This document shows, piece after piece, positions 1-64,000 of a stretch of 64,000 bases of DNA. The DNA comes from Marsupella aquatica. Lineage: Eukaryota; Plantae; Marchantiophyta. Made by a program: the position numbers and the translations under genes. The stretch is from assembly GCA_973895155.1 (NCBI GenBank), contig OZ316895.1, positions 18,898,508 through 18,962,507 on the forward strand, given 5' to 3'. The first letter of the stretch is position 1. Each line of letters begins with the position of its first letter. The notes beneath the pieces were generated by a model. It had not been told where the DNA came from and did no database searches. It was given only the letters and a program-made list of their open reading frames with translations.

Positions 1-425
1 ATGGAAGAATTCAAAGGTGTCTGGAAGAACGGGATGCAAAAAGGGTTTTACAAACAATGCACGGGGAGGAGGCCATTATTCTCCAACCACGCAGCTAGCA
101 AGGTTTTAGATGGTGGTGACTGGTGTCCAACTTTGCATAAGGACGTCCGTTGCATTCAATTTTACCTCTTGCACCTTTGAGACATGGGGGATTGATTTCA
201 TTAAACCTCTTCTCCGAAAAATATTAAGTATATCATATTGACCACTGATAATGCAACAAAGTGGGTTGAAGCCCGACCAACTACTAAGGATTATGCTATC
301 ACCACTGCCCAATTTCTGTATGAGCAAATATTTACCTGGCATGGACCACCGTTGGAGCTAGTAAGCAACCAAGAGGCCCATTTTCTGATTGATATCATAT
401 ACCGACTAAATGAGCAGTGCTGCAA
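1..425 (+). pseudogene. Ty3/gypsy integrase fragment, degenerate
   Basis: WWPTLHKDV followed by FETWGIDFI..YII..TD.ATKWVEA.P...TA.FLYEQIF..HG.P.ELVS.Q..HF, a retroviral-type integrase core with the second catalytic D lost. Truncated at both sides. Confidence 0.85.
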
Positions 426-954
426 CCCATAGGTTAAATCAGTCTACCTTAGATTAGATCTAACCCACGGCGGTTATACCACTAACCACCTTAGTAACTA
501 CCTTGTGTATAAAGTGTTCACTAAGTAAAGAGATGGGAGTTATTGTGATGTTGAACACGTTATCGGCACGAAGGTGCTTGACAATTTTTCCCCCTCTCGA
601 ATGAGCGAAGATTGATTTCCAGGTGGGAGAAGAACACAGCCAGACTGCATCGGGCTTCCATGTATTCTTGGGGATTTTTCTTACTCCACTGATTCCTAAT
701 TCAATCAAATAGGCCCACTAGATCAACCCCTGATCCCATCTCGATAGCCAGCAGTACGAAGCGCAACTCAATCAATTTGACCACGATCTCCAAACAATTC
801 ATATAGAAATCTGACATCACCAAATCCCTCACCAACATTGCTCACTTTATTACCACCAAGAGTAGAACGATTCCACATAAAATTACAATCCAAAATTCAA
901 TTCAGTTTAAACATCACCGCTGAGCAAGATATCCCATAACCGATTATCTCCAAC

Positions 955-1380
955 ATGACAACGAGCACAATAGAGAAATTACATTTCCAAGCTCTCTCTA
1001 TTGATGGTTCCAATTAATTGTCATGGACTATCGATGCCGAGGCCCACCTCACATCTAAGAACCTACAAGATACTATTCTCATTGACAACGGCCCTACACT
1101 CCAACAGAAGGCCCAGGCCCTGATCTTCATCCGGCACCACCTCGCTGATTCATTGAAGAGACAGTACATGAATGAGTACAACCCCTGGGTACTCTGGGAT
1201 GAGCTCCACGCTAGATTCGACCATACTCGCACAATCTTCTTGCCGATAGCGAGGCATGACTGGGTCAACCTCCGGGTATAGGACCACAAAACAATTGCCA
1301 AATACAATAGCAAATTATTTTGCATTGTATCACAACTCGCCATATGCGGCCCCCGAGTTGGAGAAGAACAAATCAAAAAG
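955..1380 (+). pseudogene. Ty1/copia (Bianca-like) gag N-terminal fragment
   Basis: M...FQALSIDGSN*LSWTIDAEAHL...KAQALIFIRHHL..SLK.QYMNEY.P..LW..L..RFDH...A..DW.NLR resembles Bianca-type gag. It has in-frame stops. Confidence 0.8.
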
Positions 1381-1789
1381 ATGTCAACATTTCATTCAAC
1401 AAATTTGGTAATATCCACTCAATACCAAAATATGAGATTTACAACCTATTCAAAGTTAATTGCACATATGTTGCTTGCATAAAAACACCAAATCCTGCTA
1501 TTACAAAATACTCAATAGAGACCCCCCAACACCCTCCCACCACAAGTAAATCCAGAAACTCACTTCAACACAATGAGGAGGGGATCTGCAAATTCATCCC
1601 TATTAAATTATGAAATATACATACACCAACAAAAGATGATTGAATTTCTCTTAAGCCAATGTGGCTTATCTTATATTGTACATTGGGGTAGTTGTAACTA
1701 CCCTCTCCTAGTCTTGTGTCTCTTTATATCTAGGTATTGCATACCTCTTTGTATCATCATATGGACTAAGGGTTAAATATATTCTAACA

Positions 1790-1798
1790 CTCCCCCTT
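1790..1798 (-). promoter_or_regulatory. Polypurine tract of the minus-strand copia element; the 3' LTR begins with TG at 1789 and runs leftwards
   Basis: Minus strand reads AAGGGGGAG|TGTTAGAAT about 300 bp downstream of the RNase H stop. Confidence 0.75.
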
Positions 1799-2089
1799 GG
1801 TTACTTTATGTTTCTTAAAGTAACCATTTTGGAAATAAATTTAAGCCTAGTTCTGAGTATAATGGAAAAACTCATTGGGGTATGACCTAATTAAAAACCC
1901 CCCGCTTTCTTCTGGGGTAAAAAGAGTGTCACTACCTTACATGTAATGAGTCAAAAATAGTAAGAAAGGAGTGTAATCATGTATGGCTGAATCGAAATGA
2001 GTGTTCGATAGGACGTGTCAAAATGTTCGAGTATGGAGAACATACGTTCAGTAGAATATGCATAGAATAGAGGAGGTATCATGGGGAAG

Positions 2090-4051
2090 TCAGATTTCAG
2101 TGAAGTCCGATAATCTACGGAGGCCTATTCCAGTCGAATGCGCTTCGTGGAGAATGCGAGGTAAGGGCTTTGTAAAAAGGTCAGCGCGATTATCTTTAGA
2201 AGGTATCCATTGAACATTGATTTGGTCCCCGTGCTGTTCATGCATGTGGAAAAATTTGGGGGCAATATGTTTGATTCGGTCGCCCTTGATAAAGCCCTTA
2301 ATGATCTGATCAACACAAGGCTTGTTATCCTCGTAGATGATAGTAGGCTTGGTAAGAATTGCATGGCCTATAGACGACTGGATGTGATTGATAAGCTGTC
2401 GAAGCCACAGGCATTCTCGGCTGGCTTCGTATAGTGCTATGATTTCCGCGTGGTTGGAGGATGTGGTTGTCAAAGTCTGCTTGGTACTTTTCCAGGATAT
2501 GGCTGTATGTCCTTGTAGAAATACATATCCCGTCTGGGATTTCGCATCATCGGGGTCTATAAGGTAACCTGCATCTGCGTAACCAATCAATTCGTTAGGC
2601 ACATCTTTAGGGTAATAGAGGCCAGTGTCGATTGTACCTTGAAGGTAGCGCAGTATCCTCTTAATGCCATTCCAATGTCTAATAGTTGGTTGGGAGCTGT
2701 GGCGGGCAAGCAAGTGAACAGTGAAAGAGATGTCTGGGCGAGTTTGATTCGCCAGGTACATCAAGGCTCCTATAGCAGAGAGGTAAGGTTTCTCTGGGCC
2801 CAAGATTGGTTCATGTTCGGTCCTGCGCTTACACAGATCTCTGGATGTGTCTGAAGATCGAATTTCCATAGGTGTCGTGACTGGATAGCTTTTGTCCATG
2901 TTGAATTGTTTTAATAGTTTTCTAGTATATGTAGATTGATGAATAAGAATACCGCTGGATAAATGTTCGAATTGAATGCCAATACAAAATAGAGGTTGAC
3001 CAATATCCTTCATTTCGAATATGCTCTTAAGTGTGGTAATGGTTTGATCCATAATGAGTTTAGTACCCATTAGGTTAATGTCGTCGACATATATTGCTAT
3101 AATTATAAACTCAGTGCCATCTCTTTTGATAAAAAGGCAAGGAGCAATGTCCTCATTCACGAAACCAAGTGCAAGCATCTCAGCACGGAAACGCTTATAC
3201 CAGATGCGGCCACTTTGCTTTAAACCATAGAGTGACCTAAGAACCTGTACAGCAAATGCTTTCTCTGGTTTCTTGGCTTTATTAATTATGTGGTGAACAG
3301 GATTTACCTCAGCGAGTAAGTTAGTATAATTCAATGGTGAATCCGCTGACTGTTCACCATTAGCAATTTGCTGGGCCTTTTTATGTTGGACCGCTGATGA
3401 GTCATGTATTTCAGCAGGTATCATCTGGCCTGAGTGAATGAGGTGGTCCTTAAAGTCCTGTGTAGGGACAATTTTATCAATACCCGACTTTAGGTCCGGG
3501 GTTGGGGAGGTTGTATGCTCCCCCTTAATGTGGAAAATTACCCTTTGAATTAATTCAGGTGGAGCTTGCATTTGTATGTCAGTATCAAGTATACCGTAAA
3601 GGTCAGCAATTATCACGTCCATAAGATGCATACGAATTTGATGTGTGAGGGCAAAAGCAATTAGATATCGGTAGGTAATGGAGTCCATGACCGGTGAATG
3701 AGTAAGGTCATAATCTTTGCCATATATTTGTGTGTAGCCTCTAGCCACAAGTCTGGCTTTGTAGCGGATTACTTCATCTACGGCATTATGTTTGCGTATC
3801 AATATAATCCTATACCCAGTTAGGTGTTGTGTAGCAGGGACGACTCGGAGTTCTCCAAAAACTTGGCGAGATATCAGAGAATCAAGCTCGGAGTTAATAG
3901 CAGAGTTCCATTTGGGCCAGTCTGGTCGTTGTTGTGCTTCTTTAATTGTCCGAGGGTCTGGTAAATCTTTAGTTATATCCTGGGATATAAGGAAAGCAAA
4001 ATGCTCATCTGGTTCAGTTAAATTTCGATGCCATAAATGTCCAGTATGCAT
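2090..4051 (-). CDS. Ty1/copia (Bianca-like) pol: reverse transcriptase plus RNase H
   Basis: Open 653-aa frame with RYKARLVARG, LYGLKQSGRIW, IYVDD, YLANQTRPDI, GYADA, SQTGY, YEDN, KHIAPKFF and ADLFTK. Confidence 0.95.
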   Translation of the reverse strand: MHTGHLWHRNLTEPDEHFAFLISQDITKDLPDPRTIKEAQQRPDWPKWNSAINSELDSLISRQVFGELRVVPATQHLTGYRIILIRKHNAVDEVIRYKARLVARGYTQIYGKDYDLTHSPVMDSITYRYLIAFALTHQIRMHLMDVIIADLYGILDTDIQMQAPPELIQRVIFHIKGEHTTSPTPDLKSGIDKIVPTQDFKDHLIHSGQMIPAEIHDSSAVQHKKAQQIANGEQSADSPLNYTNLLAEVNPVHHIINKAKKPEKAFAVQVLRSLYGLKQSGRIWYKRFRAEMLALGFVNEDIAPCLFIKRDGTEFIIIAIYVDDINLMGTKLIMDQTITTLKSIFEMKDIGQPLFCIGIQFEHLSSGILIHQSTYTRKLLKQFNMDKSYPVTTPMEIRSSDTSRDLCKRRTEHEPILGPEKPYLSAIGALMYLANQTRPDISFTVHLLARHSSQPTIRHWNGIKRILRYLQGTIDTGLYYPKDVPNELIGYADAGYLIDPDDAKSQTGYVFLQGHTAISWKSTKQTLTTTSSNHAEIIALYEASRECLWLRQLINHIQSSIGHAILTKPTIIYEDNKPCVDQIIKGFIKGDRIKHIAPKFFHMHEQHGDQINVQWIPSKDNRADLFTKPLPRILHEAHSTGIGLRRLSDFTEI

Positions 4052-4584
4052 ATAGTGGATGGATATTTCTTCATTCTCATCCTGTATGATTGGCGGTAAT
4101 TGTAAGGATAAATGTGTTGATACAAGTGTCTTCTGTCGTGGTCTGGAGTCTTTGGAACCTGAAGGTCTGCCTCGCTTAGCCTTGGGAGTGAGGTCTGTGG
4201 CTCAAGTATCTGGTATATGAATTCTCGCAGGAGTATTGGCTGCATCTATATGTGATTTCGTTACATTTGTAGCATCATTAAATGCGTCAGGTATTTTCTC
4301 CATAATTTGATGGAGATTCAGAATGCGTTGCACTTCATCGTTTGTCAATTGAGTACGAGGATCATTCCAGAATGGATCCTTTGTTGTCCATTCTAATGTG
4401 TGTGTTGAGACAGGCTGTTTGGAGAGTTGTGCTGGAGTTCGAAGTGGTGGGAAGATTTCTTCACAGAATTTACAGTCCTGGTATCGAGCTCGAAACACAT
4501 CAGCAGTGGTGGGTTCAAGATACCTTATTATCGAGGGAGAGTCGTAGCCAACATAGATGCCACATCGACGCTGTGGTTCTAGAG
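4052..4584 (-). pseudogene. Copia pol integrase C-terminal/linker region, cut at 4584 by an insertion
   Basis: RRCGIYVGYDSPSIIRYLEP..DVF.ARY.DC.F.E..FP and DPRT...EVQRI..PDAFND..VTKSHI.AAN.PARI, typical of Bianca pol. Confidence 0.85.
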
Positions 4585-5520
4585 TGTAATTCACCCCTCT
4601 TAAGCTAAGCACAACACTCATCAAGGCAGAAGACTGATCCAAGTACATAATCCTAGCTTGGGTTTGCTGCTTCCCTGTGCTCCACCTCAACGACAGGCTC
4701 AGTCAGCCTTGACAGCCCAAGTCGCAATGGGAAGGATACAAAGATTGCTTGACTCCGGAATCAGGTTGGTAACTTGCAGGGTCAAGAGTCCACCTGGAAA
4801 AAGGACGTAGAGGAAGCTGCTGCCCGGGCCTAGAGGGGCGGAGCCAAGATACATCAATGTCCTCATGCCGGAGGTTAGCGACTTGAGGGAGAGGCCAAGG
4901 CCAACTAATGGACAAGTTGACCAACAACATCAGCAGGTTAGAAGAGGCATACCAGGATGCAGCAAAGGAGGTTGTCATGGCAAAGCAGGAGTTTCACTCA
5001 GACTTGAATGACCAGATCCCACATCTGAAGAAGGACAATGATTATTTGCGTGGTCAGCGGGACAGGCAGTCCAGTCTGGTAAGGGTGGGGCCAGCAAGCG
5101 TGCCAAGCATTAGGAGGTGCGATCAGTAGAGGGTAGGTAGAAGTAGTGGCGTCCATAAGACAGTAGCCGACATTGGTTAGCAACACTATTTTATCAGGCT
5201 GGCGTTATCTTTAGGACTTAGTTGGGAATCTAGACTGAGGCACACTGTTAGGACCATGACACTTAGGCTAGGGTTAGCCTTATCACCACTGGCTCAGGCC
5301 ACGAATCTTAGTTGATACTTAGTGCACCCCCACATAGAGGCAGGGGGAAGACTTTAGTTTTAGACTTGGGAATCCGTCGGATGTGTAGGGAGTCTTGGCC
5401 TTTGTAAATAGAGCGCACCAAGGGGTGGATGTACAATTAAGCTTGTTGGTCTAGTGCGTAGGGCTCCGGGCTCTGTTGTAGTGAGCTGTCCACCGTCACT
5501 GGGTCTGTTGATTCTGTTGA
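4585..5520. mobile_element. LTR-retroelement-derived insertion with a coiled-coil ORF remnant
   Basis: Starts TGTAAT exactly where copia homology stops. ORF 4908-5129 (DYLRGQRDR) resembles 45316-45420 (DRLRRQRDS). Right boundary is approximate. Confidence 0.45.
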
Positions 5521-5589
5521 AGTTGAGACAATCCTGTGTATGCATATGATGGGTCCTAAAGTAAAGCCTTTACCCTACCATTTTCTTTG

Positions 5590-5800
5590 TGTAAATCATT
5601 GAATGTTATGGGCTTTGATGGTCAGAGTCATGTCATGGTTAATGTCTTGTATGCAGGAGTAAGACGCTTGGCTAAGCCCACTATCCAAACGTCGCACGGG
5701 GTGCAAGTTGCAAGTAGTGGCAGCAAGCATGGGTTGATGCGCACATCATCAAAGCCAAATTGGAGAAGTGTTGTACAAAAGGCTTAAAGTCCTTAAGTCG
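5590..5800 (-). pseudogene. Possible second, highly decayed copia RT fragment
   Basis: Minus-strand AFCTTLLQFGFDDVRINPCLL aligns loosely with RFRAEMLALGFVNEDIAPCLF of the 2090-4051 RT. Confidence 0.35.
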
Positions 5801-5949
5801 GGGTTGATAACGGCTATCGACTATGGATATGTTCCAACGGTGGAACACAAAGCATACCTAAGTACTTAGCATTAGTTTATTTAAATAGACATAGACAATA
5901 CTTCCCTCCTTGCTCAAACCTCAATACTAACAAAGTTTATGTTGCATTT

Positions 5950-6290
5950 AAGGTGAAATCCGCTTAAGGACTAACATTTTGGTATGACACTGCTTTTGTG
6001 GCCATGGAAAGCCATGTAGTTTGTTATGTGGAGTGCTTGCTTGAGAAGCAAGCTTTTGGCTGTTATGATTTGGTCTTCTGGCTGAACTCCCTATTGAGAG
6101 TTGTCGCTTTTTGCGTTTGCAGTGTGCCTGTTGGTGTACCCCCTGCCATGGGGTTTTCATGGCTCCCATATTATTAAACCCAAAAAACTAATTCAAGGAA
6201 AATTGAATTAAAGTACCCCTGATGTTATTCTGCAAAAATTTCTAAGTCTTTCACTCAATCCAATAAAATGACCCTATACTTATTTGTGTA
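5950..6290 (+). mobile_element. LINE 3'-end remnant
   Basis: 6232-6281 (caaaaatttctaagtctt...caataaaatgaccctatact) matches 32285-32333 at the end of the big LINE. It also shares the GGGTT-loop hairpin. Confidence 0.7.
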
Positions 6291-9200
6291 TGATGGGTCA
6301 AAAGAAAAGAAGTAAGGAACCAGGGGGTAAGCTTTGTCACGCCTGGTCATTGTTGCCCAGGGCTGTTCAGGCCCCTTTTCCAGATTTCGTGGGGGTGATC
6401 TTAGACAGTCCACATCATGTTTTGGAGGTGATTTTTGACCGCATTCACCAACACGGCCTTTCTAGCATGCCCTAATGGACCTCCAATACCCTAATGGACC
6501 TCTAGACTTGGTTTGGGCTCATCTACTCTCTTGTGTGGAGCTAGTTCTGGAGGTTGGCTTGAAGCCAGTTCTTGGTGGAGCTCCGTCATCTTTACCATGT
6601 CTTTGCACCTTTGCTTGGGACTCCCTTACCCCTATCTCTTGGCCAACCCACTTGTGTTGTTGGGGCATCAATGGACCTGGTGGGAGTTCATTTTCTCAGT
6701 TGTGGCCACATGAGTGAGCGGAAGCGACTCACAACAACATTTGGGATGTGATGGAGGCCATTGCCCTTGACTATGGAGCAACGCTATGCTTCCCCCCTCA
6801 GGCTGATCTGGTCCTTTCTCCCTGCCTTTCTCGGGCGGGGATTTGTGCCATTGACAATGTGGTGGTTGCCAATTCCACTGGTGGGAGCCATGTTGGGATC
6901 TCCACCCATGCTTCAACCAAGGCAGAGCTTAAGGAGTAGCCTTCTCATCCTGTTTCCCTAGGGATCTATTCTACCCTTTTGCTCTTGAGATCTTTGAGGC
7001 TCTCCACCCAGTTTTGGTCCTCACTGCCTTCTTTATGCAAAGGGTGATATAGTGCACTTCAGCGGGCCCAGGCTTTCACCATGATTCTTTGTAGGTCCGA
7101 GGTTGTAGGTTAAAGGGCTTCTTGACACTCAAATCCCTTTTCATGACCCTCCTATGTGGTTTTTACTCTGGAGATTTACCAGGCTTTTCAGTTTTCCATC
7201 GAGTAGGGTTTTTTCCTTCTCTGTTGATTTGTAAGCTTTGTGTTCTATGTAGTTTGTTTGAGGTTGGAGGACTTGTGGGGTCTCTTTGGATCCCTTGTGG
7301 TCTCTCCCTTTTTGTCGCCCCCCCCCTTTTTATGGGGTCTTTTGCCTTTGGGATAGTGTCTCCTGGCTTGGTATTTTTATTTTTTGACAGATATACATTA
7401 TACTTATGTATGTATATGGTGGATATGTTTGCCCTTGGCCTAAACCGGGAGCTTTAGATAAGAGTCTGTTTTCAACAGCAGAAAATGCTAATTTTTAAAT
7501 TGTTTTGAGTAAGACCGGGCATGACAGTGTGGGTACGGGAAGTCCTAATGCACACGCATTTGGGCTGGTGTGTCGTTATTAGTTAGCTTGGAAAAATGTA
7601 CATTGCTCATATGACAAATGGGCACTGAGATACAAGAGTAAACTTGGCTATTATACTCGGACATTTGCACAGCGGCCCAGCTTTCTCCGCAAAAAGAAAC
7701 TCCTGCACTCCTCAGTCCCGCTTGTTTCGGCAGTGACAGTTTTCTTGAATTGCAGTGGATACACGACAATATTATTTTGTCCATGAACGGACAAGGCAAG
7801 ACGTAGACCTGACAGCAAGTCCCAGAATGACCGTACGACTGTGACCCCTCCATCGTGACACGGAACATCTCCACCTCCCGTTGCCCAGATTTTTTTGTCG
7901 TATTATGTCGGTTCGGAATGCCGGACATGGAGGCTCGGCACATACGTAGTAGGGAAGGTAAAATAAGTTCACAAAGCGGACCGGGACAAAGTGATATGAT
8001 ATTACATTATAGTAATAATTAAGATAATTATAGTGCTGTTATCCTGAACGGACATGGCTAATAACAGTGGCGTGTGCTCTGAGCAATCAGTCTTTGAAAT
8101 GAGCTGAACTTCCTTTTCCCGACTTGTTGGTTCTTTCTTCCTCTTCTCCCGCCGGCCGGGAATTGTTGAGACAAACAACTTCGTGGCCACTAGTGGCTGG
8201 GCGTAGGATAGGACAGGAATGGTCGAATGCAATAGGAGGTCTTTATTAGAGAATTATGGCGTAGCGTGGCATAGGTAGGGTTCCGTTTTATCGTAGATTT
8301 TCAGATTAGGTTGAGTTGAATAGTTGAGTAGAATATAGTACAATGTAATGTAAAAACAGGGGAGCGATAGAGCGAGGGCTGGAGTAGGCTGCGGAAGCGT
8401 GGGGAACCAGGAGTCGAGGCTCGCTGACCCGCCACGTTTGCTCTTGCAAGCGTATTGGAGAGTGACTATTCAACAAAATACCAGTTCATGTTCCCTGATC
8501 ACATTTTACATCTTATTGTACACGTACGTATGAACACATACTAGATGCTGTTGCTGTTGACGACTCCCTCACAGTTCGACGACCCGCCTGCATCATCAAT
8601 GATTCAATGACCAAAGTATGCCTTCGCTTAAAATATTAATAACAGACCCAAAAAGTTGAATAAAAAATCGATATAAAAAATTGTTAAATACACGCAGCAC
8701 ACAATCATGTAATTTAGATATGCCAGGATTTCATCAGTAAAATCTTAGAATTAAAAACCAAAATTTGACATCCCTACAAGGAGTATTCACACTAGAGGTA
8801 ATGAGCCACTCTTCCCTAGACTGTGATTTACGGTCCAGACTCTTCCCTGGAATGTTCATATAGTTCCTTGCCCAAGTCATAAAAGTGTGTCTAATACCCA
8901 CTTTTGGGTGGGTATTGGTGTAAAACATTCTCACCCATGGTGGGTTTTGAACTCATAACCTCCACCATCCCACTCAGCTTGCACTATTACAAAACCCTCA
9001 ACTTGCTGTTGAGAATAAAGCATCCATTTTTGGTATTTATTTTAATAGTAAGTATCCGGCCTGGGCAACATCCGGCGTACATTGGGTACAAAGAGTCATT
9101 AATGACTTTCAAGGGACAGTAACCCTGAATGGTGTGTCTCAGGGAGCTTAATTTTCTGGTCTTTGTCTCTACACATTGGAAGATATCACCTTGTGAGAAG

Positions 9201-11817
9201 TAAAAGATGTGAGTATATTGTTTACATACTATCCTGGATCAATTGATGACCATTAGATCTCCCTAGATTTAAGATTGATAACTAGATCTTGATTATGAGA
9301 TTTGTAGCCAAGTGACAAATTGGCTAAGCTAACAATTTACTCCAAAACTAAATGTAGAACATTTATTAGAGAGTGGAATCTAACAAATTTTAGCCACTAA
9401 AAATAGGTGCATTTTGAAGAATAAAGTCTTGTTTCCCACGGTTAGCCGTGCGGTAAAATCTTTTCGTTAAAGGCAGAACCCATATACGATTGTGAGGGAA
9501 ACACCATTACTCATCCGGTTCTTTTCCTCCACTGCTATACAATAATATTGTGTTGTACGAGGTCAAAGTAAAAACCCGTACCGTTAAGCAAAATTGCATG
9601 ATATGACTAGGCATGAAACGTTGGTTTGACTAGGATAACACCAGGTTGACTTGATTGAAAGAACATCTCGATCCCATCTAAGCTCAAAGATTTGGTAAGG
9701 GATACATTCCAACTTAGAGCATCTGAAGCGCACCATTTTGGCAATTTGCATACGCCAAAGAGAGCAACTGGATGTAATAAATAAATAAATAAATTGACTT
9801 GACTAGTGTGCACCCGCATCGATAGACACATGCGGCCTTGTGTTTGCTTTCTGAGGCCTCTATTTCTCAGCTACTGTAGATAGCACCCTGCCAAATAATT
9901 ACTCCATTTCATCCCCAGACACATCGATGGACCAAATGTTGGTCATGCATCACCACAGATCTTAAATAGATGTATATGGACCTAAATTCTCTTCTGGCAT
10001 CATAGAGGCCCGCATTGAGGAAGAAATTGCAGCAACCATGTAGATAGAAGCGCTACAAGCAAGTATACTGAATTATTTTGACAGGTTCTTGTAAATCAAA
10101 GTTTTCTTTGCATACATTTTGACAATCATGCACTAAAGTACTTGGCATTCAAACTCAACACGATTTATCTTTTGGCGCCATAGATGAAATGTCGAGCACG
10201 TCAAGAATTTTGAAATGAATGTAACATCGAGCTCAATAAAGTGCACAATGTTGAGACACAAAGTGCATCATGTGAAGGATTAATTTCATTGCATGGGAGT
10301 TGATAACATAGGATTCAGACCTTCTTTGGCCAGGTTCAAACGTGCGTGGTATGAGTATAGGGACCAGAGTTGAAGGAACAGATGGGGAAATTTTAAAACT
10401 TTGGGGCAACAATTTTTGGGTGATCGCCAACCAACATATTGCCAAAATGTGGGATGAGGACAAGGCCAGCAAACCGCTGCCCGCTGGAGATGCTCCTATG
10501 ACTCACTTTAATTGTGAGATCTTAATAATAGAGATTGTATAAAGTGGACGGATACAAAGGAAGAACACTAAAATATCACTTTTTATTCAAATTAGACATT
10601 TCTCTTCCTTCTAAATGCTCAATTCTTGCGGTTCCATAGAGTACTCGGTCCATACAAAATACTGACATCAATGTTGTGATTATGATATCAGTTTTCCCTA
10701 TAATTAGAACAAATTCTGCACATTGGTATATGGGGAAACCAATCTTACACTTTTATTTTCAAATTTTCTATGGAAATGTTCAACTACTTATGTGGTCTTG
10801 AGTAAGTGATTTACCAAGGGGATCTCCGTACCTCTCCTGGTCTCAAATAAGGAGAGAAATATATGTATTGTTTAGCCTCCACAGTGTTTGTAGTTGCAAC
10901 TGTCCACAACACATTTCAACACAAACTAATGCAATGTTTGTTGTTTATAAGCCACCTAAGTTTCAGTTTTCCCAAACATTGTATTTTATTAAGTGTTTTT
11001 CCAACTGAGTATCCTCAAAGCTCTAACAGGGAAGATGAACCCTGAACTGTTGAATAGCCTTCCCAGCAGAGTCTCTCCGCACCCCCCCACCCTCACCCAC
11101 AAGAAAACCACCAACTCCACCCAAAGCCAGGGATATTCCCTTAATTAGTTGCTACCATACAACTCGGGGGTCTCACTATATGGATGCCTCCCCATCACCT
11201 GCGACGTTTTTAGGCCTCGGATCCCCTAAAATGTAAGAAAAAAATAATTTTCAACCCCTATAAAGTTGGAATATTCTTGGAATATTCTAAAATTTGGTTA
11301 TATAATGCTAGGGGACTTTGGGCGGAGCTACGAGAACTGACGGCGCTGACGCTCTGTGGTAAAGTACTTGGGATTTTCTTTTTCGTGTTCCTTGATCGGG
11401 ACGTCTGGCAATGACTGAGGACTACAAGGGTGCTTCCGTTGCGGAAGTCGTTTATGAGATGATTAAGCTTTGCATCGCTAATTTCCTCCTCTGAGTGTTG
11501 AGTTATGTTCTCTTGATTAGGATTAGGGTTGATAACTTTCTCAAGCGTTCGTGGGACACGAGCAATACCGTGCTTCTATCTTGGGTGAGCGACTCTGCCG
11601 CTACTTTCTGGCCTTGATCCGCTCTCTAGTTTGGAGTGACAGTTCGGCTGTGCTGGTTTCCCACTTGAAGACCTGGAAAGTTACACTGTGCTTGTGGGAG
11701 CTTGTTTGAGCCCACAGCTTTTCTGGAACGACTGTTCAAACCTGCCTGGTGAGTTACTCTTTTGTTCCAATTGTTTTACAATTAATCTAACATTTCACTA
11801 ACTCTGGAGATTCTTTT

Positions 11818-11940
11818 GTCCAAAGTTGAAGAATGAAATTTCCAAAACATTCATTTCAAAAATCCAAAAACGTGATCTGAAATTTCCAAAACCCAAAATT
11901 GAAGTTTCCAAAAGCATACTTTTAAATTTCCAAAACCTAG
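11818..11940 (+). repeat. Degenerate ~21-bp-period array with TTCCAAAA core
   Basis: Five to six (t)tccaaaa units. The same kind of array lies at 25667-25800, just upstream of LINE ORF1. Confidence 0.7.
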
Positions 11941-12231
11941 TCCATTGGATGAATTACGAATTCAAAGGCAATGAAAAAAGTACTCCTTCAAATGAATGAC
12001 TGAAATTACTCTTTATAATAAATGAGGCACTAACGGTGGTGCCGTACATATATTTTGATATCCCTTCATGGGACTTCATTGTTGGGTTTTTTGCTAACTA
12101 CAACATCGTCTTCCGCTAAAGTGACTACAAAGTTGACTAGACAACTACACATATTTGACTAGACAGCTACACTAATCATATCAAGAATATCTGTGAACTA
12201 ACAAATGAAGGATAGCTTCGTCACATACACC

Positions 12232-12328
12232 TATTTCTCCTCCTTCCTAAACTCTGTCCATCTTCCAAAACCTCGTCACAGACACCCATTTCTCCTCCTT
12301 CCTAAATTCTGTCCATATTCCAAAACCC
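12232..12328 (+). repeat. ~40-bp imperfect direct repeat x2
   Basis: atttctcctccttcctaaa(c/t)tctgtccat(c/a)ttccaaaacc at 12232 and 12287. Confidence 0.85.
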
Positions 12329-12546
12329 CTGCCAAAGCCTCCCCTCTGCCGTTCCGCCATAGTCCAATTGTGTCCGCCTTCAAGCCAAAACAACTCCTCT
12401 TCTCCTCTCCTCTGCTATTGGGCCACACCGAAAGGAATGATTCCAGGGTTGCACATTGCCCTTTACCCCTCCCTCCAAATGGGGCTAATTCTAATCTATA
12501 TGAAACATATTCACTAAATTCTATCCGTAATCTGAAGTACTAAGTC

Positions 12547-13538
12547 CTACCTACTCTTTACTCCTGTGTTTATTCTACAGAATTTTGACGTTTGTCTGTG
12601 AACTTCGCTGACTACTTTCACAAACTCCCTAAAATTTGTGGCGAATAGCCCATGCGCAGCTCCTAGGCCTTTTGCGCATTGATTAGTTTCATGCTCAGTG
12701 AAGTTTTCCTTACGAGACATCCACAATATGATCTCTATGTGCCGAGGAGTAAGTTCTGAAGTTGTCAGTTGGAGAACATCATATTTGCGCACTGGCCACG
12801 ACGCAAAAAGTGAATTAGATTCCCCAAACCCCTGCAGTTGAGTGTATATCTGTTGATATTGTTTCCGGTCTTCAGCTAAATTCAGACTGGACCATTTTGG
12901 AGTGTTTCGCCACAAATACACACGCACATCTCTTGCTAAGGCCAACTCCTGCAACACTGGTTGAAGTTTGTTGCTTATAAACGTATCTGCAAGGAAACCA
13001 TTATTATTGCCGTTGAAGCAATCACAAAACAGCGTCAAGTATTCGGGGTTAAAGAAACTTCTATGAGGTAAATCATCAAGAAGGATGGTGTTGCTGTCAT
13101 TATAAGGTGCGTTTGTCCGATCTCCATTTAAAACGAGGTCATCCCAAATATTTTTCAGTAATTTCACAAAGCAATTTTTCCCTTTGTTTCTTCCAGCCCC
13201 ATAAAATATCCCAGTCGACAAGGCTTCCACTTCAGTTCTCACAAAGACAAATCGATGCTTCTCGTTGGGAAACACTTTCTCCAAAATCTCATGCACATTA
13301 TGATATACGGCACAGGTCCATATCCCCACATCAAATGTTTGAAGACACCATTCAACGAAGCGCCACATTCCCGGTCTTACATAGATGATTCTATTCTTTA
13401 GAAACAATGTCTCCCCGTTTTCAGTATTTATATCCCTAAGAGACTTTGCTCGCACTCTCGATGCACAATATGTAAGACGACATTCATGTCAAGTACGAGC
13501 AGTTTACGAGGAACGGTGTTTTGTATAATAGTTGCCAT
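12547..13538 (-). pseudogene. FCP1/NIF-family (HAD) phosphatase-like gene with one frameshift near the 5' end
   Basis: ATG at 13538 gives RKLLVLDMNVVL (HAD motif I variant). After a frameshift the 302-aa ORF has YVRPG...F...C...FDVGIWT, FVKLL..IW and YN.SNTILLDD.P.....NP. Confidence 0.8.
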
Positions 13539-13685
13539 ATCGTATGTTACAATATTTGCAGAGTGACGAAACAATAAATGAACATCAATATCGTAAAGTC
13601 AATGCAAGAGCGTAACATCAATTACGACGCATTGCAACGTATGGAAATCTGACGATAACCTATTCCACACGAGAATCGCGTAGAT

Positions 13686-14330
13686 CTAACTCAAATGGTG
13701 ACGATAAAGGCTTAGAATAATATTCCTCCTTTCAGCATCCATGTCCTTGGCTTTGAAATCAATAGGCTTCTCCCTACTCCGGTAATTGGCAAATTTCATG
13801 ACAAACACTCCGCAGTTGTAGTCATCGGTTTGAAGAGGGATGTCTTTACAACAATTTCTCGGCCATGACAAAGCATTCAGTTCCTTATGAGTTCTGAACA
13901 TGGCTTCATCATCTAGATATCTTGCTAGGTTCTCAAGAACTTTAGGGTTATCTCCGTGCAAAGAATCCAAATAGTCCAGTTTCCTAAGACCCATGTCGAT
14001 GACGACCAGTGCCCAATGGTTATGTCCCTCATGAATAGGGACCATGACCATCTCTACATCAGTTAAAAAGTACTCCAACTTCGAGGTCCAAGTTTGAACA
14101 TTGTCATACTTATATCCACCTCGAGCAAGTTCCGAATAGAACCAAGTATCAAAAATATGAACCTGCGAGAGGTCGGTACCCGCGGATTCTACTCTTGAAG
14201 CAATCAGACCAAAATAAGCATTCAGAATTTCAGAAGTTATCCATCGCTCGGGACCTAGACATGCCATCTCGCGATGAGTTATGACGCATCCACTGATTGT
14301 TGACAAAACTAAATCCTGATCCATGTCAGG
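13686..14330 (-). CDS. Ulp1/SENP-type C48 protease domain (C-terminus of the fusion gene)
   Basis: L.PERWITSEILNAY, FDTWFY, VPIH..HWALVVID, YLDSL and PLQTDDYNCGVFV. His-Asp-Cys triad and oxyanion Gln are all present. Confidence 0.93.
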   Translation of the reverse strand, partial: PDMDQDLVLSTISGCVITHREMACLGPERWITSEILNAYFGLIASRVESAGTDLSQVHIFDTWFYSELARGGYKYDNVQTWTSKLEYFLTDVEMVMVPIHEGHNHWALVVIDMGLRKLDYLDSLHGDNPKVLENLARYLDDEAMFRTHKELNALSWPRNCCKDIPLQTDDYNCGVFVMKFANYRSREKPIDFKAKDMDAERRNIILSLYRHHLS

Positions 14331-15009
14331 GTTGAGGCAAAAGTCTATTGCCACATCATTGTTCAGGTTGAGAGAAGTGGGAAAGAGTGAATTGGCACCT
14401 GCCTCATTTGCAGGCTCCATTGCAAGTTCCACAACAACATTATCGACATGTCCGATGACGGGCTCGACCTCGCATGGACCCTGATTTTCTGCCCAAGTGT
14501 GGGGAGGGGATGGATTGACGATGTTAACGGCCTCTTGAACTCCAGTGACAACCCGAAGGTAATCGGAAGGATCCTCAGACACAACTGGTGCAATATCATT
14601 TACAATTGAGTCCACCTCGCCAAACAACCCCACACGAGGCTCGCATAGAGATAGAGGTATCCCACCATCATTGTGTTCTTCCTCCACAAGAGGTCCTTTG
14701 GAACTCCCTAAGTGGTGGATTGGTCTTTGCGCCTCACCAAATTCCCATGGACGGCAAATCTGCTCCCCAACATTAATCATTCCAACACAAGGATCAGAAA
14801 ATCTGTTATCGTCTTGATGGGAGACTGTTCCAGTGACATGATAGTGCCTCCCTTCCTTTGTGCCACTTGCATTCAAGTTTTGCGTTGAGCTGCCCTCCCC
14901 TCTTGAAAGTTTCCATAAGGATTTTGCAAATTGTGCGACACCCTCCAACGAGTTGACATTCTCCGCATAAGCCGTGAGGTCCATCACATCCCCCCTTTCC
15001 GAACAAAAC

Positions 15010-15660
15010 GAGAAACATTCCCTTTCCAGAAGCAGGGCATTCTTTAAAACTTGCCCACCAGTAAAGAAGTCCAACACAATTTCCTCCTTCTCGGAAAATC
15101 AAAGAATGATTGCCTTGATAATTCTGCTGGGCTTAATGTTTGATGTAAATGTTCTGCCACCGGGGGTCCAGAAAGGAATGAGTCTATACAAGCCATCTCC
15201 AAGAGCGGATTTTTGCTTTGCTGCAACCTCTTCCTTGGAAAGGCCAGCATAATCTTCTTTGGCTGGTCTTGCCAGTTCAAGCTGATCCATGGATTCTGCC
15301 AAGAAATGACCTTGAAACCTCTGAAATATTTTTCCCAATCCGGTTCTCGTTCCTGGGAGACTCCAAGGAAAACAAGGGACTCAATAATACCAGACATGAA
15401 ATGCGATGAGCGGACTTCTTTCGCACTCTTCCAATAACTTCCATACTCCAGATGAGCATTATAACTGGAAGGTAGATCAGTGACAGCTTTAATAATTCTG
15501 GCCAGCAAGAGACCTGGGTGCACAAAAAACACGACAGTCACCAAGTCATTGGCGGGGACATTCATGACAGTCTTCAAGAAATTCAGCAGCTCCGATTGTG
15601 TCCAAGTATTTTGAATTGAGTGTGTCATATCGACAATAGCAAGTGATGCATTAATCCTCT
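15010..15660 (-). pseudogene. Beta-class DNA N6A/N4C methyltransferase-like domain, degenerate, within the fusion gene
   Basis: KPSRIIKAIIL*FSEKEEIVLDFFTGG.VLKNALLLERECF matches the KP..l...i...s..ge.VLD.F.GsG....A....R pattern (motifs X-I). It is in frame with Ulp1 across one TGA at 15099. Upstream ASLAIVDMTH (D at ~15630) sits at the expected DPPY position. Confidence 0.6.
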
Positions 15661-16689
15661 CCCTACAACTCGTCGAATCAAAAGGAGGCTCTGCGGAAGC
15701 AAGAAGATTCCCAGAGTAAAATATTCGATATGGATCCATTCTCTCACGGACAGTTCCCCCAAATTTCTTTTGGTAAATATTCCGTAACCTATTCTTCAAA
15801 GGTTCCGGCATATCGGATTTTGCAGAGACCTTGACTAAACTCTTGAAATAAGCATTGTCAACCATTGAGCAACATCTATCCAATTCTTCATTCGCGAAAT
15901 TAAACTTGCAGACCACGTCCGACCAAATGGCCCCAACATTGAAAACACTTTCATAGGTCTCACGGTAGAACCGCAAGATTGCACCTTTCAGCTTTTCAGT
16001 ATACTTGGCTTTCATGGCAAGATCAAACATTGAAGGTATATCTGTCCTTGCATGTCTTCTCTTCATCAAGAGAACCTCTCCCGATTGAACTTTATTCAAG
16101 ATAGAGGTAATCTCAGATTCTTGCGCCCCCTCAAATACCCTGAATGTCGTCCTAGTAAGTTGCTTTGCTTCCCTCTTCTTCCCAGTCATCTCTCCATTGT
16201 TGTCAGGTAAACTACCGGACAACCAACTATTGCAGACCGACATCCACAACTTATAGAGGCTCTCCGATGCAAAAAGGATCCAGTTGTATTTGCTGATGCT
16301 ACTCACTTTCAGTGTGACTTTGGCCAACCCTTTGTAATCCTGAAACCCAACAACAAATGGTAAGAACAACATAGTAAACCAAACCTTTGGAGAAGGTATC
16401 TTAGAGCCAAGCCTTGGATTCTACACGAGGCTCGTGTGGACCACAAAAGAAATTATTGTGTCAACAAGAACGGACCTGGAATTCCTGGGATTTTTGCCCT
16501 GACGGCACTGGCCGCACTAGTCGATTCATTTTCGAATATTGCATTCTCGCATGCCTGACCTGGTCAATGAATGGTGACGAGAAACGATGTGCTTCAGCTT
16601 GCAAGTTATTTGCATGTGAAATCTCAACCAACACCTTAACAGGTGTCGACCCCTTGAGAATTCTTGCATGACGGAATTTGAGGAGGTTG

Positions 16690-17000
16690 GTCGTTTCAAC
16701 TAGAGATGGTTGTGTCTGAGAACTCCAAATGATTTTCCTCGCGGCCATAGTCGAGTGTTGACCACTTATTGCAAAATATTGATACTCGGATAATTGTTTA
16801 GAATCAAAATCTCTGACGGAAAGATCAATAAGATTGTAAACACCATTAATCATCTTGTAAGGCACCAGATCTGTAGGCAAAGGTTCCTAACCGGCATTTG
16901 AAATCATCAACTGAACAAGATGGTTGACATGGTCTTCGTTGAGTAATTGCTCATTCATTTTTGCCGGCGGAGGATAGATATTCATCAAAGGAACAAGGAA
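16690..17000 (-). pseudogene. ParB/Srx-like N-terminal domain within the fusion gene
   Basis: VPLMNIYPPP...LLNEDHVNHLVQLM...G*EPLP..LVP...YFAISGQHSTMAARK. ORFs 16887-17792 and 16461-16880 are in frame across a single TAG. Confidence 0.6.
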
Positions 17001-18074
17001 CAATTTTGACAGCCCAAAAGAATACCAGCATCGGTTTTGTTGCAAAGTCTTTTCTGCCCTTTCAAGTCTGGCTTGATCAACGATTACTTTAGAACTCGAG
17101 TCAGCATTCATCTCTCCCATGTCATCGACGATATCCATCTCAATCATCTCCACTTTCTTACGTTGTTTCTTCAGGATTGGGACACCAGTTTCCGGTGCCT
17201 CTTCCGTTCCCTTAGTCTCTCTTTTGCGGCCCTTTCCACGCTTGGACTTCTTCGATCTTGTCACCCCATGGTCTGTGGATACGTCTTGCACTTGAGTATT
17301 GACCTTTTGAGATTTTGAGGGCACCTTCTGTTTCACAACAGCGGAAGGTGTTGTAGTGGAAGCCTTACGAGACAAATCCTTCTTAACGACACCTTTTGAT
17401 ATGGGTTTTGCTATCTCTTCCACAACTGCCTGCTTCTTTTGAGCCTTCTTCTGTTCTGGCATTTCGGCCGCTTTAATCTTCTTCTGTGGTTGTTTGGACT
17501 TTGCGATCTGTGGCCCTTTCACCTCAGTAGAGCTAGTGCGGATTTTTGCCTGAGGGACATTAGCTTTCCCAACCTTCTTTGGAAGAGCGATCTTTGAAGA
17601 CAATCTCTTCTTCTTGGAAGGAGGAGCGTCTTCTTCCATTCGCTTTCTTTTCTTTTTCTTCTGCACCTCCATCTCAGTCTCATAGACCTTTTCCTCGTCA
17701 GCCTCTGAGCCTCCCACTTCTGCGAGTTCTTCATCCATGGCTTGGATCTCATCTTCAAAGATCTCCTCTGTTCCAACCAACTCAGGACTCAAAGAGTCAC
17801 TGGGAACAATGCTCGGTTCATCTGATGTACCCTACGAACTTGATGATCCTAAATCTGAACTCGACGACGATCCAGGTTCCTGTACAACTTTGCTTGCTTT
17901 GAGAGGGGTATTTACAAACAACAGGAAACAGCAAATAGTAACAGAAAACAAAAACTGGTAATAGGAAAATGAGTGGTAATTTTTTTGAAAATTTTTTGAA
18001 AATTTTTTGGGGAAAAAAAAAGTTTTTTTTTTCAAAATTTTATTTATTTTTGCTAGCGTCCGGCGCTGGTAATG

Positions 18075-18992
18075 CTAGCACCCAAAGCTAGCCAAAAAAT
18101 GTTGTAACTTAGATTTTTTTGGAAAATGAGATTTTTTAGAAAATATTTTGACATGGTTAGTTTTCCTGGTAACAATAACTTTTTGCTGGTAACAGGAAAA
18201 ATTTTCCTGGTACCAGTAAACCTGTTTCCTGTTTACTGTCACGCGTGCCATACCCGCTTTGAGATTTGGGCCACCACCATGACGTCCGTGCCTTTTCTGA
18301 TTCAAATTGAAGACCTTCACTACAAGATGGATCGCAACCCAATGTTTAATCCTTTCCTCGTCAACTGGATCTGGGAAAGCAATTTCCGGAACTATCTCGA
18401 TCTCCTGCCGGAGTTCATCTTCCGGTAAAGATAGAGACATAACGTAAACAACATGCCTGGTTGCAGAAAGGTGAGATTGATAATCTTCGAAGAACAAAAA
18501 ACTAACCCTTCAGAAAGGTGAGATTGATAATCTTCGAAGAACAAAAAACTAACCCTTCCCAACCCTGAAACAATATCCTCAGCAGTGAGAATATTATCTG
18601 GATCCATGAACGATGAGAGGATGGATCAAAAAATCCTAAGGACGTTATGTTCATTGTCGCATCATTTGGCTCAAGACAATGTGCGCAACAATATTGTTCA
18701 ACGGGAAGAGAGAACTCTCTATATCCACAATTAACGCGGTCCTCCACCGTCACTGTCAGAAAGACCTTCCCCTTCTGGTGCTCTAGTGCTTTTGAAATCC
18801 TACAATCGGCAAGCACACCCAAGTACTTCCAAAACCTCTTGGGCTTGGCAATAATGATCCCCCGCAACCAACACCTCCAAGCATCACCCTCCATACGCAT
18901 TTCAAAAGACCATGAATTGACAATTCGATTTTGGTGGCTAACATTGCTTTGACATAACGGCTGCGGTAGGCGCGGGTGGCTGAAACAAACAT
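18075..18992 (-). pseudogene. Unknown cargo gene with CxxC, disrupted
   Basis: Overlapping ORF pieces 18502-18900, 18392-18607 and 18075-18497 join once a frameshift and the 47-bp duplication are removed. Contains YCCAHC. Confidence 0.45.
18464..18557 (+). repeat. Perfect 47-bp tandem duplication
   Basis: cagaaaggtgagattgataatcttcgaagaacaaaaaactaaccctt at 18464-18510 and 18511-18557. Confidence 0.95.
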
Positions 18993-19246
18993 ACGGGAAT
19001 CCTAGGAAAGAACCAATACGAAAGATTTAGAACAGAGTCCAAGATGTCAAAACAAATGCCAAGATTTTATTATTCACAAAAATGGACAATCCGTCCAGAA
19101 AACAACTCATTCGACCAAAATGGACTTTGCCCGCTCGACTACCATCTTCTAAAGTTGGGGCACATATTCATCTGGGTGCCTCGATCTCCAACTAAACAAC
19201 TTGTCTAGTACTAAGTCTTGATAGATGAGTTCTAGGGAAATGTCTC

Positions 19247-19696
19247 CTAGACTGCTTCCTTCTTCAGCCTCTTGATAGTCTGGAGGTGGCCTTCCTCCTG
19301 GGCCGTCATGATAATCAGCTTCTTTGTGAGCGTCTGTATCTGACTCTCACGGAGCTCATCAAGCTTGGCGGCCTCCTTCATCACTAGGCACAACTCCTGA
19401 CATGTCTGAAGATGGTTTCGTTGAGCTTGAAAATATCTTCCAGCATAATCCTTTCTAATCGAACTAATCTCTTCATCTTTCTCCTTCATAGTTTCTTGCA
19501 GGGTCTCAAGTTCCTCGAGGACATCCTCAGTCATTTGGGACTCCTTCTCATGTTTATCTTTGATTGATTTCAGATGTTTCAAGGCATTGTCAATTTGGCC
19601 TTCAAGGTAACAAATGAGCCTCAGGTGAGTAACATGCTCTACACGAGAGTCGCGTGAAAGCAAATGGAAATGATATTTACTCCAATGCATTTTCAT
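19247..19696 (-). CDS. Coiled-coil cargo ORF, probably the last exon of a spliced gene starting near 20065
   Basis: E/K/L-rich heptads. GT/AG-like signals and T-rich tracts occur on the minus strand between 19620 and 20005. Confidence 0.45.
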   Translation of the reverse strand: MKMHWSKYHFHLLSRDSRVEHVTHLRLICYLEGQIDNALKHLKSIKDKHEKESQMTEDVLEELETLQETMKEKDEEISSIRKDYAGRYFQAQRNHLQTCQELCLVMKEAAKLDELRESQIQTLTKKLIIMTAQEEGHLQTIKRLKKEAV

Positions 19697-20668
19697 ACGG
19701 AAGCACTGATGGGATGAGGATTGTCCGGGATCTACACGAGAGTCGCATGAAGATAGAGATAAAAAACGTCTAAAATTGATTCAGAGAAAAAGACTGAGGG
19801 TTACCTTCAAGCATGATCTGTGCGTTCACGGCATAGTACTGGAGCTCATCTACACAAGTCTCATGTAGAAAACTTAGTACTGGGTATCGCATAACACAAA
19901 TAAATCTACACGAGACTCGTGTGGAAGGGACCGCTGAAATTTGAAATAAAAACAAACAACGAAAAGAAAAACTAAAGATCTACACGACTATCGTGTGGAA
20001 ATACCTTCAACTCTGGTACGACCGACATCTCCCGGACCTCCAATTTGGATAGATTCGCCATGAGACATCTTCGCACGTGTGAAACAATTTGCAAAATATG
20101 GACGGAATTGAGCAGAACTCAGAGGGAGAGACAAATGAGCGAAAGGGCGGAGAATGAGCGAGAGGGCAAAGATGAAGGAATGAGTAAATGAGCGAATCTC
20201 CTTGAAATATATACCTGACACGAGGAATGGGCGAGCGTGAAAATGGGCCAGCATAAAGCGTGAAGACATCATTAAGAGTGCCGCCAAAAATATCGACGAA
20301 TCTTACTAGGCGACAATCATGCAGAGCTATCAGCCTGTCACATTCGAGCAGATGTGCTTATTCTTTTGTCATTATCTGATGTCATTATCTGACATGATTA
20401 ATTGCGCCGCCAAAATATCGGAAAATCGGACCACACGACGATCTAGCAGAGCGGCCACCCTATCATTTTTGACCATTATATTCGGGATTTCTATCTGGGA
20501 ATGGTATTTATCGATTAGTTGTCCTGATTCTCTAGTCATTCTCTCGCCAGACATGAATGGTTCCGAGGACAAGTTCTGGCACGAGTGGTTTCGAGGACAG
20601 GTTTTGGCACAGGTTTGAGTCCAAGGACTGCTTCTGGGCGCCCAATCGGTACGTCCCTTCTGGGATTC

Positions 20669-20748
20669 CATTCTTGTGACTGTCTCATTCTTGTGACTGT
20701 CTCATTCCTGTGACTGTCTCCCCGGTCAGTGTCTCATTCCTGTCACTC
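20669..20748 (+). repeat. 17-bp tandem repeat (cattc(t/c)tgtgactgtct) x3 plus a partial copy
   Basis: Read directly from the sequence. Confidence 0.9.
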
Positions 20749-21027
20749 TTGGAGAATGTTTTTTTAGGACAATTATCTGTACCTCATTTCTTTCAAAAGT
20801 TCTACTAAATAGGGGTACTGTAATAGGATATTTAGGATTTCAAAGAGGAATTAGACCTCATTTCTTCCATAACTGCCCTAATTTTAGAATTAGACTTCAT
20901 TTCTTCTTAATTGAGGATGACTGAGGGTCCTGGCATGGGTTATGTCTTGGTCTTGAGGAATTGGACTTCAATTGTAACACAATTTATCAGTTGGGTGGTT
21001 CCTTAATGTGATATTACATGGATTGGG

Positions 21028-21116
21028 GATTTGTACCGTGTTGGAATTTGTACCCTAATGGAATTTGTACACTAGTGGACCTTTTACCCTGTTGAAATTT
21101 GTACCTTGTTGGACTT
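21028..21116 (+). repeat. 17-bp-period degenerate tandem repeat (aatttgtaccNtgttgg) x5
   Basis: Read directly from the sequence. Confidence 0.85.
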
Positions 21117-21406
21117 TCCTTCTCTCTTAGAGTGAAGCATCAAATAATAGTGGGTCCTTTCCTTACTTCTTGTGGGACTTTTTGTCATAAATGCATATGA
21201 TTGTGATAATTCCGTTACTTTTGGGAGATGTTTAGACCTAAGCTGATGCTCTACACGAGGCTCGCATAGCCATCAAACCTCCTTGTGTTTCCTTCCACTA
21301 CCTGTATGCGTTAATAATTCTACACGAGCCTCGTGTTGAGGGATACTAACGTGCATGTTTTATTCTGGTTCACCAAACCTTTTCCTGCTGGTGAATAATT
21401 CCCGTC

Positions 21407-24172
21407 TTGTGTCCACACGAGAGTCGTGTCGAAGTTACTGTTAACCTTGAATCAGTCAAGAATATGTTTTCCCCCGGGGATCGAGTTAATCTCTTATTGA
21501 ATGATGAACCGGTTGCGGGTGGGACGGTTTTCAGCATTACTCCCTCGGACTCTTGTCACAACATTCTGATTGGCGAGCACAGAATCAATGTTTCTGTTGA
21601 GGATGATTCTTCCACCTTACTGAGTTACCTTATCCAAACGCAGGGGCGGACCTGGTCGGCGAAAGCTTAAATTCAGTAATTCTGTGGGATCGATCCAACG
21701 TCAGGTTTGCGGAAAGCTAGCGTCCGGTTGATCCAGGTGACAACCAAGAGGAGATTCCTCTAGAACAGGAAGCAGGTTTTGGGGAGCAAGATGCCACGGG
21801 AGACACTGTCCATAGTCAGGACAATGTTCTCTTGAGCAAGGATCGACCTGAGCGATCAAAGTAGGTGGTTCAAGAAGTTTGCTTTGCTTTACGGAAACGA
21901 TGATGAGACACTACTGGCTTGAGGGTGTATCACGAATCCGCACCCTCAAGCATTGATTAACAATGAGAGAGTTGGAGATGATCATGTTGGGATCAATATT
22001 CTCACACTGGCTGCCGACAACAACATCTCAAAGATGACGTTCCCTTATTTTGTTGAGGGAACGCCTTGCACAATCAAATGGCCTTTGCGGAGAACTCGGA
22101 TCGAGCATGGAAAGCAATTGTTAAGCAATCTATTGGATCAAAATGAATTCCTGAATCCTGAGCGAGCAATTGTATCATATGTTAAACCAAAGCGAGGCTA
22201 TAATAATCAACGTCGCAACCCGCAGGCTCCTAAGGAGAAGGAAAGGAAGAAGATTCATAGAAGGCGTAACAGAAAGAAGACTCGGGAATCTATTGATGTT
22301 GTTTTCCAGGTTGAGTGCTGCACAAAGAATTGTTGTAGGAGACAACAATGGGAAGTGGTCAATCAGATTAGAGATGAATTTTATGGTCTCTCTCACGCCG
22401 ATCAACAGACGTACGTTTTGAACCATCTACACGTGAGGGATACAAAAACTATAGAGGTCGGGATGATTATTTTTCGTGGGACACATGTCTGTAAAGAAGG
22501 GTTTTGGACCATCCATGGTTTCTCCAAAGGAACCTTCTATTCAATCTATAGTCACTATCGGAATGGGGCAAAAGTTGGCGTTCATGGCAACCAAGGATCA
22601 ATGAAAACCAAAGACTACATCACGTTGTTTGTGGAGTCTATACGAAGTGTATTCCAGAAATGTGTAGAGCATATGCCTCATCTCCATAAAATTGGAGAGT
22701 CTGGAAAGCAGGAGGTCGTGTAAAGGGTTCCCGTAAGCTACGAGAGGAAAGATGTTTATGAAGAGGCTTGCAAGCTTAACAAGAATCTTGGAGCTTCTTC
22801 TCCTGTCATTGCTACTTTCTACAAGATATTGGAGAAAAAGTTTCCCAATTTTCAGTTTCCTAATCGAAGCAATTTTGCAAAATGCGATCTCTGTACTACA
22901 ATCAAAGAGACTCTTCGAGGCGAGAAGAGACAAGATTTTTTTCTTGAAATCAAGGCCAAAAGAGAACGTCATATGCTGGAACAACAGTCCCGGAGAAGCA
23001 TGTATTATGCAGCCAAACTGGCAGCAGATCAAGAGCCAAAGAAGTATCTCTCGATGATTCATGACAAAATGGATCAACCCAAAACAGGGATACCAAAAAT
23101 GACTTCAACTCTTAAAAGTCAAGCGGGTAAATCAATTCCGTTACCGATGACATTGATTGGAATGCTCACGCATGGACGGGATCCCGGAATCTATGCCCAT
23201 TTTGCACTTGGTGGATTGTGGGCGAGTGATCCTGATTTCACACTCTCATTTCTTTCAAAGTTGTTCAGGGATCTTGAGTCATTCTTTGGGGATAAGACTG
23301 AAGACTTATCGCTGAGGAGCACAGACGTGTCTGATCCTATTTTTGTTGTGCTTTTAGATCGTTGGGCTTTTGAGATTGGCTATCTAGAAAGGAAGAATGT
23401 GGATTTTGACCATTTTAAAGGACTTGAAAATGAGGCTCCGCGCGAGCCTCGCATGGAACCCTCGTCTTCCGATTCCTTTTGACCACTTCCACGCTATTTG
23501 CACCTCCAACTTGACAATTCAAGGAAGGACAATAAGAATCAGACCGTGATCGCATATTGTAGTGAGCTTGTTCTTCGAGGAGTGTTTGAGTCTGTTACAC
23601 TCTCCTTCCTGATGGTTGGTCATACTCATGAGGACGTTGACGCATTCTTTTCATGAGTAGGAATTCGGATTTATAATCATGAGTTAACAACTTTCTTTAG
23701 TTTGATGGCTGAAGTTTGGGAGTGTGAGAAGAAGCATCCAGTCCCAAGATTCATCCGGGAGGTTGCCGGATACAAAGTTTATGTTTCTTCTTATGTGAAG
23801 AAGATCCAAGGTCAGTTGGCCCCTATGCAGTTCTTGTTTTCAATGAAAGAAAATACACCTGTTTATCAATATCGGGAGAAAATTGATTCGCCGTGGCTAC
23901 CTGCTAAAGGTCACTCCATTTGGAAAACTATTGGAAAGGACTTTGTGTTTCCCTCCAGAAATCCTTTTTCAAAACAAATGGAGTCAACTCATAAGCGAGC
24001 GAGTGACATTCTCGAATACCGCATTCATTACGTTTCATGGCTAAAAGCCGCCTAGAAAGATGTCACATCAGAGGGATATCATTTTTGATCCCCGAAAATT
24101 GAGTATTGGGAAAATGTCATCAGGGTCTTCGAAGGTTCCCTATGCTCTGCACCTAATCTGGAGAGGGACTAT
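21407..24172 (+). pseudogene. Sola1-like (DUF7869-type) DDD transposase with multiple stops and frameshifts
   Basis: ECCTKNCC, VCKEGFWTIHG.S, FAKCDLC, MIHDKMDQ.K, LHLQLDNS.KDNKN (~23500-23540) and SFLMVGHTHEDVDAFFS (~23603-23653). Confidence 0.8.
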
Positions 24173-24620
24173 TGTGACGCCAATGACATGGTCCTTATTT
24201 TGTAATCTGATTAAGTAGGTTGCTGTATGCAAGGAGTAGCTATTGATATTGCATAACAATTAGCAAGATGGCAAGAATAAGGGCAATCATGGCGTTAAGA
24301 GTAGGGAAATAAAAGCTATATCGCGGGTGGTCGACGACCATATCTCTTTCAATATGTCACCAAATCCGGATCTGTAAAGAGCATTGGAAAGATCTGGTCA
24401 AGGCGAGTAAAATCGATATAAAACACTCGAGAAATGGAGGTGTATTAAGAAAGATACGGCCTGATTAGTGTGATGGGTTAACTTGTGGCCGGAATTAGCG
24501 GATTCGGCTTCAGTTTCGGGTTAACCCAAGCTCGACCACGGCTTAGCTTATGTGAGCACGGCTTCAGCTTAGCTCAGGTCAGCACGGCTTCAGCTTAGCT
24601 TAGGTAAGCACGTAGATCAA
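24173..24620. mobile_element. LTR-like fragment truncating the transposase, with short gcacggcttcagcttagct repeats
   Basis: Abrupt TGTGACG junction; repeats at 24537-24612. Confidence 0.45.
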
Positions 24621-25846
24621 CCCTAAACCCAAATCTCTTTTTGCGCTAGTCTCGCGTAGAGCATTGAGGTCCTTCTGTTCCTCTGCGATTGTCTTACCCA
24701 CATCTCGGTGCCAGCTTCCTTGGGTAGTTTGGTTGGAGTCATCTTCCCAACAGATTTTGAATTCAGTTTTGGCATCGATGGCATTGGTTTGAGGGATGCC
24801 TCTTCCAACATCAACTATTTTTGTGAATAATGAAAAGTTTTCTTTTTCAAAATCGTGTGCACGTTGTCAATCACTTACATGGTATCTTCAGCTCTGATGT
24901 ATCTTGTTTTTTTGTGTCACCTCTTTCCTAAAACTTTGGAGGACACAATTATCGCGTAGAGTACACCGAGAAAGTAGACTTGATTTCAAGTTACCCAATA
25001 GAGCTCAGCTTAGCGCAGATTCCTTGTCCGACGGCTGTCTAATCCTTGGGCTCTGGAAGTCCCCCCCTTTGGGCCAAGCTTCTGACCCAGAGGCCTTCCT
25101 CTTGAGATTTTGTTAACATTGTGAATCATCTATGGGGTGATTAGAGAGGTTGAGTGATTCACAGAATTGGTCTTTGTCGCTCCTCACTCAGAGAGTTGAC
25201 ACTCTCGAGCGTAGAATATCAGAATTGGAAAGGCGTGGCCCATCCCAGGTCGTGAAAATTAAAATGGGCGAAGGTGAAAGGTCAAAAGTGTTTGGCAAAA
25301 AAACATCTGACAGCAAACCTGCCCCCCGGTTGGTATCCCAGGCCTTGGAGTTTCAGGCTTCGGGGGAAGATATCCGGAATTTTATAGAAAGAAAGGGCTC
25401 TATAGAAAGTCCCTTGTCATACGCGGAAAGATACGTGATATCTTTGATAGTTAGACCGTTGACCCATCAAATCAAGGAATTTATATTATGGAAGAAAAGT
25501 TCAATATAAAAAGGGCTCTAGCACATTTGATTTTAAATTCCTTCATCTTTGCATCTGTCGATAATAAGGACAAGCTCCACAAAGATTTGCACTATATAAA
25601 ACGAGCACTCGATAGGATGAAAGAGAAAATTGATAGTTTCAATGGACAAGGTGCCCTTTGTGTTCATTCCAAAACTCTAATCTGAAAATTCCAAAACTCT
25701 AAACTAAATATTCCAAAACCTCATTTTAGAAATTCCAAAACCCCTTCTCTAAATTTCCAAAAAGCACTTTTCAATATTCCATTCTTGGGAGAATTTTCCA
25801 GAATTAGTGAAATGTCTGATATTAGCATTATACTTACCTTCGGATT

Positions 25847-27822
25847 ATGGCTACCATGAATTGTGGTCGTGGAGCTATTAGGACCCACTCGAATTCTAGG
25901 AGTGATGCCACTTGGCGGGATGCTGAGGGTGGGGCTGGACATTGGGCAAACCCTGCTTCCCCACGTGTTATGACGACCTCTGCGCGGATTGACAAGCAGG
26001 CGGAAAACTCTTCGGGAACGGGATTTACGGGGCACTACAAGGGCCAGGATGTTAGGGCGATTTGTGACTTCCCTACGGTGGCACAAATCGCACCCTCTAC
26101 CAAGGTGTCTGAGCCGGTCAACTTTGCGACTAATATGCAAAGCTGGTTTGGACTACGTCCTTCTGGAGACAATGTGGATGGCTTCTCCCGGTGGAATACT
26201 GATTTACACCATGATCATCGGGTGATGGATGCTCTGGAAGACAGAATCTCGGCTCCACTCAAGGAACATTTCCGTGATGACATTGGAGAGCGCAGTGAGG
26301 GAGACACTTTGATGTTGGATCACTCTGATGGAGGCACACCTTCCTGGCATTGTAGAATGACTCGGGCTGAAGTTCCTGCTCCTTCGGCTTCCGAACGGAG
26401 GACTGCTAAATTGAACCGGCCAGCAAAGGCAGAAGCTTGCATCCCCCTCCTACGTAGAATTGCAGATCTTTCTGTCCAGGATTGGCCCTCTAAGTTACAC
26501 ACAACCATTGAATGGTCTCTTGATGAAGCTGCGGATACTATCACTGAGCTCTATAATTGCACAATGATGTGCTATTTTACTGACAGGACTCCTATGCTGC
26601 CTACCTTCAAATTCTGGGTCAACAAAACCTTTGTGGAAGAAATGCACTGGCCTGTGACACAAGTGAAATTTGTTGGTAAGAATTTTTATTTGGTTTCCTT
26701 CAGAAATCCAGAGCATTGAGACTTTGCCTTGGCTGGTGCTCCCTGGTTCCTTGAACGGAAATTTGTTTTCACCTTTCTGTGGGACCCTTCTTTCGATATT
26801 AGGAGTGAGTCCCATACGTTACTCCCTGTCTAGATTGAAATACCTTTTCAAGCACTTGTGTTGGAACCCTGCAGGAGAAAGCTGGCTGCTTCCCTGGGGG
26901 CATTCTTCACTACATTCAAGGGGATGAATTAAGCTCCTAACCTCATGACAGGGCTTGTGTCTTGTGGGACACCCAGCGTGAAGTACCTCTAAGCGTGGAG
27001 GTATTGATTAAAACTGGACTCTCTATTTGGCAGCCGGTGATTTTTAAAAATATCCCCTTTCACTGCTTTCATTGTGGTAAGAAAGGACATCTGGCCAGTG
27101 GATGTCAAGAATTTGATGAAACTCCAACTGCTACTGATACTCCCATTGCGGATGTTCCGTCTATTCCTATTGCCACAACCATTGTACCTATTCCAGCTAC
27201 ACTTGAGAATGTTCAGCCTAACTCTGCTCCTCCGTCTACCGCTGAACCAACACTCCCTACCTCACAAGCTCCAGCACTAGTTCTGGTGCACTCGCCCATC
27301 GTGACTTCTCATCCAGTAACCCCTTCTACGTCACCAATTCCTCCTCTACCTGATGCAGACAAAGAGAATTCACTTTTTGGTGGTCCCTTCACTATGGTTG
27401 ACGCTAACATTGTGGTGACTGCGAGGGACTTTGCGGACTCCTGCTTCAGTGTTGAAGCTCTTGATGCTACTGAGCTGGTGCTCTCTAACAGAGATCTTAT
27501 CCCTCTGGTGATTCAAGAACTACAAGTGGCCCCGCAGACCTTAATCCCACTCAACTCTGGTTCTATCTCCCTTGAAAATCAGGTTGTTTTTACTGTTGAG
27601 CAGCCCACGTTGCTGCTGCCGATCACCGGCGCTAGCAAATCTAAGGTGATGGCTAATGTGGATGGTGATCGATCTGCTTCTGATTTACCATCGGATATGG
27701 AGCTATCTGACTATGAGGGCTATGTCTCCCGCAGTGCTATAAAGAAGGATTGGGCTCGGAAGCTGGCGAAGCGTTCTCCTGTCGAGGAGAAGATGGATTA
27801 CTCCAAAGAGGAGACTTTCTAG
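25847..27822 (+). pseudogene. LINE ORF1 (DUF4283/RRM-like domain plus CCHC zinc knuckle)
   Basis: VKFVGKNFYLVSFRNPEH*..AL...PW......F...W.P.F and WQPVIFKNIPFHCFHCGKKGHLASGC. Internal stops at 26717, 26830 and 26938. Confidence 0.88.
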
Positions 27823-28034
27823 GGATCATAAAAAGGGACACCATGCAGAGATTGTTGAGGATCTGAATTCTCCAGTGACCCAATCTATTTTACCGGCTGA
27901 GAGCCCGCTGATGGGTCCGGTTGCTTCTACCCTGGTGGCGGCTGGCTCCCTCCTCCCCACCGGTTGAGGGGATCTGCTTGACAGTTTTTTACTCCGCTGA
28001 CCTGCTACGGTGCTAGGTGCACAAGTTTGCACCC

Positions 28035-31000
28035 ATGGGAACACTCAATTTTGCATCTTGGAACGTTTGTGGCCTATGCCACCCTAACCGCAAGAAGGTG
28101 GTGTTACAATGGGTATCTTCTCTCCGTCCTACTCTGGATGTACTAGCTCTACAAGAGATCAAAGCAGAAGGCTTTCGACTGGATAATGCTCTTTGAACTA
28201 TCATGCCATCTTTTCAATATTTTTACTCACCTCTTGATGACGGTAAGGGCGGCTCGGCGATCTTAGTCAGCCCTGCCCTTAAAGTGACTACTTTGGGTTT
28301 CCTTGACAAGGGTCAAGCCATTTGGGTACAAATGGAACACTGCAAAGAAAATTTTGGCCTGTTGTGCCTGTATGCTCCTAACACCCCAGGGGAGAGGTTG
28401 ATTCTCTAGGATGATCTGCTGAACCTGCTACCACAAGGGAGATGGATCTTCTACGGCGACTTCAGCATGACTGAGTGCCGCAGCGATTCAACTGGACTGT
28501 CACCCTTGATCTGTGGCAGAGAATTGGAGGTTTGGCGCTTCCTCAAAACTTGTTTTGATCTTCAGGACGCTTTCACCATATTGGGTCAAGTATCTAGCGC
28601 TCTATTCACCTGGCGCAGAATACGGATGGTAGGATGATCCAATCTTGACTTGACCGCTTTTATCTGAGTGAAAAGGGGCAATGGATGGAGGAGATCAAGG
28701 ATCTCAAGCATGATGGCACCTCTGCACTCTCTGATCACGATCTTGTGTTGATGACTTTTTGCTTAAATTCAGGTCTTTCATCTTTGTCCTCTCGGAAATG
28801 AGCCACCTTTTTTAAAGCGAACCTTGCTGTCCTCCGTAAGGAGGAGAATTTGGAGCGTTTAGCTGCTGCATGGTCTGGATCTATGGAGGTGAATCCCACC
28901 GATCCTCACAGGAAATTTGCTGCTGCATACCAGAGATTTTGACATTGTTACATGGAAATACAATCACTACCCTTGCCTCGAACTGAAGAGCTAGCCCTGG
29001 TAAAAAATAAACTACGTCTCTTAAAAATTGCTATCCTGGATGACGATTCTCCTAAATGCATCAGTTCTCCTGTGCCGATAATTGTGTCCGAGAGATGGAG
29101 CTAAAGGATGCTCGTCATAATCAAAGGCTTTCTCGTATTAAATGGATTGGGCAGGGCGAAGAGCCCTCCAAATTCTATTTCTCTATTGTGAAAGCTAAAC
29201 ACTTGAGAGAAAGAATGGAATATCTGCTGACTGAGGATAACAAGGAGATCAGGGAAGAGGATCATATCATCACTGAGGTTCATAGATTACATGAAGAATT
29301 ATATGCACCTACAATGCGGGATGCTGCGGCTCACAACAAAATGAGAGAGGCTCGGGTGAGACTCTGCGCCAACACACACTTCTCCCCTTCTGCGGCTGAG
29401 AATAGGGAGCTGGAAGCTCTTCCATCTATCAAGGAACTACATGACGCTTTACTGCTGTTGCCTTGTGATAAAGCTCCAGGGGTTGATGGAATGATTGCAG
29501 AAGTTTTGAGAGCCTGTTGGGGATTTATGAAAGATGATCTATATGTGATGATTTGTGACTTCTGGAGGACTGGAATTCTCTCCTTTTGCCTTAAGGATGG
29601 CGTAATTTGCTTTATCCCTAAGAAGACTGACAAGTGTCGTCTAAAGGATTGGAGACCTCTTACTATGTTGTCCATTACCTATAAGTTGATTGCTAAGCTA
29701 CTGGCTCGTAGACTCTCAGTCCTACTCCCGCATATGATCAGCCCTCAACAAACTGGATTCATCCCTGGGCAGCACATTCTTGAGAACATCTTGATTGCTT
29801 GGCTGATGAATGACTGGCTTCAAGCCACAGGCACCCCTGCTCTATTTTTGATGCTTGACTTTGAGAAGGCCTTTGATCGAGTGGATCATTCTTACATCTG
29901 GGAAACGATGCACCTTCTGGGGCTGGGTTCCCACTTTATTTTTCTGGTACGTGCACTCATTAGCGGTGCCTGCTCAAAGGTGCTGGTAAATGGCCTTTAG
30001 ACTGCTGACATCAACATGTCTTGTGGTGTTCGCCAGGGGTGCCCTTTGTCTCCTCTACTTTTTGCACTATCAACACAACCTCTAATGGATTTCTGCAAGG
30101 CGGAAATTGCTGCTGGCAGACTGCAGGGAATCCAACTCTCCTCTTTGTTAAATGTCTGTCTTAGATTTTTTGCGGATGACCTGGGCTTATTTATTCCTGC
30201 TACAAAGGAGGCTTTCTATCAGGCCAGAAGTGCGATCAATTGCTATGAAGAAGCGACTGGAGCTAAGGTGAACCTTGAGAAATCGATTGTGATCCCGATT
30301 GCCCTAGACGAGATACCAACCTGGCTTTGCAAAATTGGCTGTAGAATTAGCACTCTTGGAATGGTGCAGAGATACTTGGGGGCACCTTTTGGTACTGGCC
30401 TCTCTGAGGCTCAATTACACTGCTTCTGCCTTGATCGTATTGGTTCTTGCTTGGCTACTTGGTCGACGCGCTTTCTTTCTTTCACTGGCCGGGTACTATT
30501 GGTTAAGCATGTGCTCCAAGCTATTCCTGTGTATCACATGATGTTTTTGAGATCCCCTCTTGCACTGACGAAGAAATTGATAGTGCTGAATCGAGTTTTT
30601 CTGTGGGGTTTGAATCCGCTGGGTGGGAAGAGAATCCCTTTGGGCTTGGGATACGCTATCCCGGCCCAAGATGGATGGGGGGCTTGGTATTAAGGACTTT
30701 TAGAGTCATTTTGATGCGCTGCTATGTAAATGGTTCATTGGGGCACTTGATTGCCCTGAATCTGAATGGGCTAGAATTTTTGCTGAGAACCTTCGACTCA
30801 CCCGATGGCTCAACTACAAGACGGTGCACAGATATGCCTATTCAATGACTGACAAATTGCTATTATGTACTCCCCGGACTTTTGGCAAGCTCACCTACAC
30901 TGGACAACTTTGGAAGACTTGGCAAACTGTGCGTGAGAATTTGATTTTCTGTCCGGGGGAGAGCTTCATCCCTGGACGGTGGAGTGTAGTTGTCTGCAGG

Positions 31001-31965
31001 GATTTTCCAACTTGTCTGATCAACTCTTATCTGAGGTGATGCAAACTTTTGGCTGCTTGGAAATCCGTCAGATCTGTGATTTCTGGTCTATATCCAATGC
31101 TACCTGGATTCCCATGTTCGACAGGATTGGGAGTACGAGGAACCTTTCGATGGAGGGTCGAAGGACTTGCCTGTCGTTCACCTGCACCATCCACAACTCA
31201 ACTTACTTTGGCTGCATTGTTGAGACCCACGTTGCTCAGTGGAGATGGGCTGATCAGAACCTGTTGCTAAAGCACTTTAGACTTCCCAATCTACGTGCCT
31301 ATGAGATGATTCGTCCAAAGGGATCGGATTATGAGAGGATGAACCGCATATGGGGTAAGACCTGCTCTGAAGCTGAATGGTCTAATATGTGGCAAGCCAT
31401 GTGGAAGTCTGACCTCTCTACTTGAGCTAAAGTCTTTCTCTGGCATATCCTGATGCAAGGACTATTTTTTGGCTCCAGAGCCCTGAGAATTGGAAAATCT
31501 TCTGGATGTTGCACTCTTTGTTGCGGAGTCCTAGAAACCATCCCCCACATTTTTTCTAGCTGCAGGCATGCAGCCAGATGTTGGCCCCTTGTCCATGGAT
31601 GGCTGAATGGTCTCATTTGTGATAATGAGATGGACTTAGTAGGATTGATACTCTCTACCATGTTGAGAACACCACCATCTACCCTCCGTTTCTTTGTGCT
31701 TTATCAAGTGTTGTGGAATCTTTGGCTGGCACGGAATATTCAAAATTTTGACTTGACACAAAAGAGGAGCTTCAATCAGGTTCTTGTTATCTCTGAAACA
31801 CTGGATCATCTCACTGTGGTTGCGGAAGCTACTAGCCCTTCAAGAAGACTTGTTCGGCTTTCTGGTGCTTTGGAAATCCTAGGGCAGGAACGCAATAGAA
31901 TGATGAGAGATAGCATTGTTAGTGTTGAGTCACATTGCAGACGGGTCTTGACCCGTTCTGGTTGA
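28035..31965 (+). pseudogene. LINE ORF2 (AP endonuclease, RT, zf-RVT)
   Basis: ASWNVCGL, LALQE.K, LYAPN, GDF, LDRFY, SDH; KAPGVDG, WRPLTML, LDFEKAFDRV, GVRQGCPLSPLLF, FADD, RYLG; CTLC...ETIPHIF..C. Many stops and frameshifts. Confidence 0.95.
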
Positions 31966-32467
31966 TGGTATTAGTTTACTCAGGGCTTTTCACACCTACT
32001 GCGGTTCAGTTGGTCACACTGGACCCTACGTCGTGGCTTGACTGATGTCTTGGATGCTTTTTAGATGGCGATAGAATTCCCTGGTTCCTTTTTGAGACCT
32101 TTGTCTTTTCTTGCCCTTTATGGCTCTTTTGCCTGTTGGCCTGCGGGGTCCCCCCATCCGTGGGGTTCACACGGAATAAATGTAAATTTCAAACAAAAAA
32201 TAAATCAAAAATAAAAATGGTTATAAGGACCCTAATGTTCTTATAAGTCTCAAAATTTGATTTAAAAGACCCTATTGTTCTTCTCAAAAAATTCTTAAGT
32301 CTTCCATTTGAATCAATAAAATGACCCTATACTTTGTTGCACGTGATGTGCCATTTTTGTGGAAGTGAAACCCCTGAGCCATACAAAGAATTAGATACAA
32401 AATATACATGAAAGTGGATACAAGACAAATGTGCATCAAGAATAAAATGTGCATTACAAATGGCATG

Positions 32468-34805
32468 TGTGATGCCTAGCCAGGACTCACTAGGGCATTC
32501 AAGGGTTAAACATGGGTTGTATACACTACGTACGTTACATAAGTTACAAGGGAAAAAATGGAAAACTTAAACAACTAAAGTGTAACCATAGAACCCAAGC
32601 CGAGGCCAGAACTGAGGGTGCAACAATGACTTTTGGGTAAGATTAGGGTTAGAGCACGCTAAGCACCGTTGACAGTAAGTGATTGACCCCTGCACAACGG
32701 GCTGAAGCTATAGGGGAGAGTAAGGACTATTCACTAGGATCTGCAGCTCATTCTTGACTATTGACAATCATTTTCCGAGGAATGAGAGAAGGCCAGCAAA
32801 CTGGCAGCAACTTAGGCAAGCACATTGGGGCGGGAGCAAACACCAAGTGTCGACAGTAAGCGGGATGAGCAACATCAATCAAGCTGCGCATATTTGGGGA
32901 TGCCTGTTTGAGCCGGCAACTGAGTTTATTGAAGCTTACAAGGGACAAAGAAGTAGAGAGAGCAGCTAGAGAGAGATAGGAGCTCACTAGGTTGTGGGAG
33001 CTCAAGAGGTCTGCATTCACCGGTGGGGAACTCATAAAAGACAAGCTCCTGTGGATGCCCTCAGTTGATCAACTCAACAAGCTGCTGTTCCGCAAGGAAA
33101 AAATTGTTGGCATTCAAGCTTGGTCCAATGAAGACTTCAGGGTAGTAATGGAGATATGTGGAAGACTTGGCATCAAGCGCATTCAGAATCTATGGAGTGA
33201 GGGGCTGGGTGATTGGAGAGATTTATCAGATCGATGGGACCACATCAGAGGATTCTCTCTAACCCACAGGGATAAATGCAAGGAATTTATGGTGAGATTA
33301 TAGGAAATTCACTCCTGTGAGTTTACATTTGAACCTGGACCGGTATGTTGGAGATGGGCGGATAAACCGGAAGTTTTAAAGGAATTCAAACTCACTAACA
33401 TCTGTGCCTACCAACTGCTACATCCAATCACTGAGGATCATGAGAGTCTTAATCAAACCTGGGGGACCAGTAAGTCGACGGAAGAATGGAGAGAGGGATG
33501 GGCAGGGATTTGGAGATCAGATTTGTCCACTCGCGCCAAGACCTTTATTTGGCGGGTGCTGGCCTCTGGACTTTTACAGGAGTGAGAGCTGCTCGCATTG
33601 GTAAGGGTAATGGGCACTGCAAACTCTGTCCTAGAGAAAGCAAATCGATTCCGCACCTTTTAATGCAGTGTATACATGCTAGGAAGTGTTGGTCAATCTG
33701 TGTTGGAGGCTTTAGGGGCATGTTTGCGGATTACCCTGGTGGATTAATTAGGCTGATTGATTCTGCAATTGGCAGAGATCCGGGGAAGGTAGTGAAAATG
33801 TTCATTCTCTGCCAGATGCTATGGCAACTGTGGACCGGAAGAAATGAACATATGTTTCAGGTTGATGGTATTCGTAGATTTGACTTTAGATTTTTGCTTT
33901 TGGAAGTTGCGGATCATGTCTCAGCTGTGGGATTGGGCATGCCCCATAATAGACGATATGCTAGATTACAGAGAGCGCGTGAAATGATGAACTTGGAAAG
34001 AATGGTTTGGATTGGCCGGAGGGATGGATGGGTAGCATCGGTCCCCCGACTTTGACATTTGCTGGGTGTCTTGCTAACTTTTCTGGCATTGTTAGATGGC
34101 TTTTGCCCCATTGATTTGGGGGGTGTTGGGTGTGGATGACGGTTCCTTTGTTTCCTTGGCTGGTGGTGCTGGCTTTCCCTTGCCACAGGGTTTTGTGGCT
34201 TTCAAATTTTTTTAAAAATTAAAATATTCCAAGGAAGAGGCCATCAACCGTTGTAATGACAAACATTGAGCGTTGAAGGGGAGCACAACGGCGTGGACAA
34301 GAGAGACGGTGCTCGGGGAGTCATCAGGAGTAGCCACCATGAAGAGGAAGGGAGTGTTGGGTGACAAGGCCACCCTAGCAAAAAGGACTAGATTGGCGGC
34401 ACCAAGAAAGACTGCCAAAGGTGGGAGAAAGAAGTAGGAGGAGGCCAGAGAATCAAAGGTCAATCCAATAAATGCCATCCCCACTAAGGATGACACATGG
34501 AGGGGCTGGGCAAAGGTCCTGCTAAATCAAGTGCAATATACTGTGCCCAAGAGGAGGATGCATGTTATATGGCCATGCAATCTTGTAAATACCAGGGCTT
34601 CATGGCTGGATCCAGCTTGGAAACCTTTGCTAGGTTACCATGGATGAAGCACGATGTGCCAGATTCAGACTTGTTGGAATTCGTGGGATCATGGGACCAC
34701 AAGTCAAATGCGACCAAGGTATATAAGAGGGTATTCTATCTCACCCCCAAGGTGATTGCGAAAGTATTTGGATTGCTAGTGGGCAATAAGACCAAGGGAG
34801 TTTAG
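32468..34805 (+). mobile_element. Truncated paralog of the retroelement-derived unit at 40328, interrupted by a LINE fragment
   Basis: Both copies start TGTGATGCCTA.CCAGGA.TCACTAGG. 32750-33118 and 34233-34800 are collinear with 40600-41520. Confidence 0.8.
33119..34233 (+). mobile_element. 5'-truncated LINE insertion (zf-RVT plus 3' UTR) with possible 3-bp TSD AAG
   Basis: CKLC...KSIPHLLMQC.HA and LWQLW..RN. The flanks rejoin as ggcattc-aag-aggccatcaacc, matching the empty site ggcattcgagaagccatcaacc at ~40946. Confidence 0.85.
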
Positions 34806-35887
34806 ATTGTTCCCAGGGCCATAGTGGTGGACCTAGCCACCCAACGCCCTCACCAATCCTAGCACCCATGCCTAAGTGCCCTTGGTGCATAAATGCCTCA
34901 TGAAACTCCTTGGGCAAGCAACTTGATGCCTTTTGCACCCTGGCGACCACTCCCATACAAAGCCGCACTTGCTCCCTAACATGACCGTTGCTTGACGGTC
35001 CTCATTACCTACACAAGCAACCAAGCTCTTCGATAACTAACCCAAAGGATCTAGACATTCCAAGACTAGCATCCTAACTCAAGCTCAATAGACTTGGTAA
35101 GTAGGTCCGCGAATAGACCCTCCCTGGCCCACTTGGCCTTGTCATAGGTTGAAGCCAATGTTGACACCCACTATTCATCCAGAACAGCCCCTCTTTGGGT
35201 GCAGCCCGTGCTCCATCGCATTCCTATTTGTCACTGATTGACCACCCTTCCCCCAAGACATGCTCATGACCCAAATAGCGTAACTTGTCCTAAAACATTG
35301 ATGTTTTGGGGAACATGAGGATGAGAGGTGATGATGGGCTTCTTGTTTTTGGAGCTTTGACATGGAGTTGATTGATTTTGAGTCTAGTTTGAGATTTAGT
35401 CCTTGGAGGGATAAGACAAAAGTGAAATGAAGGAGAGTAGTTTTGCTTAGCCTAATGTGACACCGCCAACATGGCTGGTAATGAGTAATCCGGCCCAATC
35501 CGTGCTGAGCACGCACGCTACGGACTTAGTAGTCCGTAGTTATTAGAATAGTGACACTAAAATAGTTAGTAATCATGAATAGGACAAGATTAGTCAATAA
35601 AGAGCATTCACGCTTGGGCTGGTACCACCGGGTTACAAGTGCATTATGGACGTCTACCTCGGGTCCGTATAATGGATTGAGTAGGCAGCTCGCTGACACG
35701 GTCTAATCCGGACCTACGGAGTGGCCAGTACATTGCAAGCGTGAAGGGCTCGGCCTATCAGAGAGGAGGAGGGGCCGATCAGCCGACAACTCCTCAGGGT
35801 ATAAAAGGCGGACCATTCCCTTGCTTAGTATCGATGATTCACTTCTTGCGCCAGCTTTGATCCCAGCTTGTCCATTCGCTCCTCAAT

Positions 35888-38050
35888 TGTAATAGAGGGG
35901 TTAAGCCCTTAAGGATATAAAAGTTATCTAAAATGAAAAAAATGGTTTTCAATGACCATGTTGAGGACCTTGAATGACTATTTAAGCATCTGTGAGTATA
36001 TTAAGCTTGAATCATGCCAAGGTGCATGTAAAGATGTTATGGTCCCTCATCCAACTCAATAGTGAAAGAAAAATAAAACCATAAATGGATGGGTATTTGG
36101 AAAATCTGATAGCGAGGAGAGACCTACTTCAACCCCTCAAGGAAAGGTTTCATTGGCTTTTGAATTGAGATCAAACTTTTCACAAATTTGAGTTAGACGG
36201 CTAATTCTAAGGTGAATTAATCAGTGCATTTTAGTAACAAGTAGCTCAAACTTTTATCAAGGTTATGTTGCCCCACCTTCCAATAGTTCATGGGAAAAAT
36301 TACACCAACTAAGTGATGGAAATTGAGGAGTTATTCCATCCAGAATTTGAACCGGTTTCCATCCGGTTTTTGAGCCGGCTTTTGATCCAGTTTGGACATA
36401 CCATCCGGTAGAAAAACTACCATAACTCTCAAACTATTTATCCAAATCAAGATCTGTAAAGTGTGTTGGAAAGCTCTTTCCAAGGCAATTAAGTTATATA
36501 TAAAGAAGTCTGAAAATGGATTTGAAATGACCCACTTAATATTATGAGACTCCAACCAGTGCAACCAAGAGATATCCAAAATTTCCGGACAAATAATGGA
36601 ATGAAGATTTTGAAGCGTTATTTCCACACCATTAGACCTTCAAGATGACTGACTTTGGATCAATAGGAAGTATGATCCATGATGGCTAAGGACCTTACCC
36701 AATCAAAATGGTTTCAGAGTAAGTATGAAAGGATACTATGAAAAGATATACCCATTCATTGGAAAATGGAGAGACTTGATAGTTGAATTCTTATTACTCT
36801 AGCACTCCTACATTTTACCTACACCAATGAACACCATCTCAAGACCTCATTTTTGGAAACTTTTCACTTTGAAACCAAGAAATATACTACCTTGCCTCCC
36901 ATTTCCTACTACCTTTGGAGGTGTCACTTTCATGCCAAACCCTCTTAACTCCATTGACCCAACAGTACTAGACTCCACATCGGTGAAGTCTGACACTTCA
37001 ACTCCCAAACAGTAAAAAGTTATTCCATCTGAAAGTTGAACTGGCTTCCTATCCGGTTTCCCACTCGATTTCTGATCTGATTTTGTGTTTACGGCCTTAT
37101 AAAACTTAGTATAGGAAGAATTAGACTTTGAATTTTTGCTGAGCACTTTATCTCAGAGTCTAGTTTCAGACTTTAGCATTACTTTTCACTTTTACACTTA
37201 GGTTAGGAATTGAAGAGGCATACCTCTTCAACTTTTGTTTAGAGGAGACTTGTCCCTAAGTATAAGAGGGAAAGTTTCCACCATTTTACTCACACTTGCA
37301 TTTCACTTTTGAAAGTCTCCTTCTTTGAAGAGAAGTAATATATCCATATTTATCTTTTGTAATCTATGCTTTGTGTTTGGACATTAGAGTGTGACCATTC
37401 TCGCTAGAAAATCTATGTAAAGTGACTAGCAATGTCATAGTTAACCTTTAGGCTGACTAGAAATGCATGTCTGAGATCATGCAAAGGTCTAAAGATTCAT
37501 GTTGACTATGGAATACTTATGGCTTATTAAGTATTAGTGGAAGATGCACCATACGAGAACTCACAAATTGCGTAGACTTAAAAGAGCAATCTGAAAGATT
37601 GAATAGAAAAATAAGTTAGTTCGGAGTAATCTGTACCACCTTTGCCTTGACATAGGTCAGAAAGTTAGTACGGGCTATCTTATATGTATCTTTTACAAAT
37701 TCTTAGATGGTTGGCTTTAAAGATTAGCTTTAGGCATCAGCCTAATTTAGTCAGACTCTCTGTTGACTCTTAATCATGCCTAACTTAGTCATAGATTGCT
37801 AAGTGGCGAGAGGAGATGAGACATTTAAGGCTCGCCTAACCCTATCTTTACGCCTCCAGCTTTTGGTTGTTTTCTTATATTTTTAGAATTTATTATTGCA
37901 CTGTTGATGATGCAAACATCACAATACCTAAGGATGTATTAAAAATTCCTTCCACCTGACCTAAGCATGTTGGTAAGGGCTTGAAATATGAGATAGGTTA
38001 GCTTAACTATCTCAAAGTATGTCAATACAATCTCTTAGGTCTCACAAGCT
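35888..38050 (+). repeat. LTR-like sequence, copy 1 (TGTAATAGAGGGG...)
   Basis: First ~900 bp nearly identical to 55668-56590, with weaker similarity of 37300-37712 to 57020-57414. Right end approximate. Confidence 0.8.
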
Positions 38051-38587
38051 CTTAACGGGAACAAATTCTGGTTGTTTAAGAGGAAAGTAGTTCATATTTC
38101 CTTAAACCCTACTCTATATCAATTATCCATCACACCTCACTTTATGTCTATCATGATTATGTCTAGTTTGGCCATTTGCTTTTGGTTTCAATTTCTGTCC
38201 ATTGGAAATCATCTAGCGAAGATGCTTGCCAAATTCAACCCACGCAAGTACAAAGCCAAAAGACAGTACAAACAACTCATCCGTTTAGTTGGGCATTCTC
38301 ACTACAACAATGACCTCAACCTTCCATTTCAGAGCAAGTTTTGTCGAGACGACAAAATTGCCAAATTCTTCTTTGACGGTACAAAGTACCTTGGCTTTGA
38401 GGAAGCGCTCCTTCAACTTCCAGACGAGGTCTTCACAATCCCGGGCACGATAGACTTGCAGCGACATCACTTTGACCATAGACCCGCCAAAGTTCAGTTC
38501 TTCCTTGACTATCAATTTGGTAGTCCAAATACGGGCAAGTCATCAATCCTAACATCACTTGACTTCCCCTCCGATCTTCTGAATCCT

Positions 38588-40327
38588 ATGGCGCCGCCTC
38601 CAACTACACCCGCTGCCGAATCATCAGCACCATCACAGACACCGCCTTGGCCTCATTCAAGCCGCTCTCCACCACCGGCAACACCACCCGTACAAGTATG
38701 ATCCGTGGTGAATGCGGTGAACATCAGCTTAGAGGACGAGGAGGCTCATCCTCCTCTTGTCAGGAGGCCACCAGGGGCACACCGACACAGGCCGGGTGAC
38801 ACATTGCCGCCTGCACAAGCCCGTACCCAAGAGACGGCCCCAATAGACAACACAGTGACCATTGTGGCCCTAACACCAGTTCCGACAGCAATCCCGCTGC
38901 CCCTATCAGATAGGGAGGACGGGAAGATGTCCCCTTCTACGAGCCATCCTAGGAACAACTATCGGGGAAGGAAGAGGAAGGAGCTGGCTGCAGTATCCGG
39001 TTTACTTATGGCCACCGTTGCTATGGCAAGTTGACCATGCATCGCATGGGGGAGAATGTTCATAAGAACATCCTCCATCCAAAGCATGCAGCGTACCTAA
39101 AGACCCAAGGGTTCAAACACCTCGCCGCCCTCCCTTGGAATACTTGCAGGTACTACGGGCAGGACATGACGGAGTTCATCCAAAACTTCAACAAGGCCCG
39201 CCAACAAACCCGTGCGCACGGACGGGTAATGCCTTTGAATGAGGAGAGGCTTAAGCTCATTTTGGCTTACTCAAGGGTCAAAACCGGGTGGAGTCACGAG
39301 CCCCAGGGGGCAAGGGAGAAAAGTACCAATCCTTGAGCTTCCCGCCCAAGGGTTTGCTGGACAACAGCTCCCTGATGAGGACATGCCTCACCCCGGAGAT
39401 TGCGGAGCGGCTGAAGTTCCAACGGTATGCCCTCCACATGATGGAGCCACAAGGAGAGATATCCGCAACACAAGTGATCTAGGTTGAGAACTATCTGCCC
39501 AGAAAGTGGGCTTCCTTCTTTGTCAATAAGTTCCACGAGGAAATGCAGCAACGAAGGAAGACCCTATACCTTTGGGGGAAGGCGTACCTTGCAAGCCACA
39601 TTGAGATTATTATCGAATGGTACACCCGTTTTGATCGACAAACTCTTCCACGGCTCAACAAGCCCAAGCTCACCCCACCCCAGTGGGTCTTTCCGATGCT
39701 GGAACGACGGCCGCAGCCCAAAGCCCGGACTCCAGCCCCAGTAGTGCCCATCTTGGCCCCACCACCAGCCATTGATACACCCTCTCTAGTGCCAGACTTG
39801 GCGGTGATTGCAACCCTAGATAGCCAAAACCAGGCCCGTGCAGTGACCATTGAGCCGGAGGAAGCCGGACCTGAGCCCAAGGCCATTAGTCCAGAGGGAA
39901 TCGTGGTACCAGCCGCACCAACGCCAGAAGACCCTCTGGATGGGAGCCTTGCCCTCCTCTAACCGTCCTGCCTCTAGGGTGGACGTAACAACTCCGGCCT
40001 CTTCCCGAGTAGAGGTCTATCCTTGCCCAACCCTGACTGGGCACAGCTTGGTGAACCCAGAACTCTTTGCATCGGGCACATATTTCAACGGGTTGCTAAG
40101 AGACTTCTCCCAACAAATTAGCCAAGAGATGGGGGAGTTCATGGCCTCCAAGGTAGCCTACTTCTTCAGCCAGGAGCTGGTGGCGGTAGTGAAAGCGGGA
40201 TGGGCACAGGCTGAAGCCACAACAAACATTGAGCGGTACCGGGTTCAGACCGCCCGACTCGTAGACGAAATGGCACACCGGGATACTGAGCTGCAGCTCT
40301 TCCATCCTCATCTAGCAACGGCCCTTG
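38588..40327 (+). pseudogene. Retrotransposon accessory ORF (plant-mobile/Transposase_32-like), degenerate
   Basis: Pro-rich leader, then LKTQGF..LAALPW...EFIQNF......HGR...L. Same pattern as 41300-41500. Confidence 0.5.
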
Positions 40328-43300
40328 TGTGATGCCTAACCAGGAATCACTAGGCCGGTTAAGTGGGAAAACGGAAGTGTACCCTAGAAACACCTTAGTA
40401 TAGTTACAAGAATGAGGAAAATATAAACAATTAAGGGTGACTATGGAACCCGGGCCGAGGCCGGAAGTAAGGACGCCGGGGGAGAGAATACGATTAGGGT
40501 TAGGGCGCACTAAGTGTCGGCGGCTAGGGGTAACCAACGGTGGGGAAGACCAGAGGAGGAGAGGGGTAAGGACAGCTCGCGAGGAATGGTGCCTCATTTG
40601 CAAGCACGAACTGGGCAGACAACTACGGGAGGCCAACTACTGTCAACTGCCTAGACAAACACTCTGGGCGGGAGCAGATACCCACGAACGACTCAAGGAG
40701 GGTATGAGCAACATCAATCAAGCGACACATTTTTGGGGATGCCTGTTCGAACGGGCAACTGAGTACATTGGACTTACAAGGACGAAGAATCAAAGAGAGC
40801 AGCTCGAGAACGGCAGGAGCTCGCTCGATTGTGGGAGCTACAGAAATTTGCCTTCTTAGGAGGAGAATTCATCAAGGCCGAGTTCTTGTGGACTCCTACT
40901 GCCAATCAGCTTGACGACCTTCTGTTTTGCGAAAACAGGATCATCGGCATTCGAGAAGCCATCAACCGCTGCAACGACATACACTGGGAGTTGAAGGGTA
41001 GCACGGAGGGGTGGACACGGGCAACCGTGCTAGGAGAAACATCCACGGCATCCGAGATGAAGAGGAAAGGAAACAACAATGAAGAGGCCACCCCGACAAA
41101 AAGAACCAAGTTGGCGGCACCAAGGAAGCCAGCAGAGCAGGGAAGCAGGAGGCAGGCAGAAGCCGAAGAGGAGGAGGTCGATCCCATCAATGCCATTCCA
41201 ACAAAGGATGACACTTGGAAAGGCTGGGCGACGACCCTACCAGAAGAAGTGCAACTGCATTTTGCACGGGAGGAGGATGCATGCTTTACGGCCATGCAGA
41301 CCAAGAAGTACCAGGGCTTCATGGCCAGATCCGGCTTGGAAGCCTTCGTAAAATTACCATGGCTGAAGCCGGAGGTGTCGGATTCAGACTTATTAGAATT
41401 TGTGGGATCATGGGAGCCCGAGACCAATTCCACAAGGGTGTATGGGAAGGATTTCTATCTCACTCCCCAGGTGATTGCCGAAGTGTTTGGCTTGCCGATG
41501 GGCAATAAGACCAAAGTAGATACCAAGAAGACCTTTCCAGACAAGGAGTTCCGGTCGTTTCCAGGGCCATCAACAAAGAATGGCTTCTTCCGGAACACCT
41601 GCACCAACCCGCACATCGGAGAGATGATCGATTTCTTGCGGGTGACCATGCATTGCAACTTGCCGAGGGCAGAGATCGGCAAGGCACAGGTCTACCTAGC
41701 AGAGAGGCTAGACCCAAGCCGGGACTACAACAGGTACCTCCTCAACCAATTGAAGAAGATCTTGAAGGAGGAACAACTGGTGATCGACATGGGAAGCGTT
41801 CCCGGCTTGGTTATCACATGCCGCTGTTGTGCCGGTATGCCCAAAGCCAGATATTTGCCCCGGTACTACCCCTGCAAGCAAGAGCACCAGAGGAGGTTCC
41901 GGAACCAAGGCCGGCAACAGAGAAACCGACCCAGCCCGATAGTCCTACAATCGAGCAAGTGTTTAGGCCAAGGAAGGAAGACTTGGTGATGCAGCAACCA
42001 GGCATGCAAAATCTGCTGAAATTGCTGGAGAAGGAAAGAAGAACAGCAACGGGAACGACAATGGGGCCAGCACAGAATACTGCTTCTGAAGTCGGCCTTA
42101 GCCAACTTACCAGGGAAAACCCCTTTACCGGGGCCAAGGAGAGAAGGAGGCCGGAACACGAGCCGGGAGTCCGAATGTATGTAGGAGCTTCAAGTCCTAA
42201 AGCCAAGGAGAAGCAGCCTGAGGCCCCTGGTCACGACAGGGAGAAGATGAGATCAACGTCAAAGCCGGAGGATCTAGAACCCGTGATCTATGGGGTTGTG
42301 TTCACGGCAGGACCAGGAGAATAGAGGGGGAAGCTGGGAGTCCAAGCAGTGGAGGAGGCGGTGGAGGACTACAACAATGATAACTCTAGCTATGGGTCGG
42401 ATCATCATGTTCCAGGAATAAGGACCTGTGGCAGGTTCATCCCCACTCTTCCAAGAGTAATTCGAGGGGACCCCACCCAACAGAGCAGCCCCGAGTCCCC
42501 CCCACTAGATGTCGCTCCCCCGAGTTTCAACGGCATAAGACAGACGGCACAAGAGTTTCAAGAGAAACTCAGAGAGAAAGAGAAGGCAGCCCTGGTTAGG
42601 GAGAAAGATTTACCAGGAGGAGATTGGCCGCACCATAGAAGAAATCCGCAAGGCGGCTTGGGAACAGAGGCCGAGGTGGTTGATGCCGATGACTTCTTCT
42701 TACTCCACCTATGCTAAAGATAGAGCCATGAAGTACGGGGAGATGTGTGGGGAACTTGCGCTCAGCATCTTTGGGGAGGAGTTGGAGCAAGGACCCTTTT
42801 TCTAGAGGGAGATATTGGAGAAGCACCAATTAGAAGAAGCCGTGGCTTTGGAGAGAAGCAAGAAGGACGAGGTCATCCAGCGGCTTAGGGAGATGGAAGC
42901 CAAGGTGGAAGACCTAAAGGCGGCCAAGAAAGCCCAAGATGAGCTACGGATTAAACGGCATGAGCTAAACATCATGCAGGGGCAGTTGGATACCGCGCAG
43001 TCTGATAATCAGATTATCAAGGATAAACTGACTCAGACCGAAGGAGAGTTGGCCAAGGCGGTCAAAGAAAGGGAGAAGTGGAAGCGAGAGCTGAGAGACG
43101 CAGAGGAGGCCCACATAGCAGCCAATAACCGGGCCATGGTGGAGACTCAGAGAAGGGAGAGGGCGTTGAAGGGGGAACTCGAAGATATCCACGGAGCCCT
43201 TGAGCAGAAGGAGGCCGAGTTAGGGAAATCCTATCAGGCGATTATCGTGCTGCGGCAGGAGCTTGCATCCATGACGGCCAGCTTCAAGGCCGACCTCCGC

Positions 43301-44800
43301 GAGAAAGACAACCAGCTCGACCAGACTTATGCCAAGATGAATAAAATGGAGTCTGAGGTCGTGGCGGAGCTCGACAAGGAGCTGAGAGCAACCCAGGAGG
43401 AGAGGGCTACCTTAAAGAAAGAGTTGGAGGAAGCCCAGAAAGAGTTGGAAGAAGCCCAGAAGGAGCTGAAGGAGGCAAGGAAGGACCTGGATGAATTGCA
43501 GGAGGAGTTGGAGGAAAGCACAAGGAAGATGGAGAACTTACAACGGCGAGCCAACAACCAAACGGAGCGGCTGAAGAAACAAGCCGCAGTATTTAAGTGC
43601 TTGGCTTCCTCAGGACCAACTCCAATTGGGGCAACCAAGTTACCTGGTGTAGTACTGGCCGAAGGACAAGCAGAGACACTCGCAACAGTGCCGGAGGTAA
43701 GTGGCAAGGGGAAGGGGCCACGTGCCAAACCAAAGAAGAAGAAGAAGCAAAAACCTTCAGGGTCAGGGAGTAATACGGCTCCTCAAGCCGGCATGACCAA
43801 GGAGGTAAAGCCAACACCAGGCATGGTCACGGCAGAGGATCCAACTGCCCTAGAAGGCGGGGATGATGAAGCCGGGGCCAGGATATTTGGTGATGAAGCC
43901 GGGGTACCAGATCCATCACTAGAACATGTCGGGGAGGCCGTGGCCGATGCTGAGGCCAAAGCCGAAGGTGGACCCAGTCAGGCCGATGAAGAGTTGACTC
44001 GGTCCGGGGCAGGTAATCTGTCAGAGGAAGGACCAAAGGTAGTGGCTGCGGGGGGAGCGTTGGGGGCGTCCATTGAGGATCCACCACCGGTGTCGTGACG
44101 GTGCAAGAGTGCCATTCCTTTTAGGAAGGGCGGACGTGGAGGTAGGAGGCGTGAGTGGGCAGGGCGGGCTCGGATCTCCAAGTTTAGGCTGAGGATCAGG
44201 ACCAGGAGATGGCCCTGACACTTAGATTAGTGGGATTGCGGATCCACTGGTAGGAGCAACACTTGTGCTTCTGCCTCGCTATACATAGGTAGATTATAGT
44301 TAGGTAGATTACAGGTAGGATAGATTAGGCTTATGCTGCAAGGAATTAGGCGGATCCACTACTTGGATAAGTACCTGGGCAGCGGGGAGTTCAGGGCCTC
44401 TTCTTTAGCAAGTTTTTAGTTGCACCAACAAGGCTGGGATCAAGTTGTAAGAGAAGCTCTCGATTAGTTATACAGTGACCCTTGTGTATATTCATGTTTC
44501 CTCATGCCTAAGAGCTGAATAGAGTTGGCCTCACGGCTTAGTTCGCAGAACTTGTGTATGAGATGTACTGTTTGTATGGCAAGTGCATGGTATAACTCAG
44601 TCAGAAGGAGTCATTTTGCTATTTGTGTGTCGCATTAACTTGTGTGAAGAGTGCCCACATCAACTAACAGAGAGAAGGGAAGTAAGCAAGGGAGTGAGAG
44701 TTGGATGTGTTGAGCTGAGAGAGGTCTTAGCGGCTTAACCAAGCCAATTGGGGATCATTCCGGCGGCGGAATCCAAATATACCTAAAGAGAAGGAGGGGA
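40328..44800 (+). mobile_element. LTR-retroelement-derived unit with accessory ORFs (no gag-pol visible)
   Basis: TG-start junction. ORF 40829-41989 has GLEAFVKLPW...EFVGSW...VYGK.F.LTPQ.IAEVFGLP, followed by a long coiled-coil ORF. Confidence 0.6.
42815..44098 (+). CDS. Long coiled-coil ORF segment of a retroelement accessory protein
   Basis: 427-aa open E/K/A/L-rich frame with a 21-bp tandem repeat (KELEEAQ) near 43418-43470 and a poly-K stretch. Probably the C-terminal part of a broken ORF starting near 41060. Confidence 0.6.
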   Translation: MEKHQLEEAVALERSKKDEVIQRLREMEAKVEDLKAAKKAQDELRIKRHELNIMQGQLDTAQSDNQIIKDKLTQTEGELAKAVKEREKWKRELRDAEEAHIAANNRAMVETQRRERALKGELEDIHGALEQKEAELGKSYQAIIVLRQELASMTASFKADLREKDNQLDQTYAKMNKMESEVVAELDKELRATQEERATLKKELEEAQKELEEAQKELKEARKDLDELQEELEESTRKMENLQRRANNQTERLKKQAAVFKCLASSGPTPIGATKLPGVVLAEGQAETLATVPEVSGKGKGPRAKPKKKKKQKPSGSGSNTAPQAGMTKEVKPTPGMVTAEDPTALEGGDDEAGARIFGDEAGVPDPSLEHVGEAVADAEAKAEGGPSQADEELTRSGAGNLSEEGPKVVAAGGALGASIEDPPPVS

Positions 44801-46300
44801 ATACCAGGGAAGGCCTAGATTAGGCCGGCTATGTATCTCATGACCCGATGAAGGATCTGTCCAGTATATGTGTGTAAAATATTAATAGTAGTAGTAGAAG
44901 GAAGTTAGCAGCGTCCCATGCCGCTAAGCCGCAGAAACGGCCTCGCCGAGGATGAAACCTACGGAAATCGGCCTGCGCAGGGGGGTTTCTTGGGTTTGGG
45001 GAGCCATGGGACGCACCACACCTTGCCCAAGTCACCAATACTGAGGCCAAGTTAACCTTGGCCGAGCAAGTAGGATACGGGAAGGATTCCAAGATCTCAC
45101 GACTCCGGGCCCAAATTGACAGTTTGAAGGGACAAGCTATAATCTGGCAATAGGATGTAGAGGAGGCCGATGCTCAGGCCCAACGAGATACCGCCAAGGT
45201 GGACGCCCTAAAAGTGGAGGTGGCATGGCTTCAAGAAGAAGCCGCTAAACAAGACCAACTGGTGGCAAAGCTGATGAGCAACGGTCAGCAGTTGGAAGAG
45301 GCGTGCTAGGAGGCCGTGGAGGAAACGGACGTGATGAAGAGAGAGAATGATTCTCTCATGGACCAGGTCCAGATCCTCAAGCAGGACTTTGACCGGCTGA
45401 GGAGGCAGCGGGACAGTGGGACAGCCAATCCAAGTGTGGAATGGCTCAGTGGAGGCTTGAGTAGGAAATGCGTCAGTTTTTTGCTTTCATGGAGTAGTAA
45501 TTACATAGTTTTAGTGATTAGCGGAGTTGTTAGGTTTAGGGTAACTTAATAACTAAGGAAGTAGAGTAGGGAAATAAATTGAGGGAGAGGACATGTTTCT
45601 CTAAGACCCGTATTCCATCAGCCCTCGATGGTTGGCATCCGCGATCACCCTCAAACCTCCGCCCTTCTTGGAAACAATCGCAACCGTTCACGACTTCAGG
45701 GTGGCCCCCAAGTTCAACTTCGGGATGGAAGGCTCGTCGGGCCTTCCACTCTGCTTTGACAGCCTTCATGATGACTGGTTCCGACGGTGAACGGGTGTTC
45801 TGACCGTCAATAGCCGTTTTGCAGTCGGTTGCAATTGGTCACATCGATGACGGCATTCGGGGTTACGATGGGTTTTCTGGATGGAGCAGGAGGCTGACAT
45901 AACATGGCGCTAGCGCCCATTTTTGCTGATCAATCTCTCAAACATGGACAATACGTCTTGGAATTCCTGCCCGTTTGCACATCAGCTTCGTCGCTGCACA
46001 CAACTTGGATGCAAGGAAAAGTTTACAGAATTCACTAGCCCTCGGTGAGCTTCACTTTGTATTGGTAATGTTGTGCGTTGTCATTTCCTTCTTTTGCTTG
46101 GGAACAGATTCTTGTGCTGACCATTGGGAATTGATGTCGTTCATCTTCATTTTAGAGAAACTCGTGTGAATTTAACTCTGCGATCACGCTCCTCCTCGAG
46201 CTCCTCTGTCGAATCAAGCTTCTCAGATATAATGGCGACCCAATCTGCCAGTGGAAGTGTTTAGTCTTGCTCAAATCAGTCTCAGGAAGTTGGTGGAGCT

Positions 46301-47254
46301 GTGGCAAATGGGCCTCGCCCTTTTGGCCCTGCTTCAGATCAACCCCCCACTAGGCAATGGAGACTACATGAACTCCTTCTATTAATTGCAGCAAAGCGGA
46401 TGGAGCATGAGACTTCCTTGAATCACACATCAAGAGAGAGAATCAAGGCTACAGATCAGAAGTGGAGAGAAATTTTGGCAGTCCTTGCAAGAGATAGTGT
46501 GCCAAGACAATCAATGCAGACCAAGAAACGTTGGGAGAAATTGGTCACAGACTTCAAAAAAGTATATGATTATCAAAACCATGTTGGGAGTGGCCAATCT
46601 GACTACTATGAAATGGGCAGCGATGAAAGGAAGAGCCGGAAAATTCCCGTGAATTTTGCTCATGAATTATTTGATGCCATGGAGTGCTGGATGGGCACGC
46701 ATCGATCAATCAATCCATCACCAAACCAGGTGGTGGACAGTGGAGATGTCAAGGAAGAGCTCATGCAGGAGGTTGGGCAAACTGATATCGGGAATACTTC
46801 ACATGCCACAAATTACACTGAGGAAAATAATGCGGAGGTGACTTCTCCTCACCCTGTTCTTGCTGATCCAATGGAAACTTCAGCAGCAAGACTGCAGCAG
46901 AGAACACCCCCATCAGGGGCAACAGGATTACACCAAAGATTGCCCCCATCAGGAATGCAATATACTGGGGTCAAGAAAAGTCATCGAGATAAACTTGACA
47001 AGCAGTTCAAGAAGACAACAAGTTCCTTTCTAGATTTCCTTGGGAAAGACTCAGCGAGGAAGATTCTTGATGAGGATGAAACTAGTCGCAACTGGGATAA
47101 GGAAAAGCATGATAATCTTGTAGATCTTGACAAGAAAAAGCACGAAGGAATGATACGTCAACAGTCACAGATGACTGCGGCTATGTCGAATGCCATCACT
47201 GGGATCTCTGACTCAATTCGGTTCTTTGCCACAGAAGTAGCATGTAAGAAGTAG
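46301..47254 (+). CDS. Harbinger Myb/SANT-like (trihelix-type) DNA-binding protein
   Basis: QW..HE.LLLI.AK...KW..I...L......R...Q.KKRWEKL..DFKKV.DY...Y.EM...ERK...P..F..ELF.AM. True start may be slightly upstream. Confidence 0.88.
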   Translation: MANGPRPFGPASDQPPTRQWRLHELLLLIAAKRMEHETSLNHTSRERIKATDQKWREILAVLARDSVPRQSMQTKKRWEKLVTDFKKVYDYQNHVGSGQSDYYEMGSDERKSRKIPVNFAHELFDAMECWMGTHRSINPSPNQVVDSGDVKEELMQEVGQTDIGNTSHATNYTEENNAEVTSPHPVLADPMETSAARLQQRTPPSGATGLHQRLPPSGMQYTGVKKSHRDKLDKQFKKTTSSFLDFLGKDSARKILDEDETSRNWDKEKHDNLVDLDKKKHEGMIRQQSQMTAAMSNAITGISDSIRFFATEVACKK

Positions 47255-49486
47255 AATTGTATCTTTGAAAACGGCTAGAATGCAAGCTAATACATTGGGT
47301 CAAATGAATACTCGTAGTGCTGCCCACAAGACTAGCCAGTTCCGGCCCGACAGCTGATGTTAATGCCATTTGGTCGGCGGCTCTATGAAAAGTTTGTCGC
47401 ACTTCTCTTGATTTCGGTCTAGAAATTGGGGGACATGTCAGAATGAATCATTTGTCCACACCCTTTCCCATTTGTCGTTTTGCCACAGAATCTTTGTGAT
47501 ATGTGATTTCAAATCCGTGCAATAATTCATGGAATGGTCCCTTGATGTGAGGTTTCACTTAGAAAAGGGGCCTGATGATTAGGCGGATCACACTGTAGAG
47601 TCGTCACCAGTCCACCCTAGAATCACGACCTTGGCGTGGGTCAATAATTACCTATACATTCATTCTTTAAAGTCCATTTGGTGGTTGGAGATTTCTTCCA
47701 ATCAGTTCTGGGATTTCGCTGTAAGCCTCGTTCAATGGGCATGTTCAGTTCTATGACCGCACCCCTGTATAGTTCTGGCCGGAATCACTTAGCATGCATG
47801 GGAGTATTGATCTGCAAATCCCTCAACATTTGAAAAGCATATATTCATTTTTGGAGCTTCTTTAACCTGACCAGATTGATTTCTCTAGTTCTTCTACGGA
47901 CCCACTAAGACATTATGTCGCTGCAAATTGTGAGCTGCAGTAATGAGCTGGACTTAAAACATCCTTTGCCCTGACATCATTGAACTTCAAAGAATCCTGT
48001 CATGATCTATTTTGTTTACGACTTTTATTTTGTCTATCTGAAATGTGTTACCCTTGTTTCCTCTACCAAATCTATCTGAGGTAGAAGAACGCACATGAAT
48101 TGGCGGATAGAATTACTTTTCTATATAGAGGTAGAAGTGCAAAAGTTTTAATTCTTACCCTGATGCACAGATGTCAATAGATACCTTTGTTGTACTACTA
48201 TTAATACTCAAAGTTAATCTCCGAGTGTGAACAATGAATGGTTTTAACACAACTTGTTTTGGCAGAGAACAAGGTAAACAAATGTCAATAGGTCAGATTT
48301 CACGTAGCAGCACTTCTACAGTGAGACTCTCTTCAAGCAACTTAATTTGACACGGACCCAGTAAATTCAGAGCCTTGGATTATAGATATGTCGACCAGTG
48401 AAATAACTCCTTGTGGCACTTCTACAACAAGTCTGTAAGATGCGCTCACTCTACCTGAGCTCAGCCCGAAGCCCCGGTACTTCTATGATCATTGCCATTG
48501 TTGTAAAGGCACACGAGAAACTGCAACCTGTTCAAACATAAAGACACGATGATTGCTCCGTATCTGAAAGAATGACGCCAATTCTGACTCACAAACGAGA
48601 CCTAAGGCAGTTGAGTTCTTGATTGATTTTCTGAAGTTCCAAATGGTGGTACAATTTTTGGCATTTAGGCCAATTCTTCTTGTGAACCTGTTCGGTCCCA
48701 TGATTAGATGCTGCCTGCCATTTCCGTTAGTTGATATATAAGGGATGGATCTTTAAGTTTTCTAAGTGTCAAGTCTAGTGTGTTCAAAGGGCTTTGGTGA
48801 ACTTCCTTTGTGAACGGGTTTGTGCAAATTAATTTTTTTCACAACCTCACTTGCCACCATGATGATTACTACCTTTAGAAAAGCGGCTCGGATAACTAAA
48901 GTTGAGCAATGTCCACCCTTAAGCAAATCTACACATCATAACATTGAAAAATCTGAAGGCATTTATATGTGCAGCCGACAAATGAATATAGACAAGCAGC
49001 AATGAATGGCAAGACCAGTAGGCACGCACAGATTGCATCAAGGTAAAATTCTGGATCACTTGACTAGTAATGTTCATCTGCTATAAAATACATAACAGTG
49101 ACAAGTTTATGGACTTCTGCTCAAGCTACAATACTCAATGTCAATCGTGCAGAAAGAAGCTTCATCGAAGAACAATGCCAACCAGAGCACATCAATTTCA
49201 TCATTCAAAGACAAAAGAAGCTCATCTGATAAGCATGAGACAGATATGTCCAATTTAAGTCTCTCACAGATCGCCGATGAGTCACAACTTACAGAGAAGA
49301 CATGAGTACATCACTCAAATAATCCTGAGTAATGTATTCTGCAACTCAATGGATCAAAGGTATTAACTAAATAGGGAACAAATCCCAGATGTATAATGTC
49401 ATAACTACATTGGGATAATCTGCTTTGCATATCATGGTAATGAAAAGAATTGGCTGACGATTTGATCACCTGCAATTCGATCACCT

Positions 49487-50898
49487 CTACAATCTTCTGG
49501 TTCTTCTTTGTTCTGACAAAATTGTCACCTCATTCAGTAAATTGTCCCGTGCCTCTGGCCCTTTGTCCATGTACTCCCTTCGAGGCACATGGACTCCAGC
49601 GTATCCACCTGGATGGGGTGTAATACCCCAGAGCAACTCAGGACTGAAATGCTCTCCTCTCTCAATCAAATAGTTATGTAGAATGCAACAACAATAGATC
49701 ATGGGACCAATTCTCTGCTTTTGGTTTCCACAGTATTCGACTGAGTATTCGCCAGGTTCCTTTTAGCTGCCCAAACGCCCTTTCAACTGCCATCCTAGCT
49801 TGAGAGTGGCGGTGGTTCCACAAGTCATGCTCATCTGATAATCCCCTTGCAAAAGGTACCATGAGCCAAGGATACAAGGGGTACCCTGCGTCCCCAACTA
49901 AGTATGTATTCCCTTATAATTGTCTCTCTATCTTGACAATTATAATCCAAGCCCTGCAACTTGACTCTTCTATACTCAACGTCTCTGTAAAATGTAGAAA
50001 CTCTAAGCAAGCGTGTGTCCTGAATGCTCCCAGGCCATCCAGCTACAATGTGCAAGAAGCGCAATTGCAAATCGACTATAGCTTGCATAGACACTGAGGT
50101 TTTCTTTTTAAAATCAAAATAATCCTGGCTGCGCTCTGATGCTGGCAACTCTACAGGAAAATGGGTGCCATCAATGGCCCCGCAACAATTTGGGAATCCC
50201 CATCGATCAAGAAACTCACTTTTTACCTCATCTAGCTTTGTCCCAGTTGGCCACTTGATAAGTCTTCTCCCTCGTGCATTGACTGCCTGAATAAACTTCC
50301 AGGTTACTTTGATTGCGGTAGGACAAGAAACTCCAAATAGCTCCGAGATTCCAAGGAATTGGTCTCCAGTGCATAGCCTCCTAAGCGCAATAGCTACTTG
50401 CCTCTCAACTGTGAATTGTTTGTTTGGCAGAGTACAAAACGCTAATGGCGGGTTTTTCAACATGTCATCGTGTACCATGTCACAAATTGCATAGAATGTC
50501 GTTGGGCTGACCCGAAAGAACTCCTTAAATCTCTCAGGATTGTCATGAGGCACAAAGTCAATAAAAAGGTAAAACCACTGAATACTCCTTGGCTTAATGT
50601 ACCACCGGCACTGGATCTCTCTTTTCCTCATGAAAAAACTTTGAATGACCTGAATGAATAGGCAAACATGCTTCCAGTTATCTTCATCATCTCGACGTCT
50701 CTTTCTTAACTTAGAAGTTTCTAGTGCACACAATCTTTGCAAGATTGTGCTCCTTCCAAGTTGATGTTGCCTGGTCATGAGGGACAGAAGAGAAACAACA
50801 AGCAACACAGCCATTGTAGTATTCATGATTACAAAAGCTATCATCGACTCCCAATTCTGAGAAATGTTGTCTTCTTCATCTGGACCTGGCACCTCCAT
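49487..50898 (-). pseudogene. Harbinger (HARBI1-like, DDE_Tnp_4) transposase with two frameshifts
   Basis: FKEFFRVS..TF, GFPNCCGAIDGTH, GWPGS.QD.R, GDAGYP (shifted frame, ~49900), AVERAFGQLKG.WRIL and CCILHN. Confidence 0.95.
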
Positions 50899-51484
50899 TT
50901 TGAACAGATGTCCAATTCACCTTCCACACTTCCTCCAACAATCCGAAGCAGCTCAAAAGCAACATAAAAGTAGCAGTGGTGAGGGCAGCTACAGGTCCAG
51001 GACAATACACCAGCAGCATCTCATCAAGCAATCAAAAGTCTTCCTGTGGTCATCAAAGCAGCATGAAACAGCAGCAAGGGGGCAGCCTGCAGGTTACAAT
51101 TTGTAGTAGATTTTATCAAAATAGACGCTTGACATTTTAGTAAACCAAAAAACAGTCTATGGAGGATCAAAAACTATGAGTGGCATCAGGCTGCTAGAGG
51201 ACTATCCAGTATACGAGATTAAAGTAAAAAATCTTTTCTTTAAGCTGCCACCGCCCAAGTCATTTGAGATACAAATGCTCGCTATAAAACGGCCCAGATT
51301 AATACTGACTGCAACCAAACAACCTGATTAATACTGATTGCAACCTGATTACCTAGAAGTCCGTCAATGAAACTTGTCAATTCTATTTGTTCATAGGAGC
51401 ATGCTTTATGCAATAAACTGATACTGGTCGATGAGTCGGCTCTACAGGACACGAAAAATCAAAGGCTGTCATGAACCGGGTCAT

Positions 51485-51970
51485 TGAAACTTACAGCTTT
51501 TGGGCTTAACATCTGAAAGAAAGTAAGGGGATATATAGCCTCGATCAAGCTTCATGCCCTCCACACCTTCTAGTTCGTGGCAAGATTGTTTCCGTCCTCC
51601 AACATTGCATTCATCCATACTTAAAAGAAGAAAGAACAATGGGAATTCCAGTGGGGTGTAGATAGGAGGACCAGGATTTGTAGGCTACTTTGCAAAGGCC
51701 TTTGCCACCGTCACACCGTCCCAATGAACTTTACGATAACCAAAAATTTGCTCTGTAACCCCACATCGACCTTGGAAAAAAGTTACAGATTCACAAAGCA
51801 ATGAGTGATTGTTCAAGGATGTCACGCACCTACGACACACCTGGACATAATTTTATAAGGGGGCGGACAATAATTAAGCTAAGCAGTTGTGTCTTTTGTA
51901 CCTTTGGGCCCATGGTAACCTTCTCAGCATCCGGTAATTCCTCAACACCTTGGACTGTAAGAGCCTGGTA
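51485..51970 (-). pseudogene. CPN60: Captured fragments of a chaperonin-60 (mitochondrial HSP60-like) gene
   Basis: QGVEELPDAEKVTMGPK (to 51902), GT-starting intron, GR.GV.EQ.FG..KV..DGVTVAK (51771-51700), then [24 protein letters not shown] (~51597-51521). These are GroEL/HSP60 signature peptides. Confidence 0.85.
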
Positions 51971-53596
51971 TCCTTCCATCCATGATTTCGCAGCAGTTGC
52001 GAGCTTCTTGCATTCTGCAACTTCAACTCCCAATCAGACCAACACAAGAGCACAAGATCATCTTTGCTAATCACATTAAGGACAAACGCTTGGGGTCAAC
52101 TGCTACAATCTCAAACATAGTACAACTGGATGAAGATTTACAATTCACCTGGCCAACGCTGTAATTCGAGAGTATGAGGTAGTGAACACCAATTCTTCTC
52201 TGTAAATCCAAGCTCCTAGTTTGCAAATCAAGTAAAAGCTCCCAATTAGCAAATACATCTTACTCCACTACGTACCATGACCGAAATCTCGTACCCTAAA
52301 CAGATGACCGGTATCTCCCATGCACTACTGCGTCCCAAAATATAGATCCCTGCTCATACACAAACCTCAGGATAAGATAAATCCGGGACCTGGTCACCTC
52401 TTTCGCTTACTGCGACCACAGTTCAGCTCAACTGCGATCGAGCACAGCTCAGCTGTTCAGCCCATTTCTGCCCAAATGCACATGCATCGACGAGCTCCAA
52501 ACATTCTCTATCGAAATCAGATCCAATCCAAAGATTCATTCAGATACGGGTACTCTGCCAAACACGCAAAACCTTTCGTTCGCCTTTGTTCAGACGCAAA
52601 ACCTTCGAGGTGCATATCGAGAACTGGCACCACTCGTTCCCCTTTGCACACCGTTAGCCGAAACCCTCACACCATCGTTCAACACCCGGTTACAGTCAAT
52701 TGATAATTCACCCTCATCAAATGATGCGGGCGCCATGGAATGAGACTCGGACTTGCCCTCAAATGCACTTCGGGGTGACTTCGGGGTGACGACAGTTTGA
52801 GGGTGAGAGCCGGGTCAAGGGCTGATGGAATACTACTCTAAGAAGTATCAAGAGTTGAGTAAGTTATTTGGTAAGGGCGGAAAAAAGTTATGGTAGTCAG
52901 CAAGTCGGGCCGAAGGCATGACCGATACTTTTGAGTGATAAGTTTTGCTAAGACTCACCCTATAGGTGCTAGGTAGTCCCTAGACCACACGTAAAAGTCA
53001 CAAAGTCAAGTGGGGTCTTAACCTAGGAGTTGTAAGTATTTTGGCAAAACTTAAAGTTACCAAATAGCGGGTCTCGGGAAAAATAGCTGATGGGAAAAGG
53101 TAGGGGTTCCAAGTTTCAAAGTAGGTTAAATATGATCCACTATATCCCTGGAAACTTTTGGGAGAACTTGGTTACCTTTGGTTACTTTTTGGGAGCATCT
53201 CAAAGTTGAGAAAAATTTTGGAAAACATAAGAATTAACCCTCTTTACCTAATTTTAGAAAATTGGTTATAGGGTTTTGTTTAGATCTTAGTAAATCAAGA
53301 CATAGCCCTATGTCCAGAGAATATATGGATCTACTCAAAAGTCCTTTTGGCCTTATGGGTGATTTTTGGCGGTGGGTACAATATGGGCTGGGGAATTATA
53401 TTTTTTCCAAAATAACGAAATCCGATTAAGTGTAAAAATGCTTCGACGAGGCTACCACAAGGCAGGAATAAGTCAAGCATAAGGGCGGCTAGAAGATGAT
53501 TGAATAGACCAGGCAATCACAAGGTGAAGGAGCTTGAGTGGGAGTGGTAGTTAGTTGGACTTTAGTTGTATTGTGATTTTGGTAGTTAGGAGGACT

Positions 53597-53696
53597 TTGG
53601 TGGGCTACCTTGGTCCTTGGTCCTTGGTCCTCCACTTTGGTCCTTGGTCCTTGGTGGGCTACTTTGGTCCTTGGTCCTTGGTGGGCTACCTTGGTG
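53597..53696 (+). repeat. 27-bp tandem repeat (ttggtgggctac(c/t)ttggtccttggtcc) x~3.5
   Basis: Read directly. It produces the KVAHQGPRT repeats in the antisense ORF. Confidence 0.85.
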
Positions 53697-53976
53697 TGGT
53701 GTGGAAGAAGAATAGTATATAAGGAGGAAGTTTTCATTTGTTAGGGACCGGGAGTCTCATCTCTTAAGTGGAATCTCTACCTTGCCAAGGTAGGGCTAAG
53801 CTTGAGAAGGGAGAGGTGGTCCATGCTTAGTGTGGAGAATGTGTAGTGAACTTTTGTTGTAAAGGTGATACAATAAAAGGAGACTTGTCAATCTTCATTG
53901 TGACCATTAAGTGTGAGTGCATTTGAAGTGTATGGGAGCAAGAAAAGAGTCCATGCTATGGTGTAATCTTGGTCTA

Positions 53977-54275
53977 AGCTCAAAGGGGATGTGCTAGTAC
54001 AAAACCAAGGCCAAGGAGGCAAGGTTAAGGTAGAGCACTACTTTGAGACTTAGAGAGGATTATAGCTTGAGGGTGGAAAGTACTTTGCTTGGTGTGTGAC
54101 CGTGTTAACAAAAAGTAAGTACAAGAGGAAGAGTCCTTAGATAGAGGAGCCTTCTCTAGAGCTCAAAGGGGATGTGTGGACCCAAACCAAGGCCAGGGGG
54201 CAAGGTTGAGGGGTAACACTACTTTGAGGGTCTTGAGGAGACTTAAGCTTGAAGAGGAAAGTACTTTGGGTTCTT
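53977..54275 (+). repeat. ~115-bp imperfect direct repeat x2 (period ~183 bp) in LTR-like DNA
   Basis: agctcaaaggggatgtg...aaaccaaggcca...ggcaaggtt...cactactttgag...agcttga...ggaaagtactttg at ~53977 and ~54160. Confidence 0.75.
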
Positions 54276-55667
54276 GGGTGTTTGTGTGAGAATCTACTCT
54301 AAGGTGACAGCTTGGAGCGGAGATCCCCCTTGCTGATCCTTGGAGTAGAGGAGAGGGGAAGGGTGTGAGTACAAAAGTAGTCAAGGGGACTACCTCTCTA
54401 TAAGTGGAGAGTTGAAACTACTTATGTATGGAGTAATTAGACATTGTAGACATATTTCAGAAGTTTTGTCAATCCTTTGTGACCTGGTATGATATGGAGC
54501 AGGTATTAGGTAGTCTTTTGGGGAGAAAATCCGCTTAAGCTCCTTGACAAGTGTTTGACACCAAGTCCCACTTGGACGGATCTAACAAGCGGGCCAGACA
54601 TTAAGCAATGCCGATAGTTTAGAGTAGCGTAGGTTTAGCCACGGAAGTAGAACACTACCGACAAGCGCCGAAACTAGTTAGAGCGGCATTGACAACCTTT
54701 CTTAGCATAGCATCTTAGGGTAACGACAAGCCGTTTAGTGTACTGGCATTTAGCTAGGATTAGCACAAGCTAGAACTTGAGCATATGACCACTCCTGGCC
54801 ACGGCTCTTAGTTAGTATTTAGTACACCCCCGATAGAGGCAGTGGGGGGGGGGACTTTGGGTTTTGAACCGGGTATCCGCGGATGTGCGAGGAGTCCCAA
54901 CCTTAGTGAATAGAAGAGTACCAAGAGTGAGGGTATGACTAAGCTTGTCGGGCGAGTGCGGAGTCGGGCTCCATTGTAGTGTACACCTCATTGCCACTGG
55001 GCTATTTATTCCCAAAGAAGTTGAGTCAACCGTATATGTACGTATGACGAATTCATAATTGAAAGTCTTTCCTCACCATTTCATGTAAACCGAGATTGTA
55101 TGGGTGTAAGTTGTTATGTTCATTAGTCTCGTATACGGGTGTAGAATGCTTGGCCGAACGTATTGTACGAGCTGCGCATGGGGTGACGGCTGGGGATAAT
55201 GGTTGCGAGCCCGGGTTAAATACCCGTATTATTGGATTGGGATCGGAGGCAGACAGCACAAAGGCTTATAAGTCCCTAAGCCGGGGTCAATCCAGCTATC
55301 GACTTGGGGTATGTTTAGGTGGCGGAATAGAAAGTATACCTATGATACTGGTAAGAATAGGATGGGGCACATTTAGTGTCAAGTTAGGGGAATACGGTAT
55401 CGTATGCACGTCCCTCCTTGCCCGAACCTCAATATTAACAGAGTTTATGGCCGCCTAAGCTGAAATCCAATTAAGGATGAATCTTTTGGCGTGACACCTA
55501 AACAAATTTTTTGCTGAATTTTCTGGTAGTGACACGTGGCAAGTGTTGTGTAACTTGAGCATAAGGGGCAATTTTCAAAGTGGCAGACGCGCGTGTTTTT
55601 GGAGTTCAGGAGGGAGAGGACAGTAGGGACCACGCGCGGTGGCTGTAAAATATGGATTGTTTCTTTT

Positions 55668-57414
55668 TGTAATAGAGGGGTTAAGCCCTTAAGGATATAA
55701 AAGTTATCTAAAATGAAAAAATGGTTTTCAATGACCATGTTGAGGATCTTGAATGACTATTTAAGCATCTGTGAGTATATTAAGCTTGAATCATGCCAAG
55801 GTGCATTTAAAGATGTTATGGTCCCTCATCCAACTCAATAGTGAAAGTGAAATAAAACCATAAATGGATTGGTATTTAGAAAATCTGATAGCGAGGAGAG
55901 ACCTACTTCAACCCCTCAAGGAAAGGTTTCATTGGCTTTTGAATTGAGGTCCAACTTTTCACAAATTTGAGTTAGACGGCTAATTCTAAGGTGAATTAAT
56001 CAGTGCATTTTAGCAACAAGTAGCTCAAACTTTTATCAAGGTTGTGTTGCCCCACCTTCCAATAGTTCATGGGAAAAATTACACCAACTAAGTGATGGAA
56101 ATTGAAGAGTTATTCCATCCGGAATTTGAACCGGTTTCCATCCGGTTTTTGAGCCGATTTTTGATCCGGTTTGGACATACCATCCGGTAGAAAAACTACC
56201 ATAACTCTCAAACTATTTATCCAAATCAAGATCTGTAAAGTGTGTTGAAAAGCTCTTTCCAAGGTGATTAAGTTATATATAAAGAAGTCTGAAAATGGAT
56301 TTGAAATGACCCACTTAATATTATGAGACTCCAACCAGTGCAACCAAGAGATATCCAAAATTTCCGGACAAATAATGGAATGAAGATTTTGAAACGTTAT
56401 TTCCACACTATTAGACTTTCAAGAATGACTTTGGACCAATAGGAAGCATGATCCATGGCTAAGGACCTTACCCAATCAAAATAGTTTCAGAGTAAGTATG
56501 AAAGGATACTATGAAAAGATACACCCATTCATTGGAAGATGGAGAGACTCAATCGTCATTGTGACTACTCTTGCACTCCTACATTTTACCTAGTACACCA
56601 CTAAATTGGCTATGTGATTGCAACCCCAACCCGCTGAAAAAGCCAAGAGCCAACCTCCTACCCCTACTATCACTCAAGAGATTCCTAAAGGATCAGAGGT
56701 CCCTCATACCATAGTTAAACCCACAGACGGTTCAACCGGATCCTGTTATTTTTGAAAGGAGGCTCAACCGGATTCTACATTACAAAGGAGGTTGAATCGG
56801 AAATATGTTTTTCGCCTTAGTTATGACCCTTTTCCAGTTTTTTTAGGAAAGGAAGGAAGAGATATGCTCTCCCCTTTCACATAGTATAGCTAGTTTTATT
56901 TAGTAATATTGTATCAGTTTTTGTATTATAAAAAGGCATGTCTTTTCATACATTTTCTCAATGGGATCTCTCTGCTATATAAGAGAGAGTTTCTTCCTCG
57001 ATATTTAGACTTACATTGCACTTGTGAAAGTCTCCTTCTTTGAAGAGAAGTAATAGATTCACATTTATCTTTGGTAATCTATGACTTGTGTTTGGAATTT
57101 AGTGCGTGACCATACTTGCTAGAATCTGTTTGATGTGACTAGCAATGCCTTGCCGATATTCAGATTGACTGAAAACGCATGCTCGAGATCATGCAAAGAT
57201 ATGAATTGACTTGACTGTTTGGAATACTTATCAAGTATTTTTGGAAGACGCGCCAGACGAGAACTCACAATTACCATAGATCCAGAAGAGCAATGTGGAG
57301 AGTTGATTAAAAGAGGAAGCTTGTTCGGAGTGATGAGTACCGCCTTGTTTCGACTTGGCCATAAAGTTAATACGTGCTTACTTCCATATATCTTTTATAA
57401 ATTCTTAGATGGTT
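55668..57414 (+). repeat. LTR-like sequence, copy 2, truncated by another TG-start element at 57415
   Basis: Direct repeat of 35888 onward. Homology stops at TGTGATAGGGCCCC. Confidence 0.8.
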
Positions 57415-59670
57415 TGTGATAGGGCCCCAAACCCGGTAGTAACTTAGTGATGACTTATAATTGCATATATAAGTAGAAAGACAAGTAGGTGTAGTAAAAG
57501 TGTTTGGATTTTCAAATTTTATTTTTTTGTTAGTTCTAATAAATGGATGCGACAACCGGAGGCTGGAGTTGAGAGGGGTGTCGGGCGGTGATGGATGACA
57601 AGGGAACCATTGAGGGGGTACAAGGAGGCCACAAGGCAGCCCAAGGACTTGGAGTCAAGGTGTGGGCATCTTGGAGGGGTGGGGGCTGGTCGGAGGCTCC
57701 ACGTAAGGCGCAAAACGAAAAGAATGACCAAAATATAGAAAACATTGAAACTTAAAACAGACGTTGATGCGCTAGTACTATTCCAAACATGGTCATGTTT
57801 GGATTCATTTTTAAAGCCCTCAATGAGTCCCATGCGAAACTGAGGTTTTCTAGTTGATTTTAGGTCTATATCAAACAGTGACATCTCGAGGGACCTCAAC
57901 GCCCGTAAAACGACAAACTAGGCAATCTTGGAGTAGTGATGGTGGGAGGGCCCTTAGAAGGAAGGGGTTCCCACACTTGTGTTCCCCTTCACCCTTTGTG
58001 TGGTCCTCACATGGTTTTTGCTCTCTTTCCCTTCCCCACTCCGTAGAAGGGGCACTTTGTACAAGAACACATCCGTAGAAGGCCCCTAACACTTTCTTCC
58101 TTCCCTTTTCTCTATTCTCACTAGTGGGGTTTCCACCCATACCTAAACCCTAAACCCTTTCCCTCTTGTGCTTGCTTCCAACGTGTGTACGGACCCTGGT
58201 TGTACGAACATCATATTTTTGACCATCTCAAAATCAGGAGTCTATGGGCTGGTTGGAAAGAGCTTGCCGAACTGAATCCAACGATGTGTCACATGGCCGA
58301 AACAGAGCTAAGATGGGGGAGATACAACAGATCGCATTTTTTGAGAATATGAGGGTTTTGAGTCCGTACGGCAGGAAGTCCCAGCTTTGCAAGGGAAGGA
58401 GGAGGTAGCAGTACATACGGAGAACCCATGATCCATGTTTTGCAAAGCCGGGGCCCCTTGGTGTTGTACGGACAAAATAGAGGGAGACGGTGCCCCGTGA
58501 AAATTTAAACGATCATATCTTGGTCGTTTGACCTCTGTTTTGTGCACCGTTTACGGAGCCGTGATCAGGAAGAGGAGGGCTCCTCAGATATGTTTTCAGA
58601 AATGAATTCTGAGAAAATTTTAGTTTCAACAATTATATGGGCCCCCTCCTTTTACAATAGACCGGTGGTGGCGATCAAGAGGATTGAGGCTAGTAGGTAG
58701 GGTAGATAGATAAGATAGGAGGTGGTGGACTCAAGTGAGTCCTTGTTTAGCAGAGTGGTATCCACTCCAATTGAGAGTGATGAGGAAACCAACTCACGGG
58801 GCTCAAGCGATGGCACCATGAGTGAGGAGGAGGACTAGGGTGGCCGTACGGACTTAGTCGTACGACCTCTTGACTTTGAATTTTTTTTGGAAGTGGACAC
58901 TCACGGGCTTGTTGGAAAGAGCTCGCGGAGCTGATTCCAACAATAGGCAGCGCTCCTCAAAATGGAGCTAGGATGAGCAAGTTAGAGCCTGACAAAGTTG
59001 GTAGGTATGGAAAACTAAAACGGCCATAACTTGGTCGTCCGATGTCCGTTTCAGGTGCGGTTTGGTGATTCATGATTAGGGGGATCAGGGTTACCTAGGA
59101 GTGAGCTCAGAGGTGAAATCAGAGTGGCACCTAGTTTTGGAAATTGCGGGGCCTATTATATTTTCGCGATTTACAAAGTGATTTTGTGGGGCATCGTCGA
59201 ACGCACCGTTGGTCCCATAGTTAGATTAGGGTTTTAGGAGCATGTGTGTGCCGCATGCTTTAGGATTTGGATTTCTTTTGTGAAGGGTTTTAGCGGTGCC
59301 GCTAGGGTAGCCGCCATCGTTGTGACCCCGTGAGGGGTGCTTTGGTGTGTTTGTTTTCAGTATATAGGGGGAGAGCCCCGGAGTAGTGTGGGGGGAACTC
59401 AGCATAGTGCTTTGATGCTTTTGAGTAGCGTTTGTGAGTAGCGCACCGATTAGGAGAAATTCAAGCCAGAGTAGTGAGGTGGAGAACGTAGCACTTGTCC
59501 CCGGGAGGCAGGATTTGGGCAGACAGCAGGTGGCCGGGTTGTCTTTGCATGTGTTACGGGAAACACCAAGAGATATGGATTTGGCTTGAGATTCCAATAT
59601 TTTGTGTGTCACTTGTTGTTGCTTGTGTTGTTTGTTTTCCTCCCCTAGTGCATGTGTAATACAGTACATT
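57415..59670. mobile_element. Probable long LTR / non-coding retroelement DNA
   Basis: TG junction, no credible ORFs, and recurring gttggaaagagct...ga.tccaac motifs at ~58251 and ~58911. Confidence 0.45.
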
Positions 59671-60934
59671 AATTAGAAATGATAGAAAAATTATAAATTT
59701 TGAACTTTTTCTAAGTCAAAGGTGCAATATAGTTACCTTTTGTAGAAATTTAGATCAACTGAACACTTTATCTAATGTCATGCTACACCGGAGACTACTT
59801 CCTGTTCTGAATCTTGAATGACAGCGAAAGCCTTTACCTTTCATCGGCATCACACTCAAGACATGGATGTAATTCGAGAAGCTATGCAAGAGAATACCTA
59901 CACAAGAGTTCAGCAACCAGATCAGACAGCACTACTCAAACAAGATTAGTTCTCCCACGACAATAGTTAAGATCAATCGATCTCTGCAATTTTAGTTAAA
60001 TAGTTAAAGTAGTTAGAAAAATCTCATACTTTTTCAGGAGATAGCCCTTATGTAGCAGACCATACCCTGAAAATATCAGCCAAAACCGACATGTCGTTTA
60101 GAAGATATGGTATTTTTAGTTTTGCTTAAGCGTGAGTGCGCAACAGCGCAACGGCGCTAGTGCTCCAAAGCGCAAAGGCGCAACGGCGTTTTCGACACTT
60201 AGAAAATTTTCCGGAATAGTGTATTTTTTATCCAACAACACTTTTTATTGATTTTATTAAGGCACTTAGACACCTCAGAAAAGTCTAAATTTTTTCCAGC
60301 ATATAGCATGTATGTAAATCTTCCACCTAGCAAAGTTTCACCCTATTTTGACTTTTATGTTAGAAATTAAAATTCCGATAAACTCACTATTTATTAGTTT
60401 TACCACAAAAGTACAAAAAACACTTTTACTCCAGTTTACACTAGGGATAACTTTTGGTTAGTTTTTCATTCCAGCAACATTCTAGTGAACCTCTAGTATT
60501 CTTATAGCATATTTTCATACTTTTTACTTTAGTTTATGACCCTTAAGATATGAAAGGGCATGTCCTTTCATTATCTCTTTTCCCCTTTAGTTTCTGCTAC
60601 CCTATATGTAGTAGAGTTTTTGCCACTTTTTGTGTGAAGAAAATTCATGAGCGCTCAGTTGCAAGATTGCAACTTTGTTACCTCCATTTGTAGCAAGCAC
60701 TCCATTGCATATGAGTACTTAATACAAAGGAATTCTTCCCCCTTCAAGTCTAAATGAATGAGAAGTTTGGACCCTTGAAGTAAAATTATTGTGATTGTTA
60801 AATCTTTTGAGTATGTGGAAATAGATTCCTTGTTGGTGATGTTTCACATATTCCTTAGTTCTTGATGCATAGTTTTTCTACTCTAAACATTTATGGAAAA
60901 GATTAAGGTACTAGGATGATTACTAAAATGCCGT

Positions 60935-62123
60935 CAACATGTCTCAACTTCTTAGCATACGGAATGCCACCGGACATCACCCATCTCCGAACATTTGGAT
61001 GCCTGGTCCTGGTCCCAATACTCGGCCCCAAACGAACCAAAATGGGACCCCAAAGACAATGAGGCATCTAAGTGGGACTAGACTCACGTTCTATCATCAG
61101 GTACTTGGAACCTACGACAGCAGACTTATTTAAAGCAACGTTCCAAGACTGCCAATTCTTCAAAGATGAATTCCCAACTCTCGCCAAAGACACTGCTAGA
61201 AGCGGACATGTCAAAGCACAAGAACTACAATGGCTGCCCACGAAACCAATCACTGATGACCACCGGACCAGAGAAGCAGACCAAGGAGTACAAAGGGTCC
61301 TCCATTTACAGCAAATGCTCACAAACTTACCTGACTCTTTCAACGATGCAGCTGCAGTCACACGGTCACACACGGAGGCAGCAAATATACCCGCAAGAAT
61401 TTCACGGACAGCCCCACAGGCAACGGCAGCCACACCAAAGGCAAAATGGGGCCAACCCCTAGGCTCCAAGGATACGCACCCGCGACCACCACGCAACGCA
61501 TCACCAGCACCCACGGCCACCCTTGCACGAAGATCACCCCCCCAAGGGATATAGCAAACGAGGAAATAACGATCAGCTACATACACACTGGACAGATGAT
61601 GCAGCAAAATACAACACAAATCAATGACCACTTTGCGTTCCATATCTTTGAGGAGATAACCAACGAAACCCCCGACCCCATTACAGTAGCAGAGGCCCAA
61701 TCTTGACCAGACTGGCATCAATGGGAGCTGGCCATAAACTCCGAATTAGACTCCCTGATAAAACAAAACATCTTCGGACCCGTAATCCCTGCACCCGCAG
61801 GGACACACCTTACGGGATATAAGTTCACTTTCTTGAGGAAACAAAATGCAAAGGGAGAGGTAATCAGATACAAAGCTCGCTTGGTAGCAAAGGGCTACAC
61901 CCAAATTCCCGGCCGGGACTTCGACCAAACATACTCCTCGGTGATGGATTCCATAACATACCGGTACCTCATTGCATTTACACTCCTGCACAAGCTCGTC
62001 ATGTACACGCTAGACGTGATCACAGCCTACCTGTATGGTATCCTAGATACCACAATATACATGAAGGCACCCCCGGAAATGATCAAAAGAATAAGGTTCC
62101 ACATTGAGGGGGAGAAGAATGGT
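60935..62123 (+). pseudogene. Second Bianca-like copia pol fragment (integrase end to RT start)
   Basis: SIIRYLEPTTADLF, LPDSFNDA..VTRSH..AAN.PARI, RYKARLVAKGYTQ.PG.DF.QTYS.VMD.ITYRYL. Paralog of 3530-4584. Cut by TGTCACG at 62124. Confidence 0.9.
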
Positions 62124-63869
62124 TGTCACGCGATTGACATGGGTCTTAACACCAAAAACGTCACTATGGGTGCCAAAACCATCTCCTTGTACCTGAGGAT
62201 CACGAAGGGATGTTGTGAAGGCCGGTAAACACCAATTTATGCCCTTAACACTAGACTATCATAGCAAGACTCCGTCACACATCACCCAAGCTCAATCCCT
62301 AAGAACCAAGGTTGGGAATCAGATCCTGTGCTCATGATAGTTCTGGTGAGAAGGGGTCTTCATATCGGACCCGTACACACAGGGCCTAGCGCTACGGTGC
62401 GCATATGTCTATACGCATGCTTACTGTCATAGGTATATTTCTATTCCGCCGCCGAAATGTACCCATAAACCAGTGACTCCTGATTAATTCCCGACTTAGG
62501 GACTTCGAAGCCATTGCCCCACCACTCTGCCATTCCACTCTCAACAATCAGAGCTGTGACAGCCCTCACCCAACCCACTTCAATGCACCCGATACACCTC
62601 TCAGTGGCGCTGCTGGTCCCATCATACACTCAGATGGCCTCACACACATACACATCCATGAGAGAAATGAGGCTTGAGAGGAAAACTCAATTAGATTCAA
62701 AGATGTGCACAATAGTTCACTGAGAACACTTGATCCGAACACTAGGCCCGAAGGCTGTCTCCTCCCGATTGCGACGTGCTTCCCCTGCAAGCCCCGTGCT
62801 TGCCATGCAAGCTCAATCTGAACCTGAGCCCGGCTCACTCTAGATTGTGACGGCAGATTGGACTCGAACCAATCCCGTACTTGCCTTGCAAACTCAATCC
62901 TGAACTCAACCTCCTTCACTGCACTTCATTCTTGGGGGCACATACAGATCTCACACCTCCAATTCAGAACGTCAAGTTACGCATGCACAGTTGACTCGAC
63001 TTCAAAGCTGGTACCAGGCCTAACGACGATCTATCCCAGACTGCAATGAGGCCCGGCCTCACGCTTGCCCTGCAAGCTCAGCTCAGCTCTGGCCATAAAT
63101 CCCTTAGTGCTCTCTACCAGACAAAGGCCGGGACTCCCCATGGATCACGTAGCCTTGCCAGACTAAACTATAAATGCTCCTCCTGCTGCCCCTCAATCAG
63201 TGTCTCAGCCTTCCTAATGTGCTCACCGCAAATCACATTGAAATCCTCCCCACAGTTTACAATCACCAACACACCACCTATCACCAAGGCTCTATATCGG
63301 GGGAAAAGAACCCAGTTGTGTTGCCTACTAGAAAGAGCCACAATCCAGCTTGCAAACCTGGCCAACTGTTGCTATGAAGCGTGGTTGATTACTCCCTGAG
63401 TAATAGCACAACCAAGCTCTTCCCAGCACACAGCTTCCAAGCCCAACCTCCCTTGCACAGAGCTCCTCCCTGCTGCTCAGTCTACGTGAGATCACACAAC
63501 TGAAGTCCCCCCCCTTGCCTCTACCGGGGGGCTGCTCTATATACTCTCATACTGAGCCCAAATGGGTGGATATTACGCTACTGGAGCCCCATCCCAGCCC
63601 TAACAGAGCCGCCACTATCTCTAACTACTGAACCCTAACTCGCAACTTTATTTCTATCTCGAATTGGCTATGTACTTCGGATTTGGCCCTCCTCCATGGT
63701 TTTTGCGAGCTTGCGCCTCCTCTCCCGATTTCTCTATTCAACCATTTACTGCGTGGATAGCAGCGTTGGAAGCTGCTTGAGCTCCTCTTTCCACCGAGGT
63801 CCATTATAGCTGATTTGGTCAAATACACAGAGAGTTATGCCCCCGCAACCGAGAGAGGGTGCTCACTGC

Positions 63870-64000
63870 TGCGCTAACCCGAGTTTGGCTAACCTAGCTA
63901 TTCTATCTAACCCGAGTAGAGCTAACCCGCGGTCTCGGGTTAGGCCGCTACCCACTATCCGCTGACCTAGGCTAACCTGAGCCCGAACCCGAGCTTATCT
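63870..64000 (+). repeat. Short gctaacc(c/t) repeats in LTR-like DNA
   Basis: About six gctaacc/ctaacccg units. Confidence 0.55.

Follow-up and report, generated by a model that had tools for sequence, protein, structure and literature searches.

A decayed transposon gene joining ParB-like, methyltransferase-like and Ulp1 domains in the liverwort Marsupella aquatica

Transposon cargo in algae and plants

Sola DNA transposons are described as having terminal inverted repeats and a 4-bp target duplication (PMC10741241). Sola1-1_Ec32 of Ectocarpus is reported as a 21.5-kb giant DNA transposon with such a 4-bp duplication, and its accessory protein of over 1100 aa, which combines ParB-like and N4C/N6A methyltransferase domains, is proposed to act on its own element by binding and modifying it (PMC12477816). 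The window, by which we mean the whole stretch of 64,000 nucleotides analysed here, holds an element that resembles Sola1-1_Ec32 in being giant, in its 4-bp duplication and in having an accessory gene on the strand opposite to the transposase; here too, ParB-like and methyltransferase-like (PF01555) parts fall in one protein, a likeness drawn by comparing descriptions. The two differ in host, a brown alga there, and in the length of the terminal inverted repeat (282 bp against 24 bp in the window); the available text of the paper names no Ulp1 domain and describes the methyltransferase as a predicted writer (PMC12477816). The initial annotation had assumed that the three-domain architecture was new to Sola elements. 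Since ParB-like plus methyltransferase cargo had been published on a Sola element (PMC12477816), this novelty was lowered, and what stands of it is the triple fusion with Ulp1, of which no report was found in the literature.

In PAG2 and PAG3, accessory genes of red-algal Plavaka elements, ParB-like cargo with inverted repeats and a PF01555 methylase cargo are reported, as is the binding of ParB proteins to inverted repeats (bioRxiv 10.1101/2025.02.11.637652). As in the window family, the effector domains of Plavaka cargo are variable, and that cargo also crosses transposon families; in contrast to the window, two different genes are involved there, one fusing ParB with a 2OG oxygenase and the other the methylase with SET (bioRxiv 10.1101/2025.02.11.637652). 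The Plavaka transposase is of the EnSpm type, and the Plavaka repeats are described as tandem arrays beside the ParB cargo gene, whereas the palindromes of the window are dispersed.

The VANC and Kaonashi (KIU) systems share with the window a transposon accessory protein and short element-specific motifs, and an Ulp1 tail is reported in some of their members only, likewise in the window family (PMC5735166, PMC13317346). VANC differs in its DUF1985/DUF287 domains, its Mutator transposase (VANDAL), its eudicot hosts and its non-palindromic motifs of 8-9 bases in tandem repeats (PMC5735166, PMC13317346); no Pfam match to DUF1985/DUF287 was obtained in any window piece. The anti-silencing activity of VANC has been demonstrated (PMC5735166, PMC13317346), whereas that of the window cargo is presumed. 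What Ulp1 does in KIU elements is presented as an open question (PMC13317346).

The element and its decayed cargo gene

The features of the element are collected in Table 1. Its 24-bp inverted arms (11785-11808 and 25797-25820) were 88% complementary and flanked at both ends by ATTA, so that the inverted termini and the 4-bp duplication described for Sola were both found at this one locus, with approximate ends. Low-depth flank contigs from public runs stopped at 11814 and restarted at 25794, while the interior was tiled by many contigs; summed contig depth was excluded as a measure of copy number. The transposase and the cargo gene are divergent and lie head-to-head. DUF7869 and the motifs QLDN..NKN and GHTH..D, which we take to be linked to Sola, make the transposase appear Sola-like, a placement by motif and not by grouping with a reference set; the literature search found no paper naming DUF7869. 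The NIF/HAD phosphatase-like neighbour of the cargo gene is also included in the fern gene models P0062 and P0074, and a PDB sequence search with the window ORF returned no match.

Table 1. Features of the element, with positions in the window
Feature	Position	Strand	Remarks
Whole DNA transposon, ~14 kb, multi-copy	11785..25820	.	ends placed to within a few bases
Left subterminal array, 22-bp period	11818..11938	+	
NIF/HAD phosphatase-like ORF	12547..13488	-	PF03031 E 6.4e-9; immediately 3' of cargo gene, within element
Ulp1/SENP (C48) protease domain	13686..14300	-	PF02902 E 1.4e-33
Linker	14301..14889	-	ends in EAGAN (14405-14391)
Exon 2, second frame: remainder of methyltransferase fold	14890..15317	-	stop 15101-15099
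Exon 2, first frame: helical region followed by the first half of the beta-class methyltransferase fold	15318..16339	-	68 HMMER relatives
Intron (predicted), 136 nt	16340..16475	-	GT..AG, phase 0; contains one palindrome
Exon 1: acidic K-rich head and ParB-like domain	16476..17894	-	stops 17834-17832, 16889-16887
MITE-like secondary insertion, 351 bp	17905..18255	.	9-bp target duplication GCTTTGAGA
Possible true 5' end of frame	18256..18440	-	in frame across insertion; inferred from frame continuity
Broken DDD-type transposase	21461..24140	+	single frame, several stops; PF25273 DUF7869 E 1.7e-34
Right subterminal array, 22-bp period	25667..25787	+	orientation as left array
Palindromes, 21 bp (starts)	13664, 14629, 16420, 19638, 19731, 19849, 19905, 19979, 21250, 21319, 21412, 23437		

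The region 13686-17900 of the minus strand is one decayed gene, which reads in one frame after three lesions and an intron. Five ORF pieces had been joined into a single fusion gene in the initial annotation, and this was borne out: the lesions were missing in sibling copies, and unbroken relatives join the ParB-like to the methyltransferase-like parts. The TAG of exon 1 and the TGA of exon 2 had been explained as C>T changes, and sibling copies read CAG and CGA, the outcome which that explanation predicts; a plus-strand G was carried at 16889 by contigs of all four public runs (at all or nearly all depth) and at 15101 likewise by contigs of all four (the majority in three). The single frameshift sits near 15317-15318, where the homology of the exon-2 frame to relatives ended and where some contigs in 4/4 runs carried one extra base, and positions 15316-15047 of the long ORF are consequently out of frame. 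A frameshift near 15150 and a QNPW string within 15316-15047 as the catalytic motif were both rejected, as the 15316-15047 frame matched none of the 80 relatives. The predicted short intron was supported by the genomic relative L001, in which an intron with GT..AG borders occupies the corresponding position; the relative P0081 is uninterrupted there.

The repaired protein would comprise 1305 aa (ATG 17738) or 1419 aa (ATG 18440), where the earlier estimate was about 1300-1400 aa, and its parts follow in the order first described: K/E-rich head, ParB-like, methyltransferase-like, linker and Ulp1. The NLS-like KKKKRKR lies at 17660-17640, the ParB-like domain spans about 17070-16500 and its YFAISGQHS string is found at 16778-16752. 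The window copy of the gene is incapable of making its protein. A third in-frame TAG (17834-17832) and the 351-bp insertion just 5' of the gene were both absent from the first reading; at the insertion, contig joints skipped 360 bases, and loose contig ends were found at 17905 and 18255, with high depth. The possible 5' end beyond it had no homolog match among the 80 relatives.

The ParB-like and methyltransferase-like core

Unbroken relatives, of which the named ones are liverworts and a fern, share a core of ParB-like, helical and methyltransferase-like parts; in P0072 and P0081 all three lie within one unbroken ORF. By BLAST, exon 1 matched 6/80 relatives (best E 3e-27), and the second frame of exon 2 matched 12 of the 80. 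A word-indexed protein search with exon 2 for longer proteins, which is a weak search, found none, and ESM Atlas matches to exon 2 (DUF6589-type), all under 0.9, were set aside. None of 145 pattern matches in viral contigs was related, and one of 258 stretches from metagenome contigs was (1.8 kb long).

Folding of the ParB piece of the window yielded a poor model (pLDDT 46.9), for which the structure search found no match, ParB or otherwise; the six-row profile of this piece had no PDB sequence match, and no Pfam ParB match was obtained. The model of P0072 was confident (mean pLDDT 72.5, and mostly above 80 in the core), and in its structure search the six best rows after 20 methyltransferase rows were all of the ParB/Srx fold. 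These matched residues 56-374 at Z 5.6-6.9, which is weak yet consistent and falls in the range below 8 that the structure-search tool calls common; PadC (Z 6.9, rmsd 3.4, 99 aligned) was accompanied by KorB, SerK, pNOB8 ParB, SbnI and sulfiredoxin. The ParB-like N-terminus of the initial annotation finds its support in the relative's model and not in the window piece, and the ParB fold of the exon 1 region is predicted. The CTPase clamp of ParB proteins has an arginine box, GxxRxxA. At this box SGxHS was read in 5/5 rows and in the window (SGQHS/SGAHS/SGLHS), so CTP-driven clamping is not assured; at box I, Arg was found in 4/4 relatives and Gln in the window copy. A viral library search was topped by phage ParB fusions, with a phage ParB/Srx protein as the best match (712 columns, E 4.5e-8), and in phage models ParB-methyltransferase fusions have the same ParB-first architecture as the window family. 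ParB-terminase loci are mentioned elsewhere (PMC4738411).

Residues 463-737 of the P0072 model matched CcrM (Z 17.5, rmsd 3.5, 214 aligned), together with RsrI, PvuII and MboIIA (Z above 15) and N4CMT; the Foldseek probability for the methyltransferase region was 1.0, and the family profile matched M.RsrI at E 2.7e-7. The PF01555 match of the second frame of exon 2 (E 1.5e-4) was below the cut-off. A Rossmann-like fold with the catalytic half first and the SAM-binding motif I last is that of the beta class, and in fold and motif order the window family resembles CcrM, M.RsrI, M.PvuII and rotifer N4CMT; it differs from beta-class enzymes in being without D/N/S-PPY and in having a longer helical insert, an intron and a eukaryotic C-terminal module. 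Thus the fold of the annotated beta-class DNA amino-methyltransferase was recovered, but its catalytic motif IV, (D/N/S)PP(Y/F/W), is missing. PPY occurred in 0/35 rows, which read D-F/L/A/T-x-R instead, and the window has DMTH (15643-15620), the position being set by strand order and aligned ranges and not by residue-level superposition. Judged from these residues, a methyltransferase fold without DNA methylation activity is likely.

An active enzyme, which would use a non-canonical catalytic loop to write 4mC/6mA on its own element with Ulp1 as a secondary add-on, is in our opinion unlikely. Its complete beta-class fold is kept, and so are the acid at motif IV (D in 34 and E in 1 of 35 rows), the motif N/H-P-x-x-K-P (KP at 15140-15126 in the window) and a DFFSGG-like motif I (SGG in 11/11 relatives; DFFTGG at 15077-15054 in the window); the conserved motif IV Asp together with this motif I fits a working cofactor pocket. 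CG sites lie inside the palindromes, self-modification by the cargo is predicted for Ectocarpus (PMC12477816), and prokaryote-derived 4mC enzymes are reported to be employed by a liverwort (bioRxiv 10.1101/2021.02.12.428880). According to a 2026 preprint, Dam-type transposon-borne methyltransferases keep a preserved pocket. However, the loss of PPY extends to every row, motif I, as aligned with a one-residue gap to DFFAGSG of M.RsrI, is without the second Gly of FxGxG, and DIRS1 enzymes with such substitutions were judged inactive (PMC4738411).

Palindromes, the Ulp1 tail and a proposed role

The element contains twelve 21-bp palindromes (TCYACACGAG-N-CTCGTGTRGA) spanning 13664..23457, which are confined to it and were absent from the first reading. 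The search gave 23 strand matches at these 12 places against 0.04 expected; the sites scored 24.5-33.4 bits, and the best site outside the element scored 3.6 bits. A further candidate at 24640 (18.6 bits) was not counted, being within the shuffle maxima (largest 20.3). The palindromes are likely docking sites of the cargo protein, although we infer the binding itself; as a candidate DNA address they fit a DNA-loading role, and it could instead be a host factor or the transposase that binds them.

The Ulp1 domain reached 117 bits with PF02902 (cut-off 20.7), and its nearest solved relatives were SENP2 and SENP1 (E 8.5e-34 to SENP2). Its catalytic triad was intact, as first noted, with H14018, D13997 and C13814 aligned to the SENP2 residues, and the oxyanion Gln (Q13832) and the Trp of the tunnel (W14243) were retained. 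Its substrate would be SUMO; from the sequence, NEDD8 or ubiquitin may also serve.

Our preferred reading, which we hold tentatively and at somewhat less than even probability, is that of an accessory gene of a multi-copy transposon, whose product is self-targeted to the palindromes and acts in anti-silencing. The predicted ParB-like and helical front half would dock on the element's own palindromes, the probably non-catalytic methyltransferase fold would serve as another module for binding DNA or a cofactor, and the Ulp1 tail would remove SUMO from silencing proteins nearby, so that the element and its sibling copies would stay open. Anti-silencing is put forward here as the presumed outcome, and a motif-guided form of it with an Ulp1 tail has its precedent in VANC/KIU. 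Against this reading weigh the low ParB Z-scores, the altered arginine box, the conserved motifs of the cofactor pocket, the other possible binders of the palindromes and the absence of Ulp1 from all 80 relatives.

Alternatively, the cargo protein might be a transposition cofactor that, through the internal palindromes, bridges or compacts the 14-kb element in aid of the transposase, with Ulp1 directed at the transposase or at repair proteins rather than at silencing. ParB proteins spread along and bridge DNA, which suits such a role, as does the dispersal of the palindromes across 10 kb with both genes included; the accessory protein of MuDR is reported to bind its transposase (PMC12973397). 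But eight of the twelve sites are gathered in the interval 19638-21432, which lies upstream of both divergent gene blocks, a regulatory-like placement, and the element ends have 22-bp arrays of their own. Similar red-algal cargo moves among unrelated transposase families (bioRxiv 10.1101/2025.02.11.637652), which argues against a transposase-specific role, and we give the cofactor a low probability.

Less probable still is a recent capture of Ulp1 from the host, as a fragment forming a neutral tail on an old cargo gene, with the palindromes serving the transposase or a host factor. Ulp1 was carried by 0/80 relatives, including 0/12 of those reaching motif I, and is thus not needed by the family; long relatives mostly end in another, unnamed domain of 90 residues. 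The weak word-indexed search with the Ulp1 piece found no longer protein, and C48 domains are described as recurrent transposon cargo (PMC13317346, PMC12973397). Against a neutral tail, the Ulp1 domain shares one open frame of 470 codons with motif I and retains all its catalytic residues, its contig coverage is about as deep as that of the rest of the element, and the junction closely follows a linker motif common to relatives: five long relatives have EAGAN in their linkers as well, with a chance expectation of about 5e-4 in the linker. To read the pieces as individual genes, or as neighbours by chance, is very improbable, for although none of the database proteins reaches from ParB through to Ulp1, sibling copies are without the stops and the frameshift, unbroken relatives run from ParB to motif I, and motif I and Ulp1 share an ORF in the window.

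Beyond the self-targeted anti-silencing factor preferred here, a wider and rather doubtful proposal is that seed-free land plants hold a second family of transposon regulators, independent of VANC and aimed at their own elements. It would be built on a phage-derived chassis of ParB and dead methyltransferase that recognises element-specific parS-like palindromes, with interchangeable C-terminal chromatin effectors. These would be a SUMO protease here, the 90-residue domain in most long relatives and perhaps a phosphatase-like domain in a fern.

The window copy is dead, and cargo of this general class was already known; new here are the twelve element-confined 21-bp palindromes. For brown and red algae it has been proposed, and is still a proposal there, that ParB-type cargo binds its own element and shields it epigenetically. 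The window element offers a defined 21-bp candidate site together with an effector that has a simple assay, and its multi-copy family, with relatives in liverworts and a fern, is a source in which intact copies can be sought. It also provides a second route to the question of Ulp1 function on plant transposons. If the proposal is true, it would mean that sequence-specific anti-silencing arose independently here, and it might yield a tool for epigenome targeting.

Decay of a single cargo gene

The pieces of the cargo gene were found on the minus strand in the expected order, and the two stops, the short intron and the frameshift by which the initial annotation had joined five pieces into one gene were all located as listed. 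A 470-codon open frame led from methyltransferase motif I through the linker into Ulp1. Numerous sibling copies were present in the contigs of the four public runs analysed, out of five listed (two studies), which are not independent organisms and may include the window's own source; the window locus was also present in the four runs, as its flank contigs differed at 0-2 positions. Both stops are explicable as C>T changes, since siblings read CAG and CGA, respectively, in 4/4 runs each (CGA being the majority in three). One extra base after 15317 was seen in all four runs in part of the depth only, and the frame of homology to relatives changes at this site. Furthermore, 32 of the 47 majority differences from run X4 were A>G or T>C on the plus strand, as predicted if the window copy decayed through C>T change.

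The proposed splice donor at 16475 is supported by the sequences of relatives: at this codon boundary the genomic relative L001 likewise has a GT..AG intron, and the protein relative P0081 is uninterrupted across it. When the 351-bp insertion was removed, the cargo frame extended to an ATG at 18440. The predicted product was 1305 or 1419 aa, close to the anticipated ~1300-1400 aa. The insertion is high-copy and MITE-like, with ends GGGTAT/ATACCC, and presumably Mutator-like, judging from its target duplication length. The feature is real and had been read correctly; the cargo gene is dead in the window copy.

Features of the element and its surroundings
Feature	Position	Strand	Remark
Copia-type reverse transcriptase remnant	2090-4702	-	left neighbour
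Very high-depth repeat	11163-11297		just left of element; sharp left edge 11163-11166
Inverted 24-nt arms	11785-11808, 25797-25820		ATTA at both outer sides
22-bp arrays	11818-11938, 25667-25787		immediately inside both ends; direct, not inverted
NIF/HAD phosphatase-like ORF	12547-13488	-	directly downstream of cargo gene
Cargo gene	17894 to 13686	-	single frame for head plus ParB-like part, interrupted by TAG
Additional in-frame stop	17834-17832	-	
TAG	16889-16887	-	
GT..AG gap, 136 nt	16475-16340	-	separates head/ParB-like part from second exon
Extra base	after 15317		in sibling contigs
TGA	15101-15099	-	second exon, after frame change
Insertion, 351 bp	17905-18255		9-bp target duplication; contigs without it exist
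Direct duplication, ~55 bases	18490-18600		between two upstream ORFs
ORFs	18502-19026, 19247-19780	-	
Inverted pair, 30 nt	19054-19083, 24817-24846		behind ORF 19247-19780 and behind transposase
Transposase, broken	21461 to ~24140	+	DUF7869, E 1.7e-34
Second high-depth insertion	~24170-24790		at transposase end; part repeated at 36416 and 56195
LINE-type remnants	25826-31965	+	right neighbour

The host element and its palindromes

The gene sits within a ~14-kb repeat, and low-depth flank contigs end at 11814 and restart at 25794. We tentatively assigned the transposase to Sola on Sola-type motifs, together with the 4-bp duplication. Such a duplication is described as a Sola feature (PMC10741241).

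A 21-bp palindrome occurred at 12 places, all within 13664-23457 (23 strand matches vs 0.04 expected; maximum of 2 in 100 shuffles). A matrix built from the 12 scored them at 24.5-33.4 bits and the top site outside the element at 3.6. Eight lie at 19638-21432, upstream of both divergent gene blocks; among the others, one falls in the intron, one right after the stop codon and two in coding sequence. The cargo protein could act as a transposition cofactor; the palindromes lie mostly upstream of the two gene blocks, and we consider this role improbable.

Two further ORFs lie within the element; one contains Cys motifs, the other resembles a coiled coil, and neither gave a Pfam family above cut-off or a match among 80 relatives of the cargo protein. 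The 30-nt inverted pair is possibly a shared 3' signal.

Domains and relatives of the cargo protein

An AlphaFold2 model of the relative P0072 (70 rows; 11 redundant proteins omitted, one window piece added) had a confident core. Its residues 463-737 matched beta-class amino-methyltransferases, namely CcrM (Z 17.5) and BceJIV, MboIIA, PvuII, RsrI and N4CMT (Z 15-16). At the sequence level, M.RsrI was also detected with the family profile (E 2.7e-7). Motif I has SGG in 11/11 rows, and Asp occupies the motif IV position in 34 of the 35 rows with letters there, but PPY in none of the 35. The methyltransferase-like label is therefore right for the fold, while the sequence lacks the usual catalytic motif; a non-canonical 4mC/6mA writer, which the fold and the Asp would permit, seems unlikely.

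The N-terminal part of P0072 gave six ParB/Srx-fold matches, directly below 20 methyltransferase rows, at Z 5.6-6.9, lower than the tool asks of a clear match; the best viral match was a phage ParB/Srx protein aligned across 712 columns. Since six family members agree, motifs are shared and the top viral match is of the same kind, a ParB fold is likely, by way of this model. Against it, the window's own piece had a poor fold prediction and no match, and SGxHS stands at the ParB arginine box position. The KorB and pNOB8 alignments reach into the helical region between the ParB-like and methyltransferase parts. Ulp1 identity is clear-cut from sequence: the claimed H, D, C triad is kept, plus W and Q.

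An exon 2 HMMER search of 1.84 billion representatives returned 68 matches; cluster look-ups (20 of the 68) and one profile search added 12, giving 80 relatives, many of them fragments. The named ones come from Calypogeia fissa, Riccia sorocarpa and Adiantum nelumboides, which makes a liverwort or another seed-free plant the likely host. The ParB-like piece matched 6, the first frame of exon 2 matched 75, the motif I piece 12 and the Ulp1 piece 0/80, so among the relatives the predicted domain order was seen from the ParB-like part to the motif I core only. Eight of the 12 motif I-reaching relatives (two near-identical) terminate, by eye, in an unnamed ~90-residue domain without Pfam match in Ulp1's place; the domain (Y-x-W-x-x-G-P-x-K-G ... 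E-Y-G-S-F) was seen in P0003, P0004, P0030, P0072, P0075, P0080 and P0081. EAGA(N/S/H) appears late in the linker of five long relatives, and EAGAN just ahead of Ulp1 in the window. The fern gene models P0062 and P0074 end in NIF behind the same core without motif I, and so may be merged genes; the core-NIF pairing may be old. By these matches and differing C-termini, the protein has an old, conserved core with a swapped C-terminal module, Ulp1 being so far particular to the window element's family. Its absence from the 80 relatives would suit Ulp1 as a neutral passenger, and its retained residues would not; we regard this as rather improbable. That the pieces are separate genes is very improbable, the three core pieces being matched in order in P0072, P0081 and P0006.

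Known systems and a candidate role

The three-domain architecture had been called unfamiliar from Sola-type elements. Work on Ectocarpus Sola1-1_Ec32 describes a 1104-aa ParB + N4C/N6A methyltransferase gene opposite the transposase, cites similar proteins for green and red algae and proposes self-modification of the element (PMC12477816); the layout is like that found here, compared by description only. No land-plant case of such cargo was found at listing level, and when full texts were searched for all three domains together with transposons, a single, unrelated paper came up; outside the literature covered lie Repbase, most subscription journals and other material that may bear on novelty. 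Red-algal Plavaka elements are described with ParB-oxygenase and methylase-SET genes and inverted-repeat arrays (bioRxiv 10.1101/2025.02.11.637652), and the Dam enzymes of retrotransposons, described in a preprint, are of a different class. What is new relative to the algal cargo is that relatives occur in land plants, that the catalytic loop is degenerate, and that there are a Ulp1 tail and palindromes dispersed along the element.

VANC is described as binding short motifs and demethylating its own elements (PMC5735166), and KIU versions as carrying Ulp1 of unknown function (PMC13317346); the window protein is not a VANC but may resemble these in effect. From the architecture, predicted folds, motif loss and palindromes we infer by analogy, as the best though tentative reading, that the intact protein would dock on the element's palindromes, likely via its ParB-like and helical half, with the methyltransferase fold likely serving binding, not catalysis. 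Ulp1 would then likely strip SUMO from silencing factors at the palindrome site, and the element family may thereby be protected in trans.

Follow-up and report, generated by a model that had tools for sequence, protein, structure and literature searches.

A predicted beta-class pseudo-methyltransferase carried by a DNA transposon of the liverwort Marsupella aquatica

Introduction

The window analysed here, a stretch of 64,000 nucleotides from the liverwort Marsupella aquatica, contains a segment in which a first-pass annotation saw a prokaryote-type amino-methyltransferase with a decayed catalytic motif, carried by a transposon, probably catalytically dead and possibly serving as a DNA- or SAM-binding module. 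The same annotation proposed that such elements could have been vehicles for the 4mC writers of early land plants. This raises the questions of whether the segment has a methyltransferase fold, whether the missing motif reflects the decay of one copy or a property of a whole family, and what such a protein could do for a transposon.

Results

The segment is carried by a 14-kb DNA transposon

The segment lies within a multicopy cut-and-paste DNA transposon of approximately 14 kb (11785..25820) with a DDE transposase, so the carriage by a transposon that had been claimed is confirmed by its termini, its transposase and its many copies. The element is bounded by 24-nt terminal inverted repeats at 11785..11808 (plus) and 25797..25820 (minus), which are 88% complementary. 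ATTA flanks both outer sides, an alternative C...G end in an AT target is possible, the terminus can be placed only to within a few bases, and the length of the target duplication is ambiguous. Subterminal 22-bp repeats with the TTCCAAAAC core are found inside the left end at 11818..11938 (plus) and, in the same orientation, inside the right end at 25667..25787 (plus). The transposase remnant at 21923..24055 (plus) matches DUF7869 (Pfam PF25273, E=3.9e-20), shows the motifs CDLC, HDKMDQ, LQLDNSRKDNKN and GHTHEDVDAFFS, and is interrupted by stops at 22721, 23480 and 23654. DUF7869-type motifs and 4-bp duplications are linked to the Sola superfamily, to which the element may belong. On the minus strand at 12547..13570 the element carries a NIF/FCP1-like HAD phosphatase gene (Pfam PF03031, E=6.4e-9), frameshifted near 13461, in which sister contigs have a 4-base insertion. 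The fern homologue P0078 continues into the NIF domain with the same domain order as in the window.

The contigs from all four public runs span the element in full (30 of 30 bins) and represent many divergent copies, and in run X2 three contigs diverge from the window just before 11792. Two nested high-copy repeats are present in the element: a short MITE-like insertion at 17905..18255, with approximately 8-fold higher depth and loose ends on both sides, which is absent from sister copies as seen from contigs that skip 360 bases, and a second repeat at 24173..24600, with approximately 30-fold higher depth, loose ends and two relatives in other parts of the window. An internal inverted pair (19054/24817) was set aside as a chance product of AT-rich sequence. 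Two further small frames inside the element, a coiled-coil-like one at 19247-19780 (minus) that overlaps two palindromes (see below) and one at 25141-25509 (plus), have no confident family assignment.

The remaining part of the window consists of other transposons. A Copia-type retrotransposon pol remnant is found at 2090-4702 (minus; RVT_2, E=1.6e-42), and a LINE with a zinc-knuckle ORF1 and a reverse transcriptase ORF2 (RVT_1, E=1.5e-15) begins just right of the transposon (25826-31965, plus) and is followed by a second LINE fragment at 32980-34055 (plus). A Myb/SANT gene at 46265-47254 (plus) faces a DDE_Tnp_4 gene at 49831-50916 (minus), forming a PIF/Harbinger-type element whose inverted arms are located near 45600 and 52815. 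We also noted a 1.7-kb repeat in two copies up to 97% alike (35887-37642 and 55667-57346), to which the nested insert at 24334-24438 is related, a duplicated coding segment (34236-34800 and 40954-41519, 71-78% alike), purine-rich long frames at 40763-44098 with no confident Pfam family, and a short tandem array of GGTCCTT-type units at 53592-53695.

The segment is predicted to encode a beta-class methyltransferase fold

Matches to Pfam and to the family profile, Foldseek and VIA comparisons, and sister contigs place the domain at 14960..15740 on the minus strand, slightly beyond the interval first noted (15010..15660). Reading the minus strand from 15134, where the KP of motif X is located, gives KPSRIIKAIIL*FSEKEEIVLDFFTGGQVLKNALLLERECF, with a TGA stop at 15099-15101 within the domain and motif I (DFFTGG) at 15071-15054. 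The motif IV site, LAIVDMTH (15643-15620), precedes the motif-I Asp by 187 codons and is read in a different frame, and a one-base frameshift near 15317 sits between it and the motif X-I part. KP, FTGG and LAIVDMTH were all where the first-pass annotation had placed them. Having two stops and a frameshift, the window copy is a pseudogene.

In the Pfam search that had been proposed as a check, the C-terminal piece of the window matched N6_N4_Mtase (PF01555) with E=5.4e-5 over profile positions 164-208 of 221, its 23.7 bits being under the curated cut-off of 26.7, which one of 29 homologues, the intact P0029, cleared with 29.2 bits. The family profile matched M.RsrI (E=3.2e-7) and, far more weakly, M1.MboII (0.47), with no match to N4CMT or M.PvuII at E<=10, and a single-sequence PDB search with the C-terminal piece gave ubiquitin noise only.

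The fold was demonstrated on intact homologues approximately 30% identical to the window protein, not on the window's own broken protein. For the AlphaFold model of the homologue P0007 (mean pLDDT 79.9) the top Foldseek matches were beta-class amino-methyltransferases (RsrI 3.2e-8, N4CMT 4.5e-6). In VIA all 11 best matches were beta-class enzymes with Z of 13.9-17.0, among them CcrM (Z 17.0, rmsd 4.3 over 227), RsrI, PvuII and N4CMT (8s9n, Z 14.8), compared with Z 9-11 for METTL3-14 chains and at most 5.6 for unrelated folds. The model of a second homologue gave the same outcome. In both intact homologues motif IV is N-terminal to motifs X-I within a Rossmann-type fold, and the motif positions in the window agree, which confirms the order IV then X-I that had been put forward as the mark of the beta class. 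On these models the window segment is predicted to encode a beta-class amino-methyltransferase fold, as had been claimed from the sequence, with the reservation that the prediction is for homologues of about 30% identity. The outcome that had been named as a refutation, the absence of a predicted Rossmann-type fold, therefore did not arise.

The catalytic motif is absent throughout a family that appears to be under selection

The family was defined as 71 cluster representatives, 68 of them relatives at E<=0.001 among 1.84 billion representatives searched and 3 from further searches. Among 30 representatives checked for their source, 7 bear an organism name, namely Calypogeia fissa (3), Riccia sorocarpa (3) and Adiantum nelumboides (1); homologues in these three species include CAM6082538.1, KAL3682925.1, KAL3700175.1 and MCO5596946.1. 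None of the 71 contains [DNST]PP[YFW], and the window itself reads LAIVDMTH. The first residue of motif IV is D in 30 and E in 1 of the 32 representatives covering it, and the single row that the pattern left unparsed reads D in a separate alignment; the residues after this Asp are mostly F-S/T/A-R or similar. Motif I reads D-x-F/Y-S-G/S-G in all 11 representatives covering it, F-x-G-x-G in none, and its residues are nearly invariant despite a domain identity of 15-54% among 9 family members. Because PPY is absent family-wide at such identities, its loss is old.

It had been suggested that sister elements be inspected for a retained [DS]PP[YFW]; they read LAIVDMTH instead, the sole listed change there being synonymous. 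In all four runs some sister-copy contigs have the extra base at 15317 and a sense codon in place of the TGA, which bears out the (R) that the first-pass annotation had put at that stop. Since sister copies are open at the lesions and yet keep LAIVDMTH, the lesions are recent and the motif loss is not. Sister-copy differences within 14990-15700 fall at third codon positions in 24 of 40 cases and at second positions in 3, and 23 of the 40 were scored synonymous (one being a stop-to-stop artefact) against 22-30% expected, giving omega values of approximately 0.2-0.3 among sister copies for this segment. The substitution pattern indicates that purifying selection has acted on the domain even though the catalytic motif is missing. 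The missing PPY thus reads as an old family trait of a selected pseudo-enzyme, and "decayed" is apt only in that this particular copy is additionally a pseudogene. With PPY missing in 71 of 71 representatives and motif I rewritten, the catalytic death suspected for this copy very probably extends to the whole family.

The positions that contact SAM were mapped onto the family by motif via the RsrI alignment. As reported in PMC10406627, N4CMT holds the SAM ribose through an Asp and a His and the carboxylate through Ser/Thr that follow motif I. Over the 14 rows of the alignment, which include redundant ones, the position of the motif II acid is non-acidic (S/V/A/T) throughout, the column after it is D in 8, and the His of HP..KP is replaced by Asn in 10; the GSGT loop is shortened to SGG, without the Thr. 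Because several SAM-contact positions are changed, SAM binding by the family appears doubtful, which weakens the idea of a SAM-binding module.

Relation to DPPY enzymes and to the 4mC writers

In profile-profile alignment with 20 DPP enzymes the motif-IV Asp of the family aligns to the D of DPPY, and the DPP profile fits better than a profile of 19 SPP enzymes (probability 91 vs 49 in global, score 58 vs 48 in local alignment). A mixed SPP/DPP template places the Asp one residue before the Ser with low confidence, and the Asp-to-Asp register is therefore based on the DPP-only alignment together with the strand pattern. Two trees were calculated, the first including 39 prokaryotic enzymes and the second 26, almost all of a single phylum; the second omitted 3 long plant rows and 13 loci. 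The plant sequences come out in both trees as a single long-branched clade placed among the DPP enzymes, with a nearest neighbour that differs between the trees. The grouping with phage ParB-fused enzymes seen in the first tree was gone in the second, and we regard it as long branches meeting. By AU test, neither a clade of the plant and SPPY sequences (p=0.21) nor one of the plant and phage ParB-fused sequences (p=0.26) was rejected. A phylogeny with bacterial, rotifer and liverwort enzymes had been called for, and its bacterial part thus places the family among DPP enzymes while leaving a common clade with SPPY enzymes unrejected. We favour a DPPY ancestry on these alignments and trees, and see no link between the family and the SPPY 4mC writers N4CMT and MpDN4MT1, the trees being calculated without the sequences of these two.

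Relatives were sought in several collections. Word-indexed protein searches, a method nearly blind to this family, gave 0, 5 and 2 matches. None of 164 candidates was related in a locus scan of viral contigs, and two metagenome locus scans yielded none among 107 and 2 among 258, these two being a bacterial DPPF enzyme and one family contig of 1.8 kb without neighbour genes. A genome-contig scan returned one type III Mod-like gene only, tblastn against phages and plasmids gave weak motif X-I matches only (E 8e-3 or worse), and the family profile had weak matches, again restricted to motif X-I, in 4 of 201 genomes from a single phylum.

The accessory gene and the dispersed palindromes

The domain is part of a larger gene on the minus strand, with the order ParB-like (possibly), helical, pseudo-methyltransferase and Ulp1, and with a predicted intron. 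Exon 1 (16476..17831), conserved in 5 homologues, encodes an acidic, lysine-rich low-complexity N-terminus followed by a putative ParB/Srx-like domain with an ISGQHS motif (16500-17060), recognised by pattern only, and carries an in-frame TAG at 16887-16889. The predicted phase-0 GT-AG intron of 136 nt (16340..16475) contains one palindrome, and its junction reads ...FQ/DYK, much like FQDW in the homologue P0011. A conserved helical domain of approximately 200 residues (15741..16339), for which the best structural match reached only Z 5.2, precedes the pseudo-methyltransferase. In frame with the end of the latter is a Ulp1/C48 SUMO-protease domain at 13689..14250 (Pfam PF02902, E=2e-33), in which the His, Asp, Gln and Cys motifs are present (motifs at 14024, 14003 and 13832). 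Several homologues are long open frames with the ParB-like N-terminal part, the helical domain and the methyltransferase-like domain, and most have a small C-terminal domain instead of Ulp1. The C-termini of P0002, P0003, P0029, P0071, P0072, P0079 and P0081 show a small conserved domain, HY.W..GP..G ... EYGSF, which is well predicted in the P0072 model (residues 937-990).

The ParB-like part has S-G-x-H-S in place of G-x-x-R, and its order of strands and helices matches at a pLDDT of approximately 45. Pfam, PHROG, PDB-profile and hhalign comparisons with canonical and phage-fused ParB gave no support for homology, the scores being within those of shuffled controls. The second-best viral structural match in Foldseek was the phage ParB+methyltransferase protein A0A6J5MMM5, spanning 576 columns. 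We therefore treat the ParB label as a possible, pattern-based lead.

Twelve dispersed copies of a 21-bp palindrome, TCTACACGAGNCTCGTGTAGA, are found between 13664 and 23457, starting at 13664, 14629, 16420, 19638, 19731, 19849, 19905, 19979, 21250, 21319, 21412 and 23437, with a weaker thirteenth at 24640. Searching the window for TCTACACGAGNCTCGTGTAGA with up to 3 mismatches gave 10 matches against 0.02 expected, and a scan with a matrix built from 10 of these same sites gave 12 sites above 21 bits, all within the element, with 5.2 as the highest score outside it and 16.4 as the highest in 20 shuffles. The palindromes are located in the intron, in intergenic DNA and in coding frames, and they mark the accessory gene and the transposase as belonging to a single unit. 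The palindrome is a likely binding site, and it is quite possible, short of probable, that the accessory protein binds it through any one of its domains.

Discussion

The reading that best fits these data, and which we favour with some reserve, is that the domain is an old, selected pseudo-methyltransferase which serves the transposon as a non-catalytic accessory module and likely binds the element's own DNA. A prokaryotic DPPY-type enzyme would have been captured by the transposon lineage before its liverwort and fern members diverged, or would have spread between them, and would have lost its chemistry and kept a dimeric DNA-binding scaffold. Beta-class methyltransferases are described as dimers with DNA-reading loops (PMC10406627). 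A dimer of the protein may then attach to the 21-bp palindromes and so carry the SUMO protease, perhaps together with the NIF phosphatase, to the element; this could counter silencing or aid assembly of the transposition complex, as VANC for VANDAL. That the domain is kept for nucleic-acid binding or scaffolding is probable; anti-silencing as its purpose is suggested by analogy and is less likely than not. A more elaborate version, in which a phage-type ParB-methylase fusion was captured and a dimer of the dead methylase or of the ParB-like domain on a dozen parS-like palindromes delivers a silencing-lifting SUMO protease, appears improbable; under it, a component of bacterial restriction-modification would have been reused in a eukaryote as an anti-silencing reader.

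Several observations speak against the reading as an accessory DNA-binding module. The transposase or a host factor could be what binds the palindromes, the Ulp1 fusion is not general, most homologues ending otherwise, and the ParB assignment failed the profile tests. For homologues in other species the locus scans did not show a transposon setting, giving one 1.8-kb contig without neighbours. The observed/expected ratio of CpG is 0.69 in the element versus 0.53 outside, which is still depleted and would suggest that any escape of the element from methylation is partial at best. Finally, the kept Asp and motif I could mean altered chemistry.

This last point leads to the alternative that the protein is an active methyltransferase with a rewritten site (Asp plus F-x-R), which marks the palindromes or RNA and thereby protects or licenses the element. 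The Asp kept in 30 of 32 representatives, a motif I nearly invariant at 15-54% identity and the retention of the entire beta-class fold are what such an enzyme would predict; yet PPY is required in N4CMT, where changing SPPY to APPA abolishes activity according to PMC8885841, and the loss of the motif II acid in 14 of 14 rows, the His of HP..KP mostly being Asn and the reduction of GSGT to SGG make activity quite improbable. The proposal that the transposons carry, or carried, active 4mC writers and were the source of the Marchantia DN4MT1 enzymes fares worse still. The plant group is shared, N4CMT has the same beta-class fold (8s9n, Z 14.8) and the AU test leaves a plant+SPPY clade unrejected (p=0.21), but SPPY or any other PPY is found in 0 of 71 representatives, the catalytic position is Asp and not Ser, the profile matches RsrI and not N4CMT or PvuII, the DPP profile fits better than the SPP profile and both trees place the family among DPP enzymes. 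N4CMT has the motif SPPY (PMC8885841), and MpDN4MT1 carries TSPPY (as given in bioRxiv 2021.02.12.428880) and is described in PMC8885841 without extra domains. As a vehicle for the land-plant 4mC writers the family is accordingly very improbable.

If catalysis is set aside, the domain could instead be a structural spacer, or a decoy for host methylation readers, with the palindromes serving the transposase. DDE transposases commonly bind internal repeats, and 7 of the 12 palindromes (19638-21432) are located upstream of the transposase gene. The separate 22-bp subterminal repeats would suit the transposase, however, an odd-length perfect palindrome would suit a symmetric dimer, and surface motifs as strongly conserved as these point to a role beyond that of a spacer, which makes this alternative rather unlikely. 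A functionless bacterial gene captured and left to neutral decay is a description true of the window copy only, with its two stops and frameshift. For the family it is largely refuted by lesions that are not in all sister copies, by the omega estimate and by long open homologues across several lineages, and we give it hardly any credence.

Among known systems the M.RsrI group (PF01555) shares the KP and DFF motifs, and M.RsrI, CcrM, M1.MboII and M.PvuII share the fold and the order IV...X-I-II (Z 15-17, rmsd approximately 4 A over 200-227 residues). The family differs from the M.RsrI group in being without PPY and the motif II acid, in its shortened motif I loop and in being part of an intron-containing, multidomain eukaryotic transposon gene. 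The bdelloid N4CMT and Marchantia MpDN4MT1a/b are likewise eukaryotic, horizontally gained beta-class folds (8s9n, Z 14.8), but they are active host enzymes with SPPY, whereas the family has an Asp without PPY, is transposon-borne and has no profile match to N4CMT. Inactive methyltransferase domains are described for DIRS1 retrotransposons and for METTL14 (Iyer et al. 2016, PMC4738411). The DIRS1 domain resembles ours as a family-wide dead amino-methyltransferase (N6A) inside a transposon protein, and differs as a PCIF1-derived (group 2) domain of a retroelement, whereas ours is of the permuted beta class and is carried by a DDE DNA transposon of seed-free plants. METTL14/Kar4 also combine a permuted methyltransferase fold with a disrupted active site and are kept as scaffolds; they are host RNA-methylation subunits with an active partner, and no active partner was seen in the element. 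VANC of the Mutator-like Arabidopsis VANDAL elements binds to short motifs scattered over the element that encodes it and relieves silencing (PMC5735166), a parallel in that an accessory protein is combined with many short motifs within the element. The VANC motifs are non-palindromic tandem units of 8-9 bp with anti-silencing shown (PMC5735166), whereas those in the window are 21-bp palindromes, and the likeness would be functional only. Phage fusions of ParB and DNA methylase have the same arrangement of a (here possible) ParB-like domain N-terminal to a beta methyltransferase, but keep DPPY, whereas a helical domain of 200 residues separates the two parts in the family, and the link in the trees is unstable.

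A description of the family was not found in full-text searches of the openly available literature, in which DUF7869 returned 0 papers. In the supplement of PMC4738411, which mentions Selaginella or Physcomitrella 14 times, the visibly labelled mentions are MT-A70 or AlkB proteins. Transposon-borne pseudo-methyltransferases are already known from DIRS1; one of the beta class in a DDE transposon of seed-free plants was not found described.

If the reading as a selected, non-catalytic accessory module is right, a prokaryotic beta-class methyltransferase would have entered eukaryotes on one more independent occasion and would be maintained by transposons as a pseudo-enzyme in liverworts and ferns, and one protein with one 21-bp palindrome would form a pair for self-recognition or silencing resistance of a transposon outside the flowering plants. 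Matches to N6_N4_Mtase in bryophyte and fern genomes need then not mean that 4mC or 6mA is written there.
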